IMG/VR virus record: IMGVR_UViG_3300025066_000007
Source: a virus
Taxonomy: Duplodnaviria > Caudoviricetes
Length of the DNA: 64,000 bases
Direction: 5' to 3' (one strand)
Under the pieces are notes generated by a model that had not been told where the DNA came from, searched no databases, and worked only from the letters and a program-made list of their open reading frames with translations. The position numbers and the translations under genes are program-made. Position 1 is the stretch's first letter; each line of letters starts with the position of its first letter. Below, in pieces: positions 1 to 64,000 of the stretch.

Positions 1-247
1 CAGACCTTAAGGAGCTATACCTTTTTTTATCAACAACGCTCCTGACGATAATTAGATCCACTTTCTTCCGATTTAGAACAGATTGGTCTATATATGAGAC
101 ATTTTTGCTTATAGGCCTGCCGAGACTATTGGGATTCGGGGCCATACCCTTTGGGGATGTGCAAAAAAATTTATGTCCAGTTTTGAAAAACTCATATTGA
201 TGGCCGCCATGAACCAGCCAATCCGCAATTCTATAAGACACATTCAT
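1..247 (-). CDS. Partial CDS (runs off window start), probable glycosyltransferase N-terminus
   Basis: Not in ORF track. ATG at 247, 3 nt after the stop of 251..3550; open to base 1: MNVSYRIADWLVHGGHQYEFFKTGHKFFCTSPKG...KKVDLIIVRSVVD. The H..HQYEF.KTGH.F and VDLIIVRS pattern resembles a GT-B N-terminal Rossmann lobe (from recollection). Confidence 0.5.
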   Translation of the reverse strand, partial: MNVSYRIADWLVHGGHQYEFFKTGHKFFCTSPKGMAPNPNSLGRPISKNVSYIDQSVLNRKKVDLIIVRSVVDKKRYSSLRS

Positions 248-250
248 TTG

Positions 251-3200
251 TTATATTCTACTATATATATGCACTAAATTTTTCAACTCCTCAAAGAAAG
301 ACTTCTTTATCAAAAACTTTCCGAGAGCCTTTGCCTGCTTTGAAAGGCCTAAATCTTGCAGGAAAATATCTGCAACTTCACCATCGAGCATTCCTTGCGC
401 AAGCTTCCGAGCATAAGAGGCTGCCATTTTGCGCTTATCCACATTTAGCTCAGAAAGATCGTAAAGCTTACCAGAGTAATAAACATCTGGGTTATCATAG
501 AGATAGCTTGAGAACTGAGGTACAGAGCCTACCAGGGTGTCTTCTAGCTCTGAAAGCCCACTTTTCAATGACTTGTTATGACCTAGAGCTCGCAATGTTT
601 TTAAGGCATAAAAATATTTTTCCAACAAGTCATTCATAACGACGGGAGCCGCCGCCTCTGATCCTTCGGACAGAGGTTTCACTAGCAGCAGTACAGCATC
701 TTCTATATTTTTGACAACATTTCTGACAATATTTTTATCATTATCTGTATATTTTAGATACGATATAATCGTATCAGAAAAACCCTCAGAGTCTCTATTC
801 GTATCATAAATGATGCGATTAAGTCTGAACTTATTCTTGATGTAGAGAGGAGTTAGCTCTAAGGCCTTAGAAAGGTAAGCCTCATTTCTTGTATATATTC
901 TTTTTTCTAAAAATTTATCTGGATTTTTCTGAAATACTTCAAGAAATCTTTCTTCAGACTCAACTGAATTTTCTATCAGAATCGCCAAGTTTAAATCGTA
1001 TCTCTTGCTTATTTCTAAGCAGGCCTTATTTATAAGTTCTAGCTTGAGAATTGATTTTATATCAGGGGGCTCTGATTTTATTTCCTGAATCTTTTCGTAA
1101 AAAATATTTATCATGCCTTTTAGAGCATCTTCTGAAATCATCTTGAAATTTATAATTCCAGCCATTCCTGCGGCGAGTTGACCTGCTAACCAACTGATGT
1201 CAGTATATTCTCGCGCATCTTTTATATATAGGTTTAAATAACGATTTATAAGAAATGAGTCAGAAAAGGCAAATTCATCTTCTTTGGAAATTTGCTTAAT
1301 TTTGGCATAAATTTCTAAATGTTGCTTTTGAGGCTTTTCTCCATTTATATTTTCTTCGCAAATTTGAACTATAGTCTTTACAATATCAGGGTTCAAAGCA
1401 CTTCCCGCAGAAGATAGAAGCTCAAGCATCTCTTTTGAAGTGTATAGCTTGTTTCTTTTTAGTGCGTCAATTTTTATAAGAATGTTCTCCTCAGAATGCT
1501 TTAAAATTGAAGTCCTAATATCCTCTCTATTTCCATAGTAATACTTATAAAGCTTATGTTTCAAAAATAGACGACTGTCGTCAGAGTAATACTCTTCCAG
1601 ATAGTTTATAACGTTTTGACTAGATCTAAAATCAGCTTCAAACTCTAACTTATAATCCAAAAGAAGTGTTGCATATATATTTTTTAGAGGAGAAAAGAAT
1701 ATTTCTATATCCTTATCATCTCCAGATATAAGTTTTTTTGCAGCGATCTTTAAGGCTTCAGTTATAGCCTGGTCGTATTGAAACCTTGAGTTTGAGGTCA
1801 AAGTAAAATAGGCTTCTCTGGGGAACTCCATCGCAAGTAGATTATATGTCTGTTGATAATTATCAATTTTAGCAATAATACTATTTTGAAATGTTTTGAA
1901 CTCGCTTTCTCCAAGTCCTTTGAAGAATAATTTTTTAGCAAGCTCTGTATCAATATGAGCTGCCGAGCCTGCATCGTTTATGCTTTTGAATATAAAACTT
2001 GCATACTTGCGAACTCGTGATTCGTCATTTCTAATAGATGAGGAGTTTATAAAAAGTCCATCGTAAGATGTCATTAGTTCGGTACGCTTTTTTATAAGAG
2101 CCGGATATTCTTTTAGATACTCCTTGTACTTTGTGTCTTCCCTGTTTTTATTCAAAAAATGTATCCAATCAAATAATTCAGCAGAACTTTTGTCGATTAG
2201 CCTTTCTGAAGCAGAAGAGTTAGATAAAGAATAAATAATTTGTTTCAAATGGTCATCTGAAACATTTTTTAAGTAATAGGAATAATCCCACTTTTTAGCA
2301 CCGAGTTTTTTAAAGAAAGAAGTCAAATACATAGACGTCTCTATTCCCGGCTCTCCATTTCCGCTCTCTCTTATTTCCTTAATCTCCAAAGAGTCTCTGT
2401 CATCATGAGGATCTTTTGGATTTCGAAAATCACGGCCAGCTCTTATGGTTGCGATAGGCTTATTTTCAGGGTTTCTAAGAGAAAATACATATCCGCTTGA
2501 ATTATCGTTATACATTTTCGACCCAGAGCCTAAACACAATGAGTTATTATCACCCTCCTGTATTCTGTCGTGTGAAAGCGTTTTGTCATTAGACCACGGA
2601 ATCATATCTGAATCTTCATTGCTTGGAAGATAAACTATCTTCCATCCATCGTCAAATATGTGTACTGGAATATTTGTCTTATATCCATATCCAAAAGCTC
2701 CATCTTCCTTGGATTCTAGGGCTTCATCAACTGTTGATTCCGTATGCCACGTTTGCTGGTCTGCGTTAATAGCATTAAATGCAGAAATAATTGATTCTTG
2801 ATTACTTACATCAAATGGATAAAGAGCACTGAGATCACCATGTTTTGATATCTCAATATCACTAGCCTCAGAAGAAATAAAGTCCATTATAAGACTAAGA
2901 TCATTAACGCTCAACGCTAATACGGCCCCGGCCTGAAGGAAGAATAGTTCTTTCGCAGAAAAAAGCTCTTTTATATCTGGATATTCTTCTTCCTCTAATG
3001 CTTTTTCTGCAGAAGCAAATAGCCCTTGATCTAGCCCAAGGTTTCTGGCAGCAATATCTGGCCGAAAAGCTCTAGCTCCCTCTGGAGGTGAAGACTTTTT
3101 TCTGTCTAATATATTTAGAAAAAAGGCTGGGCTGTGAGTTTGAATTGAAAGAAAATCATAATTATCATCAATGCTTATAAGAGATTTTATCTTTGATATA

Positions 3201-3550
3201 TTATCTATAGATAATAGCTCCTTATTGGAATCGTAATGACCAGCGATCCATTTTATAAAGCTTATCCTTTCGCCCTTTTCTAATGAGGAGAGATCTTCTT
3301 CTGGAATTGCATGAACAAAGTTAATAGAGCTCTGGCTGAAGGGCGCTAGAAAATCATACTTATCGGCACTGCCTATTACGTAATCATTTAGTCTCTTAAA
3401 ATAGTCTCTGCGAGACTCTATGTCGCCAGCAGGAGCATCTGGAAGGTCTTCCTTCACAGTGCGCTCTACTGCTTTCATATAAATTTTCCTTAGACTCTTA
3501 GAGTCTTTTTCTGCAGCATATTTGGACTTAAAATAAGATATTTTTTTCAT
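251..3550 (-). CDS. Large (1099 aa) protein with an internal PcfJ-like domain and a long alpha-helical C-terminal region
   Basis: Segment GWKIVYL...IQEGDNNSLCLGS...YVFSLRNPENKPIATI...EIKEIRESGN (~2340-2650) matches the PcfJ-type EG....HC.G.Y...IYSLR....P.ATIE pattern; ATG directly abuts the stop of the upstream GT. Confidence 0.6.
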   Translation of the reverse strand: MKKISYFKSKYAAEKDSKSLRKIYMKAVERTVKEDLPDAPAGDIESRRDYFKRLNDYVIGSADKYDFLAPFSQSSINFVHAIPEEDLSSLEKGERISFIKWIAGHYDSNKELLSIDNISKIKSLISIDDNYDFLSIQTHSPAFFLNILDRKKSSPPEGARAFRPDIAARNLGLDQGLFASAEKALEEEEYPDIKELFSAKELFFLQAGAVLALSVNDLSLIMDFISSEASDIEISKHGDLSALYPFDVSNQESIISAFNAINADQQTWHTESTVDEALESKEDGAFGYGYKTNIPVHIFDDGWKIVYLPSNEDSDMIPWSNDKTLSHDRIQEGDNNSLCLGSGSKMYNDNSSGYVFSLRNPENKPIATIRAGRDFRNPKDPHDDRDSLEIKEIRESGNGEPGIETSMYLTSFFKKLGAKKWDYSYYLKNVSDDHLKQIIYSLSNSSASERLIDKSSAELFDWIHFLNKNREDTKYKEYLKEYPALIKKRTELMTSYDGLFINSSSIRNDESRVRKYASFIFKSINDAGSAAHIDTELAKKLFFKGLGESEFKTFQNSIIAKIDNYQQTYNLLAMEFPREAYFTLTSNSRFQYDQAITEALKIAAKKLISGDDKDIEIFFSPLKNIYATLLLDYKLEFEADFRSSQNVINYLEEYYSDDSRLFLKHKLYKYYYGNREDIRTSILKHSEENILIKIDALKRNKLYTSKEMLELLSSAGSALNPDIVKTIVQICEENINGEKPQKQHLEIYAKIKQISKEDEFAFSDSFLINRYLNLYIKDAREYTDISWLAGQLAAGMAGIINFKMISEDALKGMINIFYEKIQEIKSEPPDIKSILKLELINKACLEISKRYDLNLAILIENSVESEERFLEVFQKNPDKFLEKRIYTRNEAYLSKALELTPLYIKNKFRLNRIIYDTNRDSEGFSDTIISYLKYTDNDKNIVRNVVKNIEDAVLLLVKPLSEGSEAAAPVVMNDLLEKYFYALKTLRALGHNKSLKSGLSELEDTLVGSVPQFSSYLYDNPDVYYSGKLYDLSELNVDKRKMAASYARKLAQGMLDGEVADIFLQDLGLSKQAKALGKFLIKKSFFEELKNLVHIYSRI

Positions 3551-4678
3551 TTATTTAAACTTATTAAAACGAGGATTCTTTAAGATATTCTCAACATTTT
3601 TTGAGCACTTTTCTATTGTAAATAAATTAATAAGTTTACTTGCGCTATCTAGCTTAGATGAAAATCTTTCCCTTCCAGCGTAAAGGTCTCTCATATTTTT
3701 CTTCAGAGAAAAAGTACTTGGGTAAGCCCACCTCTGATGGGATTCATACCAGGGATTCCAGCTCATTGGCTTTACCGGCTTAATTTCGTGATCAATAATA
3801 AAGGAATTTTCATCAGTCAAATACTCTGTAATTCCACCATATTTCGTCACAATAATGTGGCTGCCATACATCATAGCATCATGAATGGGCATACCCCAAC
3901 CTTCGCCCCTATGTGGCAAAACAAATGCGTCACAAGCATTGTGAATGCCGGCGATAGCTCCATGGCTCAGGTTGTCCGTTATAACAAATATCTTTGGAAG
4001 ATCAGATTTTTTTCTGCCAATAGCTGTTTTCGCCTTAATTATATCTGCTTTAATACGATTAAGGCCATGGCCTGCATGTTTGATTGGATTAACCTTCAGT
4101 ATTAAAATAACATCTTCTTTTGAAGAAAATTCTTCAAGATATCCTCTCAAAAGCTGATTATAGCCCTTTCTTTCATTCCATTGAAAAATAGAATAAAATT
4201 TAAAAATATTTTCAGATAACACAAACTCCCTTGATAGTTCGCTCGGAAATTGTACGGCCTCTAAGCTGCCCTCTATCTTTGCTGGAGTAGGGAGGATTTC
4301 GATCGGTCCTTTGAATCCCGCTTTTCTACAGGCGCTTGCGGTTATATTGCACGGAACCCATAGCTCGTTAACGCTTGTCCTTATGTCTTTCGCCCAAACC
4401 TTAGGAAGAGCATCTGCCTCCCAATAAAAGTATCCAATCTTATAATTATTAGACCTATGCCCAGAGAAAGGAGGGGTTTGTATATAGAGGTCTATTTCTG
4501 GAGCCCCATTAAAATTATTGAAATTATTTACACAAGATGCGTTTGGACCCCAAAATTCAAAGCGAGTTTTGACAGAAGACTCTGACAGAGCCGAGCCTAG
4601 ATTGAAAGTTGCGTTTCCATATCCCGTATATTTCTGCGGATTTCCAAAAACACGAATGGAAGGAAGCTTATTGGCCAT
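3551..4678 (-). CDS. Glycosyltransferase, GT-B fold (GT4-like)
   Basis: TGYGNAT N-terminal loop, YFYWEAD, FKFYSIFQWNERKG, DAFVLPHRGEGWGMPIHDAMMYG (EX7D variant of the EX7E motif); start overlaps the upstream stop (TAATG). Confidence 0.9.
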   Translation of the reverse strand: MANKLPSIRVFGNPQKYTGYGNATFNLGSALSESSVKTRFEFWGPNASCVNNFNNFNGAPEIDLYIQTPPFSGHRSNNYKIGYFYWEADALPKVWAKDIRTSVNELWVPCNITASACRKAGFKGPIEILPTPAKIEGSLEAVQFPSELSREFVLSENIFKFYSIFQWNERKGYNQLLRGYLEEFSSKEDVILILKVNPIKHAGHGLNRIKADIIKAKTAIGRKKSDLPKIFVITDNLSHGAIAGIHNACDAFVLPHRGEGWGMPIHDAMMYGSHIIVTKYGGITEYLTDENSFIIDHEIKPVKPMSWNPWYESHQRWAYPSTFSLKKNMRDLYAGRERFSSKLDSASKLINLFTIEKCSKNVENILKNPRFNKFK

Positions 4679-6165
4679 TAATAATAAGTCCCGTTTAACA
4701 TCATCTTATTTGGATCGGCAGGAGCTGTTATCAGCATATTTTCTAGCAGTATATTGAAGAATAAATTTGAATTTAATCTCGAACTATGATTTTCCAAAAC
4801 ATATTCCCTTAAGTTATTGAATAAACATCTTTTTTCAAAATTTTTACTTAGAATCTCAACGTCCTCTTTTATATTTCCTGTCAAAAAGTGAAAGTTGTCT
4901 AAGTGTCCAAAGTTCGCTCGAATTTCTCCAACATCTGTCGTGAATATGGGCAGGCCAAAAGCCATTGCTTCAATAATTGAGATTGGAGTCCCCTCTATCT
5001 TTGACGTTAGAATAAAGGCATCAATTGTATTGTAATAATCGGTGACATCTTCTAGGTGCCCTGTGAATTGTATATTTTTAATACCCTTTTTATCTACATA
5101 TTTCATCAAATCGAGTAATCGAGGACCTCCGCCAATTATGATAAGAGTTAAGCTTGGAGACTTTCTAAATAATTCTATGGCATATTCAATATTCTTTTCT
5201 GGAGATAGTCTTGCTACAAGGCCAAATGTCGCAGGCCCAGAACGATATGGATTGTTCGATTTTCTTTTAAAATGTTCTGTGTCAATCCCTACCGGAATAG
5301 TATGCTTGCTTTCCACTCCTGATATATCTTCGCATAAAGTATCAGAAATTCTAAAGATCTTATCAACACCTTCCCGCTCTCTCAGCGAGGAGACAGAATC
5401 AGACCATTCAAAGTCGCTATGATAGATTTCGACAACTTCTGATCGGATTGCCTTGGCCTTTTTTAACGAAGACAGCAGACTATATACTCTCTTGCTGTTG
5501 TAAAAAATTACGATATCATAATCGCTAGAAATTAAGCTTGCTCTAATTCTTTGAGCACTTTTTATGTGGATATGATTAATTTTTGGATTAGAAACTTTTG
5601 CCTCTAATTTATTTTTAGACAAATAAATAAAGTCAGTAATAAATGGATTCTCTAAATTAGAGAATATACTTTGCAAGTAGACCTCTGCTCCACCATATAT
5701 ACCATAAGGAATTATTACAGCCAAACGCTTTTTGGCCTGAGTTGTAGATAGAATTTTTTTAGAGAAAAGCTTTTCTGTTCTCTTTTTTGCGGGAGCTTCC
5801 TTCTCTCCCTCTACAATGATTCTGCCTATTTGAACTCTTCCGAATGAATTTTGTGGCCGGAAGATTTGCAGAGTTGAGCCTTTGAGCTTGCTGGAGATGC
5901 TGAGGTTCAGAACTTTCTCTGACCATGACTTCTTTGTAAACTTTAGCTCTTTTAATAAGACAGTATTATTATCTCCGTCTATAAGTCTTGCTTTTAGGCC
6001 TCCACTTCCAGATATATTTTTTGCAACAATTTTAAAAGATAGCCTTCCACTACTTGGAATTAATGCTTCAATTTTTCCGTTAGAGCTTAAGACGATCCCA
6101 TCATCTACTCTAGCGGAATTGGTGAGAGTCCAAGCAGCTTTCGTGTTTGAGTCTAAAACTCTCAC
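4678..6165 (-). CDS. Glycosyltransferase GT4-like with an extra N-terminal beta-rich domain
   Basis: IYGGAEVY, FGLVARLSPEKN, AFILTSKIEGTPISIIEAMAFG (EX7E); first ~130 aa beta-strand rich and not GT-like; GTG start overlaps the upstream TGA (GTGA). Confidence 0.9.
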   Translation of the reverse strand: MRVLDSNTKAAWTLTNSARVDDGIVLSSNGKIEALIPSSGRLSFKIVAKNISGSGGLKARLIDGDNNTVLLKELKFTKKSWSEKVLNLSISSKLKGSTLQIFRPQNSFGRVQIGRIIVEGEKEAPAKKRTEKLFSKKILSTTQAKKRLAVIIPYGIYGGAEVYLQSIFSNLENPFITDFIYLSKNKLEAKVSNPKINHIHIKSAQRIRASLISSDYDIVIFYNSKRVYSLLSSLKKAKAIRSEVVEIYHSDFEWSDSVSSLREREGVDKIFRISDTLCEDISGVESKHTIPVGIDTEHFKRKSNNPYRSGPATFGLVARLSPEKNIEYAIELFRKSPSLTLIIIGGGPRLLDLMKYVDKKGIKNIQFTGHLEDVTDYYNTIDAFILTSKIEGTPISIIEAMAFGLPIFTTDVGEIRANFGHLDNFHFLTGNIKEDVEILSKNFEKRCLFNNLREYVLENHSSRLNSNLFFNILLENMLITAPADPNKMMLNGTYY

Positions 6166-7247
6166 TTAATATCCAAAATTTTCTTTGCAGCGTTTTCCCA
6201 TGTAAATTCCCTTAGGACATTCGAGGTTTCTTTTGTAAACTCTTCTTTTAGAGAGCCTCTATTTCTATAGGTGTTAAGCATTTGCTCGGCCAAAGAGTCT
6301 TTATTTGGCAGCCATGTTTTCGCCCCATCGCTTGATTTCCAGTATTGATACTTTTTGTCTGCATCAATTTCTTTCACATCAACAAGAAGAGAGTTTTTTG
6401 AATTAAGAAAATCTAGCTGTCCAGAGCAGTTTGGAGCAATAACTACCATGCCAGCCGCCAAGCCCTCCAGTAGGGGCAGCCCAAAGCCCTCTGAGGACGC
6501 CGCGCTCACCAGACAGTCACAGGTATTCATCAGAGGAACAATGCTCTCAAAACGCTCCTGAACGATCTCTATCTGCGGCAAAGATTTTCCACGATGTTTA
6601 TCTTGGACACCCTTGATTTGTTCGAGAATATTACATTCAAAATAATATTTCGGTTTGGCCACCTTTGACTTCAAAACAAGACATACATCATCTCTTTCTT
6701 GAAAGGCAGAGTAGTAAGCGTCAATAAGAACATCTATATTTTTTCTATAATGAGGTATAGATACATTTAGAAACTTAAAAGCCTTTTTGGTTCTAAGCGT
6801 TTTGACCTTATCTTTTCTCTCAAAGTCTTCAGGATGGATCCCGTGAGGAATCACGATACACTTTTCTTCTGGCCAACCAGAGTTTACGAATACTTCTTTC
6901 GAAAAATTGCTTGAAGGCAAGACATAATCGGCATAATTAATTGCACCCTTCCAAGCAGCAGGCAGAATTGAGGTTTCATAGTTATAGATTGCCAGTTTAA
7001 GTCCAGTTCTTTTTTTAAATCTGTCTTTAAAATTCCTTGGGAGAGTATATGTTAAAGATATATCCGGGTTCTTAACATCTCGAATATACGGCCTCCATTG
7101 AAACGGGAAGTCTTCATATCCATTTATACTCTTTAGATATAAGTCACAATCTTGTTTTAAAAACTCCCCAATAAGGCTCCGCATTACAACGGCCCAACTA
7201 TGGTGAGTGCCAAGCATAGCCTCTGCCCTTATTCTTCTAGAAATCAT
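6162..7247 (-). CDS. Glycosyltransferase GT4-like
   Basis: HSWAVVMR, AIYNYETS, YVLPSSNFS, IPHGI, FKFLNVSIPHYRKN, CLVSAASSEGFGLPLLEGLAAG (EX7E). Confidence 0.9.
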   Translation of the reverse strand: MISRRIRAEAMLGTHHSWAVVMRSLIGEFLKQDCDLYLKSINGYEDFPFQWRPYIRDVKNPDISLTYTLPRNFKDRFKKRTGLKLAIYNYETSILPAAWKGAINYADYVLPSSNFSKEVFVNSGWPEEKCIVIPHGIHPEDFERKDKVKTLRTKKAFKFLNVSIPHYRKNIDVLIDAYYSAFQERDDVCLVLKSKVAKPKYYFECNILEQIKGVQDKHRGKSLPQIEIVQERFESIVPLMNTCDCLVSAASSEGFGLPLLEGLAAGMVVIAPNCSGQLDFLNSKNSLLVDVKEIDADKKYQYWKSSDGAKTWLPNKDSLAEQMLNTYRNRGSLKEEFTKETSNVLREFTWENAAKKILDIK

Positions 7248-7283
7248 ATAGAAGATTGTACTCGGCAGCCGACAGAAGGCAAG

Positions 7284-7603
7284 CTAAATCCTCAGCTTCT
7301 TCACCTCTTCTTCGTATCCATTTTTATTAAGCCATTTCAAAAGACTTGCAAGCTTCTGATTTTGCCTTGCTATTTCTACAAGATCTGGGTAAACTCTATT
7401 CAGGCCATACGAGAAAAAGCTCTGAGTATTTTTTCCGCCAATCTCTTGGCGGCAGCCCTCCCTATATTCGGGTAATCTCTGTGCATGTTATAACGAAAAA
7501 AGTCTCGGTATTCTTTTTTCGCAAAGTTTGCTGCAGCAGACTCCTCTAGATCTGGATACTTTTTGCGTAACTTACGGAACAAGAAATACCACGAATCATG
7601 TTG
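7284..7603 (-). pseudogene. Frameshifted, apparently 5'-truncated relic of a ~28-aa helical repeat protein gene
   Basis: Track ORF 7400..7582 and the unlisted -1 frame ending at TAG 7284 join at the A6 run (7429-7434) into three repeats (FLFRKLRKKYPDL / FFRYNMHRDYPNI / FFSYGLNRVYPDL); no in-frame ATG upstream of the repeats. Confidence 0.55.
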
Positions 7604-7707
7604 ATTTATATAAACAAAATAGCAGAAAAAGGTATAATATGCTATAAAGAACGTAAAGGAATTCGATACTGCGAAGCTACAAATAAAGTGTTATTTTATA
7701 GCAGGCT

Positions 7708-10700
7708 CTAAGGCAAAAATAGATTGCAAGGAAATGGACCTTGCACAAGGGTCCCGACTGCCGCCCCGCTTGTTCCATTTGCACCGCCCGTTGCGCCCGA
7801 GATAAAGTAGCATAGATCATCTTCTTCGAAGACCGTAGTGTCTTCGCACGTTCCGATTCCAATTCTAGAAAGATCTTTAATTCCAATCTTTACATCGGCG
7901 TTCTTAAACCCAGATTTCTTAAGATGGATTCCAAACCCTAGCGTTGTCCTACTTGCTTCATTTAACGCATCATATAGTATATTTTTAGTCTTTAAGGTAA
8001 CAATTCCAGTGGCAGAATCTACGCTTGCTCCTATCTGGAACACAACGCCAGTCGTAACATCCTCATATCCTATCGAAAGATTGACGTCAGAAGTTATAGA
8101 TAATGCCGATGTTGCAGAAGAGCTAGGCTCTATTATAACAGCCTTATGTTGACCCGGAAGATGTCCAGTTTGGCTTAGGAAATAAATTACCATAGGAGTT
8201 ATATCTACAGAAATCTTATCTCCAGCAGATAGTGTGCCAGGAATAAATGTAGACTGAAGAGACGTATTATCTGAAATAGGATAATCAATAATTGGACCTA
8301 GATTATCTGCATTTAATATGTTGTATGGAATTAAGTTAAAGGAATCCGTAGTACTAATTCCTGCTGCAAGAGTCATTTCTAATGTGGCAGATACTATATT
8401 GGTTTTTTGGGTTAATTGCGTCGGAAAAGTTGCAGTAACCCTATTGATTAGAGAGTCTGAATCTCTGGATATAGCAATAGGGCTCTCTGCATCATCAGAG
8501 TCTAGTGTATGACGAATTGTTAGATCTCGAACCTTGGTTGCAAAAATTATTCCGGCATCAGGATTTAGTTCTTGCGCCAAGTTAAAGGTCAGCTCTGCAC
8601 TTCCGGCTCCTGGCTGAAAAGGAAGGTTTGTTCCAATTTTTACAAATTGTCCAGATATATTTTCCGACAAGTCTACTAGGCTGTCATCAAAGTACATTGC
8701 AAATACTGCTTCGTCTGTTCTTCTTAGTCTAAACCTTATATCATCATTTAGATCGTCTACTGCTGCGATAGAGTAGTCGAAATCATTTAAAATAATACTT
8801 GTTGCGGTATCCTCTATAGACCCACTGTAATAAAGCTCCAAAGAGCCTGAGGCGGTTTCTCTCCATCCAAATTGTAGAGTCGTTTCCGTTCCATCCAGAT
8901 TGGTAATTATAAGCTCAGAATAAAATGATACCTTGCCCGTCGTAAGGCTTGCTCCTCCCCAGATTGACCTTGACATTACAAAGTCTATAATAAAATCATC
9001 CGAAATTGGATCTATTAATGCCGCAGAAGGATATTGTATTTGCCCAATTCTTTCTCCAGCAGCTATTGTCTCAAGAATAAATGTTGCCGGAGAATTTAGT
9101 GCCGCAGGAGTACTTATTGTGAAGTAGGTCCCTCCAGAAGGCTCTGACGTAAGCCACTCTGAGAAGCCATTAGAGTTAGGATATGTATAGTCTACAAAAG
9201 TCTCTGAGATGAGCTCTGTAGCATCACTTTCCTCGGTTTCATCAGCGTATCCATCTACGGCGTATCCATCTACTAAAGCGTCAACATATAGACTGGCTAT
9301 GCATTGCGAAATTTTAATACGATTTTTTGTCAAATCCGTATTTGATCCGGAATCTTCGCATCCAACATAAGTTCCATCGGAATAAAGCATTGCCGGATAG
9401 CCAGCAGCCGTTTTGCATGTACCGTCTTTAGACTTTATAAAGTTGTTGTAAAGATCAATCTGGCAATCATCAATTGTCCCTGGCGGCAAAGGAATAAGCA
9501 CATTGGCGAACTCTATATCGCCATGGTATGGAACTCCAGGCTCTTTATAGATTTCACCATTCGGAATAAATAGGTCATTTGCGATTACCTTCTGAGTTCT
9601 GTACTGAGGGCTGCAAGCCGGAGTCTGCTGACACACATCTGGTGCGCAAACACAAGTTATTTCCTCTTTTTCTATGAAGCTTGTCTCTACAAACCTTCTG
9701 AGGTCACAGACATCAACAAATGAATCCTGATAGGGGCTACCGACATAGTCTATTTTCCAATTCTGGTCAGAAAAGGGGATCTTCAATAAATCGAGATTGT
9801 CTGCAAATAAGTTTGTTTTTGTTCCACTTGTAATTTCGACGTCAAAGCCTGTGGATCCGGCGAAAGAAACTGCACTACCATCAGAAACTTCAGTTACAGA
9901 AACTGAAACATCAGTTCCAGAGCTGCCAACAGTCTTTCCTGATACTGTATAAGTTCCAGAGTCAGAAAAGCCTATAGAAATAGAGATTGAATCTCCAGTT
10001 CGTATTGCCAAAGCCTCTTCCTCTGTGTCTGTCTTAAAGGTTATATCATCAGAAGAGGCGACAGAGACTCCAAGGCCAGAGTTGGTGGCAGATTCCGCAG
10101 AATCAAAAAGAACAGGGTAGTCGTCTTCTTCTAAGATATTTTCCAACTTTAAAGTTAATACATCAAATGATACATCCGCTGTAAAATTGACATAACCATC
10201 AATAGCGTCTTCTATGATCTCGATATCTGATCCGTCAATCGTGCCATCCTCGTTGAGGTCTGCCTTGATGAAATCAAGAACATCAAGCTCTCCGCCCTGT
10301 ATCTTTCTTTGAGTAGTCTCTGTTATTAGTGTGTTTCCAACGATATCGACTAAGCTAGATAAATCAGAAGTTGTTATCTTGCCATCATTATCAAAGTCTC
10401 CAGAATATACCTTAGAGCAGTTTGCAGAAATAATCCTGTATCTAGCGTTGCATTCACAGTCTATATCTGGAGTAAAAACTCTATTTATTAAGTTTGAAGC
10501 TAAGACATTTGAACTTGGAGACACAAAGACTACTTGGTCTCTACCTAAGAGTCCCGCCTTATCAAAAGTTCCAGAAATTACCTGTGCATCTCGAACGTTA
10601 TTATCCGTAACTCTAGCAAGAAGAATCGGAGGGTTTTCTGGATCAACTTCTGATAGCTCTGTCGCAGTCATTATAGTTGCAGATGGGCTATCTTCGATTT

Positions 10701-12297
10701 TTCTATGAACAAAGTTTCCGGTCCTAGGATGAACTCCTGGGTCAATGAAATTGTCCTGCCTGTTTAGAGCAATATAATTGAGAGATCCTTCCGCAACATC
10801 CTTTAACGAAATATTTCTGAGAAAATATGGAACCTTTGTATTTCCAACAAAGTCTGTCGTCTTACCAAGAGATATAGGGAGGCCGTCTAGAGAATATGCA
10901 AGTCCATCGGTTATCTCCACGGTATCAGAGTGAACAACAAACCATAGTGAGGAATCCGGATCATCTACATAAACTAAGTTAATTGGATCAAATTGAACAA
11001 ATCTTTGAGTCTGTCGGCCAAAATTCTCCTCAGGATTGAGCTGTTGTCCATTGTCACTTTTTCTTTTAGGCTTATAAAAGCCCTTGGATATTGCAATTGT
11101 GCCTTTAGCGTTGCTGCCGCGCCTGCTGATCAAAATTGAATAGTACTTGTCGATCTGAATTGAAGGTTCAATCTTAGGATCTGCAATTAAGGTTGAAGAT
11201 AGGTCAATTTCTATTACCTGTGGTGTACCAGACAGCTTTACTCCAAGCCCTTCTAGATCATCTTGAGAATATGAAACCTCAACAATAGGCGCAGGGTTTG
11301 GGTCAAAGTCTAATAAATTTTCCGGATTTGGGTCAGAAATACAGTCCGTATCTGTTTGAAGCTCATGCAGAGAGACAACAATATCTCCGGAAAAATCAAA
11401 CTCCTCTCCTAACGCTGCGGAACTATCCTCTATAACATGAAGTAACAAATCAATTTTTTGAATATTATTTGATTTAGCCAAAAACTTCTGACCGTAGGAG
11501 GCTATCTGACTAGATCCCTTCGAAAAGGTTAAAATGCCAGAAGGGTCAAGTTCGTAATAAAGGTCATTAAAATTATTCGATGGCCCTATACCTGCAGAGA
11601 TTTCCTCCTCCAGAGTAAGGCTTGGGCTTGAAGTTATGAAGTTTCCCAAAGCAACATTGGGAGACTCTGTTTGAAAGGAAGTTTTCGTTCTTGCGAAGAC
11701 TTTTAGGGGTTCTGACTCTCGAAAGATTATACGCCCAGAAGTGCCAAGGGTATTTGGGCTAACCTTACTTGTATCGTAATGAGTTGCTCCAGTCCCTCCT
11801 GAGAAGTTGTTGAAGAATACACACAGAACCTTCTTGTAATAAAACTCGGTAAGTTTAGTTGTATTTTTATCGAACTCGATTACTTCGGCTATCAATTCTC
11901 CAGAAGAGTTAACAGCAGAATAGGTTCGACCTACAATAAGGACCTTTGCCTTAACTCGCCCTCCGATCTCAAGATCAACTGCCTCAATCTCAAGCCTGTT
12001 TCCAAACTCAGAATCTCCAGGCTGAACGTCCAAATAGATCGCTTTTCCGTCATAAGAGCCAGAGTCTATGGTGAGCTCAGATAAATTATCTTCCTGCCCA
12101 CCAGGATCTGCAGTATCGAGTAAGACCTTGCTCTCAAAGAGGCGATCCTTGACAACTCCATTCCCATGAAAATCTAATGTCGAGTTTGAGATCAAACTTC
12201 TATTGTGAATCTGCTCTGAGTCTAAGTCAGACTCAGTAACTCTTTGTCCGTCAAAAAAATTAACTCTTGGCAGAACCGTTCTATTAGCTCTTGACAT
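7708..12297 (-). CDS. Large virion (baseplate/fibre-adaptor) protein with a dockerin-like double Ca-binding loop
   Basis: N-terminal RVNFFDGQRVTESDLDSEQ resembles the R..YF.GQ.L...D...EQ fibre-attachment motif of contractile systems; GDFDNDGKITTSDL ... ADLNEDGTIDGSDI at ~10205-10401; GGAG RBS. Confidence 0.65.
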   Translation of the reverse strand: MSRANRTVLPRVNFFDGQRVTESDLDSEQIHNRSLISNSTLDFHGNGVVKDRLFESKVLLDTADPGGQEDNLSELTIDSGSYDGKAIYLDVQPGDSEFGNRLEIEAVDLEIGGRVKAKVLIVGRTYSAVNSSGELIAEVIEFDKNTTKLTEFYYKKVLCVFFNNFSGGTGATHYDTSKVSPNTLGTSGRIIFRESEPLKVFARTKTSFQTESPNVALGNFITSSPSLTLEEEISAGIGPSNNFNDLYYELDPSGILTFSKGSSQIASYGQKFLAKSNNIQKIDLLLHVIEDSSAALGEEFDFSGDIVVSLHELQTDTDCISDPNPENLLDFDPNPAPIVEVSYSQDDLEGLGVKLSGTPQVIEIDLSSTLIADPKIEPSIQIDKYYSILISRRGSNAKGTIAISKGFYKPKRKSDNGQQLNPEENFGRQTQRFVQFDPINLVYVDDPDSSLWFVVHSDTVEITDGLAYSLDGLPISLGKTTDFVGNTKVPYFLRNISLKDVAEGSLNYIALNRQDNFIDPGVHPRTGNFVHRKIEDSPSATIMTATELSEVDPENPPILLARVTDNNVRDAQVISGTFDKAGLLGRDQVVFVSPSSNVLASNLINRVFTPDIDCECNARYRIISANCSKVYSGDFDNDGKITTSDLSSLVDIVGNTLITETTQRKIQGGELDVLDFIKADLNEDGTIDGSDIEIIEDAIDGYVNFTADVSFDVLTLKLENILEEDDYPVLFDSAESATNSGLGVSVASSDDITFKTDTEEEALAIRTGDSISISIGFSDSGTYTVSGKTVGSSGTDVSVSVTEVSDGSAVSFAGSTGFDVEITSGTKTNLFADNLDLLKIPFSDQNWKIDYVGSPYQDSFVDVCDLRRFVETSFIEKEEITCVCAPDVCQQTPACSPQYRTQKVIANDLFIPNGEIYKEPGVPYHGDIEFANVLIPLPPGTIDDCQIDLYNNFIKSKDGTCKTAAGYPAMLYSDGTYVGCEDSGSNTDLTKNRIKISQCIASLYVDALVDGYAVDGYADETEESDATELISETFVDYTYPNSNGFSEWLTSEPSGGTYFTISTPAALNSPATFILETIAAGERIGQIQYPSAALIDPISDDFIIDFVMSRSIWGGASLTTGKVSFYSELIITNLDGTETTLQFGWRETASGSLELYYSGSIEDTATSIILNDFDYSIAAVDDLNDDIRFRLRRTDEAVFAMYFDDSLVDLSENISGQFVKIGTNLPFQPGAGSAELTFNLAQELNPDAGIIFATKVRDLTIRHTLDSDDAESPIAISRDSDSLINRVTATFPTQLTQKTNIVSATLEMTLAAGISTTDSFNLIPYNILNADNLGPIIDYPISDNTSLQSTFIPGTLSAGDKISVDITPMVIYFLSQTGHLPGQHKAVIIEPSSSATSALSITSDVNLSIGYEDVTTGVVFQIGASVDSATGIVTLKTKNILYDALNEASRTTLGFGIHLKKSGFKNADVKIGIKDLSRIGIGTCEDTTVFEEDDLCYFISGATGGANGTSGAAVGTLVQGPFPCNLFLP

Positions 12298-12352
12298 TAA
12301 AATCTCCTAGAAAATATGCTTCGATATATTCCCTCAATATTAATAGAGCTTA

Positions 12353-15300
12353 TTAGCATGATTCTCTTGGAAATTTAACTAAAGCGTTCGTATGTGATGG
12401 CTTCAGCGTATTTACGAGCTCAGTTATGAGGTCTTCTATTTCGTCTTTGTTGATTTTACCAAAATCATCAATTACATCAATGTCGAAATTGAATATTCCA
12501 TTTTCAGGATCGATTATTGTTGCATATTTTTCCTCGGTATTTTCTTGGTCAAAATTAAGCAGCAAAGTCGTTATACTATCCTTTATAACAGGAAGAATTG
12601 TATTTATATTAGAAGAATAGTTTAGATCGACCTTGTTTCCATTTGGATCGCTAACCTCTTCTCTTATTGCCCGGCTAAAGCGAATATTGTCCATTCTTGC
12701 CAATGCTGAGTTATTAGCGTTAGATTCGCCTCCTATCAGTATCAATCTAAAATCATCAGATAACTTAATCTTCTTTGTCTTTAGCGAGTTAATGCTTGGA
12801 AGCGTAATATCTGAGTCTGTTTCATTATAAATAGAGCTATCTTCTCCGTAGACAAAGCCTGCCTGATCCTCTCCGTCTATAAATAAGCGCATCATATCGC
12901 TAGAAGATCCAGTTTTGTAGTCGCATCGAATTCTATGCCAAGAATTCCTCTCCCAATCTACGGCGCCAACAAGCTTGTGCTCTTCGTCATTTGTCTTTAT
13001 TGAAAAAACAATTTGACTATCCGCATCCTTGTATATAGAAACGATATCACCAGCCGAATCTCTTGGAATATATGTAACAATCACATCCACTTCAGAGCCA
13101 GGAAGAGCATCTTTCAGGGCAATATCCCTACCGTTAGGGCTTAAGGTAGATCCGCGAGAAAAGTCCTTTTTTACCCCAGTTCCTCCGGCCAGTCTGCCGG
13201 TTATTTCGCTTCTGTAGATTTCATCAAATATAATGTTATCAACTTCTGTTTGAGAGTAAAAGGAAGAAAACTCTTCTTTATTTTCTATAAGCTTAATTCC
13301 AAGAATTTTCTTGGCAGCAGCGGGAAGCCTCAGGCTTGTTGGAGAGGTCGATTCGACCCGCTTTCTATCCACAGAAGATATCTCTACGTAGGTCCGCTTT
13401 GTTGGGTCATTATAAGTATTGAGAAGTGGCGATACCCAGAACTCAATGCTTCCCTTGTCTTTTCTAAAGAATGAAAGATTATTTTGAATAACTAATGGCG
13501 CTGTTTCAAAAAACTTTGCAGCTTGACCGAAATGGCTGTTTACGCTTCCAAAGCTTACAAGCATATCGTCCGACCTAAGCAGTTTTGCTTCATTAAAGAC
13601 CGGACCGCCCTGAGCCTTATGACATTCGAAGAAAGTTCTGACGGCTTGATCTTTCGAAAAGCCCATTCTAATCATTTTTGACTCAAAAGCCTCTCTGTCA
13701 TTTATGGACGCAAGAAGGACCTCTCTGTCTGAGTGATCCAGCTTAAACCTGTAGTTATGATCTGTGTTCAAAAAAACCTTTTGACGAAGCCTTCTGGACT
13801 GCAGTTTTATTGGGTTATCAAAGTGAGATAGTAAAATCGTCTGATCATCTGGACAGCTTGGATTTGGATTTAAATATTCTTCCGTTATACTTCGTGTACC
13901 GGAAGTAGTAAGAGCTGTAGGCCTTGTATCATTAGACATTTCTGTAATGATTTTACACTCATCTAAAATTCCATTAAATTGGCCCTTTCCATTCATATCT
14001 GAGCCTAGGTAAAGCTTAGGTCCGACCTGTGGTATTTTAATGTTTAAAAATGCAGGAAACTCCACTCTATAACTTCCGGGATGAAGCTCAAATGGAGAAT
14101 CGGACCCAGAAGTCTTTAGCGTAAGCGCTCCATTTATATATCTAGTGATCTCTGCATATTCTCCATCATTATTGCCAACTGTTACAGGATCTTTTTCAAT
14201 AACCTCTAAAACGCAGGACTCATATGATGTGTCTGCAACGATTAATTCTCCAGAAATTGACTCTACAGATGTAAAGAATTTTTCTCCATCTAAAAGCCCA
14301 TTTCCAGTTATATAAAATTCTTCAGAATTAGAGCCATCTGTTGTTTTCCCAGAGATAGTTATTTTGCTCACCAAAGAGTCTGCATATCCATCTGTAATTT
14401 CTTTACAGAACTTGATATTATCTGAATCTATAACCACGGATAGCTGTCGCCCCTTGTTCTCTTTGTCTAGCTGCCCAGATTCAGAGCTTACTTTGAATGT
14501 TCCGATAGAATTTTCAAGAGAGGTCTCAAAAGTTCCGAGGTAAAAATCATCAACAGGATCTATTTCATCGAATTCTGGAATGTATTTTGTTTTTATTATT
14601 CTTTTTACCGAAACATCAGAAAGAGATACAGGCTCAACTCCGTGCGAGAATAATGCGCTCTTAAGCTCATCTTTTCTAGAGTCGTCATATGATGAGCTAG
14701 ATAGAGCAATATCCGTCTTGACCTTTCTAAAGAGCAATCCAAATGTTTTCAGATGAATATCTAAATCAGAAAAGCTTACGCTAGATGTCATATTACAGTC
14801 GTCGTCTTCTCCAATAAATTCTATTATCTTAGATGAGACATTGGCTCTAAAAGCCGGCTTTATTGCTTGCCCGTGATTTATCAGAGTAATTGAACTACCA
14901 CTTGTTGAATATTCTAGCCCGCCCAGCTCTTCTGTCTGTCCATTGCAATCTGTCCTGAAGACCGAGTAAGCTCCGTTCTTAATATCGGCTGCTAATGACT
15001 CTGAGATTCCAGCCGTAGGAGCTAGAGAGAAGGTTATATCTGAAGCAGAAGTATTGAATACAATAGGATCAAGAGTTATCGAATCAAGAATCGTAACTCC
15101 CGAGCCAACCACTGGCCCTATTATGAATCCTCCTCCGATATATGCCTCTGCTATATCAGAATCCTTGAAGATTAAAGAGCGGCCAAGTAATTCGGCTCCC
15201 GGGGCTAAACTTTCCGAGGAGAACGTGGAGGATCCGGCCAAAATGGTTCCATCCGTATGATCTTCGTAATATACGATCTTCTCTTCGACAAACCCTTGGA

Positions 15301-18300
15301 GGACTTCTTTGCCAACGTCTGAAAACTTATCATTAACACGGGCTTTTGCGCTTCCTCCGAAGCGGAACAAATTAGGAGCCTCTAGCCCATCAACAAATAA
15401 GTGCATTTCGTCTTTTTCGTAAACAGTGTTTAGCCTCCAGCTTGCTCCAATGTGATGGAGCTCGTTGGCCTTAAAATGCTTGATATTTGTAGCTATATTA
15501 TAGGCGTTTGAGCCATTCTCTGTGGAGCTGCCAAATATTCTAAAGTTTAGAAATCCCTTTCCGTCTTTAAATATAGATATTCGATTTTTAGACTCACCTT
15601 CTCCTGTGTCAAGCAAATACCGCAATTTATCTGATGTAAAAGTTATTTCGTCAACGTCATATACTACCTCAGAGACATATCCGTCATATCCATCGTCATA
15701 TCCATCGGAATATCCGTCAGAATAGCCATCAACTGTCGAATCCGTAGTGACGAAAGAAAACTCTATTTTTGAATCAGTCGATATGAAGACATCATCACTC
15801 TCAAGGAGGCCTAGGCCCTCTTCTCTTCTACCTTCATACTCTATTAGTGATATATCAACAATACTTCCAGTGAAGGCCTGATGAAAAGCCGTAGAATCTA
15901 TAATTGAACCATCGAATAAGTGGCTTGCTATAAATGGTTCGCTTAATAGATCGCAAGAATCAACAGATGCATCCTCAAAGTCTCCTGCAGAGATAACGCT
16001 CAAAACTTCAGAGTCAGTTTCTACGGAAATTATATCATTTTCATTTTTAATAATCAGTTCTTTATACTCTCCATCGCTCCAGTCAAAAAATGATATGTCC
16101 AATATATCGCCAGAATGCCCGTCCATCGTTAATAGGACCGGCTGAGAGGCGTCGGAGATACCTAGTAATAATTTTATGTTTATCTTTCCATCAAAAATAT
16201 GCAGCGGCGAAATTCCTGTTAAGTTTCCAGAAACTGCGCCCACAAATCTGGCCAAAGCAGATCCCTCTATATTGAAGTCCGACTCCAAAACTCTGAAATT
16301 AATTGTTGAAGTCCAATCCCCATCCGAACAGGGTATTCTTCCGAATAGGGTATTCCTATTCACTAGATCTCCGCTCTCTGGATCGACAACAGAAGTTGAC
16401 GGTCCAATACGATAAACCCCTCCATCTGCAGAGGTGTTAAAGCTACCAGATTTTGTCCAAAATCCAACATCGTTTTCTGAGCCACCCAGCAGAAGGTTTA
16501 TAATGGAAGAATCAGTTTCGTTAATCTTTCTCCAGCCCGCATTCTCCAGAAGATCCTCTCCGCAGTACCTGTAGTGAGCAGAGCAGACTAGGCCCATAGC
16601 ACAAGAATCATCATCTTCTTTTCGATAGGATCTAGTGACAGAGGAAAACTCTCCGTCAGTTAGAATTCTTCCGTCAAAAGTGTGCTCTACTGTGATATCT
16701 GATGACTCTAGCTCATAATCAGAGCCGCTTATTGCTACCGATGTTGGCAGAGATATAGTTTCTGCAGCACGAGTTCTGAATACCCATTGCCCAGCGTCAT
16801 CCGAAAGGCTACTCTCACAAAGATTATCAAACCCTATAAATACTCCCTCTGAAGTTTCGTAATTAAGAGGAACTCCGACAGAGGTGTTTGGCGAATCATT
16901 TTTGCTAATTGAAAATGGATTTCGTTTTGGATTTCTTCCGAACTTTCCAATGTATATATCGCTTAGGCTAAATCTGTTGGTAATTTTATAATCAAGCTTA
17001 TTAATATTTATTATCGCCCTACAGCTTTTGTCCAAAGTTCCTACTGATATCTTATCCTTTAGTCTATCGCTGCTTTCTGCGGGCAAATCAGCTAGATCAT
17101 CAAGGCTAAATCTTGAAAAAATATAATTTTCATCCGAAGTATTGATCAGATCTGTATAGAAAAGGCTGACCGTCTTTTTCTCCGAGAATGTCTTAGAGAG
17201 AAGATCTATTGTAACTAGATTTTTCCTAGGATCTCTAAGAATGGAGATATCCAGGCATTCTGTACTCCAATCTGCAACAAAAGCCTTTTCCTCATATCCC
17301 AAAACCTTTTCGGAGTCGGTATCAGACTCCGTTAATACAGATACAATCTGATAGCTTAAGAATAACTCTCCGAGAGGATTGAAGTCATTCAAAAATTCCG
17401 AACCTTTAGCCGTAATTTCTTCATGGTTTTGAGGGATCTTGTTAAGCAAAAAGCCTGTAATTTTATCGGGGAATGCCCCAGAGGCTTCCTCTCCATCTTC
17501 ATCAATAAACCCGTATACCTCATATATTGCTCCGCGAGAATCTGTTACCTTAAAAGCGGATGGCCCATCGGTTAGAACAGCATTGAGGCTTCGAATGTGA
17601 GATATATCGACAGCTGAATCGAATTCAGCCTTGACAGTCTGAACTTCCCTGTCTCTAAATCCAGAAAGAATAGAAACGGTATCTGTTACGGTACACTTGC
17701 AGCTAGTAGTCGGATGAAGTCTATCATACTTGGGAAAGTCATTTGTCGAAAGATCATCATCATCTATCTCCACGTAAAACACGCTTCCATCAGATGCATT
17801 AGTTACGGGCCGCAGCGCAAGCTGTAAGAACAAAAGCTTATTATCATCTCCTATTGAAATAAAGCCGGGACTCCCATAGCCTATCGAAGACTGAGAAGGA
17901 GTAGACGCCGACAAATAGCCTGGAACATTGTGCGTAGACTCGTATAGCCCCAGGACGCCATTCTTTAAAGCAGGAGGTGAGTCGGAGGTTCCAGAGATTT
18001 TTTCTGGAATACTGAAGTTGTCAATCTTAATTGAAATACCAAGTTCTAGCTTGGTGGCTCGGGTCAGAGAAGGCTCCCTCTTAGCTAGAGCACTTACTCC
18101 AATCTGAAGAACTTCTTCTTCATCTATAAGTACAGTCCTTCCATTGTGAAGTGTGATGCTTGGAATAGAACTATCTACTCCTCCAATCCTATTGTCGCTG
18201 GGAAATAGGCTAAATTTGTTATCATAATTAAAAACATCTGTTCCAAGAACATATTTATATGACTGAAGACCTATATTGTCTATTTCAATTGTAATCTCTG

Positions 18301-21300
18301 CATCATTATCAATTCCAGACCAATGTGGAGTTACCCAAGCGGAAAATGTGCCTTCATCAAGATTGATATTTGAAACAGAGGGAACGGAAACGATCGTTCC
18401 ATCTTTTACATCCAAGCCTTCTTTGAATTTTGAATTTGAAAAACTAATAGGGCCAGAAACCTCTATTTCTTCTGGCTGAAGAAGGTCTCTTCCTAAGATC
18501 CAGCTGCCAAATGCGGACTCCGTTATATCCGGCTCTATATCTGTAAAGGATTTTACCAAAGTGCCAAAGGAAGATTTTTTAGGCCCGTTAGTAAAGGCCT
18601 GCATTGCACCTTGAAGCGCATTACGATACAGCTCCCTATCAATATTCAGTCCAAAGTTTTGGAAAAATGGAATTTTAGTTAAGATTCCGAAATTCTTCTT
18701 CAGAGCAGCCCTCAGCGCCCCATACTTATAAGAAACGTAATACTCTTCTCCTTCGCCTATGGCGCTTCCAATAGACCAATCAATTTGATTGTCTCCATAC
18801 TCATAAGAGACAAAAACATTATCATAAGAATAGGTGTAATCAAAGTGGATCCTGCCATATCTATAATCTACAGCCACCTTTGTGCCAACAGATGGAACTC
18901 CATCTGTTATATAGCTGACCTCAACTAAGTCTAGAGAGGATATGGCAGCACTATCTGGGATTATAATGACAGCTCCAGTTGAGCTAAGAGTAACTACTCC
19001 ATCAGTAATGGCTTCGCCCGTAGAGTTGTTCTTTATCTCGAAAATTGACTCAAGATCAGAGTCAGAAATTCTAATCGTGAAGCTTCCATCTTTCTTGACG
19101 ACTCGTGTTTTAGATACCTTTTTTAAATCTATAACATTCTCTTCAAAAGTTACGTAGGAAGAATCATAAAGATTTGTTCCGCCATCTGAAAATGGAAGGA
19201 TCGCCTCTGATGCAGCAGAATCTGGGATCCGCTTTGAAAGCTCTGCAAAGTTTAGGCCAGAGCCATAAAGATATTTTTCGTCAAGAATGGTATTTATCGA
19301 GGAGATCTTATGCTCAACGATAATTGTGTAATCCGCAAGAATTTTGTTCGTTTCCTCTATATTTCCGCTGAGGTCTGCGGCAGATGCTCCAGTATTTCTC
19401 AAAAGACTTGTTTCTAAATCATTAATCTTTATAGCATTATTTGTATTAAGTATAGAGTTATAATTAATTGCAGAATCAAAAACAGAATTAGATGGAAGAA
19501 TCTGCTTTGATGCTCTAGAGACGGCTATAATGTTTGGATTTCTAGAAATAGATGATCCATGCCTATAGCTGACAAATCCCGCCTCATACTCTTGCTCTTT
19601 ACTTACTGCCAAGTAAACTTTTCCATGGTCATAATCAATACAATAGTCTCCAGGCTTTCTTAAGCGTGAAACGTTTTCTACGGTTACGTCTGCCTTCTCC
19701 GATACGAACACACTCTGTAAAGATCCTTTTTCGGGAAAACTAAGAGAAGGAGATAAGGGCGAGGGCCTAAAGTATTTTTCATTGACGAATACCGAATCAT
19801 CAGAGAAAATAGCAGAAGTATTAGAAAATGATCCAACTGAATCTTGTGTTTTGCTAATAACCTGAGCTTTTTCTAAGCTAAAGACGTAGCCCAATGGTCC
19901 CAGCGTCACAGACTCTCCAAGCGATGGAGCCTGTGCCGTTAGCGATATTCCAAATGAATGAATCAATCCGTTTGAATCAGGCTCTCCAAAAAACCTTATC
20001 TGAATATCCTCGGGATCACCTCCGCCGGTTAAGCCCGTACTTCTGATCAGATAATCCTGAGAATTTAAGTTGATTAACTCAGAAGGAATTCCTGGTGAAA
20101 AACGAATATTAGAGTTAGATAGAGCTGTTCTAATCTCTATAGTGAAAGCCGGACATACGAACTCTCCTACCGCCGCAAGCTCCTCTAGTTCAATCAGATC
20201 AAAATTAGCACTTTCCAACCCAGATGTCTTAAACTCAGGAGATTTTCTTCCTGAGAAAAAGATTTCGTCATCTGTATAATATAGAGGCGAGTATACCTCT
20301 CCAGTAGTTTGGTTAAAAATCCTAAAAACGTCCGTAACAGGAGTATTTTTAGGACTTATAGAGAAGGACGTGGAGAAATTATTTTCAACTGGCTCATTGA
20401 GGATCTCTGTGTGACATGGAGCCGCATAGTCAACTCCATCTAGGAAGATTTTCTCATAAGTAAATTCGACAGTAACTTGGGAGCCCTTAAGACTCCTTGT
20501 CTTAGAGGCTACAATTTCATTATTGTTGACGTAATAATCTAGGTTTTCTACAAAAGAATTTCTGTAAGTATAGGAGGCGATAATTGCACGATTGCCAGTT
20601 CCTTCTCCTATTCTCTCTGACCCAACGACAATTACCTCTCCTGTATTATAATTGACGGTGTACTCTCCTAACTTAGAAGGTAGTTTTGACGCGTTATAAA
20701 CAAGTTCTCTTCTAAATTCTGCAGGAATTCCGGGAGAAGCCTGCCCGTATGAAAAGGATATGCCTCCTCTTTCTGGAATAAGATTATTCGAATCTACTAT
20801 GGGGGCCTTGTTGAGAAAGAATCGGCTGCTATTTGCTGGAAGCGATTCTTGAGGAATGGCCTTCAAGTTGAAAATCTCCAAAGAACCTTCGTTAAGCCTG
20901 ATTCCCGCATCTCGATACAAGTAGGATGCAATAATCTTATCTCCAACTTTTGGCTTATCTATATTTCCAAATTCGGACAACAAGACCTGATTAGACAAGA
21001 GAGAACTATTGCTGAAGGCAAGCTCTTCGTCATACCTGTTGTCTAGAATTGAATATTTGTAAGTCGATAGACTATATTCTGTCCCAAGATTTCCATCGCA
21101 ATCTTCGACTTCCCCGGACTTAACAAGAATAAGCTTAGTTAGCTTGATTACATTCTTCTTTGAAAGATTGACCAGAAAGCCATCGAATGAGGCCCCCTCT
21201 GTCCCCAGGGTAATTTCCTCGGCAGTTACTGCCATCTCCTGAGTAGAGACTGGATAGCTAGGAAAAGAAGAGTGTCTAGAAATACTGGATTCTGCGCTAT

Positions 21301-21901
21301 AATCAAGGCTCCTAAAAATAGACAGCCCCCCTGTAGGCTCAGAGGATACTCTGTCAATGATAAATGCGTTTTCATTAGACAGTCTGTCTGTTGCTCCAGA
21401 GCTTCGAACTCTTCTTTCATCTACAACTGTCTCTGATATGTAATTATCGCTTAAAAGCTCTCCTATATGCTTTTGCGCTCGAAACAGCTCTTCTGCCTGA
21501 TTATCGATGAGGCTTGTTAGATTTGAATTTTCTAATTTATAGAGAGATGGTATATTTTGAACAAGCCTATCTCTAACAGGATTATAATTTTTTAGTCCTA
21601 GAAAATACAGATCTCGACTAGAATCGTCATTTATTAGAGCAACACCGTCCAAGGAAGTAAAGTCTGCCCCCGTGGCATCCTTCAGGCTTAGAATGTAATA
21701 ATTGCCCGCAACCTGCGGCTTCGTGGTTATTACAACCTGTTTTTCTGATACCGCTACTTTCGTAACCTCTAAATCGCTTACATTTCCGCTTACAGAAGTT
21801 ATCTTAAAGTTTTCAGCACTTAAGCTTTCAGATAAATTCTTATTAAATGTTACCTTTAGCTCTGTACTGGACGGTATTGAAAATAATGTTGGTCGAAGCA
21901 T
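12353..21901 (-). CDS. Giant (3182 aa) baseplate wedge-like protein with Ig-like and several LamG/ConA-like domains
   Basis: N-terminal Ig-like strand pattern (ELKVTFNKNL..LSAENFKI); DRELYRNALQGAMQAFTNGP (wedge/P2 gpI-like); LamG-type motifs GTFSAWVTP, LHHIGASW..MHLFVDG, GSIEFWVSP, WHRIRCDY..MRLFIDG, MDNIRFS; C-terminal LKPSHT; follows baseplate J. Confidence 0.7.
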   Translation of the reverse strand: MLRPTLFSIPSSTELKVTFNKNLSESLSAENFKITSVSGNVSDLEVTKVAVSEKQVVITTKPQVAGNYYILSLKDATGADFTSLDGVALINDDSSRDLYFLGLKNYNPVRDRLVQNIPSLYKLENSNLTSLIDNQAEELFRAQKHIGELLSDNYISETVVDERRVRSSGATDRLSNENAFIIDRVSSEPTGGLSIFRSLDYSAESSISRHSSFPSYPVSTQEMAVTAEEITLGTEGASFDGFLVNLSKKNVIKLTKLILVKSGEVEDCDGNLGTEYSLSTYKYSILDNRYDEELAFSNSSLLSNQVLLSEFGNIDKPKVGDKIIASYLYRDAGIRLNEGSLEIFNLKAIPQESLPANSSRFFLNKAPIVDSNNLIPERGGISFSYGQASPGIPAEFRRELVYNASKLPSKLGEYTVNYNTGEVIVVGSERIGEGTGNRAIIASYTYRNSFVENLDYYVNNNEIVASKTRSLKGSQVTVEFTYEKIFLDGVDYAAPCHTEILNEPVENNFSTSFSISPKNTPVTDVFRIFNQTTGEVYSPLYYTDDEIFFSGRKSPEFKTSGLESANFDLIELEELAAVGEFVCPAFTIEIRTALSNSNIRFSPGIPSELINLNSQDYLIRSTGLTGGGDPEDIQIRFFGEPDSNGLIHSFGISLTAQAPSLGESVTLGPLGYVFSLEKAQVISKTQDSVGSFSNTSAIFSDDSVFVNEKYFRPSPLSPSLSFPEKGSLQSVFVSEKADVTVENVSRLRKPGDYCIDYDHGKVYLAVSKEQEYEAGFVSYRHGSSISRNPNIIAVSRASKQILPSNSVFDSAINYNSILNTNNAIKINDLETSLLRNTGASAADLSGNIEETNKILADYTIIVEHKISSINTILDEKYLYGSGLNFAELSKRIPDSAASEAILPFSDGGTNLYDSSYVTFEENVIDLKKVSKTRVVKKDGSFTIRISDSDLESIFEIKNNSTGEAITDGVVTLSSTGAVIIIPDSAAISSLDLVEVSYITDGVPSVGTKVAVDYRYGRIHFDYTYSYDNVFVSYEYGDNQIDWSIGSAIGEGEEYYVSYKYGALRAALKKNFGILTKIPFFQNFGLNIDRELYRNALQGAMQAFTNGPKKSSFGTLVKSFTDIEPDITESAFGSWILGRDLLQPEEIEVSGPISFSNSKFKEGLDVKDGTIVSVPSVSNINLDEGTFSAWVTPHWSGIDNDAEITIEIDNIGLQSYKYVLGTDVFNYDNKFSLFPSDNRIGGVDSSIPSITLHNGRTVLIDEEEVLQIGVSALAKREPSLTRATKLELGISIKIDNFSIPEKISGTSDSPPALKNGVLGLYESTHNVPGYLSASTPSQSSIGYGSPGFISIGDDNKLLFLQLALRPVTNASDGSVFYVEIDDDDLSTNDFPKYDRLHPTTSCKCTVTDTVSILSGFRDREVQTVKAEFDSAVDISHIRSLNAVLTDGPSAFKVTDSRGAIYEVYGFIDEDGEEASGAFPDKITGFLLNKIPQNHEEITAKGSEFLNDFNPLGELFLSYQIVSVLTESDTDSEKVLGYEEKAFVADWSTECLDISILRDPRKNLVTIDLLSKTFSEKKTVSLFYTDLINTSDENYIFSRFSLDDLADLPAESSDRLKDKISVGTLDKSCRAIININKLDYKITNRFSLSDIYIGKFGRNPKRNPFSISKNDSPNTSVGVPLNYETSEGVFIGFDNLCESSLSDDAGQWVFRTRAAETISLPTSVAISGSDYELESSDITVEHTFDGRILTDGEFSSVTRSYRKEDDDSCAMGLVCSAHYRYCGEDLLENAGWRKINETDSSIINLLLGGSENDVGFWTKSGSFNTSADGGVYRIGPSTSVVDPESGDLVNRNTLFGRIPCSDGDWTSTINFRVLESDFNIEGSALARFVGAVSGNLTGISPLHIFDGKINIKLLLGISDASQPVLLTMDGHSGDILDISFFDWSDGEYKELIIKNENDIISVETDSEVLSVISAGDFEDASVDSCDLLSEPFIASHLFDGSIIDSTAFHQAFTGSIVDISLIEYEGRREEGLGLLESDDVFISTDSKIEFSFVTTDSTVDGYSDGYSDGYDDGYDGYVSEVVYDVDEITFTSDKLRYLLDTGEGESKNRISIFKDGKGFLNFRIFGSSTENGSNAYNIATNIKHFKANELHHIGASWRLNTVYEKDEMHLFVDGLEAPNLFRFGGSAKARVNDKFSDVGKEVLQGFVEEKIVYYEDHTDGTILAGSSTFSSESLAPGAELLGRSLIFKDSDIAEAYIGGGFIIGPVVGSGVTILDSITLDPIVFNTSASDITFSLAPTAGISESLAADIKNGAYSVFRTDCNGQTEELGGLEYSTSGSSITLINHGQAIKPAFRANVSSKIIEFIGEDDDCNMTSSVSFSDLDIHLKTFGLLFRKVKTDIALSSSSYDDSRKDELKSALFSHGVEPVSLSDVSVKRIIKTKYIPEFDEIDPVDDFYLGTFETSLENSIGTFKVSSESGQLDKENKGRQLSVVIDSDNIKFCKEITDGYADSLVSKITISGKTTDGSNSEEFYITGNGLLDGEKFFTSVESISGELIVADTSYESCVLEVIEKDPVTVGNNDGEYAEITRYINGALTLKTSGSDSPFELHPGSYRVEFPAFLNIKIPQVGPKLYLGSDMNGKGQFNGILDECKIITEMSNDTRPTALTTSGTRSITEEYLNPNPSCPDDQTILLSHFDNPIKLQSRRLRQKVFLNTDHNYRFKLDHSDREVLLASINDREAFESKMIRMGFSKDQAVRTFFECHKAQGGPVFNEAKLLRSDDMLVSFGSVNSHFGQAAKFFETAPLVIQNNLSFFRKDKGSIEFWVSPLLNTYNDPTKRTYVEISSVDRKRVESTSPTSLRLPAAAKKILGIKLIENKEEFSSFYSQTEVDNIIFDEIYRSEITGRLAGGTGVKKDFSRGSTLSPNGRDIALKDALPGSEVDVIVTYIPRDSAGDIVSIYKDADSQIVFSIKTNDEEHKLVGAVDWERNSWHRIRCDYKTGSSSDMMRLFIDGEDQAGFVYGEDSSIYNETDSDITLPSINSLKTKKIKLSDDFRLILIGGESNANNSALARMDNIRFSRAIREEVSDPNGNKVDLNYSSNINTILPVIKDSITTLLLNFDQENTEEKYATIIDPENGIFNFDIDVIDDFGKINKDEIEDLITELVNTLKPSHTNALVKFPRESC
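15677..15730 (-). repeat. In-frame tandem repeat encoding DGYSDGYSDGYDDGYDGY
   Basis: Five Asp-Gly-Tyr units, GAT GGC TAT TCT GAC GGA TAT TCC GAT GGA TAT GAC GAT GGA TAT GAC GGA TAT. Confidence 0.9.
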
Positions 21902-21909
21902 GCCTTTAC

Positions 21910-24900
21910 CTAGTTGATTCTAAACTTATTCCTCGAAACAGCTTCAAATAATATTTCGCCAGGAGAAACAAACTGATTATCGAGAGCTCTAATGAACGGG
22001 ATTCTTCCTGTTTTGCCATTCTCGTTAAAGATAGAAATATTAACAGAGTCAACTCCATCTACTGCAGCTGCCGTTGCAATTATATCGGAATAGTCAACAG
22101 TTCCTCCCAATACAGAGGTATTCAGAGCATTCGATATAGCATTTATTACAGTTTCAACGATTTTATTAGAATTATTCAAAGCATTATCATTTATAAGCAA
22201 TGTGCCCTGAACGTCTACGGGTATGTCCTCAGCTTCTTTTATCAAAATGTCCGCAGTTACAGGCCTTACTCTTTCCGCTTCTATGGTAGAGTCAATAATG
22301 AGCTTATTTACATTATACGATATACTGATTCGTTCTCCTTCTTTTGGCGCAAAAAAGTTATAATCAACGCTATAGGTATCCCCAATATCTGGTTGATTGT
22401 CTGCGCTTAACTCAATAGAGCCAACCAGATTGCCTGTGCTAGATCTAAATCCAGATGATACAGATACCCTCTCTATATGGCCAAATCTATTTTTAGTAGT
22501 CTTCTTGGAAGACCCTGAGAAGAATATCTCTTCAGCACCATTAGAATCATAAACTAGCAGCTCAACTCTGATTATATCTCCAGCAGATAGGGAGATTGAG
22601 TTATTATCTGGAGTAGAAGGAATGACGAACGTATAATTACTCAGAGAAGAATCCTCAGCGGCTGTCCCAACGGAATAGGTCACGTCCTCTAGCGAGGAGC
22701 CAAGGATATCGAAAGAAGCTTCTACTTCTCCATCTTCATCCAAAAGGCTTACTGCATCTACTCTGGCGATTCCAATATTCGTAGGCAAAGATGTTAGTCC
22801 CAGAACTGATTTTAAATCAGCTTCCAAATTAAAAATTTGACCGCTTACTGAGTTGCCTACTTTTACATCTAAAGTATAGCGATTAATAGTTATTCCTGTT
22901 AGCTTTATTTTTCCGGAGCTAGTTATTCCAGAAACCTCGACGGCGACTGGCGTTGGAGAAAATTTAATAATTGGCGTTAAGCTAGAATCAGCTTTATAGT
23001 CATAGAATATTGGCTGATTTGAACTGCTTGAGCCAGTACCGCTTGATGAGGTCAGCCTATTTGATAAAGCCGCTTCTGTTATAGGAAGGTTGGATAGATT
23101 TATCTTGGGATATACGGTTCTAGTACTTAATACATAATCGACATAAATATCTTCCTCTGAGAAGAAAGCATCTTCGACTAGAGAGAACAGACCATTTTCT
23201 GTCAAAATACCTTCTGATGGAAGAATAATGACATTATTATATATAGAGCCGTCTGAGTCTTTTATATCAAATAATTCTTTCTTATTATAAATAACTGTAA
23301 CGGTATCGCCTATCTCTGCAGAAGTATCTGACGGGAAGTAGATAACCCTAGATCTAAAGGATCCATCTCCTTCTTCCGTGTTATAAACCTCCAGAAGATC
23401 ACTGTCTCTTTTTATTGATAAAATTCCCTCGCTAACCGCTTCGCTTGCAGCAGAAAGAGTTACTCCAATTGCTCCAGATGCGTCAACAGTTGCTACGATA
23501 GCAGTTGCTTCAGTTCTCGAATATACAGAGATAGCCCTGCTTATATCGTAATCTAGAGTTACTTGAAAGTTTAGGCCATCATCTGTCTTCTCAATGATTG
23601 ACTTTTCCCCAGAAACTCCACCGCTTTGAGCCCAATCAATTACATCTACTGCGAATGGAGTCTTAAACTGAAACTGGTTTCCTCCGGAGAAGTCGATGTG
23701 TTTATCGAAAAACTTTCTCCAAGTATAATTTACACTTAAAATATCTGCAGAAGTCGGAAGTGATCGTCCGGAAATCTTTATTATTCCGTCTCTGTTTAGG
23801 CCGTCTTCACCTAGATTTTGGTTTACAACGGAATATACTTCTCCTGTAGTCTTATTTTGGACCCTAGAGACTCTGACGATAGGTGTTTGGCGCAATTTAA
23901 TAAATTCTGATCCGGCAGTACTTACGTCTGAATTTTCAGATGTTTCGTTAGAGTCTACATATACTCCGCTAAGACTTTCGAGATCTGAAAACTCCAATGA
24001 GTCTAATCCATAAGACTCTCCTTTCGCTACAGGCTCTGCTTCTACTTCTTTTTTATTTGAAATAAAGTGAATCTTATCAAAGCCAAACGGGCTTCCTCCC
24101 GTTTCTGGATTAAGATCTTTTTGAAGCTCAAAGTTTCCGCGCTTAACTCCATTTTGATCCAAAAATGCTTCGGTCAAAGCTCCAGAGGAACTTCCAACTA
24201 CAGAGACCATGGAATCTACGGGTTGCGCTGGCAAAAGGCCTTCTTTGAAAGCCTGGACTCGCCTTTCCTCTGAAGTCCTAGTGAGGTCTTGATTTGACTG
24301 GCCTAGTATATAGTCGTTTCTTTCATCGAAAATATTCCCAGAGCCAGATAGGTCTGTGAATACATATGATTCAGAAATAGCCTCTATCTTTCTTCCCAAT
24401 ATATATATGTCTACCTTTCCGCCTGTTCCTGAGCTTAAAATTCTACTAGTCCCGTCATCAAGCTCTATTGATTCCGTACCGTCTCTAAGCATAAGAGAGT
24501 TACCGGGTTCAACGACTAGCGCATCTAGGACGCCAGAAACTCCTAATACTGAGTTTCTGTACCCAGCAGAAGTTCCCGTGTTTGCTCCGCTGAATATGGC
24601 TAAAATTCTGGCACGAAAAGAGTCATCGCTCTCTTGGTTTGTTCCGCCAGTAGTCGGAGTTAAATTCACGACTGAGGCAGCACCTTGAAGGTTAGAGTTT
24701 ATTATTTGTAGCGAACCCACGTTACCTGCCGACCCAGGCCTAATGGCTCTTATTGGAACCTCTATGGCGTAAGCGCTATTAAGCCCTGCAATGTTCAGTG
24801 ACTTTCTGAGCCTTGAGGCATTCGCTGCCAAGCGATTTTTATCCGCCGAAGACATTACATAATTACCTACTGTTCGAAAGCTGATTCCCCCTCTTGAAGT

Positions 24901-25227
24901 CCCTGTAGTTCCGCTAGGGATGGAGATATCTGAGGTAAGACTGTTGGTTGCAAAAATAAGAATTCCGCTAGCCAATGTTCCAGAGTTTTTGAAGACTCCG
25001 AAGTTAGCTCCTAAGCGCTCCAAATCTCTTCCTATGGAGGACGCTAGGGATTGTTTCTCTGAGACTAGGTTTAGAGCAGAATATAGCCTTGACAGCTCAT
25101 CTGCAGGAAGATCTACGAAGAGATCTCTAGAGACAGAACCGGGCTTTGTATCTAGGCTCGGCTGAGAGAGCCTTAACCTCTGCAGCATTGTAGATACTAT
25201 TTCGCTAAATGATCTAAACGTAGCCAT
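21910..25227 (-). CDS. Baseplate J-like wedge protein (T4 gp6 / P2 gpJ family), extended
   Basis: LERLGANFGV, IRAIRPGSAGNVG, TGGTNQESDDSFRARIL, LGGTVDYSDIIATAAAVDGVDSV; directly downstream of the gp25-like gene. Confidence 0.88.
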   Translation of the reverse strand: MATFRSFSEIVSTMLQRLRLSQPSLDTKPGSVSRDLFVDLPADELSRLYSALNLVSEKQSLASSIGRDLERLGANFGVFKNSGTLASGILIFATNSLTSDISIPSGTTGTSRGGISFRTVGNYVMSSADKNRLAANASRLRKSLNIAGLNSAYAIEVPIRAIRPGSAGNVGSLQIINSNLQGAASVVNLTPTTGGTNQESDDSFRARILAIFSGANTGTSAGYRNSVLGVSGVLDALVVEPGNSLMLRDGTESIELDDGTSRILSSGTGGKVDIYILGRKIEAISESYVFTDLSGSGNIFDERNDYILGQSNQDLTRTSEERRVQAFKEGLLPAQPVDSMVSVVGSSSGALTEAFLDQNGVKRGNFELQKDLNPETGGSPFGFDKIHFISNKKEVEAEPVAKGESYGLDSLEFSDLESLSGVYVDSNETSENSDVSTAGSEFIKLRQTPIVRVSRVQNKTTGEVYSVVNQNLGEDGLNRDGIIKISGRSLPTSADILSVNYTWRKFFDKHIDFSGGNQFQFKTPFAVDVIDWAQSGGVSGEKSIIEKTDDGLNFQVTLDYDISRAISVYSRTEATAIVATVDASGAIGVTLSAASEAVSEGILSIKRDSDLLEVYNTEEGDGSFRSRVIYFPSDTSAEIGDTVTVIYNKKELFDIKDSDGSIYNNVIILPSEGILTENGLFSLVEDAFFSEEDIYVDYVLSTRTVYPKINLSNLPITEAALSNRLTSSSGTGSSSSNQPIFYDYKADSSLTPIIKFSPTPVAVEVSGITSSGKIKLTGITINRYTLDVKVGNSVSGQIFNLEADLKSVLGLTSLPTNIGIARVDAVSLLDEDGEVEASFDILGSSLEDVTYSVGTAAEDSSLSNYTFVIPSTPDNNSISLSAGDIIRVELLVYDSNGAEEIFFSGSSKKTTKNRFGHIERVSVSSGFRSSTGNLVGSIELSADNQPDIGDTYSVDYNFFAPKEGERISISYNVNKLIIDSTIEAERVRPVTADILIKEAEDIPVDVQGTLLINDNALNNSNKIVETVINAISNALNTSVLGGTVDYSDIIATAAAVDGVDSVNISIFNENGKTGRIPFIRALDNQFVSPGEILFEAVSRNKFRIN

Positions 25228-25235
25228 CTTTTCCC

Positions 25236-25667
25236 CTAAGCTATTCTTACTGTTATAGAGCTTTCTATCTTATCTAATGATTGAGTTGCTACTGAAATAA
25301 ATATGTTATACAATCTCGGATCAGCTTTGTCTCTCGTAACTTCTAAGCCCAAGATATCTACAATAGTTTCTCCAGGAGATAGCGATTGTCTTCTAGACTG
25401 TGACCGCTGAAGAGACATTAAATTTCTGAGTGCAGTTCTTGCAGATGACTCTATATCTAAAGATATAATCCTCTCGTCAACATAGCTTCCTATCTGGAGC
25501 TTTCCAACGTGGCTTCCATATTTCGGATGAAATTTATTATCACCCAAACTTGTAAGCAAGATTTTTAAAATATCTTGCCTCAGCTTCGAGTTGCCAGCTA
25601 CGGTAGATAACGTGCCATCAGCATTTATTTTCAAATCTCCATTTTCTATTCTTAGATCAAAAGACAT
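25236..25667 (-). CDS. gp25/gpW-like baseplate wedge (sheath initiator) protein
   Basis: DLRIENGDL...KLRQDILKILLTSLGDNKFHPKYGS; 143 aa; precedes baseplate J. Confidence 0.88.
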   Translation of the reverse strand: MSFDLRIENGDLKINADGTLSTVAGNSKLRQDILKILLTSLGDNKFHPKYGSHVGKLQIGSYVDERIISLDIESSARTALRNLMSLQRSQSRRQSLSPGETIVDILGLEVTRDKADPRLYNIFISVATQSLDKIESSITVRIA

Positions 25668-25741
25668 ATTATCTACTTAGACTCCCTATTTTGTTATAAA
25701 AATAATAGAAATGTCACGAAAGCAAGGCTCAGAAGGAGGCT

Positions 25742-27724
25742 CTAATCGTTATAGACAAATAGCTCCACGCCCTCACTGGAAATGATAAACCTTACTAGCT
25801 CATATCCGTCAAATGCGGCGTCGGAAATCTTTTGAACGGCGTCTCCCATGTTCAGCTCTAGCTGGAAGCCGTCGAAAAACCCTTTGGGAAATTCCGACTT
25901 CATATAGGCAAATTGCTGCTGGTTTAATAACGAGATCAGAACGTCAACAGGGACAGAGAAAAAGGCTATTATAAAAACCAAAACATCTATAGACCCAATG
26001 CCCTTAGAAACCCCCAGCTTGCTGCCAATGCCTTCTCTAGCCTTATCCGCCTTATCTGCAGCCCTAATGTTCCTTGAGTTTATATTGTCTATTTTAGAAA
26101 CAGCCCATCGCCTAGGAACGTCTATTGCCGCCAAAACAGCGCTCATAAGATGTGCTTCCTTTATAGCCGAGGATCTTACCGTGCCAGCTTGTAAGTCCAA
26201 AACTTCTGGAGAAGCATTTTCACCTAATAGCAAAAAAATTGAGTCTTCAATAGTTTTGATCAATTCAAATTGTCTTTGCTCTTCACTTTTTACGTTACCA
26301 TCGACGTGAGCGTTGGCCTGAGCATCACTCTTCTTTTCGTCTTTAGTCTTTCTTCCAGTTTTGACCTGCACAACATGCATAGACTTAACTTTGCTCTTAA
26401 TGTCAAGGGCCATTCCATATAAAGAAGAGAATAATCTAGTAATCAACAAGGCTTCTAACAGACCGAGCTGATCTCTCGTACCCTCATAGGTCATGCTCTT
26501 AGACGCAAGGCCAATCGAAGTAGGGGCCTGAGATCCATTTCGCGGATAAGTTACATGTGTTCCAGAGATTACGTCTAACCTTATTCTTATAACGGCTTCC
26601 AACAGAGTAGGCTTCATCTTCTTACTATTTATAACCCTTAGTGCTTTAGGCAGAAAAGGTTCAGCGACTATCTTCTCGCTTTCATTGATGCATTTTTCAA
26701 TTCTCTCATCTTGTATAGGCGGAAAGAGTAAATAGTGATATTTCCAAAAATTCTCGGATAAGTCAAGCCTTCTAACGCTAATGTCTTTTTTCCCCAAAAC
26801 TTCGCTGTCAAAGATTATTTCGGAAATAATCTCTGCAGGTACGCGAATAGTTGGCTCCAAAAGCCTTAGAGTCTCGATAAATATATTCCTTAAGATCATC
26901 GGCACTGCAAGCTCATTTACTTCATCTTCAGAAAGAGTCGAGCCTTCCCCAAAGTGCTCAGTCCACGACTTAAGGCTCTCTTTGCTCCGCTCTGTCAAAT
27001 CAGACTCTTCCTTTGTCGCTTCTACCGTTTTTGTATATATTCCTCTTGAAAGCTCTCCTGCATCTTTTGTCGCTTTATTCTTTATATTTTTTAGATTTTT
27101 TAGATCCAAAAGAATTTCTCTTAACAAGTCAAGTTGCTGTAGGCCCAAATCGGACAGCTTGGAAAACGGATCGCTAGCCTTGCTAAGGCTATATATCTCA
27201 TCTCCAAGAACTTCTGGACGACTATTCTTTCCAAGCTGCCTTACATCAAGCCTTCCGGCAGTATACTGCTCTTTGTTTAACCCGGTCTTTTTCTTCGCGC
27301 CGCTAGCAGTTACATAAGTAAGTCGAACGTTATCCTGAATATTTGCCGAGGACGGCATTCCCAGCATCCTGAAGAAAGCATTCTCATATGATTCTAAGAC
27401 CGACTCTGAATTTACAATCTCATTGAAGTTAAGATTCTCTCCTTCTACAGTCGGAACTTCTTTCGCTAATTCAAAGGGCAAAAATGATGATCTAATTTTA
27501 TTCAGCTCTGCAAATAATGTTCCAAAGTTTTCGCCTATCTCTGAAAACATCTTCTCGTATTCATCGCCCTTGGACTCATGCAGAAACGGATCTACATTAT
27601 ATCTTCCCTCTAAAGCCCCAATTGCTTCTTGCAATGCAGTTCCAAGAAATGTCTCTTCGCTCACATTTCCGGTCGAAGATGCCAGCCCAATAAGTTCTCC
27701 TATCGTATTTAGAATATCTGCCAT
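25742..27724 (-). CDS. Hypothetical alpha-helical virion-associated protein (660 aa)
   Basis: Long ORF coupled to the upstream gene (TAA-A-ATG); no recognised motif; hydrophobic stretch GSIDVLVFIIAFFSVPVDVLISLL. Confidence 0.55.
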   Translation of the reverse strand: MADILNTIGELIGLASSTGNVSEETFLGTALQEAIGALEGRYNVDPFLHESKGDEYEKMFSEIGENFGTLFAELNKIRSSFLPFELAKEVPTVEGENLNFNEIVNSESVLESYENAFFRMLGMPSSANIQDNVRLTYVTASGAKKKTGLNKEQYTAGRLDVRQLGKNSRPEVLGDEIYSLSKASDPFSKLSDLGLQQLDLLREILLDLKNLKNIKNKATKDAGELSRGIYTKTVEATKEESDLTERSKESLKSWTEHFGEGSTLSEDEVNELAVPMILRNIFIETLRLLEPTIRVPAEIISEIIFDSEVLGKKDISVRRLDLSENFWKYHYLLFPPIQDERIEKCINESEKIVAEPFLPKALRVINSKKMKPTLLEAVIRIRLDVISGTHVTYPRNGSQAPTSIGLASKSMTYEGTRDQLGLLEALLITRLFSSLYGMALDIKSKVKSMHVVQVKTGRKTKDEKKSDAQANAHVDGNVKSEEQRQFELIKTIEDSIFLLLGENASPEVLDLQAGTVRSSAIKEAHLMSAVLAAIDVPRRWAVSKIDNINSRNIRAADKADKAREGIGSKLGVSKGIGSIDVLVFIIAFFSVPVDVLISLLNQQQFAYMKSEFPKGFFDGFQLELNMGDAVQKISDAAFDGYELVRFIISSEGVELFVYND

Positions 27725-27725
27725 T

Positions 27726-30700
27726 TTAATTCTCTAATTTCGTTCCGAATGTTTGAGGCGATGGCTTAGATGACTTCGCGCTATTTTCTCTGTCCTCATC
27801 TCCATAGCCGACTCCAGAAGTGCTTACTGCCGGGACAAAGAGAACTGTTAAGATTCTGTCGACTTTCGATAAAGCTCCGGGGGCAAATTCCTCACTTGCT
27901 TCTGCGACAGTAATTGTAGAATCATCCACACAATCAACCTCTACCTCTGCAGCCTCCACTCTTGGATCCACTATTCCTCGGTCGGTAACCGCCTGGACAA
28001 CGGTTGAGCATATTGTGGCTCTTATTTGAACTTTTCCTGCTGCAGGAGCAGTAACCGCGAAGGTATACTCTCCACCTTCTTTTTCGAAAATAACAGAAGA
28101 ATCTTCGGAAGTTGCAGCGACTAGCTCTGCCCCTCCCGTCTCATCCTTTAGAAAGTCAATTTTGATAGAGTCTGTGAGGTCAAGCGCTGGAGCCAAAACT
28201 TCATCATAACAATCTCTTGGAATTATCTTGACGATGGCCTTACTCCCTACCGCTACTGTTGCCGAATCACCTATTCCGGAAGCATACTCCATAGCCCCTG
28301 TTATTTGAGGAAACCCTGCAAGCTCTTCATCGAACTCTAGCTCATCAACTATATCGAAACCAGCTAGTGTTGCAAGATCCTCCTGCTCTGGGTTCACAAA
28401 TTCTGCAAGAGCAGTTTCATCATCATCATTCTCAATCTTAAAAGAAGTATTCAATGGATTTATTACAAATCCGCAAATATTGTCTACCTCATCTTCATAA
28501 CATTCTTTAAGTGTGTTGTACTGAGCAACTACATCTTGAACGGAAATCTGACTGGGAATCTTTCCGAGTTCTAACGAATTCCTTATCTTTGGAATTATCC
28601 CAATTGGAATTCCCTCGGAGTCCTCTTCTTCACTATGAAAGAAGCTTAAAAAGGCCTCAAGACAATCTGTAAGGGTTCCGATGCTATCCTCTATCTTGTC
28701 AGGCTCTGTAAAGCCAGGAAGATCGAGAAGAAGTTCCGTTGGGCCAGACGCACCACATGCTGCTGCAATATCTCCAGATAACTGACGCATATCCACCACA
28801 TAAAGCCTGGGGAAGTCAAAGACATTAATCGTATTGGCAGCCCTTGTTATGGCGTCAATGTCCGCTGGTGAACCTCCAACATAATCGTAGTCACCTACAG
28901 CAGTTCCATCTGCAAAAAATTCGAAAGGCTGATCAGCACTGCCTGCAATTGCATTATAATTGGCTTGCTGCCAAATTAGTATCTCTCCAGCATTAATTTC
29001 ATGATCATTCTCAAGAGCCTCAAGAGAGGCAGCCTGGGTTGAGGCGGGATCGGGATTCAGCTCTGCAAATGACAGGTATATTTCTCGGCCCTCTACCGTA
29101 AAGGCTTTCTTGGGCGCAGTTGGAAAGTTCATCATTTTGGCGTGAATAGCAGTTATTGCAGGAACTCCGTTCACATCCTCAACTATAATTCCCCCCTGAC
29201 CAGTACCGGGCGCTTCGACAAAATAGATATTAAACTCGTCATCTATCAAGGCGATCATTGGGATTGATCCGAATGTCTTGGTCACTTCAACCGGAGTAAA
29301 TTCGGCAGATAAAGTATCAGGGTTTACTCCAGGCTCTTGAAGTTCAAATGTTACAGTTAGCGGCTTAGGCTGGTAGGTTCTAGCTCCATTTAAATCGGCC
29401 CCTCGTTCTAAAAAGAATCCTCCAGTTGCATCTTTGTCGGACGCCCCATCAATTGGAGAGACAAAGCCTATGTCATCCATATCTCCTGCTATCTTCAGAG
29501 AGTTGCCGTCTGGCTTCAAAAAGCTAGGAGGAGAATCCAATGTTTGTAAATTATCTATAGTCTTTTTGTCGAAAAATGGAGCGAAAAATGGAATAAAGGC
29601 ATGTGGAGCAGTTTTCCCACTCTCATTAAATTCAAACCAAACCATTCTCGGGTCAGGTCCTGTGAAGATTGCGAACTCCTTTATTGATCTTGAAAATGAA
29701 AGTCCAAAAGTTCCCTCAAAGTCTCCTCCATTAAACCTTAGGCTTTGGTAATTAACGTTATCATGCTCTCCGTTTCCATCTAAGTCTCCCTCGAAAAAGC
29801 CTCCCTCTTCAATTAAAATATTGTCTCCCGTCAGACTGCTCCTTATCCCGGGCAAAGGCCTTCCGCCAAATCCGGTATTGTCAGATACAATTTCAACACC
29901 GGAACCTTGCTCTGATACTTCCGATAAGATACTTCCAAGATCAAAAATTGCTGGAGGGGTATTCCCTGCCGAACCTACGTCATCAACCGGAAGAGTAGTG
30001 TACGTTTGAGCCATAGGAAGAAGCGCATCCGGAACTATTCTTCCGGCCGGAACAACCTTGCTCATGATTAATCCGGCCAATTGAGATGGATCTATACAGG
30101 CCTCTTCATCGGCGTCTGTTTTAATCTGACATGGGAATGCGAAGGTTAAACTTAGTAGCTCTAAGAATAAGGCCAGGATATTAAGAATTGGATCCAAAAC
30201 AGTAAGATCGGCCTCTAGGCTCGCAAGATGCTCACTAATCGTTTCCTCAAGAGCTATTATAGCAGGGTAGTTCCTCTGCTCTACTGCGTTTTTAATTGCA
30301 GTGGATATTTCATTAATTGCGTTAACAGTACTCAAGACCTTCAGGATGATGCAAAGAAGCAATTCGATAACGTGAAGAACGAGCGCCAATAACATTGCCG
30401 GGACTGATAGTTGCGGAAGCAATAGAATCAAATCATACAAGCACAAGAATAATCTGATTATGGCGAAAACAAGAGCTATCGGATTAAGCAGAGCACAGAT
30501 AACGTCTATGATGCAGAATATAACTTTAATCGGAACAAGCAAGACCTTGAAATTTCTTAACTGCAGAGCCAACTCTCCAGTTAAGTGAAACGACATATCG
30601 CAAAAGCTTTGAATGAACTCCTTAGGAACATTCGCCTTGTCTAAGATTACAGACGTAAACTTCAGCGGCCTATCAGACAGCTTCTCCTTTAAATCCGTTG

Positions 30701-33700
30701 GTAAGCCGCGCTTGTTTCTTGACCCTCCATCAATGCTGTCTCCAATCTTCTTATCTAAATCTATTGCAATATCGTTACCTATTTGGCGGGCAACCTGTAT
30801 GTGCTTCTCGCTAGAGTTTGTTAACGCCAATGTAATGCAGTCATCCCCACCAAAGGCAGAGGTTTTTGACAAATTCGGGGCCTTAACTTTAAACTTTAGA
30901 TATATACTTTCTGGAGTAATCTCAAGGATCTTGATACGCCTTCCGCCCAGCTCTATCTTTGTATTTCTGGTAGCCCCCTCTGCTACTATGTAGAATACTT
31001 GTCCTGATTTTAATACGAATTTAGAGAAGGGCTTATCCCCACTTCCTCCGGCTAAATGGTCTGGAACATATTCATCGCCACCATCTCCAATAATCCTAAT
31101 TATCTCTGGAACATTAAATTTAATTGCAGATGTTTGCCCAAAGCGGAAATCCAAAACAAGCTTTGCCTTCGTAGCATCGTCGCTCATGTCGATAAACGAA
31201 GTTGGAATAGATGATTCTTTGTCTATAAAAATATTCTTAATATTAACTCGACTAAAGTCGCTTTCTCTCGGCCCCATAGCAGAAGCGCTTTGCTCTAATC
31301 CTTCGCTTATCTGTCCTGCGAGCCCGGTTAAGCTTGATAGCTTGTCAGTCAACGTCTGGATCAGCGCAAGTCCGTCCTCAAGCAATCCTAGGGCATCGTT
31401 TGCGGCCCCTACGACGGCTCCTGTGGCCTCCGCAGCGCCTGCGGCTCCAGCGGCCAACGTAGAGGCTGCGCTGTCGTCTGCGGATACCTCAGACGTTCCG
31501 GGCACGGCAGCGTCGGCTGCTGTTAACGCAGAATTATATGCTGCTTCTTTCTCTTCGATAGCCTGAATCTTTCCGTCAATCTCCTGAATCTTCTCATCAG
31601 AAAGAAGACCCTCCGGGTCATCCTTACTTGCCTTAAGGGCTTCCTTCTCTGCATTTAAGTCCTTCAGCTGAGCGCTTCCCTGCTCTCTTATCCTTTCTAT
31701 TCCAGCGCTTACATCAGATAGCGACAAGAGAACCTCTGAAGAGCCACTTGTATTTATTTTTACAATCTCTCCAAATGCCTTATCTCTTTCGGGACCTATT
31801 GTTATATCTGAGAGAAGCATTCCGTAAGCTATCTTTTCTTCGCCACCTTCTATCTTAGGCTCTTCTGCTCCAAAGACTAAATCTACACTTGGAAATATCT
31901 TTATTGGATTTGGAAAGTTTAGATAAGAATTTACGTTAGAAGCGTCATCGTTCCCAATGTATGAACCTGTTCTTAAAGGGATTGGAGAAAGATTTAAACT
32001 AGCCGGAAAAATATTTGGAAATGGAACGAATCGATTAGTCCCATCATCTTTTTCAATAATCTTAGGAATAAGCTTATTCGCTTCTTTCGCCAAAATATTA
32101 TCTTCAGAAGAGAAGAGTCTCGACTTAACGATGGATTCGTCTATTATTTCAGAATCTTCCTCTGTATCTTCAAAATCAACAGTAAGCCTCTTTCGAACAA
32201 CGGAATCATAGGTAACATTAAAGCGTCTATCCTTCTTTGTTACAATAATATCAAGAAAGCCTGTATCGCTCACCCCTCTTATGTCTATATAGTTTGCAAT
32301 GAGCTTATTTTTTTCGCCCCTAATAAGGCCAAGTCTTTTGCCTCGTATCTTCTTTACGTTAGCCCCAGATCCTATAGAAACTTTGTAAGATCTGGATATT
32401 CTGGGCTCGTCACTATACCCTTCGAAAAGGACTGATAATCTGGCGATCTTATTGTTTGTTCTTAGTTCGCTTTCATCTTCAAGCTCATCAATATTTATTC
32501 CGCTTATATAATCTCGATACGGCTCAAGAGAAGACCTAGTAACATTTGAAAATGATTTACTATTGCCTATTCCTACGTTTGACAGCTTCATTGCCAAAGC
32601 GTTTACATAGGGAGGGTTTATAAAAGCAGGCTTCTCTCCATTTTTGCCAGTTGAACCAATCGGAATCATAGCAAAATCAGAAGCCCCAAGAGAGATCTTG
32701 TCGTGAATTCGTTTGTTAGAAAGAATAATATAAGCTCTGGGGTATTCTAGAAATTCTAGATCTCCCTCTCCTCGATCCTCTCCAACCAATTCATTAAACC
32801 TGCTTATGTTGAGCTTTGCTCCAGGCCCTGGAAACTTAAGCTTTACCTTATGGTTGTTGATCCTAGAAAAATCATCGGTTCCAAACACATACTCCATTTT
32901 TGTCGGAACAATAAGGGGCGTACTCGATAGGGTTGTCAAAGCCAGAGGAGAGGAGGAGGGGTTATCTGCTGTCCAGCCGATGTCCTCTTTTAAAATGGAG
33001 AGATTATTTCTTTCAGAATCATTTAGTATTCCGATATATCCATATAGAGGCAGACCCTCTCTGAATACAGGTCTGCTGTATTTTAATATAATCTCTGCGC
33101 TTGCCTCTCCGTCCATTAGCAATGGAATTGAGTCTATTTCTTTCCCAAATCGCGGCGCTGTCAGTCCATCTAGAACTTTAAATTCGATCTTGTCCTCAGG
33201 TCTTGCGGGGAGATCTGTAAAGTCAGGAAAAATTGCTATTGGCCCAAGATTATCGCTAGCTGACCCATCTTCCGAAACTACTTGGATATAATAAATCCCA
33301 GTTTTATTTTCAAACAAAGATTCAACTAGCGGTTCAGAAGAAGAGATAATTATGCCTGAACCTTGAGAGCTTATTGCTATATCGCTAACATTTATTTCCT
33401 CAGATGTATTTAGATCAGAAAATATTCTAACAGAAGCATCTGTGACCTCCCTATCAAGGGATAGGGTCATGCTTGTGACATCCGAGCCCAATAGCAAGCC
33501 GCCAGCGAACCCGTCTGGAGTAACGCCCTCTATTATGCTGACCTGAGGAGAAATTGAGATATTCTCCCCAGGCACGCGAACTATCTGCCCATATTCGTCC
33601 ATGGCATAGAGGGCGAACTGATGCGTCACGCTTGGGCTATATCCGCTCAAGCCTCTCTTGCTCAATCCGTCATGATCATAGGGAACGCTTAAATCGATAT

Positions 33701-35324
33701 ATTCGCCTGAAGCCTTAGGCTCAAGGCGGATCCAGTTAGCGGGAACTTGGCTTATATCGGTAAGAATATTTGGACAGACAGACACCATAAGGCTTTTTGC
33801 TGAGCAGATCTTTTGATTAAACCACTTTCTATCATTCTTAATGTAAGTCTCTTTCGAAAAGTCCCTGGAACCCATTAGCATATCAGGCCTATTTAGCTCT
33901 CCTAACAAACTTGTAATATTCGGCACCCCAATTGCATTCAAAGATACAGACAACGGTAATCCAAGAGACTTCTGAGCGTAATAAGAAGAAGGATTTGTAA
34001 TGATAGGTGATCCAGAAGACAGTAGATATGCACTTAGGTCGCTAAAGATGCTCTCTACGCTTGTTCCGTGCTCGCTATCATCAAAGCTAATGATAGGCTT
34101 TAGATCCTTATTTTCTGGGTCGAAATATGGAAGAGATATAACTGGGGCAGTGAACATTTCTACTGCGCCCGAAATCTTTACGAATTCTTTTGGAAGAGAA
34201 GGACTTTGCTTGGGGGAAATGATTGGGGATAGAAAATACTTAAAAGAAGAATCATGTCCATCGGCAAAAATAGAGATAGAAACAGGAGCCTTGTTTAGAG
34301 GGTAGCCTTTTTCTCCGTCTTCTATTTTAATATCAGGAGGAGCGGCATACTCAAACGCTAGCGCCTTATAGTCCTTAGTCTGCTTGTTTGCCAGCTCTAA
34401 GCAAAAGAACAAGGAGTCTTCTTCGTCTTCAACTTCTAAGTTTGTAATGCCAGAGCTATTTCTTCCGGATATATCTGGAGTTTTTATGTATATATCGTTG
34501 TCTATTGCAGTGCAATAACCGACAATATCCTTCGATCTTTTTCCTTCTAGGAATTTTTCTTCAATATGAAAAATAGGGAATAAATCTAACAGAATTTGAG
34601 CAATTTCATCAGGATTAGAGCTTAGCTCCTGACTCTTACTCTGTATTCTTAGTTCCCTAAACGTTTTGCCAGATAATCCAACGTAATTGCTTAGACCATA
34701 ATCTTCATTTTCAAAATCTTCAGGATCAAAAGTGAGAGCCTCTAATATGGTCTTAACTTTATCAAATGGAATAAACTTTAATCCACCAATTTTGGACATA
34801 GAAGAGAGGCGAGACTTTCCACTTTCTGAAATAGAATTATTTACATCAGAAACACCACTATAAGAGCCCCTTAGGCTGCTAAGATAAACAGTTGGGATCT
34901 GATTAGAATTAAGCCCAGTCGTTATGTTGGGCATATTTTGAAGAGCTTTGTTTATTGCAACTCTAGCGGCAGTTAAGACAGAAAGCCTCTGCTCTCCACT
35001 GCCAGCTTTTACTGAGCCAATTCCGGTCGAAGAAATATATTTCTCCAGAGCCTTAACTGGTGCATCATATCTGCTTGACTTCAGCGGACCAAGAGGCTTT
35101 AGCTCGTTTCCGAGCGATAGCTTCATAATGGCTCCACCGATAAGAGGCACTACATCTTCTTCGGAAGAAGCTTTCGGAAATAATACCTCATATTTAGCGC
35201 CTTCCAATCCAGCGCTACTTACAAACTCATCTTCTTCTGAGCAATTTATGCTTATTTTAGAAAAGTCTTCAGACTGAGATATTGGGCCGATTAAATCTAA
35301 TAAAATTTTTGAAGAACTAGCCAT
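27726..35324 (-). CDS. Giant (2532 aa) virion protein with Ig-like beta regions, a coiled-coil/Ala-rich linker and a multi-helix hydrophobic domain
   Basis: ORF between the spike gene and gp25; hydrophobic block LLVPIKVIFCIIDVICALLNPIALVFAIIRLFLCLYDLILLLPQLSVPAMLLALVLHVIELLLCIILKVL at ~30320-30560. Confidence 0.6.
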   Translation of the reverse strand: MASSSKILLDLIGPISQSEDFSKISINCSEEDEFVSSAGLEGAKYEVLFPKASSEEDVVPLIGGAIMKLSLGNELKPLGPLKSSRYDAPVKALEKYISSTGIGSVKAGSGEQRLSVLTAARVAINKALQNMPNITTGLNSNQIPTVYLSSLRGSYSGVSDVNNSISESGKSRLSSMSKIGGLKFIPFDKVKTILEALTFDPEDFENEDYGLSNYVGLSGKTFRELRIQSKSQELSSNPDEIAQILLDLFPIFHIEEKFLEGKRSKDIVGYCTAIDNDIYIKTPDISGRNSSGITNLEVEDEEDSLFFCLELANKQTKDYKALAFEYAAPPDIKIEDGEKGYPLNKAPVSISIFADGHDSSFKYFLSPIISPKQSPSLPKEFVKISGAVEMFTAPVISLPYFDPENKDLKPIISFDDSEHGTSVESIFSDLSAYLLSSGSPIITNPSSYYAQKSLGLPLSVSLNAIGVPNITSLLGELNRPDMLMGSRDFSKETYIKNDRKWFNQKICSAKSLMVSVCPNILTDISQVPANWIRLEPKASGEYIDLSVPYDHDGLSKRGLSGYSPSVTHQFALYAMDEYGQIVRVPGENISISPQVSIIEGVTPDGFAGGLLLGSDVTSMTLSLDREVTDASVRIFSDLNTSEEINVSDIAISSQGSGIIISSSEPLVESLFENKTGIYYIQVVSEDGSASDNLGPIAIFPDFTDLPARPEDKIEFKVLDGLTAPRFGKEIDSIPLLMDGEASAEIILKYSRPVFREGLPLYGYIGILNDSERNNLSILKEDIGWTADNPSSSPLALTTLSSTPLIVPTKMEYVFGTDDFSRINNHKVKLKFPGPGAKLNISRFNELVGEDRGEGDLEFLEYPRAYIILSNKRIHDKISLGASDFAMIPIGSTGKNGEKPAFINPPYVNALAMKLSNVGIGNSKSFSNVTRSSLEPYRDYISGINIDELEDESELRTNNKIARLSVLFEGYSDEPRISRSYKVSIGSGANVKKIRGKRLGLIRGEKNKLIANYIDIRGVSDTGFLDIIVTKKDRRFNVTYDSVVRKRLTVDFEDTEEDSEIIDESIVKSRLFSSEDNILAKEANKLIPKIIEKDDGTNRFVPFPNIFPASLNLSPIPLRTGSYIGNDDASNVNSYLNFPNPIKIFPSVDLVFGAEEPKIEGGEEKIAYGMLLSDITIGPERDKAFGEIVKINTSGSSEVLLSLSDVSAGIERIREQGSAQLKDLNAEKEALKASKDDPEGLLSDEKIQEIDGKIQAIEEKEAAYNSALTAADAAVPGTSEVSADDSAASTLAAGAAGAAEATGAVVGAANDALGLLEDGLALIQTLTDKLSSLTGLAGQISEGLEQSASAMGPRESDFSRVNIKNIFIDKESSIPTSFIDMSDDATKAKLVLDFRFGQTSAIKFNVPEIIRIIGDGGDEYVPDHLAGGSGDKPFSKFVLKSGQVFYIVAEGATRNTKIELGGRRIKILEITPESIYLKFKVKAPNLSKTSAFGGDDCITLALTNSSEKHIQVARQIGNDIAIDLDKKIGDSIDGGSRNKRGLPTDLKEKLSDRPLKFTSVILDKANVPKEFIQSFCDMSFHLTGELALQLRNFKVLLVPIKVIFCIIDVICALLNPIALVFAIIRLFLCLYDLILLLPQLSVPAMLLALVLHVIELLLCIILKVLSTVNAINEISTAIKNAVEQRNYPAIIALEETISEHLASLEADLTVLDPILNILALFLELLSLTFAFPCQIKTDADEEACIDPSQLAGLIMSKVVPAGRIVPDALLPMAQTYTTLPVDDVGSAGNTPPAIFDLGSILSEVSEQGSGVEIVSDNTGFGGRPLPGIRSSLTGDNILIEEGGFFEGDLDGNGEHDNVNYQSLRFNGGDFEGTFGLSFSRSIKEFAIFTGPDPRMVWFEFNESGKTAPHAFIPFFAPFFDKKTIDNLQTLDSPPSFLKPDGNSLKIAGDMDDIGFVSPIDGASDKDATGGFFLERGADLNGARTYQPKPLTVTFELQEPGVNPDTLSAEFTPVEVTKTFGSIPMIALIDDEFNIYFVEAPGTGQGGIIVEDVNGVPAITAIHAKMMNFPTAPKKAFTVEGREIYLSFAELNPDPASTQAASLEALENDHEINAGEILIWQQANYNAIAGSADQPFEFFADGTAVGDYDYVGGSPADIDAITRAANTINVFDFPRLYVVDMRQLSGDIAAACGASGPTELLLDLPGFTEPDKIEDSIGTLTDCLEAFLSFFHSEEEDSEGIPIGIIPKIRNSLELGKIPSQISVQDVVAQYNTLKECYEDEVDNICGFVINPLNTSFKIENDDDETALAEFVNPEQEDLATLAGFDIVDELEFDEELAGFPQITGAMEYASGIGDSATVAVGSKAIVKIIPRDCYDEVLAPALDLTDSIKIDFLKDETGGAELVAATSEDSSVIFEKEGGEYTFAVTAPAAGKVQIRATICSTVVQAVTDRGIVDPRVEAAEVEVDCVDDSTITVAEASEEFAPGALSKVDRILTVLFVPAVSTSGVGYGDEDRENSAKSSKPSPQTFGTKLEN

Positions 35325-35360
35325 TATAATCCTAAGCTTATATTACTTGTAATAATATAT

Positions 35361-37757
35361 TTACTCACCAACAGAATCCAGCAGGCATTTGATTTGGTCC
35401 GGAACTCCCTCAATCGTGGCATCTGGTGTATCCGTAGATACAGGATCCTTATAAGTTTTTCTCGGAGGCCTATTCCCCTCTCTAACTTCAACGCTTTGTC
35501 CCGCAAGAATTAGCTTAGACGTGCTTTCTAGCGCAATATCTCCATCATTTCTAATCACCATAGGGCTTCCGGGATTCATTCCTGCAATAACCAAGCCATT
35601 CTTGCTTATAGATATGATATAATCAGAAGCATTTACGCTATCGACCTCTTCTCCGAGGAACCCTTTATGATTAACATTTACCCTTAATTCGAATCTTCCT
35701 TCATTAAATTGATCGCCATTAGTTCCTCCGATATTAAACAACGTATCACCATCAGTCTGTACGACTAAGCTTCTATTGTTTTTATCTTTGCCAAACCATG
35801 CGATCATACTGCCTGCTGCATCTAATATAATGCTTTTTTGATCGTTATTATCTGACCCCACAGATGCTTCTATCGATCCTTCGAAGTTTAGATTGGCGCT
35901 CTTGCCACCCGGAGCTTTTCTGGCCTCTTTTGACTTGTCGATATTCGTAGAGATTAAATCGCCCTGCTCACTTTTACTTACAGCAAATGAATTAGAATAC
36001 TGAATATTAACTCTGTCTTCATTTTCATTAAACTCCTGTGTGAAATCTTGTCCCGCGACAAGCACGCCTCCTCCGGGGTCTATAGCGGGAGGGCCGGGAT
36101 AAACACTCACTGCCGCCATATAATTAACTTGTGCTGAATCTTCTCCGTCTAATCCAAAAGTTTCCGATGCTCTCTCAAAAGATTTATTGATCGAATTGCC
36201 GGGAATATAGCCTGTGCATTTTGCATTTTGAAATGGAATCAAAACGTTATTTATTGTATTCGCAATAAGCATTTCTGCTGCAGCATATATATTGTGATGT
36301 TTAGTTGGATTTACTCGAATACTCTCTGAGTCTGCAGCAGTCTCAGATCCAAGGCCTTCGAAATAATTGTCATCATTCGAATACCTAATTCCGGTAAAAC
36401 GAGTAGCTCCGCTTTCCTCCTCCTGAATGGCGTCCACTGCAGAACTAGCTGGAAACAACACTCCGCTCTCTGCATCTCGCAATGTAATCGGAATCTTTTC
36501 CTTTTTTCTAAAGCCATATGTGGTTTCAATTTTATCTGTTTTTTCAGAATAAAATTCTGCGAAATTAGGATAAGGAATATTTCCAGTATTTGATGTAGCT
36601 GGAATATTTGCCTTCAAAGCCCCCTCTTTATCAATGGACAAAACGAAGTTGTCTCTGCTATTCGAAGTCTTGCTTGACAAGCTATTCGTAGAAACCTGAA
36701 AGTGATAACCGATGCCTCTTCTGGACTTTAGTCTCCCTTCTTCGTATCCTAAGATGAGATCTGTGCCAGAAGGATGACCCAGGGAATCTCCTATCGATAC
36801 TCTGCCATAATTTGAATCAAGCACCTCTCCTCTTGAATTTACAACGTTTCCTGCAATTACTTCAACAAGCTGATGCGGAGCAAGGTGTAGGGCATTTTCT
36901 TGAGAAATGGCTCTTACTTCTTTTTTTGTTGAAAATTTAGAAGTACTATTAGTCCTTACCAGAGAAGCCTCTTGGTCCCACCCTCTAAAATAGTCTGCCT
37001 CAGATATCTCATTTACAACAAGCCTATACTCAGATAGCGCAGGATTTCTTTTTCCTCCGAACAAGCTTACGGGGGCTGCCTTAAATCCGGGGAAAATACC
37101 TCTTGTAATTCCGTAGTCTAAATTATAAGTTAAAAGATCATTTCCTACATCTGCAACTCCGCTCTTTTGGGTAAAGCCGCTTGGAATTCTAACGACTTCT
37201 CTCGAAGAGATTCTATGTGCAGAACTAACCATCTGGACAGAGTCTGAAACGACAGAAAGGTTTGTTTTAGTGGAATTTGTTTTTTCAATAAAGATTCCAT
37301 TGCTAAGCTCATTCCCCAGGAAGATTCCCGTTCCAGCTCCTCCAGACCCAGAGAGATATAACTCAGAGCCACCGCCTCCAAAGACCTTTACCTCTCCAGA
37401 TTTCATGTTCTTTATGGGATACTCAGACCTTCCGGCGAGAGCATTCTCAGATGGCGTTCCTCCGGCTTCGCTCCCCCTATCTGTTTTGGGGACAATTCTA
37501 ATCGCCTGCACAATGCCTTTCCCGCCAGGGTATACTCTTGTGCATATAACTGTATCCCCAATTTCCGGATGCTGATAAATGCCTGCGTCGCCAACTCCTC
37601 CGTAATAAACTGGAGGAATAACATAAGGATCATCGTTGTCAGTTGGATCTGTACTTATTATAAGGTCACCAGTTACCAAGTCTATATCCTTGATAAGAGC
37701 CTCAAATACCTTAAAGCTTGAAAGCTGACCCTCTACTTCTTCTGGGGAAATCGACAT
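35361..37757 (-). CDS. Baseplate central spike (gp5/gpV/VgrG-like): OB-fold plus beta-helix
   Basis: N-terminal OB-fold pattern (IPPVYYGGVGDAGIYQHPEIGDTVIC), Gly-rich beta repeats (SGEVKVFGGGGSELYLSG), C-terminal GDIALESTSKLILAGQSV; directly follows the hub gene. Confidence 0.72.
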   Translation of the reverse strand: MSISPEEVEGQLSSFKVFEALIKDIDLVTGDLIISTDPTDNDDPYVIPPVYYGGVGDAGIYQHPEIGDTVICTRVYPGGKGIVQAIRIVPKTDRGSEAGGTPSENALAGRSEYPIKNMKSGEVKVFGGGGSELYLSGSGGAGTGIFLGNELSNGIFIEKTNSTKTNLSVVSDSVQMVSSAHRISSREVVRIPSGFTQKSGVADVGNDLLTYNLDYGITRGIFPGFKAAPVSLFGGKRNPALSEYRLVVNEISEADYFRGWDQEASLVRTNSTSKFSTKKEVRAISQENALHLAPHQLVEVIAGNVVNSRGEVLDSNYGRVSIGDSLGHPSGTDLILGYEEGRLKSRRGIGYHFQVSTNSLSSKTSNSRDNFVLSIDKEGALKANIPATSNTGNIPYPNFAEFYSEKTDKIETTYGFRKKEKIPITLRDAESGVLFPASSAVDAIQEEESGATRFTGIRYSNDDNYFEGLGSETAADSESIRVNPTKHHNIYAAAEMLIANTINNVLIPFQNAKCTGYIPGNSINKSFERASETFGLDGEDSAQVNYMAAVSVYPGPPAIDPGGGVLVAGQDFTQEFNENEDRVNIQYSNSFAVSKSEQGDLISTNIDKSKEARKAPGGKSANLNFEGSIEASVGSDNNDQKSIILDAAGSMIAWFGKDKNNRSLVVQTDGDTLFNIGGTNGDQFNEGRFELRVNVNHKGFLGEEVDSVNASDYIISISKNGLVIAGMNPGSPMVIRNDGDIALESTSKLILAGQSVEVREGNRPPRKTYKDPVSTDTPDATIEGVPDQIKCLLDSVGE

Positions 37758-37759
37758 AC

Positions 37760-40700
37760 TTACACGACTTTCCTATCCAACATTCCAGAGGGAATATTTA
37801 TAATCCCGACTTCTACTATGCTGGCCTTGTATTCTTTTGTAAAGCTAAAGGCAGTTACTTCTTCTCGAATGTCAGCCCATCCTCCTTGACTTGGCCCTCC
37901 CTTTGGAAAAATTCCTGTTATCTGCTCTTCAGACAAGCCATCTAATTGTTCATCGTGCTTAATTGCGGCCAAGAGGGTCCTGTCCAAACATTGAATCTGT
38001 CCAACTGAATTTTCGTCTGTCTTCTTAAAGAAGGAGACTTGCTCAATAATCTTCTTTGCAGGTATTTTTGAAACAGGAATGCTATTAGGTAGACGCATAG
38101 GCTTCAGTGATCTCGTTTCCGGAATCAGATCATCTCCTCCAGAAAATGGATTGCTTTGGGCAACTTGAGACGGAGATTCTAGCAGAGACCTTATGGCTGC
38201 CATCTTCTTTTTAGCCTCTTCGATCCCGCTTTCATCATCTTCGTTAAGAGCAAACCCTCTAATCAGAACGTATCTGTCTCCAGACAAGCCGCCCATTAAA
38301 TCCAGCATCATATTTGTAAATCTTATTTGGTTATCATTAAATGCCAATAATTTGGCGGGCTTTACAGCGCTAGACGGAAAGACTATCGCAGAGTCTGGGC
38401 TCAATGGACGATAATTATCATCAGTCTCACTCGATCTGTATATCAAGGATGGATCCTCAATGAAATTAGAGACCATTTGTTGACCAATAATATCCAATGG
38501 GCCAGGAATATAGTCTCCAGCCGGATGGCCGTATTCTAAGTCTAGCTTTGTCGTATAAGAGCTTCCAAAGCTGAAAGTATGAGAGACACTCTTTACGTAA
38601 TAGAGAAGCCCTTTGCTTGGAATGAAGACGGTATCTCCGGGCTGATAGAACTCATTTCCAGAAATAGTAACAGACCCCATATTTACGGCAAACTTTTGCA
38701 TTCCAAGCTTTAATATCGCATAGGGTTTTGCCTGTCCTTCTGTATCGCTTATAAAAGGAATAGATTGTTTGGCAGGTTTATATCCATACTGTCTCCATAA
38801 ATCGAAGTCTGTAGCTCCAGCCCAAAAGTATAGCCCTTCAAAGCCTCTGTTTAATCCGTCTCCAATAAGTGGAGCATTACCACTTATATCAAGCCTAGTA
38901 AACTCAGGAGGGTTTTCGGAAAAAGTTGAACTTATTATAAACTCATCTTTTAGAATGAATCTTTTTCCGGAGCCATATCCTAAAAGATTTCTGGTGTCAT
39001 CTTCAATCAAGTGATCATATACAGCGCCCTCAGACATTTTCCCGGTTAAAATATCCGATCCAGTCTGGAGTGCATTTGCGCTTTTTTCCAGAAAATCTAC
39101 AACCTTATCGTTAATATCCAGCTCTATGTCAGAGCCTTCTCCAGTTTGCAGGAATGTTTCTATTTCGCTCAATTCTTTTTGCTTGACTAAGTTTGCCTGA
39201 AGCATAGAAACAAATGAGTCCCTGTTGGAGATGGCCTGCTTCAGCTTTCCTAGCAAATCCTCTTCAGAAAAGAATGGATCGCCCTCCTCAGAGGTGACAT
39301 TTGTAAAATAAGAGAAGTGCTTATCATCGAAAGAATCTCCTGAGCCGATAAGGCCTGAGGCTGGATCTCTTCCGAATTGTTTTTTAAATGAATTTCTAAT
39401 ATTATTTAAATCAGATGCCGAAAAATGAACAGCCGGATATCCAGAATTGCCCCCAACTTGAGTTTGGGAGTCATTTACCAAACTCATCTGCTCCTGAACG
39501 ATGGGATCAAATGTTCCCAGGAGCTTGTCCGTATTTCCTCCTAAGACATCGCCCTTCTGCTGAAAGCTGGCAGATAAGTCCAGGCCATTATCCCCGGGCC
39601 TTCTAGTGCTAATTGGATGATTTGTCTTAAAGAGAGAAAGATTCTTTACGTCAGATGATCCTCCTTTGAATTCGTTTGGCCCTGGCTCGTTGTAATAGGA
39701 GCTATTATCTTTATGTATATGAACCCCAAAGAAAGGAAGAGAGGAAGCGCCTCCAAAGCTCATGTTTGGAATCAGATTTCTATCTGGATACTTCCCTAGC
39801 AAAAGGGCAATTAAAGCAATCTTTATGTTTAGAGCATGAACCTGAAGATAGATTCCCTCGATTCTTGTTTGAAATAGATCAGTTACAAATCGAGGAATAA
39901 TATTCTTATTCTCATTAGTTTGTCTTCTTATAGCCTCCCTTAGAATGCTGAGAGGCACTCTGTTCCAGAGCGGAGGCCTAAATTCCAAATGTCCCTGAGA
40001 ATTGCAAAAGAATTCTAAGTCTAAATAATTAGACGCCTCATTACATAGCTGCCAAGAATCTTTGAAGAGACCATCAAACAGCTTCCATCCACTACGATTT
40101 AGACTTAAGATGAATGGACGGATGTCTGCAGAGTCATACTGATCAGAGACCATAAAGAGATTCCTGTCTCTATTTAGCCTTACATCTTCGATCTTCCTTT
40201 GAGCTCCCACTAACATCATGGCTCTAGTTACATCGTTATTCTCTTCTTGATCTCCTGATATCGGCAAGTTTGCGGCACCAGATAGGCTTATCTGGATGCC
40301 GATTTGCTCCTCAGAAGTTAGAGCGTTTGTAGATGTCGTGCCAATCTTAATCTGTTCTCTAATGGCTTCATCTATTGCCTGTATTTCCGAAGAAAGAGTG
40401 GACGCAAAGATCCCGCCCTGGAGGGTCGGCCCAGAGCTTTTTTCTATATCTGAAATCTTTCTTCTAAGAAGCTTCTTTCTGGCTTGCAAGCTTTTTATGT
40501 TATTGTTTGCTACATCTCTGCGGCTAGCATTATTTAGCATTTGTTCTGTTGAAGCAGAGTTCATAGTCAGCATTCTGTAAGGCTGAAAATTGCCATAATA
40601 GTTATTTTGCTTTCTAACCGTATCCAAAACACCTGTTAGCGGGTCTAACGGATTGAGCCTTGTGGACTTATCTAGCTTATTATGAGCAGCCAACGCCTGC

Positions 40701-42883
40701 TCTATAAAGCTCTCTATGTTATAAGGCTGGCCTACGATCAGAATGCTTAAAATATTTGGTATATCTAAGTTGTTCAAAACGTTATTTGTAACAGTTACCT
40801 GATAGCGTTGACTAGAATAAATATTATCTTGTAACTCTCCTGTAGAGTCTGCCGCCTGGAACCCTGCAGTAGCTGTTATGATTCCAGTCTTCCATCTGTA
40901 AATAAATCCACTCGGATGTTGCATCACCTTCTTGCCACGCAGAGATCCTATTCCGTTATATTGCCCCTGTAGCAAGTTTCCTTCCGAAGCATTTTGGCCC
41001 GCAAATAGCCCAGAGTCGTAACTTAGCAGGCCGGTCTGCAAAAGCTGTTTGTTTTCATACAAAAGCTCTCTTGTTCCGGGAATTACAACTCCCTGCTCAT
41101 CTCGGGAGAAATCATATGGAGTTAGAGGATCTTCCAGAATTCCCTTTGGATCGCTTAGTGCTGGCTGAACCGCAAATTGACTCCATTTTAGCCAAGACAT
41201 ATTATCCGTACAAGATACGCTCAGATTGTGAAAACCTCCAGAGTAATTTTCTGTTATAGACGTTATAAATCCGCCAAAAACGTGAACCATTCCAAAAGAA
41301 TTATCCTGTCTCCGCCTAAGATCTCGATACTGCTCTATGCTCATCTTCTGGTTTGTATACAGAATGTACTCCGCCCTTAAGATGGAATCATCTATAGTTA
41401 GATACTCTTTGTCAAATGGAGATTCGCTGGCCTCTTCGGGATAGACCGAGCCAGAATCTGTAAAGTCAGAGAACGTGCGATTTCCTCTTATGTAAAAATG
41501 AACTGGGTCTGATGCATTAATGAAATTTTTGCCCAGATAAAAAGTTCTGAGCCTCTCTCTTATATAATCGGTGTCAAGTGACGCATCTACAAACCCCGCG
41601 CCGCCAATCTCTAGGGCGGAGGATATTGCGGAAGATGCATCGAGTTGAGAGGGGTCTCTGGATGCCTCTCCTGCACCAAGGCCTCCACTTAGAAGTTCCG
41701 ACAAAACTCCCAAAGAGCCGTACAAAGCCTCCTGAACAGCATCTTCTATATCTTTCTCGAGAATCGTTCCAATTCGATATGGATATGCGAGATTAAAACT
41801 CGCACTTGATGGGTTTGAATCATAATTAGTATTGGTATTAAAACTATTGAATATAGCAAGCTCGATAACTCCAGTTCCTGGGCCAAGAGTATAGTTCTCT
41901 GGACTATTTGGATCAACTATCCACGTAGTTAGTTGATTATCTGTCGAGAACGCATTCCTTTTCAGTACAGAGGCAATATCTTCATTTAGCTGATCATGAT
42001 TCTCTGCGGCTGAGCCGTAAGAGATAAGGTCACCTAAGTCAACAAAAAGCTCTTCAAAAGAGTTCGCTGACAATCCACTGTTCGAACTGAGAGAAGCTCG
42101 AAAAGCATCGTTTGCACTATCAGCTGCAGATGGAGCTGCAGATACTCCGTCATACTCTGCTCCAAATTCTGCCCGCTTGTTCGTTAGAATTGCACGAGCC
42201 TGAGAAGAAGGAATATTTTTCAGATATTCTCCATTCGTAATAGTTCTTCTGTTGTCTGCATTTGTGACGAAAGATCTGGTGGGAATATCGAATGATGCAG
42301 AAGAACTATTGCCATTCGAAAAATCTTCAAAGTTTTGAGTGCTAGTATCGAAAGATACGGCAGACATATCCTGGCCAAGCCAAGCCTTAAGTCTTTCTGA
42401 GACAAACTCCTCCTTAGTCTTTCCGAGCTTGCTCAAATCTATAAAAGACCCTTCTTTTAAAAGTGAGGACAGCAAATTCAAGCTGTACATTTGATTCTTC
42501 GAAAAGAAGTTTTCAAATTTAGTTAGGCTTTCATACGCCCTGATCTGCTGAACCTTGTATGCAAAAAGAGCCTTAGTCGCCCTAAGGAGCATTTTCTCTG
42601 TTTTGTCAATATATCTAGTGTCATTAATACTGCCAAATGAGGAAAAGACCTTCTTCTTAACCAAGATAGATGCGTCTGGAGACATTGACACTATGTTTCT
42701 TGTATCAGGAGTTACTGACGCAGAATGATCTTGATCAAAAAATATAGCTGCACCAGTGTTTGTTAAAGACGGCTGATTTCCATCATCCAAATTTATATAA
42801 GCAGGATGAGAGCCTCCCATTATATCAGAAGCGGCCTTCTGCAGAGTATGAGATATATTTGCCTTTAATGTCTTATAAGCCAT
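37760..42883 (-). CDS. Baseplate hub protein (gp27/gp44-like), greatly extended
   Basis: VFGGFITSITENY...LSVSCTDNMSWL, EFFCNSQGHLEFRPP, GSVTISGNEFYQPGDTV...YYVKSVSHTF...TTKLDL; position after the tube initiator. Confidence 0.75.
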   Translation of the reverse strand: MAYKTLKANISHTLQKAASDIMGGSHPAYINLDDGNQPSLTNTGAAIFFDQDHSASVTPDTRNIVSMSPDASILVKKKVFSSFGSINDTRYIDKTEKMLLRATKALFAYKVQQIRAYESLTKFENFFSKNQMYSLNLLSSLLKEGSFIDLSKLGKTKEEFVSERLKAWLGQDMSAVSFDTSTQNFEDFSNGNSSSASFDIPTRSFVTNADNRRTITNGEYLKNIPSSQARAILTNKRAEFGAEYDGVSAAPSAADSANDAFRASLSSNSGLSANSFEELFVDLGDLISYGSAAENHDQLNEDIASVLKRNAFSTDNQLTTWIVDPNSPENYTLGPGTGVIELAIFNSFNTNTNYDSNPSSASFNLAYPYRIGTILEKDIEDAVQEALYGSLGVLSELLSGGLGAGEASRDPSQLDASSAISSALEIGGAGFVDASLDTDYIRERLRTFYLGKNFINASDPVHFYIRGNRTFSDFTDSGSVYPEEASESPFDKEYLTIDDSILRAEYILYTNQKMSIEQYRDLRRRQDNSFGMVHVFGGFITSITENYSGGFHNLSVSCTDNMSWLKWSQFAVQPALSDPKGILEDPLTPYDFSRDEQGVVIPGTRELLYENKQLLQTGLLSYDSGLFAGQNASEGNLLQGQYNGIGSLRGKKVMQHPSGFIYRWKTGIITATAGFQAADSTGELQDNIYSSQRYQVTVTNNVLNNLDIPNILSILIVGQPYNIESFIEQALAAHNKLDKSTRLNPLDPLTGVLDTVRKQNNYYGNFQPYRMLTMNSASTEQMLNNASRRDVANNNIKSLQARKKLLRRKISDIEKSSGPTLQGGIFASTLSSEIQAIDEAIREQIKIGTTSTNALTSEEQIGIQISLSGAANLPISGDQEENNDVTRAMMLVGAQRKIEDVRLNRDRNLFMVSDQYDSADIRPFILSLNRSGWKLFDGLFKDSWQLCNEASNYLDLEFFCNSQGHLEFRPPLWNRVPLSILREAIRRQTNENKNIIPRFVTDLFQTRIEGIYLQVHALNIKIALIALLLGKYPDRNLIPNMSFGGASSLPFFGVHIHKDNSSYYNEPGPNEFKGGSSDVKNLSLFKTNHPISTRRPGDNGLDLSASFQQKGDVLGGNTDKLLGTFDPIVQEQMSLVNDSQTQVGGNSGYPAVHFSASDLNNIRNSFKKQFGRDPASGLIGSGDSFDDKHFSYFTNVTSEEGDPFFSEEDLLGKLKQAISNRDSFVSMLQANLVKQKELSEIETFLQTGEGSDIELDINDKVVDFLEKSANALQTGSDILTGKMSEGAVYDHLIEDDTRNLLGYGSGKRFILKDEFIISSTFSENPPEFTRLDISGNAPLIGDGLNRGFEGLYFWAGATDFDLWRQYGYKPAKQSIPFISDTEGQAKPYAILKLGMQKFAVNMGSVTISGNEFYQPGDTVFIPSKGLLYYVKSVSHTFSFGSSYTTKLDLEYGHPAGDYIPGPLDIIGQQMVSNFIEDPSLIYRSSETDDNYRPLSPDSAIVFPSSAVKPAKLLAFNDNQIRFTNMMLDLMGGLSGDRYVLIRGFALNEDDESGIEEAKKKMAAIRSLLESPSQVAQSNPFSGGDDLIPETRSLKPMRLPNSIPVSKIPAKKIIEQVSFFKKTDENSVGQIQCLDRTLLAAIKHDEQLDGLSEEQITGIFPKGGPSQGGWADIREEVTAFSFTKEYKASIVEVGIINIPSGMLDRKVV

Positions 42884-42905
42884 AACGCTATTTTACTTTC
42901 TGGAC

Positions 42906-43991
42906 CTAAAAAGAGCCTCTTCTTTTTATTGGAACAGAATTGGGGTCCTGTTCGGCCTCCGGAGCGTCTTCAAACTTAGAAGAAGTAAATCCTGTTGGGC
43001 CCACGGAGTTTCTTTCATCAGAAGCTAGCCTTCCGCTTCCTATGTTATTCCCAGAGTTTATAGGAGGAAAAGACAGCTCTTCGATGCCGTCGCCCTGACC
43101 TTTTGCCTCAGTGGTGCTCATACTTATTTTTGCCTCTCCGTCATGACTAAGTGGATTTCTGTGCCAAGGCATAAAGTTGGTCCTCTTTCCTGTTCTTCTT
43201 GTAACTGTGAATCCAAAATTATAGTCAAATAAGCCAGCTTGTGTAGCCGACTCTGTAGTCGTAAAGCTTGTAAAGTATCCTCGGAAAAATTCTCCCTGAT
43301 AGTATAGATCAATATTTGTAGCAAAGGCTGCAAGCGTAGGGGTACTCTTAAATGCTGCCGGACCTCCAAGCCTAGATCCAATATTGGATCCGAATATTAA
43401 GTCTATGGAGTTAGAAACTCCATTTACAACTTGAGAAAATGCACCTCCCGTTAATAGGTCAGATACATTTGAGAAGCTTCCAAAGGCGTCATCTACCGCA
43501 TTCATTACAGTTTCAGGATCCGTAAACCGTTGGCCGCTATCTCTTTTGTAGGAAATAATATAATCCATATTCTCCTTTCTTTTCAATAAATTATTGGCCG
43601 CATCTTTTGCGTCTTGAGCTGCAGCCTCTGCCATTGCCCTTTGACGCTTCATCAAGACTCTTCTGAACTGTGTTTGCTCATGTCTATAAATAGACCTTAG
43701 AATATTGATGCCCTCTATTCCTGCAGAGCCTGTTGTTCCATTGACCTGAATGGTAGGCAGATCTTCTCCCCAATACTGAACAACGTATCCTCCTTTCGTC
43801 AAGTCTGCTTTAACGAGCTTCTTTTCACTGATGGCAAAAGATTGAGGGTTGATATACATTTGTCTTTTATCCCAAAAAACTTCTCCATTATCGGAAGAAG
43901 AGTAAGGGCTTTGGTCATTTGTAAAAGCTTCCATTTCTAACGGAAGAAAGAATATAATGGTTTGCCTTCCTATTCTATGCTGATCTGGCAT
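42906..43991 (-). CDS. Tail tube initiator / baseplate tube-fold protein
   Basis: MYINPQSFAISEKKLVKADLTKGGYVVQYWGEDLPTIQVNGTTG and YQGEFFRGYFTSFTTTE...FDYNFGFTV; immediately after the tape measure. Confidence 0.68.
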   Translation of the reverse strand: MPDQHRIGRQTIIFFLPLEMEAFTNDQSPYSSSDNGEVFWDKRQMYINPQSFAISEKKLVKADLTKGGYVVQYWGEDLPTIQVNGTTGSAGIEGINILRSIYRHEQTQFRRVLMKRQRAMAEAAAQDAKDAANNLLKRKENMDYIISYKRDSGQRFTDPETVMNAVDDAFGSFSNVSDLLTGGAFSQVVNGVSNSIDLIFGSNIGSRLGGPAAFKSTPTLAAFATNIDLYYQGEFFRGYFTSFTTTESATQAGLFDYNFGFTVTRRTGKRTNFMPWHRNPLSHDGEAKISMSTTEAKGQGDGIEELSFPPINSGNNIGSGRLASDERNSVGPTGFTSSKFEDAPEAEQDPNSVPIKRRGSF

Positions 43992-44005
43992 TTTACCTCC
44001 CGTTA

Positions 44006-45925
44006 TTACCTTGAGACTTGCTTGCCCAAGCTGGCAGCAACCTCAAGATGGCCCTTCGTTCCCTCTGAAAGAGAAACGTTTATAGACAGATTATCGTTTA
44101 GGCTCTGTGTTATTGCTGCGGCCAATGCTGTAACAAAATCATCTTTATTTACAAAGCCTGCCTCATTAATTGCTGCAGTACTTGCCGCTGCTGCAGCAGC
44201 CTCTGCAGCCATCACTACCATATCTGTATTTTTGCTTAAAGAATCTGCATTTGGATTTTTGCCTCTATCTTTTTCAGGAAGATCTGTATTTTGCGGATGA
44301 GAAGGGCTTTCATCTAAATCCGGCAAGTCGTCGTCAGCTCCAATTCCTGCGGCACCAAGCAGTCTTTTCATCAGCTTTCCATATGCATTCAGCCCCGCCT
44401 CAGCGCTCTCCTTGGCCTTTGCAACTGCCGGATCCAAGACGTTTTCCCTAAGAGCTCGGCCTCCGTCTCTTTGCTTCATAAAAATTGGGCGAGCTATTAT
44501 TGCCAGCAAGTTCGATTGTGCTGCAAGATGCCTATTTGCCTTTTCCCATTCGTCCAGAGTTTTGTCTCTTCCCTCTTTCTCTTGAGTTAGCTGTTTCTCT
44601 AGCGAGCTTTTCGCAGTAAGATCTCCAGCCTTAGTAGCCTCATCTATCTTAGATAAGAGGTCTAACACTCTATTTGCTGAAGCTGCATCGCTTACTCCAA
44701 ACTGATTTTGTAATAATTGTTGCTGAGTATAAAATTGTGTCTGTAACTCCGGGCTCTCAGCAGCCTGCTCTACCGTAACTATCTCTCCCCCAGTAAATGA
44801 AGCCAAAGTATCTCTCATCCCTTTTGCAAGCTGTGTTGCAAGCTCAGATTGATCACCTGTTCTGTCTGCCTTCAGAACCTCTGCCTGCAGGCCAATAGAC
44901 GCGCCCAAGGCCCCGCCTCCAGCGCTACCACTCATCTCCAATCCTCCGCGCTGGAACATTATATAAGCATTTGCATAATTTGTTGTCAGATCAACAAGAG
45001 CGCCTGACAGAGAAGACGTTAGATCTTTTGCGTTTTCTATTCCAAGGCCCATATCCGTCATCACTCTCGCGAACCCCTGCAGAAGAGGGACGCCAAAATC
45101 TGCAGAAATACCAAGCTTTGTGAATCTATCAGCAGCACCGTTTAAGGTGCTAGAAACGCTATCTACGCTTAAGCCGGTCTCTTTCGACACTCCGCTGAAA
45201 AGGCCCATCATATCAATTGCATCTTGAGCCCCTTTTCCCTGTTTGTTTAAAGCGATATTCAAAAGATTGACGCCCTCGGTTGTCGTAAGGCTTGTCGCCT
45301 TCGATAATGCCATAGCCGCCGTTAGCAGATTTGTCTTTCCTATTCCAGTTTCTACAGTTTTATTCAATTGATCCAGGGACATGTTGGAATTGCCAGTTGC
45401 CCGGGCAAAGGTCATCATTTCATCGAAAGTTAAATTAAGGCCTCTAGAAAATTGACTAAACGTTTCTTCCTTAAGTGTATCTGAAAACTCAAAGGCCTGA
45501 TCTATTGTTCCGCCGAATCGTTTGTTTAGAGTAAAGACTTCACTGGCAAATCGTCTGATATCTCTTGATGGAGCATCAAATAAATTAAAAGTAGTCTCAG
45601 CAACATCTTTGGATACGCCTACAAGGCTTTTCATAGAAAACTTTAGGATATTTGCTCCAGAGCCTAGAGTCGCAAAGACATCTTCAAGACCTCTCATGCT
45701 AAGCAGCTTGGCGGAAGCCTCTGCGGTTCCGCCTATTGCACTTGTAACGTTTATTGCAGATTTCGCTAAATCGTCAAAAGCAGTCGTCATACCGCCCACT
45801 TTGCCTTGTGATCTAGAGCCTAAGTTGGATAAGCGACTTATTGCGTCAGCAGCGGCGTTTATACTATCGGTAGCCTTCTTTGCTTTGCCAGAATATTCGT
45901 CTAGCTTTTCGATCGTATCGGACAT
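44006..45925 (-). CDS. Tape measure protein (639 aa)
   Basis: Ala/Gly/Leu-rich helical composition, position after tube and chaperones, GGGAGG RBS. Confidence 0.75.
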   Translation of the reverse strand: MSDTIEKLDEYSGKAKKATDSINAAADAISRLSNLGSRSQGKVGGMTTAFDDLAKSAINVTSAIGGTAEASAKLLSMRGLEDVFATLGSGANILKFSMKSLVGVSKDVAETTFNLFDAPSRDIRRFASEVFTLNKRFGGTIDQAFEFSDTLKEETFSQFSRGLNLTFDEMMTFARATGNSNMSLDQLNKTVETGIGKTNLLTAAMALSKATSLTTTEGVNLLNIALNKQGKGAQDAIDMMGLFSGVSKETGLSVDSVSSTLNGAADRFTKLGISADFGVPLLQGFARVMTDMGLGIENAKDLTSSLSGALVDLTTNYANAYIMFQRGGLEMSGSAGGGALGASIGLQAEVLKADRTGDQSELATQLAKGMRDTLASFTGGEIVTVEQAAESPELQTQFYTQQQLLQNQFGVSDAASANRVLDLLSKIDEATKAGDLTAKSSLEKQLTQEKEGRDKTLDEWEKANRHLAAQSNLLAIIARPIFMKQRDGGRALRENVLDPAVAKAKESAEAGLNAYGKLMKRLLGAAGIGADDDLPDLDESPSHPQNTDLPEKDRGKNPNADSLSKNTDMVVMAAEAAAAAASTAAINEAGFVNKDDFVTALAAAITQSLNDNLSINVSLSEGTKGHLEVAASLGKQVSR

Positions 45926-45928
45926 AAT

Positions 45929-46354
45929 TTAATCTATATTTTCTTTTGCAATATTAAGAAGGCCAGCCAAGTTTTTCGGCAGACGAACATTTCGAGCGTC
46001 TTTAGCTCTTTCATTACCATATAAATTAGTATTTTTATATTTATCCTTGATTGCCTGGACTATATGATCGTCCTTGAATGCTCTATTTAGAATCTGAGCC
46101 TCAAACTCAGCATCGTCCATAAACCTGGGATCTTCGATAGATTCTCTTGAGTCCCGAATCTTCTTAACAGCTTCGGCATTCCAGAACGAAGCAAGATACT
46201 CGGTTATGCTCAAGTCATAATCGTATTGATCTTTTTCATCCTGATAAAACATTTGAGCGTACCAAGACCACTGATCTCCTGTTATATCAAGAAATCTCGG
46301 ATCATCAGAGCTGCAGTTCCAAATTTTGCAGAGTTTCCATCGGAGCCTACTCAT
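45929..46354 (-). CDS. Tail assembly chaperone, downstream (T-like) ORF; probably expressed as a -1 frameshift fusion
   Basis: Lies in the -1 frame relative to 46366..46854 with no stop between the slippery site and its ATG; the ATG sits inside a 12-bp hairpin; RWKLCKIW...DPRFLDITGDQWSWY. Confidence 0.7.
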   Translation of the reverse strand: MSRLRWKLCKIWNCSSDDPRFLDITGDQWSWYAQMFYQDEKDQYDYDLSITEYLASFWNAEAVKKIRDSRESIEDPRFMDDAEFEAQILNRAFKDDHIVQAIKDKYKNTNLYGNERAKDARNVRLPKNLAGLLNIAKENID

Positions 46355-46375
46355 AGGCTCCGATGCTATTTTTTT
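46338..46375 (-). promoter_or_regulatory. Programmed -1 ribosomal frameshift signal: A AAA AAA heptamer plus 3' stimulatory hairpin
   Basis: Minus strand GAC ATA AAA AAA TAG CATCGGAGCCTA-TGAG-TAGGCTCCGATG; perfect 12-bp stem with a 4-nt loop; same gene position as the lambda G/GT frameshift. Confidence 0.78.
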
Positions 46376-46854
46376 ATGTCTTCTAACCCGACCTCTTTAT
46401 TCGAGCCTTCAATCAGGCTCTCATGGACTCTGTGGAGTCTTTCTACCAGGGCTATCTGCATATTGAGAACAACAGCCAGCCTTCTCTCTTCCACCGAGAG
46501 ATCCTCATTCTCATTGAGATCCTCAAGAGGTACGCCGTTAATTGTTCGAAGAGAATACGATACAGTTAAAGGCTTAATTTCCAGAAGCCTATCAGTCTCG
46601 CCAGACTTCATAATCGTTTGCATAATCTGCTTTTGCTCGCCTATGCTTAGAGTAGATACCTCGAATACAAAGCCATTAATCTTTTCTTTTTTCGTCAATT
46701 TACCTAAGAAGATCAAGTCCTTAAGCGAAGCAAGACTTATCTTTTCAGAAGAATCTTCTTCTTCATCTGGAAGATTCTGCGCCAACCTCTCCATTTCTTC
46801 GATATTCACGCTATCTGATTCATTGCTCAATACTTTTCCGGGTCTCTTAGGCAT
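46366..46854 (-). CDS. Tail assembly chaperone (G-like)
   Basis: Between tube and tape measure; acidic; FEVSTLSIGEQ, SYSLRTINGVPLE, LVERLHRVHESL; GGAG RBS. Confidence 0.72.
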   Translation of the reverse strand: MPKRPGKVLSNESDSVNIEEMERLAQNLPDEEEDSSEKISLASLKDLIFLGKLTKKEKINGFVFEVSTLSIGEQKQIMQTIMKSGETDRLLEIKPLTVSYSLRTINGVPLEDLNENEDLSVEERRLAVVLNMQIALVERLHRVHESLIEGSNKEVGLEDIKK

Positions 46855-46910
46855 ATTTTAACTCCATTTATAAAGATATTGTACGTTTTTTCTTTAAAAA
46901 CTTTCCCACT

Positions 46911-46947
46911 AAAACAAAAATGCCGCCCAAAAAGAGCGGCATTTTTG
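46911..46947 (-). terminator. Intrinsic terminator after the tail tube gene
   Basis: Inverted repeat CAAAAATGCCGC (46915-46926) / GCGGCATTTTTG (46936-46947), 9-nt loop, T-rich tail on the minus strand (also T-rich on plus, so possibly bidirectional). Confidence 0.85.
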
Positions 46948-46964
46948 CATAGATTTAATTATCT

Positions 46965-47597
46965 TTAGTAAGCGGCAGAAATCAGCCCAGGGAAGTCAAG
47001 AGAGCCTCTGCGCTCGCCAGAGTCGGCTGCGGTCTCAATACTATCAATATTTCTGCCCGGGATCTCTCTGGAGCCTTGTGTGCCTTGGCTTAGGGCGATG
47101 GCCTCACCGGCTCTCGTTGTAGAGATATGCTCGCAGTGTACAGTTGCACTTTCTGTAATAGTATAATCACTAGAAGTATAGCTCTTTCCAAGAGAGGTAA
47201 ACCAGCAGTTGTGGTAAGTCGTTACCACAGCATTATTTCCATCTCCAGTAAACTTATCAATCACAACAATATCAAAAGGCATCCTTTGAGACTGAATATT
47301 TCTAAATCCTCTTGAGAACGCCTCAGGAAGAGATAGCCCATCGAAAACTATCCTCTGAATAGTTAAATTAAACGTAGAAGGTCCCTGAGGAACAATTTCA
47401 ATTAGCCCATCTGTTCCTACTTCTGACATGGACTTGAGAGGCCTTGTTTGGGCCTCTTGGAAGCTCTGAATTGCACCAACAGGCTCATTGTTAACATAAA
47501 CAATGATCTGTGTTGATAGTCCGGCGCGAGTCCGACCGCCTGTTTCTGGCGGCGGGCTTCCGTCGAAAAGAGTTCCTGTGCTAGGGTAATCTGCCAT
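46965..47597 (-). CDS. Tail tube protein
   Basis: IIVYVNNEPVGAIQSF, EVGTDGLIEIVP, PFDIVVIDK, TTYHNCWFTS..SY.SSDYTITESATV; directly after the sheath; AGGAG RBS. Confidence 0.85.
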   Translation of the reverse strand: MADYPSTGTLFDGSPPPETGGRTRAGLSTQIIVYVNNEPVGAIQSFQEAQTRPLKSMSEVGTDGLIEIVPQGPSTFNLTIQRIVFDGLSLPEAFSRGFRNIQSQRMPFDIVVIDKFTGDGNNAVVTTYHNCWFTSLGKSYTSSDYTITESATVHCEHISTTRAGEAIALSQGTQGSREIPGRNIDSIETAADSGERRGSLDFPGLISAAY

Positions 47598-47609
47598 TAC
47601 TTTCTCCTA

Positions 47610-50600
47610 TTAAATGACGCCAACTTCGATGTCTATGAAGACATAGTTAATGGGGTAAGCTGGAGCAAATTGCAAAAAGACGTTGATCTGTCTCGGATCT
47701 ACCTTGTCCTGCTCTACTCTAATGTTTTTAAAGCTTGTAACCAAACCTTGGCCGATTAAGCCATTCATAATAGTCCTTACCCTGCCACCCATAAGGATAT
47801 TCGTATCTGCGTTTTGGACTCCACCAATAAAGGGCCTTAGAGAACTACGAAGGGTCCGCTTAACTGAATCTCTGATGAAGATGATAGAAATCTCTTCATC
47901 CTCAATAAAGCCAGATGTGCTGGTAGTCCTTCCTGCCAAGACTCTTCCGCCTCCTGTTATTGGCTGCAGCACTGTTGCGCCGACTCCACCAAGCTGATTC
48001 AGAATTGTTGGGCTATAAACCTTATCTCTTGTGATGCTAAATCCTGATAGAGGCTTGTCTGTAAGCGGAATTGCCACGTTCTGCTTAGCCGATAAGAATC
48101 CGGCTGCCGCAGCTCCCTGGTAGAAACCGTGAAGATTTACATTAGTTCCGTTTACGTTTCTAACAATACTATCGGGGAAGAGGTAAACGGACCTGTTGCT
48201 AGTGTAGTTATCACTTAACTTGAAGTTAACTAGATCCTCTACGTTTCCATCAAGAATCTCTTCCGCGTCATCTCCCTGGATACCTTCGATTATTCCGATA
48301 TCTTCTATCGCAATCTCTCTTGTTCCAATGAGGGCAGCAGGAGTTACTCCTATCTGCGCGCCAATGAAGGCCATTCTTTCTTTGCGGTTTGCAACAGAAC
48401 TCATGTTCTCACAGTGATTTACAGTTGCCCTAAAGATTGAAGAGATCGCCTGATTCGGAAGAGGGACAATTATTTGAGCCTCTGCAGCCTCCATTGCCTC
48501 AAGTGCATCAAACCAATTTGTATCAAAAAAGTCTGCATCATTCTCGTCAATGTAGGAGATCCTGAGCCCATCGCCTTCCTTTATTACTCCGCTGGATACT
48601 AAATCACTGTGTAGGAGAAGGAGCGCATCATCTGCGTTTGAATCTTCCGGATCCTTGATGAAGAATTGAATATCAGAGTAAGAGCCTTGCAGGTCCAGAG
48701 GAGAGCCATTCTCAGCTGATACCAGAACCAGTGAGTCATCAGTTACCGAGTCAATTACCAACTCTACAGAGGGAGTCCCTAGGGCGACTCCGAATAGCTC
48801 CATCGAGATATCTTCTACAGAGGTGTGTACTATACCTGTGTCGGAATCTTCCATGCTAGATATAACGATTACGTGTCCAACGTTATCTCCGTCGAAGTCT
48901 ATCTCTGGAGTTGTAAAGTATTCTGAGCCAGACTCGACATCTAGGCTTCCCTCATCTCCATTTCCGACCACTTCCAGTACAGCATCAACAACAGTATATG
49001 AGAATGCGCTGTCTGAGCTATCGATCCATTGACCTTGCTGAATGTCAGTTGTCAGTTGAGAATTATAAAATGCAGACTTATTTGGGAAGACCTGTGTTTC
49101 TTCTCCATCTCTTATTACGAAAATGTTTACCCTTGTGTCGGGGTCAGGACGACCATTTCTAAGTCCAGTTAAAGGCCTTGGAATAGTGAACCTGAGATCA
49201 TCAACCTCACATGCATCAGCAGATAAGGTTCCGGAATCATAACAAGCGGAGAATCCACCTTCTCCAAGAGAATTCCTTTCCTCAAGAAGAGTTACAGAAG
49301 TTCTGCGCGGAACAGGCGGTTTGCACTGTAGGGCTAAGATTCCAGGCGCTCCATTCTCAAGGGCGATCTGAGTTCCTAGAGACAAAGTATTCTCTACGCT
49401 GGGAAGGCCGTGCTTTCTGAACAGGTCAGATGCTTCAACGAAAAACTCTGGATCATTCAGATCTATAGTCGCTATATATTTAGCCTCAAGAGTATCTCCA
49501 CGCCCAAGAGCACGGGAGCTAATGTCTACAAAAAACTTATCGCCAACCTCAAAGCTTGTTGCGCCCTCTTGGATGCCGAGCAACAGAACTCCGTTGTTCT
49601 CTAGGAGGTGGAATGTTAGACCTTCAGCCGCTAGGCCGGTCACAGAGGCACCTGAAGCTTCTTCTAAGTCTTGGAACCCTACCGTTGCATCGTCAAGGCT
49701 GTGAAGGCGTACACGTCTTGTAGAGGTAACCTTGCTGATTGTAAAGAGGCCTCCATCGAAAGCTCCTCCGTTACAGATCAATACCGTCTTTCCTACATCT
49801 GCGCTTGAGAAGTTACCCTCAGAGGCAGGCGCTCCGGTTAGGCCATTATGTGTAACGGACGGATCATCGATCAATATGTTAGTCGCCCTAATGTCCCAAT
49901 CATATAAGTCTGCTTCGTCCCAAACCGGTGAAGCCGGGCCTAAGCTATCTGTAGTTACGGTAATTGTAGTGTCAGTTCCATCATATGTTATGGTCTCAAT
50001 CTCGTGACCAACATATCCGTCAAGACACAGGAAGTCTCCCGGCAAAGCCTGACCTTGGCTGACCAAGTCAGCACCGGAAACCATGAATGTGTCACTCGTA
50101 GCTAGCGTGTCATCTCCGTCCCTTAGGACGACGCTGCCACGGGGGAAGTCTGTAACGGAAACACTTCCACTCGCAACGACAACTCCGTCATCACATTCGG
50201 ACAGATTTCCTGATACAGCTCCGGCTGTACTTGTAAAATAAGCACTTGAGAATGTAAGGGGATTTCCAAAGCTATCATAAAGCTGACCAGAAGTATCTCC
50301 AGTCGCAGTAAATGTGGCTAGACCGGGAATAGGATCTCCGTTAGAATCCCTTACGACACTTACACATCTTATTGTCCAGCGCTCACTAGGGGCTGAATCA
50401 TCGAGAATATCTAGAGTTAAGAGAGGATCGCAGCTATCATTATCTACTAAAATGCCGGTTCCTACGTTTCCAGAGCCTGCGGAATATCCCTTTCCGTCTT
50501 GATCTCCAATTGAGGCTCCACGCAGCTCGATGCGACCATTGGAAATATCTAGCCTATAATCAAACGGGGAGCTAACTCCTGATGAATCAATGACCTCTTG

Positions 50601-50891
50601 CTTTCCAAAAAGAAGAGTTCCATTTAGCCTAAGCTCTGTTCTGCCACTTATTACGGGAACATTGGATAGCTCAAAAAACCGGCCATCACCAGAGCCTGTC
50701 GGGCTCCAGCTTGACTCTCCATCCGCGCCGCCGCCTGCAGCAGACTGAACAATGGTTTCTTCTCTCAGGCCTTCGCCCAATACGGAAACGACTCTTATTC
50801 CGCCTGGAATAGAGACGCTGCGAGATACAACTCTATCTCTTGCAAATGCTCCAGGCTGTATAAAACCCGAAATTCCTGGTATGTTAGCCAT
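47610..50891 (-). CDS. Contractile tail sheath protein (1093 aa, with a large inserted region)
   Basis: N-terminal QPGAFARDRV; C-terminal sheath core WFDALEAME, HCENMSS..NRKERMAFIG, EEISIIFIRDSVKRTLR, DPRQINVFLQFAPAYPINYVFIDI; GGAGG RBS. Confidence 0.93.
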   Translation of the reverse strand: MANIPGISGFIQPGAFARDRVVSRSVSIPGGIRVVSVLGEGLREETIVQSAAGGGADGESSWSPTGSGDGRFFELSNVPVISGRTELRLNGTLLFGKQEVIDSSGVSSPFDYRLDISNGRIELRGASIGDQDGKGYSAGSGNVGTGILVDNDSCDPLLTLDILDDSAPSERWTIRCVSVVRDSNGDPIPGLATFTATGDTSGQLYDSFGNPLTFSSAYFTSTAGAVSGNLSECDDGVVVASGSVSVTDFPRGSVVLRDGDDTLATSDTFMVSGADLVSQGQALPGDFLCLDGYVGHEIETITYDGTDTTITVTTDSLGPASPVWDEADLYDWDIRATNILIDDPSVTHNGLTGAPASEGNFSSADVGKTVLICNGGAFDGGLFTISKVTSTRRVRLHSLDDATVGFQDLEEASGASVTGLAAEGLTFHLLENNGVLLLGIQEGATSFEVGDKFFVDISSRALGRGDTLEAKYIATIDLNDPEFFVEASDLFRKHGLPSVENTLSLGTQIALENGAPGILALQCKPPVPRRTSVTLLEERNSLGEGGFSACYDSGTLSADACEVDDLRFTIPRPLTGLRNGRPDPDTRVNIFVIRDGEETQVFPNKSAFYNSQLTTDIQQGQWIDSSDSAFSYTVVDAVLEVVGNGDEGSLDVESGSEYFTTPEIDFDGDNVGHVIVISSMEDSDTGIVHTSVEDISMELFGVALGTPSVELVIDSVTDDSLVLVSAENGSPLDLQGSYSDIQFFIKDPEDSNADDALLLLHSDLVSSGVIKEGDGLRISYIDENDADFFDTNWFDALEAMEAAEAQIIVPLPNQAISSIFRATVNHCENMSSVANRKERMAFIGAQIGVTPAALIGTREIAIEDIGIIEGIQGDDAEEILDGNVEDLVNFKLSDNYTSNRSVYLFPDSIVRNVNGTNVNLHGFYQGAAAAGFLSAKQNVAIPLTDKPLSGFSITRDKVYSPTILNQLGGVGATVLQPITGGGRVLAGRTTSTSGFIEDEEISIIFIRDSVKRTLRSSLRPFIGGVQNADTNILMGGRVRTIMNGLIGQGLVTSFKNIRVEQDKVDPRQINVFLQFAPAYPINYVFIDIEVGVI

Positions 50892-50950
50892 CTAAGATCC
50901 TCCGTTTTAGCAATAACTCATCAAATTATTTATTATTAGTAGTTTCATTT

Positions 50951-51760
50951 TTAATCTATTTCTGTTAAATCAATTATGTCATCAAATCTTCTTTCGAGGA
51001 GATCTGCCTGTGTTTTTTCGCCTGGAACAGGGTGCCAAGTGGGCTCCATAGTAAAGACTATCTTCTCAACTATATTTTCAATGGGCACTTCCACTCTCCA
51101 CTCCGAGTAAGTGGACAATGATAGTGTTGTACTATACACATAGTCATTAGCATAAGGCTCTGCATTTTCAGCGCCTATTGAAAGCTGATGAATAAATAAG
51201 CCATTTGCCCTTAGCTCATTCCATAGAGAATACTGAAGGGCTAAAGATACAATATCTGTTAGCTCCTGAAGCTCCGCTTGGCTCTCTGAGTAAATTCCAA
51301 CGTCAAATCTGAGATCCCACCTTCCAGCATACACTCTGTGAGTAGGGGTGCTAATCATCCTTCTTGCGCCATAATCTGTTTCGAGTAGATCAGTCCTATA
51401 CTTATAGGTCATATTCTGATTAAAGGATATAGGCTTATATGAGCCTCCGTTCGACTTAATTACAATTGCCGGAAAAAATTTGACCTCATAACGATATGTG
51501 TCACTAATTAAGATCTTTGTAGTGAGGGCGGAATCTATATCTATACCAGTATGGTCTGGGGTAAGAGGGTACCCGTATTCATCTGCTCTATATGTAAAAA
51601 TGCTATCATTCTTAAAGATCTTTCTCAGACCATCTATAAGAAGAGATTTCGGATGAACTACGGCAGACTGCTGAACAACATTATGATCAGAGAAGAAGCT
51701 TGAATATACGATATGATCGCCATTCAAACCTGTTCCTGATAAATTCTGTTCATCTATCAT
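50951..51760 (-). CDS. Putative tail terminator/completion protein
   Basis: Immediately upstream of the sheath; FFPAIVIKS, GRWDLRFDVGIYSESQAELQELTDIVSLAL. Confidence 0.55.
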   Translation of the reverse strand: MIDEQNLSGTGLNGDHIVYSSFFSDHNVVQQSAVVHPKSLLIDGLRKIFKNDSIFTYRADEYGYPLTPDHTGIDIDSALTTKILISDTYRYEVKFFPAIVIKSNGGSYKPISFNQNMTYKYRTDLLETDYGARRMISTPTHRVYAGRWDLRFDVGIYSESQAELQELTDIVSLALQYSLWNELRANGLFIHQLSIGAENAEPYANDYVYSTTLSLSTYSEWRVEVPIENIVEKIVFTMEPTWHPVPGEKTQADLLERRFDDIIDLTEID

Positions 51761-51774
51761 ATAAGAGCCTGCGA

Positions 51775-52059
51775 TTATCTGAAGTTAATCGGAAGATATT
51801 TTAATTCTTTAATTTCAGCTGATTGTTCGCAAAAATGAGCGATTTCTTTAACTAACTTGTCGAGCCTTTCTCTGTCGAGCAGCTCATGTTCCTTTAAGGA
51901 GATCTGCTTTTTAATTGTTAGCTCTACGATAATATCATCGTCATTATCATTATTACTAGATAAATTACCAGAAACCATTTCAACAGAGTTCTTATCTCTT
52001 ACTAGAGAAAGCTCCGAGCGCCCATCCTTTTTCAGAATGCCTGATAGGTTCTGAATCAT
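51775..52059 (-). CDS. Small hypothetical protein (~94 aa)
   Basis: Track GTG start at 52116 runs through an AT-rich, promoter-like stretch; ATG at 52059 preceded by GGGAAA is the more plausible start. Confidence 0.5.
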   Translation of the reverse strand: MIQNLSGILKKDGRSELSLVRDKNSVEMVSGNLSSNNDNDDDIIVELTIKKQISLKEHELLDRERLDKLVKEIAHFCEQSAEIKELKYLPINFR

Positions 52060-52116
52060 TTTCCCAAGAATATTGTTTTCTTTAATTTTATTATTTACAA
52101 ATTTAATAACAAGCAC

Positions 52117-52611
52117 TTATTTAACCTCATATTCACGATCCGCACCTTTAAGCTCAATAGTCCTATTTATTGGCTTAAAATTCTTATGTATATATTCTAC
52201 TCCGTATCTCCCCTTAGGCAGCCTTACCTCCCAAAACCCATCTGGATTAGTAAGGTGATCCTTCACGATTTCGTTCTTATCATCATAAATCTTTACGGAT
52301 ACCTCGTTCAAGGGTCGCTTCTCTTTATTGACGATGTATCCGAATACCCGGATATTTCCCAGAAGAAGTTTTTTAACTTTTTGTTGACTAGCAGAATTTT
52401 GAGGGCTATTACTCTTAACAACCGGTGCAACTACACGGGACGATGGTTCCGCTGCTGCAGCTGAGGTCTCAAGTCGCTGGAACTTCGAGAACTTATTGCT
52501 AAGGATCTTTACGTTATCGTCTATGACCTGTAGGCGCTTGTCCATTAGGTCGATCCTGTCAAGGATTTCGTAGATAGCATCGATTGCTGAGATTTCTTTT
52601 TTGTCCGACAT
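52117..52611 (-). CDS. Coiled-coil plus carboxypeptidase-regulatory-like (prealbumin-fold) domain protein
   Basis: N-terminal heptads IYEILDRIDLMDKRLQVIDDNVKILSNKF; C-terminal VFGYIVNKEKRPLNEVSVKIYD...TNPDGFWEVRLPKGRYGVEY. Confidence 0.62.
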   Translation of the reverse strand: MSDKKEISAIDAIYEILDRIDLMDKRLQVIDDNVKILSNKFSKFQRLETSAAAAEPSSRVVAPVVKSNSPQNSASQQKVKKLLLGNIRVFGYIVNKEKRPLNEVSVKIYDDKNEIVKDHLTNPDGFWEVRLPKGRYGVEYIHKNFKPINRTIELKGADREYEVK

Positions 52612-52612
52612 A

Positions 52613-55600
52613 TTATAGCGCCTCGATAATATTGTTGACCTCTAAGATACCAGAGAGGGTATTTGTTGCTGAATTTTCTTGCAGAAGAGTATATCCTCCC
52701 GCTACATCAATTGATCTTTGGCTGATGTTATCTGTGATTAAGATATTTTTAAACGTATTGCCCTGATTTAAGTATGCCACACATTGCTGGTAGCCAACTC
52801 CATCAAAATAGCAATTCTGAATAATTATATTTTGATAAGTGCCACCACTGTCGTTTCCTATGTGAAAGGGCATTTCATTTTCTGCGCCAGTATATGCAGC
52901 GGATGATGAGTAGTCTGCCGCAGCAATAAAGCGAAGGCCGTCAAATTTAAAACGAGCCTTTGTTGCTCCTGTGTTTGTTATGTTATTTGTTACCCTGAAA
53001 ACGGTTCCAGACTTACTGGTTGGCTGACCTGTGATTCCCTCAAATGTCAAGTTGCTTATATCTACTCCATACTGTATCGAGCTAGAGCCTGTATCTGCTC
53101 CTATCAGAACCATCTCATGACCTTGAGCAAGGATGCTGAAGTTGCTAAGGGGGAAGGTAGAGGCTCTCTTGATTATAGAAGTTGGACCTGTTCCGTGTAT
53201 TTTTACATCGAAATTCAAAGTAAGCTTCTCTGTTAATTCATAAGTTCCTTCTTTTACAAATATGCTCGGAGTTCCTACGTCAGGAAACATTTTTGAGAAC
53301 ATTTCTGCATATTTAACTGCACTCTGAAGACTGGCAAAGTGTCCAAATCTTGTATCATTTGATACGGTTATATCCGCTACTAACTTATAATCAAGGTGGT
53401 CAACAAATAGCCTTAAGTCTGTAATCTCTAGGGATGCAAGATCTATGTAGGCCAAATGTGCAACATTTTGCGTGTAAAATGGAGAGATATAGTCTGTTCC
53501 TGCATTTGGATCGACTTCATTACCTATTACTATACATCCCTCTCCGTTTAATCCTACGTAGAAGTTATCTGTAGCGCCATTAGTATGCCGATATGTTAGA
53601 GCTGCATCTCCTAAGTACTCAATTCTTATTCCGTTTACGACTCCAACTCCTGGGTCAATATTTAGAGTAGAAGTTCCATCTCCATTGTCAACAATAGATT
53701 TTACGCTTATACCCCTGATAAGTCCGCTTCCTCGAAGCTCATTTCTTGGACCCTGTATGTATCTTTCTATAAAAGATGAGGAAATGATCGTATCATCAGC
53801 AGTTCCGGTCGTCCTTTTGTCAGTAGTGCTGAGTGCCCCCTTTCCTCCTAAGCCAGCATCAGGTTCTTCAATGACAACTCCAAATTCTGGAGAAAATATA
53901 GTTCTGCAGAGATGAAGAGTGGAAGAGGGAAGTTCATCGAATCCAAAGATAGATGAGGTTAAATCACTTGCTCCAATCGCTGCGATTGACTCATTGGGAA
54001 CAAAAACACTTAAAACTACATAATTCATTCCATCATTTGATAAAACCTTGTACTCTCCTGTGCTTCCAACAAAAACTTCTGGACCCTCTGTTCCGGAGGG
54101 CTCTTGCTTCAGGGTGGCCATGCCAGACGTATCTACTTTTAGAGTATATTCTTGGTCACTAGTTATAAACCCTTGAGTTACGTCTTTTACTGTTGCATAA
54201 AAATTGGACAAAGACATATGTCCGACAATATCTAGTCGTTTTTTAAAGTGTATATTTGCATTATCATCGGCAAATATATCGAGCATCATCAGTCCGTCAA
54301 GCTCTATGAAGTTTAGCTCTGAAATTGGAGCTCCAGATCTAAGAATAAAAACTGCAGATGTCTCTGAAAGAGAGCCTTGCAGCGTAGATGTGAAATCCAG
54401 AGTTATCCTTGTTGCCTCAACCGTTTTTATAGAGTAAGACCCGTCATCATCAGAGTCAGAGGATCCATCTATTACAACTAAGTCTCCGACTCTTATTCCG
54501 CTAGCAAGAAAATCCGTTGCTCCTTTTGCGTTTAATTCAAGCGTTCCTGTTCCAATAGATATAGATTCAGAATTATGGGTAATTACTTTTCCGAAATCAT
54601 CAATAAGCATGCCATTGATATGAACAGAATTTCCGAAAGCTCCCTTTGTCAAGCGATCCTTTATATAGGACAGCCCCATAGCTGCCGATGCATCGTTCGA
54701 TGATGCGTCAACTATTTTTAGACTTCTTATTCGAACGTCATCGGCATGATTTGGAATATTATGAGACAATGCTAGCTCATAACAATTTAGAGCCTTTAAC
54801 TTATAGGCAAAAAAGTTTAACTTATTTTCTGCACAATATTGATTTATTGTTGCGATGACAATATCGAGGGTTTGAACGGTGTAATTAGAGTTGCTTATAT
54901 CAATTTCGTAAGTTGTTTCTTCATCAACTTCTATGGCTAAGGTGTCTGAGGTTCCACTTACTATATTCTCCGGCCTAGCGCCAGAAGAAATAATAGTTGC
55001 AGAGTTTGGAAGGCAGACCTGAATTGTGGGAGTATTGCTGAATCCCAACCTCGGTCTAACAGCACAGTTAAGTGCATTTTCATTATATGTTGTATAGACG
55101 CTCTTCTTAACTCTAGCAGTAGTTCCCGTCGTTAAAGCATTTTTTGGGCCACCGTAAACCTCTACCTGACTGAGGTCTCCAGAGGCGTCTAGGGTTACTG
55201 AAGATATGAGATAATCTGTATTGTCCGAATCTACTGTTGCATTTAGTATCTCCAATACGTCAAACTCCTTTATTTCAGAAATAACAGAAGGACTATTCGT
55301 AAATGAGATAATAGTTTTTGACCCACCTGTTGGAACGGGAAAGGATATTTCCGATGATGCAACCAGTATTGATCCAGAATCAATCTTTTCATAGGCGTCT
55401 ATAGCATCGCCTGTTCTTACTATTCCATTGGAATTTAGATTTAGAATAGATTTTCTTAGTCCGACGCCCTCTAAGTTAACAAGGTCATCTATAGCTCCTT
55501 GGACATCATCAGATGGGATAATATCAGAGGTCTCACTGTTATCGTAGTATAGCTGCAAGGCCTTGTGAGAATTATTTGAAGCAGTTAAGTTTTCGCCAGT

Positions 55601-56167
55601 AAAGTTTATATGGGCATCATAAAGAGCTTCTAGCGCAGCCTGAACTGTTCCAGAGCTGAGCGACAAGGTTGCAATTGCCGAAGCTACAGATTCAGCCTCT
55701 GTTGCGGTAATCGCTTTTGCTTTATGCCTATTTGTTGCTTCAGGATGTATGTGGGCGCTTAGAATCTTATTAAGCTCATCTAGAGCGGCTATAAAGAGCT
55801 CTATCTTATTATCAAGGATAGAAATTTCATCTTGCAGCAGATGAGTAGGAAAATTTAGCCTTAACTTGGATTCGTCTATGGCGGCTACTTTCGAAACATC
55901 TTCATTTGTTATTGGCCCGGACAAAATTCCTGCTCGATCTAGAGCCGACTCAATGATGTTTCCATTATCATCAATTAAATTACCCAGCCTTGCCGCAACT
56001 GTATTTCCCGCAGCACCCTGCGGGTTTATTCCCAATGTTCGTTCGATATTGAAAATAGCAGATCTAATGCTATTTAGGACGTCAGACCCAATTTCTGTTA
56101 TGTTATCTCTTACAGAAGGGATTTCTACAGAAGTATCAAGCTTTCCTGGGTAATTTGATTTAGACAT
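52613..56167 (-). CDS. Tail fibre/spike protein A with a C-terminal right-handed beta-helix (pectate-lyase-like) domain
   Basis: SIFVKEGTYELTEKLTLNFDVKIHGTGPTSIIK, VDISNLTFEG, NIIIQNCYFDG, NILITDNIS; N-terminal ~970 aa paralogous to 56177..61420. Confidence 0.75.
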   Translation of the reverse strand: MSKSNYPGKLDTSVEIPSVRDNITEIGSDVLNSIRSAIFNIERTLGINPQGAAGNTVAARLGNLIDDNGNIIESALDRAGILSGPITNEDVSKVAAIDESKLRLNFPTHLLQDEISILDNKIELFIAALDELNKILSAHIHPEATNRHKAKAITATEAESVASAIATLSLSSGTVQAALEALYDAHINFTGENLTASNNSHKALQLYYDNSETSDIIPSDDVQGAIDDLVNLEGVGLRKSILNLNSNGIVRTGDAIDAYEKIDSGSILVASSEISFPVPTGGSKTIISFTNSPSVISEIKEFDVLEILNATVDSDNTDYLISSVTLDASGDLSQVEVYGGPKNALTTGTTARVKKSVYTTYNENALNCAVRPRLGFSNTPTIQVCLPNSATIISSGARPENIVSGTSDTLAIEVDEETTYEIDISNSNYTVQTLDIVIATINQYCAENKLNFFAYKLKALNCYELALSHNIPNHADDVRIRSLKIVDASSNDASAAMGLSYIKDRLTKGAFGNSVHINGMLIDDFGKVITHNSESISIGTGTLELNAKGATDFLASGIRVGDLVVIDGSSDSDDDGSYSIKTVEATRITLDFTSTLQGSLSETSAVFILRSGAPISELNFIELDGLMMLDIFADDNANIHFKKRLDIVGHMSLSNFYATVKDVTQGFITSDQEYTLKVDTSGMATLKQEPSGTEGPEVFVGSTGEYKVLSNDGMNYVVLSVFVPNESIAAIGASDLTSSIFGFDELPSSTLHLCRTIFSPEFGVVIEEPDAGLGGKGALSTTDKRTTGTADDTIISSSFIERYIQGPRNELRGSGLIRGISVKSIVDNGDGTSTLNIDPGVGVVNGIRIEYLGDAALTYRHTNGATDNFYVGLNGEGCIVIGNEVDPNAGTDYISPFYTQNVAHLAYIDLASLEITDLRLFVDHLDYKLVADITVSNDTRFGHFASLQSAVKYAEMFSKMFPDVGTPSIFVKEGTYELTEKLTLNFDVKIHGTGPTSIIKRASTFPLSNFSILAQGHEMVLIGADTGSSSIQYGVDISNLTFEGITGQPTSKSGTVFRVTNNITNTGATKARFKFDGLRFIAAADYSSSAAYTGAENEMPFHIGNDSGGTYQNIIIQNCYFDGVGYQQCVAYLNQGNTFKNILITDNISQRSIDVAGGYTLLQENSATNTLSGILEVNNIIEAL

Positions 56168-56176
56168 TTCTTATTC

Positions 56177-59100
56177 CTATCCGCAGTGATATGTGCATCC
56201 AACAAATGCTTTTCTATAAGTTTGGCCATCATGCTCAAACTCTAAACAATCATACGTTTCGCTATCTAAATCAAAAGTACAATCACAGGTTATTTTTGCA
56301 ACAGTATAATTATGGAGAAGATCATCATCTTGAAGCATTCCATATCCTGGAATTTCGCATGTAGTTATGTAATCTCCATTTTCAAAATCTCCATTAATAT
56401 TGCAAACCCAAATGCCGCCCTCTCCAAGCGCATTAATAATTAGCCTATCGTCCTTCTTGCTAAGAACCGACACAAAAGATCCTGAAGCATACTCTCTTCT
56501 TTCTCCTGAATCTTCAATGTTAGAGATAACTCCATAAGCCTTTTTATCTTTTCTTTTTGAAGCAAGACCAACAGTTGGAAGTGCTTCATTTATCTCTGCC
56601 TTGACAGATAGATCGAGATTTATATACTCTCCTAAAGAAGAAACGATTAGCCCTATATTTTCTACATTTTTTAATGCTGGGTCAGAATCAGAGCGATGCT
56701 GTCCTGTAAAATCAAGCTCTCCAGGCGTAGCAGTAGAGCTAACGTACGCCTTTGTAGGGTAATTAACTCCATTTGTTGTAAAGTCGAAATAAAGCCCAGT
56801 AGGGGCCCCGATTGGATCGGCAGCAGCAGTATAATATATAGCACAAGCTTCAGTTTGATTACCAGAGTGGGCTGCAAGCTCTATTCCTCTACCACTTTCT
56901 CCGCCTGTCGCCAAAGAAGGGCTGGGAACATTCTGTATCACTGTAAGCTTAGCTCTTGGGCTGGAATTCTCAAGTCCAACGTTTCCGTCCTCTCCAATTG
57001 TCATGCGAGTCTGCGCATAGCCAGAGTCAGTCGTTGAAGCTTTGGTTTTAAAGTGAAGCTTTCCTTGCGAGTGACCTCCAACTCTTTCGTGGGTTATAGA
57101 TGCTCCGACTCGATCGGTCACATCTTGTGAAGCAGAAATTCTAAATCCAATTCCTATTTCGCTTCCTGTATCGTTTCCATATTGAGATATTATAGTGTGA
57201 TAATCTGAAATAGCATAACCGGAAGCATCAGATGCATCATATGCCGCTGCTGCAGATTGAACTGTTAATAAGCCGAATGGGGTATCTGTTCCAACTCCAA
57301 CACGCTGGCTCTCATCAATGACAATAGCGAGATTATTATTTGTATTAAGTTCAAGTTTATGATTCGTAATTGTGCCAATTGTAACTTTGGAATTAGAGCC
57401 ATCATCTAATGCGCGAAATCGTCCAATAACTGTGTTAGAATTTGCATTTGCGCCAACAGACAGGAAGGCGTCCTCTATAACGCTAGAGTCAAACGAAACT
57501 ATAGAGGCTGTAGCAGGAGTATCTCCTGCGTGTAAAATAGACGTTGTATCTGAGGGCCCTCCTCTGTGGATCAAGAGGTTGGGGTGATGAGGCTCAACGG
57601 CGGCACCAATTCCAATTTTTTTGCCAGCAGACAGATTTCTGCTTATTCTATCTCCCCAAAGATGGGTTCCTGCGGCGTCTGGAGTTGGCGAAGACGAGTT
57701 TCCCGTACTATCTGAAGCAGTATTTCCGCGAAATTCTATATTATTTTCAGACGGAGAATCCTCAAAATCAAAAATATGGCCAGAACCAGATACAAATATT
57801 GCGTAATGATCTTCGCCATCAACGACTCCGTCTCCCGATCCTCTAAAATTATTGTTCGTAATGCTTATATTACAGTGGTCGGCTGAATCATAAGAATTTG
57901 TTTTAATATGTGTATTTAAAAATTCACAATTAGAAATACTTATATTTCCAGCTTTAACACCAGATGATGTATCTAGCCCCTGCACTAATATCCCATAGTT
58001 ATATTGATCAAATATAGCTCGATTAGCTCTATCAAAAATTACGTTCTCAATATTAATTGAGAAATTAAGCTTTGACCCTCCATCTTCAATTGTTGGATCG
58101 AAAATTAAGATGCCAGAATGATTGAATTTTAGATCACGAATATTGATTACGCCAGAAATCAATGTATCCGAGTCTCCATCCGGAGCTGATGAGTCCAGTC
58201 CTGCACCGGCAATATACATCCAGTTGTTCATAACTGATTCAGCGTCAATACGATCTCGATCATCGTCAGCTATGTCTGCATTAGCAAATGTTCTAACTAA
58301 GTCCAGAACAGTCGACTCTCCCTCCCCGACTATATTTACAGGAAAGTTCAGCCAGATTCCTCCATCATAAGCTGGTTGAACGTCTGCTGCTTCGCGGGGC
58401 GTATAGTCAGCCAGCGCGAGATCCATCTCTGTGACCACCTGATGCGTTCCGGACTTCAGATGGACCGTTGGAATGCCGGCCTTCGGGAACGCCTGAGAGA
58501 ACCGCTTAGCGTACTTTAGCGCCTTATTTATGTCGGAGAAGTGGCCCATCCCCGCTTGGGGGCTGACCGTAATCGAATTTAAGATTCTTAAGTCTAAATT
58601 ATCAATAAATAGCCTGAAGTCGATGATGTCAATATCTGATCCATCATTTTCTGCAGAAGCCAAAATTGAATAATCATATGGAGAGAACGGACAGTCACAA
58701 GATGCTGGATCTGGAGCTCTGAAGGTGACTTCTCCCCATTGGTTTATTCCAACATAAAACTTATCTACAGATACAGGTGGCCCACCAGTCTCAACGTCTG
58801 TGATATAATCAGATATCTCATCTAACTCAAAACGCTTCCCTCTAACATAGCATACGCCAGAAGATATAGATACGGTATATGTTGTTCCATTGTCTGTAAC
58901 CTGAGTTACTTCCAGGCCCCTGATGACTCCATTGGATCTAGTTTCAGATAGCGGCTCTTGATAAAGCTTATGGAGTACATCCGTTCCTATATCTTTAGTT
59001 CCGATTGATCCCTTTCTTAGCTTTCCAAATGGACGAGGATAATCTCCTCCGGCTCCGGTAATTCTTGAGTTTCCAGCTTCATACAAAACCCTTCCAAGCA

Positions 59101-61420
59101 AGAGGTTCTCTTCTTCATTTAGTCCGGAATAGCCATAAAGGCTTATGGTGAAATCAGATGCATCCGCAATAATCTTTGAGGCTATTGAGTCAGAATCTTT
59201 GATAAAAATAGATAAGGATAAGTTATACTTTCCGGAGTGTATAGTTACATATTCTGATTTAATATTTGTAAACTTAAATACTTCTCCGGAATCTAGACTC
59301 AATCCTATCTCTAAATCACTTGGATCAGCCGAGATCTTCTGAATAGAAAGTTCACCGGGAGTTGATTTGGCGTACGGAGTTATGTCTCCTGAGAAATCTG
59401 CAATTGCAACTAGATTCTCAGATCCAAGGTATGTCTGATACCCATATGACAGCCTTTCTTTATAGAAAATTGAGCGGCTATCTCTATCCATAAGGACATC
59501 TACGATAGACGCAGAGGAATCGCCTCCCGGCAAGACCTTAAACGCCATTTCGTTCAAAGAGACTGAGTTTCTATAAATCGTAAATAATGTATCATTACTG
59601 GTTACGCTTGACCACTGATTGCTTGGAAGCTGAGTTCTATCTACAGCGAAAGAAGAAGTGCTTACATCTAATATTACATAAGTTCCGTCATCACCAGCTG
59701 ATTCTGATATTACAAGAATATCTCCATTTCTAACGCCTATTGCCTCGAAGTCTATAGAGCTAGAGGATACAGATGCGGTTCCAGACAAAAGAACTAATCC
59801 GAAGGCAGAAAGCTTTGTGCTCAAGCCTGTAAAGTCTTTTCCTTGAATTGAATATTGGGTTCCTATTTCCGAAGTTACCGTTAGGCCCTCAACGCCAGAG
59901 AGGCCAATGGATCCTATTGCGTCATCGGAGCCCTTTGAGATCTTTATTGTATGCTCTTCCGTTGTGGAGCTTGGAATGGAGTGAATTAACGCAATTTCTG
60001 ATGCCCTACCTGCGTCAAAGTCTACTCGATAAGCCGTTACACTCATTCTGTTTTCTGCAAATTGAGCGTTAAAAGCTTTAGCAATAGAATCAATAGACTG
60101 GCTATCTCCAGTCAGAGCAAGAGCTCCATCATAGAGGTCCACTTCTACGCTCGATGCACCATCTAAAGATATCTTAAGATATCTGTTCGTTAGACTGATT
60201 TCTGCTGGACGAATTCCGTTAGTAATTACGTTTGCAGAATTTGGGTTTGAAATCTGAATAACATCTGCATTACTATAAGAGATAAGCCCAGAAGACTGGT
60301 ATTCTCTTGCGGCAAGTAGGAGCCCAACTGGCTCGGACTCTCTGTTCCTATTTCGGTAGACTTTAGCGGTAGTTCCAGTTTCAGAAGAGGCAGAGAAAGA
60401 TCCGTAGATGTCAATGCTTTCCAGAGTTTTTCCGTCAATAGATAAGTTCGCTCTTAAAATTTGGAAAGAAGAAGTTTCTCCGGAAATAGTAATTTCTAAA
60501 ATATCAGAAGCCTCTATGGATAGACTTGGGGCATCAGGAGAGTCTAGAAGTAGTACATTAGAAATGAAGCTATCTGCATCAGTATTTGATTTCTGGTATG
60601 AAACATCTTCTTCGCCCAGAAGGAGGATTCCCTTTGTAGGGGTTGAAACATCTGATAAGACATTTGATCTTAATACTGAATTTGCATGATATAGATTCTG
60701 ATGATTATCGACCTGTCCTTCGACCAAGTCAACAATTTCCTCTATTACCTCTTGAACGTCATCTCCGCTAATAGAAGCAGAAACATTTTCATTATCAAAG
60801 TATAGCTGCGAACTTGTATGGGACCTGTTTGCCGAGGTTATATCTGTACCGCTATAATTAATGTGCGAATCATACAGCTGTTGAAAAGCTTCTTGCGCAG
60901 TAACTTCTTTTGAAGTTGTTATTCCGATATCTGATGGAGCGCTTAGTATCTCTTCGACAACTATTGCCTTGCCCTTATGCCTATTCGTAGCTGAAGGGTG
61001 GACGTGAGTGGCATATAAAGCGCTTAGCTCATCTATTACAGACTCTAGCAAGCCCAACTGCAAGTCTAGCTGAGAAATCTCATCTTGCAATAATTTAGTG
61101 GGAAAGTTTAAGCGTAATTTGGACTCTGCAATAGCAGCTGCCTTCGATACATCCTCGTTAGAAATAGGCCCAGATAATAGGCCAGCCTTATCTAACGCCT
61201 CGGATAAAATGTTTCCATTTCCATCTAGAGCCTTCTCCAGCCTTCCGGCTACGGAATTTCCTGCAGCGCCCTGCGGATTTATGCCTAATGTCCTTTCTAT
61301 CTGAAATATAGCAGAACGAAGACTATTAAGCACATCGGATCCGATCTCTATGATGTTATCTCTAACGGCAGGGATTTCTATTGATGTGTCCAGTTTATTT
61401 GGATAGTTTGATTTCGCCAT
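56177..61420 (-). CDS. Tail fibre/spike protein B: beta-helix domain, VGIGT-type fibre repeats and a C-terminal chaperone-like domain
   Basis: VHLKSGTH, VNIVGEGESTVL, ISISNCEF, ISITNNNF; KIGIGA/RVGVGTDTP/NVGLENSSP repeats; ends FTGQH...GDYITT...GYG...LHNYTVAKIT...AFVGCTYHCG. Confidence 0.78.
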   Translation of the reverse strand: MAKSNYPNKLDTSIEIPAVRDNIIEIGSDVLNSLRSAIFQIERTLGINPQGAAGNSVAGRLEKALDGNGNILSEALDKAGLLSGPISNEDVSKAAAIAESKLRLNFPTKLLQDEISQLDLQLGLLESVIDELSALYATHVHPSATNRHKGKAIVVEEILSAPSDIGITTSKEVTAQEAFQQLYDSHINYSGTDITSANRSHTSSQLYFDNENVSASISGDDVQEVIEEIVDLVEGQVDNHQNLYHANSVLRSNVLSDVSTPTKGILLLGEEDVSYQKSNTDADSFISNVLLLDSPDAPSLSIEASDILEITISGETSSFQILRANLSIDGKTLESIDIYGSFSASSETGTTAKVYRNRNRESEPVGLLLAAREYQSSGLISYSNADVIQISNPNSANVITNGIRPAEISLTNRYLKISLDGASSVEVDLYDGALALTGDSQSIDSIAKAFNAQFAENRMSVTAYRVDFDAGRASEIALIHSIPSSTTEEHTIKISKGSDDAIGSIGLSGVEGLTVTSEIGTQYSIQGKDFTGLSTKLSAFGLVLLSGTASVSSSSIDFEAIGVRNGDILVISESAGDDGTYVILDVSTSSFAVDRTQLPSNQWSSVTSNDTLFTIYRNSVSLNEMAFKVLPGGDSSASIVDVLMDRDSRSIFYKERLSYGYQTYLGSENLVAIADFSGDITPYAKSTPGELSIQKISADPSDLEIGLSLDSGEVFKFTNIKSEYVTIHSGKYNLSLSIFIKDSDSIASKIIADASDFTISLYGYSGLNEEENLLLGRVLYEAGNSRITGAGGDYPRPFGKLRKGSIGTKDIGTDVLHKLYQEPLSETRSNGVIRGLEVTQVTDNGTTYTVSISSGVCYVRGKRFELDEISDYITDVETGGPPVSVDKFYVGINQWGEVTFRAPDPASCDCPFSPYDYSILASAENDGSDIDIIDFRLFIDNLDLRILNSITVSPQAGMGHFSDINKALKYAKRFSQAFPKAGIPTVHLKSGTHQVVTEMDLALADYTPREAADVQPAYDGGIWLNFPVNIVGEGESTVLDLVRTFANADIADDDRDRIDAESVMNNWMYIAGAGLDSSAPDGDSDTLISGVINIRDLKFNHSGILIFDPTIEDGGSKLNFSINIENVIFDRANRAIFDQYNYGILVQGLDTSSGVKAGNISISNCEFLNTHIKTNSYDSADHCNISITNNNFRGSGDGVVDGEDHYAIFVSGSGHIFDFEDSPSENNIEFRGNTASDSTGNSSSPTPDAAGTHLWGDRISRNLSAGKKIGIGAAVEPHHPNLLIHRGGPSDTTSILHAGDTPATASIVSFDSSVIEDAFLSVGANANSNTVIGRFRALDDGSNSKVTIGTITNHKLELNTNNNLAIVIDESQRVGVGTDTPFGLLTVQSAAAAYDASDASGYAISDYHTIISQYGNDTGSEIGIGFRISASQDVTDRVGASITHERVGGHSQGKLHFKTKASTTDSGYAQTRMTIGEDGNVGLENSSPRAKLTVIQNVPSPSLATGGESGRGIELAAHSGNQTEACAIYYTAAADPIGAPTGLYFDFTTNGVNYPTKAYVSSTATPGELDFTGQHRSDSDPALKNVENIGLIVSSLGEYINLDLSVKAEINEALPTVGLASKRKDKKAYGVISNIEDSGERREYASGSFVSVLSKKDDRLIINALGEGGIWVCNINGDFENGDYITTCEIPGYGMLQDDDLLHNYTVAKITCDCTFDLDSETYDCLEFEHDGQTYRKAFVGCTYHCG

Positions 61421-61480
61421 TAATTTAATCCACTTGATTCCATTATAATTACTTCATGTAATTAAGTTTAATTAGTAATA

Positions 61481-61945
61481 TTATGGCGATGTAGATATAG
61501 CGAGGTCTGTAGCGCCATCCGCCAGAAGGAAAGACCCAATAGTTAGAGCAACTCCTAAAGATAAAAATCCTATATTTTCTACAGTTTGCAGCCGATCTCT
61601 CTTTCTATATTTATCAAGAAGATTTCGATCTAAAAGTTGAAGATCTTTATATCTGCTAATTTGACTTAGGTAAAATCCTTCATTTAATACGTAAAAATCA
61701 ATTTGCTGTAGCCTAACCTCTTCAAGCTCCTTGTACTTGTTGAGCTCTTTGGAGGCTGCGGCTAAATCTTTCTCTAAGTCTTCAATTTGTTTCTTTAGGT
61801 TGGTTGCCTCAGCAATCGTAAAAACATAAGACTCCTCTTCCAGCACTGCTCCTGCTGGACGAATGTCTCCGGCATAGCTGTTATTAGCAAGAGATAAAAA
61901 TGCGAAAAAAATTATGCAGCAAAATAAAGGAAGCTTTTTTATCAT
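61481..61945 (-). CDS. Secreted coiled-coil membrane protein, spanin-like
   Basis: Signal peptide MIKKLPLFCCIIFFAFLSLANNSYA, central coiled coil, C-terminal hydrophobic helix GFLSLGVALTIGSFLLA. Confidence 0.5.
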   Translation of the reverse strand: MIKKLPLFCCIIFFAFLSLANNSYAGDIRPAGAVLEEESYVFTIAEATNLKKQIEDLEKDLAAASKELNKYKELEEVRLQQIDFYVLNEGFYLSQISRYKDLQLLDRNLLDKYRKRDRLQTVENIGFLSLGVALTIGSFLLADGATDLAISTSP

Positions 61946-62136
61946 AACTGAATTTCAATGTCTCCAAGAAATGGGCCTTCTTCGACTAGCTCCGGATCAA
62001 TTAGGCCCGAAAACTCTTTGATATCAATCAGCAAATGATCTTTCGAGCGAATACTTCCCGCTAAGGCGATTAATCGATCTTTAATCTCTCCGTCTTTAGC
62101 ATAATCTATTAAAAAAGTTATTTTATCTATCATCAA
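61942..62136 (-). CDS. Small hypothetical protein (64 aa)
   Basis: Overlaps both neighbours by 4 nt (ATGA-type coupling). Confidence 0.55.
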   Translation of the reverse strand: MMIDKITFLIDYAKDGEIKDRLIALAGSIRSKDHLLIDIKEFSGLIDPELVEEGPFLGDIEIQL

Positions 62137-62495
62137 AGTCCTCTGCTATCGAAAAATTCGTCAAGCTCTTCATTCGAAACTTCTTTTGGAGCCTCCTCCC
62201 TTTCGGCTTCGGAAATTTCGGCTATCTCCTTTTTTATTCTGTCAGCTTTCTCTTTCAGACTTAGAAGTTTTTCACTGTTTTTTTTAACTTCACTTGCAGC
62301 TTTTTCAATCTCAATTTCCTTACGTACCTTTTTCAGCTCTACTTCTAAGATGCCCTTTGTATTAGCTTTTTTGCTAAAAACAAAAAATAAAATAGCTCCA
62401 AGTATTCCAAATAATGCTCCAAAGAATATCTTAATTTTTAGTCCAAGATTTTTAAACCATTCAAAAACAGGGTTTGGGGCTTTTTTCTTACTCAT
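62133..62495 (-). CDS. i-spanin (Rz)-like protein: N-terminal TM helix plus coiled coil
   Basis: Likely start ATG 62495 overlapping the holin-like stop; TM IKIFFGALFGILGAILFFVF; Lys/Glu-rich coiled coil; acidic C-terminus. Confidence 0.55.
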   Translation of the reverse strand: MSKKKAPNPVFEWFKNLGLKIKIFFGALFGILGAILFFVFSKKANTKGILEVELKKVRKEIEIEKAASEVKKNSEKLLSLKEKADRIKKEIAEISEAEREEAPKEVSNEELDEFFDSRGL

Positions 62496-62748
62496 CTTTG
62501 CCTTCTTTCTTTTCCTCTGTAACAAACTTCTTATCTGTCCAGCGCCTTGTTACATATGCAGTGAAGGTTGCTGCCAAATAAGCAGTCATAGTTGCGGCCT
62601 CCATAGATGCAAACTTTATCTCAAAAGAATTATACGTTATATTTCCGAATGTAGCCAGTAAAATGTTAAGAGTAACTACTAGAAATGCAAAAAAAGCAAA
62701 GGTTAACATTGCATCCTTCTTGCCTGATGTATTTTTTATCCAAAGCAT
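62488..62748 (-). CDS. Holin-like protein (2 TM helices)
   Basis: 86 aa, two hydrophobic helices, highly charged C-tail KKFVTEEKKEGKDE, AAGGAG RBS (62757-62762). Confidence 0.62.
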   Translation of the reverse strand: MLWIKNTSGKKDAMLTFAFFAFLVVTLNILLATFGNITYNSFEIKFASMEAATMTAYLAATFTAYVTRRWTDKKFVTEEKKEGKDE

Positions 62749-62764
62749 GATATTATCTCCTTGG

Positions 62765-62812
62765 TTATAAATTTAAAATTTATAAAAGTTGTCAAACTAA
62801 AATTTAGTTTGA
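62765..62812. promoter_or_regulatory. Two adjacent 21-bp palindromes upstream of the holin-like gene
   Basis: TTATAAATTT-A-AAATTTATAA (62765-62785) and TCAAACTAAA-A-TTTAGTTTGA (62792-62812). Confidence 0.45.
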
Positions 62813-62817
62813 AATAA

Positions 62818-62839
62818 GACCTTGCCATATAACAAGGCC
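62818..62839 (-). terminator. Possible weak intrinsic terminator after the neck gene
   Basis: Minus strand GGCCTTG-TTATATGG-CAAGGTC followed by TTATTTC; 7-bp stem with one G-U pair. Confidence 0.4.
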
Positions 62840-62861
62840 AACCTTCTATAACGTAACTTTT

Positions 62862-64000
62862 TTACAGGACAAACGGAAACGTGTAGACCAGATCCGTCTT
62901 ATCTAATCTCTTTAAGGCCAAGCGCTGCCTTGTATAATGTCTGAAAAACAGCTTATCTTTAGTTGTATTTAAAACTTCATAAACAAATTCAACGTCATTG
63001 TTAAAGTCAAATCTAACTACAAGATCTCGATCTTTTATAGCCGGACTAGGAAGAGTCCAGCAGCTGGGCTCATACATTTGCTCCAGATGACTTTGAGCTC
63101 CAAGCTTCAGGTCTTCTTGGGTATCTCCGAATTGAATCATGACTCGACCATCCGACCTTCTTCTATAGTCATATTGCTGATAGCCTCCATCATATCCCGT
63201 ACCATAACAAAGCTTGCACCCCTTAACCTTAGGGTGCATTCTTCTGGGGTCTGAACAGCTGCATGTTTCTCCGTCCCAAATTCTTTTTAGAAGAATTGTT
63301 GGTTCGCCAACTTGATCAAGCAGAACCTCTTCTCTATTCAGCATTCTGTCGAATAAATTCATTCCTCTAAATCCGTTAAATTCTCCTCCTAAATAACTTC
63401 CACAATCATTCGTTCCTTGCAAAATCTGTTGAGGTATAGCCTTGTGATATCCGCAGAAGTCAAATCCTTGGAAAAACTTTCTGTCATTATCAGAATAATC
63501 AGTTACAACAAGGCCTGTTCCGTTAATTTCACGTCCACTAGAATATCCATCGACGTAGGTTGGCGTTCCCATGACTATTGAGGTATTCTTATCTTGGCAT
63601 GCAAAAAACATTTTTACAGAATCACCTTCAATGAAAATCCCCTTGCTTGTGCCGTTTAGCCCTCTGCCGTTCGTCGGGAGAAGAAAAGAGGTGTCGGTCT
63701 TGCCGGTATATCTTATAACTTCAGAGTCGTCTAATATTAAAATTCCAGCGGATGGATATCCCTCTGTGGAACTTACATTAATAATCGTATCGCTAGACAA
63801 AACCTGAGAGGCGATCGTGATATCTGCGGGAATCTCATAAACTCCTGCAGATTTCTCTGTCATTCCGCTTAACTGGAGATTTCCGCTAAAAGCCTCAAGA
63901 GCTCTTACTGCGTAAGAAAGGGTTAGCCCTGGGGTCAGGCCAGATACGTCGTAATGAGTTACGGTGTCGTCGGCAATATATTTAGGAGTAGAGTCAAAGA
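62862..64000 (-). CDS. Neck/head-completion protein with a Zn-finger-like motif and an N-terminal FN3-like domain (5' end outside the window)
   Basis: The frame stays open from 63863 to the window end (FDSTPKYIADDTVTHYDVSGLTPGLTLSYAVRALE, an FN3-type signature); CSCSDP...CKLCYGTGYDGGY; WTLPSPAIKDRDLVVR...YEVLNTT...RQRLALKRL. Confidence 0.7.
   Translation of the reverse strand, partial: FDSTPKYIADDTVTHYDVSGLTPGLTLSYAVRALEAFSGNLQLSGMTEKSAGVYEIPADITIASQVLSSDTIINVSSTEGYPSAGILILDDSEVIRYTGKTDTSFLLPTNGRGLNGTSKGIFIEGDSVKMFFACQDKNTSIVMGTPTYVDGYSSGREINGTGLVVTDYSDNDRKFFQGFDFCGYHKAIPQQILQGTNDCGSYLGGEFNGFRGMNLFDRMLNREEVLLDQVGEPTILLKRIWDGETCSCSDPRRMHPKVKGCKLCYGTGYDGGYQQYDYRRRSDGRVMIQFGDTQEDLKLGAQSHLEQMYEPSCWTLPSPAIKDRDLVVRFDFNNDVEFVYEVLNTTKDKLFFRHYTRQRLALKRLDKTDLVYTFPFVL

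What the first reader, a model, noticed from the sequence alone, without database searches (positions are those of the whole stretch)
27726..35324. Giant protein in the spike-tip gene slot carrying a translocon/pore-like hydrophobic helix bundle
The gene directly after the gp5-like spike, where PAAR tips or VgrG-linked cargo genes often lie in contractile systems, is 2532 aa, and no small PAAR gene is visible. Around aa 1575-1735 (~30130-30600) it has several consecutive ~20-residue hydrophobic, Cys-studded helices (FCIIDVICALL, LFLCLYDLILLL, MLLALVLHVIELLLCIIL, ILNILALFLELLSLTFAFPC). These are preceded by a coiled-coil and Ala/Gly-rich linker (~31280-31680), and there is no signal peptide. 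This architecture is reminiscent of membrane-inserting translocators or pore-forming effectors. It may be a spike-delivered device that forms a membrane channel for DNA entry, or a toxin-like cargo (inference).
Basis: partly seen in the sequence, partly recalled or inferred. Interest (0 to 1): 0.72.

Follow-up and report, generated by a model that had tools for sequence, protein, structure and literature searches.

The report
Conserved membrane-type helix domain beside phage spike
The giant gene after the tail spike of this uncultured marine jumbo phage carries a very conserved four-helix, membrane-type domain, found next to the same kind of spike gene in every related phage checked; it most likely inserts into the host's inner membrane during DNA injection, though that is inferred.

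Summary
The ORF at 27726-35324 (minus strand, 2532 aa) has four strongly hydrophobic helices at aa 1593-1727. They are as hydrophobic as, or more hydrophobic than, the membrane helix of the phage T4 tape measure protein.

This roughly 160-aa domain is by far the most conserved part of the protein, and the constraint acts on the protein, not the DNA. It is the only part shared with about 200 metagenomic protein clusters of 600-3000 aa.

In 64 of 64 IMG/VR loci with enough downstream DNA, a protein with this domain lies directly after a P0032-type (gp5/gpV-like) spike gene. In 57 of 57 it is followed by a homologue of the next gene (P0033), then by gp25-like and gp6/J-like genes. It is therefore a core tail gene, not variable toxin cargo.

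The likely tape measure proteins of this clade have no membrane-like helix (66 of 66).

With a deep alignment, AlphaFold2 gives a confident model (pLDDT 83): a four-helix hydrophobic bundle with an amphipathic hairpin. It has no significant match in Pfam, annotated PHROGs, PDB, BFVD or the ESM Atlas, apart from weak hits to tape-measure PHROGs.

Best reading (about 45%): a membrane-inserting or channel module encoded outside the tape measure protein. Virion location and membrane insertion are untested.

The parts
27726..35324 (-). Gene X (protein P0001, 2532 aa), the giant protein of the finding
   Evidence: ORF and translation. RBS and start. 29 full-length metagenomic homologues of 2076-2992 aa. 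No Pfam or PHROG hit.
30054..30605 (-). Conserved hydrophobic helical domain, aa 1574-1757, the only part shared by all size classes of the family
   Evidence: Column identity 0.78-0.91. hhalign against the ~700-aa family: probability 99.6%, E 9.5e-25, over aa 1592-1748. Profile search: 205 clusters. AF2 pLDDT 83.2.
30486..30548 (-). Hydrophobic helix 1 (aa 1593-1613), with Cys1610 invariant, an acid at 1607 in all sequences and Cys1604 in 84-96%
   Evidence: KD 2.70. Acid at 1607 in 100% and Cys1610 in 100% of 127 sequences. Helix limits from AF2.
30423..30482 (-). Hydrophobic helix 2 (aa 1615-1634), starting at the Asn1614-Pro1615 turn, with a near-universal basic residue at 1624 and Cys1628
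   Evidence: Base at 1624 in 98% of sequences. Polar positions 1617/1620/1624/1627/1631 lie on one face, coherence 0.75. Hessa sum -0.4 to -0.9.
30345..30416 (-). Hydrophobic helix 3 (aa 1637-1660), the first half of a 46-residue helix, starting at invariant Pro1637
   Evidence: KD 2.82, Hessa sum -2.1. AF2 helix 1637-1682.
30201..30344 (-). Amphipathic, acidic helical hairpin tip (aa 1661-1708) between hydrophobic helices 3 and 4
   Evidence: About 40% polar positions. AF2 helices 1637-1682 and 1686-1708 with pLDDT above 90.
30144..30197 (-). Hydrophobic helix 4 (aa 1710-1727)
   Evidence: KD 1.97. Polar stripe at 1711/1715/1718/1721-22/1725/1729, coherence 0.67.
30096..30134 (-). Pro-Cys ... 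Cys motif closing the domain (aa 1731-1743)
   Evidence: Cys1732 invariant in 127 sequences. Cys1743 in 96% of the large and 81% of the small family members.
31290..31712 (-). Coiled-coil and Ala/Gly-rich linker (aa ~1205-1345)
   Evidence: Composition. Only coiled-coil-type noise hits in PDB, including a tape measure protein at E 0.54.
30882..31106 (-). Probable Ig-like beta-sandwich (aa ~1407-1481)
   Evidence: AF2 block pLDDT 77-84, all-beta. The only Foldseek matches of that model are filamin/SbsC/Big-type Ig domains, about 87 residues aligned, E 3e-3 to 0.1. Assigning those matches to this stretch is my inference.
28011..28265 (-). Probable C-terminal Ig-like beta-sandwich (aa ~2354-2438)
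   Evidence: AF2 beta strands, pLDDT 62-83. Same Foldseek matches and same caveat.
35361..37757 (-). P0032 (798 aa), the gp5/gpV-like central spike gene directly upstream
   Evidence: Atlas feature search: Phage_base_V and Gp5_OB clusters, score 0.94, 183 shared features. 111 homologues. No Pfam or PDB sequence hit.
25742..27724 (-). P0033 (660 aa), the conserved downstream partner gene Y, with one moderately hydrophobic helix at aa ~575-600
   Evidence: KD 2.60. Homologous to the gene after X in 57 of 57 loci and colinear with the ~555-aa neighbour of the small family.
44006..45925 (-). P0031 (639 aa), the probable tape measure protein, with no membrane-like helix
   Evidence: It sits after the G/GT-type chaperone pair. 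Atlas features match TMP_3 and PhageMin_Tail clusters, 0.93-0.94. Maximum KD 1.38, Hessa sum +5.8. No PHROG or Pfam hit.
45929..46854 (-). Two small ORFs (162 and 141 aa) with a slippery A-run, a stop and a 12-bp hairpin at 46338-46375: a probable G/GT tail chaperone pair
Evidence: Sequence read directly.
37760..42883 (-). P0034 (1707 aa), in the hub position between the tube initiator and the spike; identity inferred from gene order only
   Evidence: No family hit apart from an unannotated PHROG. The same position is occupied by a 1500-1770-aa gene in relatives.
42906..43991 (-). Tail tube initiator-like gene
   Evidence: PF23980, E 1.1e-5, just below the curated cutoff.
25236..25667 (-). gp25-like sheath initiator
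   Evidence: PF10934, E 3e-6; phrog_2669, E 1.2e-14.
21910..25227 (-). Baseplate J / gp6-like wedge protein
   Evidence: PF04865, E 6.7e-24; phrog_6, E 4e-46.

Best explanation
Gene X encodes a core tail or baseplate protein of a large clade of uncultured marine myophages, many of them jumbo phages.

Its functional heart is a new, extremely conserved ~160-aa domain. The domain has four membrane-length hydrophobic helices. An amphipathic acidic hairpin lies between helices 3 and 4.

I propose the following.
- In the virion, the domain is kept shielded at or in the central hub and spike region, possibly with the conserved partner Y (P0033).
- After sheath contraction and loss of the spike, the domain inserts into the host cytoplasmic membrane.
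- There it anchors the tube tip and/or oligomerises into the conduit for DNA.

This is the job that the transmembrane and helical-bundle part of the tape measure protein does in T4. The tape measure proteins of this clade lack such a helix.

An even number of membrane helices would let both huge flanking regions stay on the virion side, so only the short hairpin would have to cross.

**Shown here:** the domain, its membrane-type character, its conservation and its fixed gene position.

**Inferred:** virion location, membrane insertion, oligomeric state and channel function.
For: 1. **Hydrophobicity.** KD 2.70, 2.82 and 1.97 and Hessa sums from -2.1 to +2.5 for P0001. The validated T4 gp29 membrane helix scores 2.2 and +2.0 on the same scripts.
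2. **Family-wide pattern.** Across 127 sequences the helices show 'inside-out' amphipathicity: 2 of 20, 5 of 21, 4 of 23 and 7 of 21 positions are polar. In helices 1, 2 and 4 they line up on one face (coherence 0.67-0.75). An acid at 1607 is present in all sequences and a base at 1624 in 98%.
3. **Structure.** AF2 with the deep alignment gives pLDDT 83.2 and helices 1574-1613, 1615-1634, 1637-1682, 1686-1727.
4. **Conservation.** The domain is the most conserved part (0.78-0.91 against about 0.5). Synonymous sites are no more conserved than elsewhere (same-codon fraction 0.35-0.55 against 0.39-0.58), while amino-acid identity is 0.67-0.91 against 0.35-0.68.
5. **Only shared part.** It is the only region common to proteins of 600-3000 aa.
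6. **Core-gene status.** It is directly downstream of the spike gene in 64 of 64 loci with enough DNA. Y follows in 57 of 57. The same gene order holds in all four size classes.
7. **Tape measure proteins lack the helix.** In 66 of 66 clade tape-measure-like proteins the maximum KD has median 1.19 and maximum 1.71. For X the median is 2.74 and the minimum 2.24.
8. **Only annotated PHROG hits.** 9 of 69 full-length small-family proteins and 12 of 127 domain segments match tail length tape measure families, weakly (E 1e-4 to 1e-2).
9. **Virion-type domains.** The only Foldseek matches of the C-terminal-half model are Ig-like domains. By established knowledge these are typical of virion-exposed phage proteins.
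10. **Precedent.** T4 TMP carries a membrane helix plus an amphipathic bundle, partitions to membranes and is proposed to form the DNA conduit (bioRxiv 10.64898/2026.03.06.709160).
Against: - There is no direct evidence that X is in the virion or ever meets a membrane.
- The C-terminal-half model is of low confidence (pLDDT 57.8), so burial of the helices by neighbouring domains cannot be judged.
- A tape measure protein without a hydrophobic helix is not unique to this clade: phage G's 2893-aa TMP also has none (KD 1.45), and phage G has no X-like gene. The 'replacement' argument is therefore suggestive only.
- The PHROG tape-measure hits are weak and could reflect composition.
- Helices 1 and 4 carry charged residues and have positive Hessa sums.
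- Y's helix is only moderately hydrophobic across the family (KD above 1.9 in 17 of 51).
- No structural relative among known channels was found.
Confidence: 0.45

Rival explanations
1. Purely structural core. The hydrophobic helices are an oligomerisation bundle, for example three or six copies around the hub axis. The bundle is permanently buried inside the very large baseplate and never enters a membrane.
For: - The virion form must bury these helices in any case.
- Extreme conservation on all helix faces within the giant subfamily fits tight protein-protein packing.
- The fold search finds only generic helical hairpins and bundles.
- The baseplate of this phage is built from giant proteins of 3182, 1529 and 1707 aa.
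Against: - Across the wider family the non-stripe positions vary but stay hydrophobic, while the few polar positions are the conserved ones. That is the membrane-protein pattern, not the soluble coiled-coil pattern.
- Hydrophobicity equals or exceeds that of a proven phage membrane helix.
- Four helices of about 20 residues bounded by invariant prolines match bilayer thickness.
Confidence: 0.2
2. Assembly-time membrane anchor. X inserts into the infected cell's inner membrane through the four helices while it is being made. It nucleates or tethers hub and baseplate assembly there, and may or may not stay in the finished virion.
For: - In the ~700-aa relatives the domain starts at about residue 60, like an N-terminal multi-pass anchor that the host's membrane-insertion machinery would recognise.
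- Its position among hub and baseplate assembly genes.
- The T4 TMP fragment also goes to the membrane fraction when expressed.
Against: - In the giant forms about 1560 aa precede the first helix, which is awkward for co-translational targeting.
- The Ig-like domains and the size of the protein argue for a virion component.
- Nothing here tests this reading.
Confidence: 0.12
3. X is itself the tape measure protein, or a second one, of this phage.
For: - A TMP-like Ala/Gly-rich coiled coil at aa 1205-1345.
- Weak tape-measure PHROG hits of the domain in relatives.
- TMPs of more than 2500 aa exist, for example phage G gp183.
Against: - The canonical TMP slot after the G/GT chaperone pair is filled by P0031, whose features match TMP families.
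- In the AF2 model of aa 1340-2532 the regions outside the hydrophobic domain are largely beta strand or undefined, not one long helix. The N-terminal 1340 aa were not modelled.
- Family members range from 600 to 3000 aa while the clade's TMP-like proteins stay at 545-871 aa.
- The gene lies after the hub and spike genes.
Confidence: 0.05
4. Spike-delivered pore-forming toxin or effector cargo, analogous to T6SS VgrG/PAAR-linked membrane effectors.
For: - Position directly after the spike gene.
- Membrane-type helices.
- T6SS prePAAR effectors carry membrane helices that need chaperones (my own knowledge, not tested here).
Against: - Strictly conserved core gene, 64 of 64 loci.
- The hydrophobic domain is the most constrained part.
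- No PAAR, colicin, Rhs or enzymatic toxin domain.
- A phage has no evident use for killing the cell it is infecting.
Confidence: 0.03

Closest known systems
Transmembrane and helical-bundle region of tape measure proteins (T4 gp29 TMP_TM/TMP_HBD; also T5 pb2, lambda gpH, HK97 TMP)
   Same: - Tail-module protein with membrane-length hydrophobic helix or helices next to an amphipathic helical bundle.
- Comparable or higher hydrophobicity.
- Proposed to insert into the inner membrane and form the DNA conduit after the spike leaves.
- The only annotated PHROGs hit, weakly, by the domain are tape measure families.
   Different: - Encoded in a separate gene after the hub and spike, not in the TMP, which is P0031 here and lacks such a helix.
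- Four helices rather than one predicted helix.
- Embedded in a largely beta-rich protein of variable size (600-3000 aa).
- No significant sequence or fold match to any solved TMP.
- No match to phage G's TMP.
Podophage ejection proteins (T7 gp14/gp15/gp16; P22 gp7/gp20/gp16)
   Same: Virion proteins thought to build a trans-envelope channel for DNA. A T7 tail-complex chain appears among the helical-hairpin fold matches (7ey7_A, Z 9.7, 97 residues, rmsd 4.1), which is within the noise for helical proteins.
   Different: Those proteins are stored in the capsid and encoded in the head or core module. X is in the baseplate gene block of a contractile tail. No sequence similarity was found.
PAAR spike-tip proteins and T6SS prePAAR effectors with transmembrane domains
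   Same: The gene slot immediately after the spike gene. Hydrophobic helices that would need shielding before delivery.
   Different: No PAAR motif in X or anywhere in the 70.6-kb record. X is a conserved core gene, not variable cargo. No toxin domain.
Bacillus phage G tail module (nearest cultured relative by baseplate J, 30% identity over 37% of the protein)
   Same: A jumbo myophage with gp6/J-like wedge and sheath genes in a similar block.
   Different: Phage G has a 2893-aa TMP directly after its chaperones. It has no X-like or other strongly hydrophobic protein in the tail block.

Membership tests
Tail length tape measure protein | Gene directly downstream of the tube gene and the G/GT frameshifted chaperone pair | tested here: not met
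   That slot is occupied by P0031 (44006-45925), after the slippery A-run and hairpin at 46338-46375. X lies after the tube initiator, hub-position and spike genes.
Tail length tape measure protein | Predominantly one long alpha-helical or coiled-coil protein | tested here: not met
   In the AF2 model of aa 1340-2532 the regions outside the hydrophobic domain are largely beta strand or undefined. Hydrophobic and coiled-coil helices are limited to about aa 1205-1345 and 1565-1757. The N-terminal 1340 aa were not modelled.
Tail length tape measure protein | Match to a TMP sequence family (Pfam TMP_2, TMP_3, PhageMin_Tail; TMP PHROGs) | tested here: inconclusive
   P0001 itself has no hit. Of its relatives, 9 of 69 and 12 of 127 give weak hits (E 1e-4 to 1e-2) to phrog_305, phrog_5493 and phrog_4200 over the hydrophobic domain.
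PAAR spike-tip protein | PAAR motif domain (PF05488) | tested here: not met
   No Pfam hit in P0001 even at E up to 5. No PF05488 match in six frames of the 70.6-kb record.
Pore-forming colicin / VasX-type or Rhs / Tc-type effector | Colicin pore-forming, Rhs/YD-repeat or Tc domains | tested here: not met
   No such Pfam family at E up to 5 on the four overlapping pieces of P0001. Foldseek and VIA searches listed no colicin-type domain among significant matches; all matches were within noise.
Integral membrane helical bundle (generic) | Several helices of about 20 residues with transmembrane-range hydrophobicity and polar residues confined to a narrow face | tested here: met
   KD 2.70, 2.82 and 1.97. 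Hessa sums -2.1 to +2.5. Calibrated on the T4 gp29 helix. Polar-face coherence 0.67-0.75 in helices 1, 2 and 4 and 0.47 in helix 3. Helix limits from AF2 at pLDDT 83.
Integral membrane helical bundle (generic) | Demonstrated residence in a lipid bilayer | not testable with these tools
   Needs fractionation, liposome assays or cryo-ET. No dedicated topology predictor was available.
Phage virion structural protein | Detected in purified particles | not testable with these tools
   Only gene context and Ig-like domains argue for it. No cultured member was found in INPHARED.

The most novel reading that the evidence does not exclude
In a large, widespread clade of marine myophages (contigs up to 458 kb), the inner-membrane conduit or anchor for DNA injection is not supplied by the tape measure protein. 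It is supplied by a dedicated two-gene module (X with its four-helix domain, plus partner Y) encoded between the spike and gp25 genes. This would be a previously undescribed class of contractile-tail membrane-penetration protein. Its even-numbered helix topology would let arbitrarily large flanking domains (60 to 1680 aa upstream) stay outside the membrane.
Probability: 0.35. Interest if true: 0.75.

Novelty: new variant of a known kind. Interest (0 to 1): 0.6.

Why it matters
How contractile-tailed phages cross the cytoplasmic membrane is still being worked out. The current T4 model assigns the job to a membrane helix and bundle inside the tape measure protein.

This clade has tape-measure-like proteins without such a helix. 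It has instead a separate, strictly conserved, spike-adjacent protein whose only universal part is a four-helix membrane-type domain under very strong protein-level constraint.

If the domain is the membrane-insertion or channel element, three things follow.
- The function can be moved out of the tape measure protein.
- There is a compact (~160-aa), well-defined module to test biochemically.
- A gene found in hundreds of uncultured marine phage genomes, with no entry in Pfam or in annotated PHROGs, gains an annotation.

The domain is also a handy marker for this phage clade.

Tried and rejected
**Family and sequence searches**
- Pfam and PHROGs on P0001, whole and in four pieces: nothing.
- tblastn of P0001 and of the small relative P0106 against 50,697 INPHARED phage records: no match.
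- PDB sequence-profile searches with A1 and A5: only coiled-coil or designed-helix noise.

**Fold searches**
- Foldseek against PDB with the C-terminal-half model: only Ig-like domains.
- Foldseek against PDB and BFVD with the domain model: nothing below E 0.5.
- VIA-align against 48,161 chains: best Z 9.8, generic helical hairpins (T7 tail chain, IpaB, YscO, designed membrane protein), below the stated noise level of about 13 for helical models.
- ESM Atlas by shape: TM at most 0.33.
- ESM Atlas by features: unnamed viral clusters only.

**Specific comparisons**
- hhalign of the domain against phage G's TMP: no relation.
- No X-like hydrophobic protein in the tail blocks of phage G or of the 485-kb uncultured phage LR745208.

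**Genome and context searches**
- Scan of GTDB genomes: a single 2.6-kb contig binned with a Flavobacteriales MAG, so no prophage context.
- The window's own protein is withheld from the contig look-up.
- The first atlas call failed on length.

**Not available**

**Spike gene**
- P0032 could not be confirmed as a spike by Pfam or PDB sequence searches, even with a 40-sequence profile. Only the language-model features support it.

**Considered and rejected**
- Nucleotide-level constraint or recent recombination as the cause of the conservation: synonymous sites are not unusually conserved.
Full report
**Setting**

The window is 64 kb of a 70.6-kb IMG/VR-type virus record. CheckV estimates it at 21% complete. 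All large genes lie on the minus strand and form a contractile-tail block, in this order:
- sheath (phrog_2839) and tube
- P0031 (639 aa)
- a tube-initiator-like gene (PF23980)
- P0034 (1707 aa, in the hub position)
- P0032 (798 aa)
- the target P0001 (2532 aa)
- P0033 (660 aa)
- a gp25-like sheath initiator (PF10934)
- baseplate J (PF04865)
- giant distal proteins

P0031 has tape-measure-like features (Atlas clusters TMP_3 and PhageMin_Tail, 0.93-0.94). P0032 has gp5/gpV-like features (Phage_base_V and Gp5_OB, 0.94, 183 shared features). Neither reaches any Pfam, PHROG or PDB sequence threshold. The nearest cultured phage by baseplate J is Bacillus phage G, at 30% identity over 37% of the protein.

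The ORF, its ribosome-binding site and its tight coupling to the next gene are as described.

Four hydrophobic segments lie at aa 1593-1613, 1615-1634, 1637-1660 and 1710-1727.
- Kyte-Doolittle 19-residue means reach 2.70, 2.82 and 1.97.
- Simple additive Hessa sums run from -2.1 to +2.5 kcal/mol.
- I calibrated both scripts on T4 gp29. Its membrane helix, which takes a gp29 fragment into the membrane fraction (bioRxiv 10.64898/2026.03.06.709160), scores 2.2 and +2.0.
- Apart from the next gene P0033 (2.60), no other tail protein in the window exceeds 1.84. P0031 scores 1.38 and +5.8.

Six of the protein's 20 cysteines fall in aa 1601-1800. The Ala/Gly-rich coiled coil at aa ~1205-1345 is real.

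**The domain is the conserved core of a large family**

Twenty-nine full-length homologues (2076-2992 aa, 32-68% identity) come from marine metagenomes, on contigs up to 348 kb.

Column identity is 0.78-0.91 across aa 1551-1750, against about 0.5 elsewhere. Stretches such as aa 1598-1637 are almost invariant.

The constraint acts on the protein. Against ten relatives, amino-acid identity is 0.67-0.91 inside the domain and 0.35-0.68 outside. The fraction of identical codons at identical residues is the same inside and outside (0.35-0.55 against 0.39-0.58).

A profile of aa 1540-1800 searched against 1.84 billion representatives found 205 clusters at E below 1e-3. They fall into four size classes:

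| Size class | Position of the domain |
|---|---|
| ~2400-2750 aa | ~1400-1950 |
| ~2000-2280 aa | ~1200-1600 |
| ~1500-1630 aa | ~670-1080 |
| ~610-850 aa | ~60-250 |

Profile-profile comparison of the small class with the giant class gives 99.6% probability (E 9.5e-25) over P0001 aa 1592-1748, and nothing else. By BLAST:
- The 2000-aa class is colinear with P0001 throughout.
- P0089 and P0092 (~1560-1600 aa) are colinear from the domain to the C-terminus.
- P0100, P0101 (1513-1626 aa) and the 700-aa class share only the domain.

Across 127 sequences, Cys1610, Pro1637 and Cys1732 are invariant. An acid at 1607 is present in 100% and a base at 1624 in 98%. Cys1604, Asn1614-Pro1615, Ala1621, Leu1625-Phe1626, Cys1628 and Cys1743 are nearly universal.

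**Fixed position in the genome**

Six loci covering all four size classes were read in detail. All show the order TMP-like, tube initiator, ~1500-1770-aa gene, spike-like, X, Y, gp25-like, J-like.

I then fetched 79 IMG/VR loci through the spike protein and searched them with an HMM of the domain.
- All 64 loci with at least 3.3 kb downstream carry the domain in the next ORF on the same strand.
- The 15 loci without a hit all have less than 3 kb downstream.
- In 57 of 57 loci with room for it, the ORF after X is a P0033 homologue (jackhmmer E at most 1e-63). Nearly all of these have a conserved, moderately hydrophobic helix about 80-100 residues from the C-terminus.

The small form occurs on contigs of 301-458 kb as well, so protein size does not track genome size. 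In 66 of 66 complete TMP-like proteins of these loci (545-871 aa), the maximum KD is 0.75-1.71 with median 1.19. For X it is 2.24-3.55 with median 2.74.

**Structure**

The C-terminal half (aa 1340-2532, 24 sequences) gave a poor model (pLDDT 57.8). It has helices at 1565-1757 and otherwise beta domains. Its only Foldseek matches are filamin/SbsC/Big-type Ig domains.

With the 127-sequence alignment, the domain alone reached pLDDT 83.2, and above 90 over most helices. The helices are 1574-1613, 1615-1634, 1637-1682, 1686-1708/1710-1727 and 1746-1757.

Read together with the hydrophobicity profile, this gives a four-helix hydrophobic bundle about 20 residues long. From one side protrudes an amphipathic N-terminal helix half. 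From the other protrudes an acidic helical hairpin (aa 1661-1708). I could not inspect coordinates, so the packing is inferred from helix lengths and turns.

Family-wide, only 2 of 20, 5 of 21, 4 of 23 and 7 of 21 positions of the four helices are mostly polar. In helices 1, 2 and 4 they line up on one face (coherence 0.67-0.75). This 'hydrophobic outside, polar stripe inside' pattern is typical of membrane proteins, not of soluble bundles.

No significant structural relative was found in PDB, BFVD, a 48,161-chain exhaustive search or the ESM Atlas.

**Interpretation**

The data rule out variable toxin cargo and argue against X being the tape measure itself. They fit a core infection function that depends on a membrane-type domain located near the hub and spike.

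The closest known mechanism is the T4 tape measure protein. Its membrane helix and amphipathic bundle are released after the hub leaves and are proposed to open the inner-membrane conduit. Consistent with that, the only annotated PHROGs touched by the domain are three tape-measure families. Those hits are weak: 9 of 69 and 12 of 127, E 1e-4 to 1e-2.

I therefore favour a membrane-insertion or channel module encoded outside the tape measure protein, at about 0.45. An even helix number would keep both large flanks on the virion side.

Caveats:
- Phage G also has a TMP without a hydrophobic helix, yet has no X.
- Virion location, oligomeric state and membrane contact are untested.
- The complex predictor was unavailable.

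Rivals are a permanently buried structural bundle (0.2), an assembly-time membrane anchor (0.12), a tape measure (0.05) and an effector (0.03).

**Novelty**

This is a new domain family. It has no Pfam entry, no annotated PHROG, no cultured representative and no solved relative. It sits in a fixed slot of a widespread marine phage clade.

The proposed function belongs to a known kind, phage membrane penetration, but in a new genetic and architectural form.

The scan's earlier notes hold nothing on this protein or on look-alikes elsewhere.

Noticed in passing
window 25742-27724 (-): P0033 (660 aa, no family) is an obligate partner of the finding's gene. A homologue follows X in 57 of 57 related loci. 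It carries a conserved Gly-x-Gly...Asp...Ala-Leu-Phe/Trp hydrophobic helix about 80-100 residues from its C-terminus. Its function is unknown.
   Followed up: partly
window 46338-46375 (-): A slippery run A AAA AAA before a TAG stop is followed by a perfect 12-bp GC-rich hairpin, between the 162-aa and 141-aa ORFs. I used it only to place the tape measure gene.
   Followed up: partly
window 44006-45925 (-) and 66 homologues in L012-L090: The tape-measure-like proteins of this clade are short (545-871 aa), even on contigs of 300-458 kb, and have no hydrophobic helix. This implies tails of roughly 80-130 nm if the usual 1.5 Å per residue applies.
   Followed up: partly
L049:12178-19481: In one IMG/VR relative the X reading frame is interrupted. 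The stop-to-stop ORF holding the domain starts 2.7 kb after the spike gene, whereas near-identical relatives (L047, L048) have one ORF of about 2400 aa. This may be an assembly error or a frameshift.
   Followed up: no
L007 (CAYWDY010000350.1, 2661 bases): The only hit to the domain in 185,579 GTDB species genomes is a 2.6-kb contig binned with an uncultured Flavobacteriales MAG. This is a weak hint at the host group, or a binning artefact.
   Followed up: no
window 61481-61945 and 62133-62525 (-): Two small proteins upstream of the fibre-like genes have membrane or signal-like segments (KD 2.0-2.5). One has a weak Rz-like spanin PHROG hit (E 1.3e-3).
   Followed up: no
L003:9643-9996: One small-form relative has an extra 117-aa acidic helical ORF between the spike gene and X. 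It is not PAAR-like on reading its sequence.
   Followed up: partly
window 37760-42883 (-): P0034 (1707 aa), in the hub position, has no detectable family except an unannotated PHROG (E 1.4e-5). Its C-terminal ~120 residues look reminiscent of gpD/gp27-type hub ends on reading; this was not tested.
   Followed up: no
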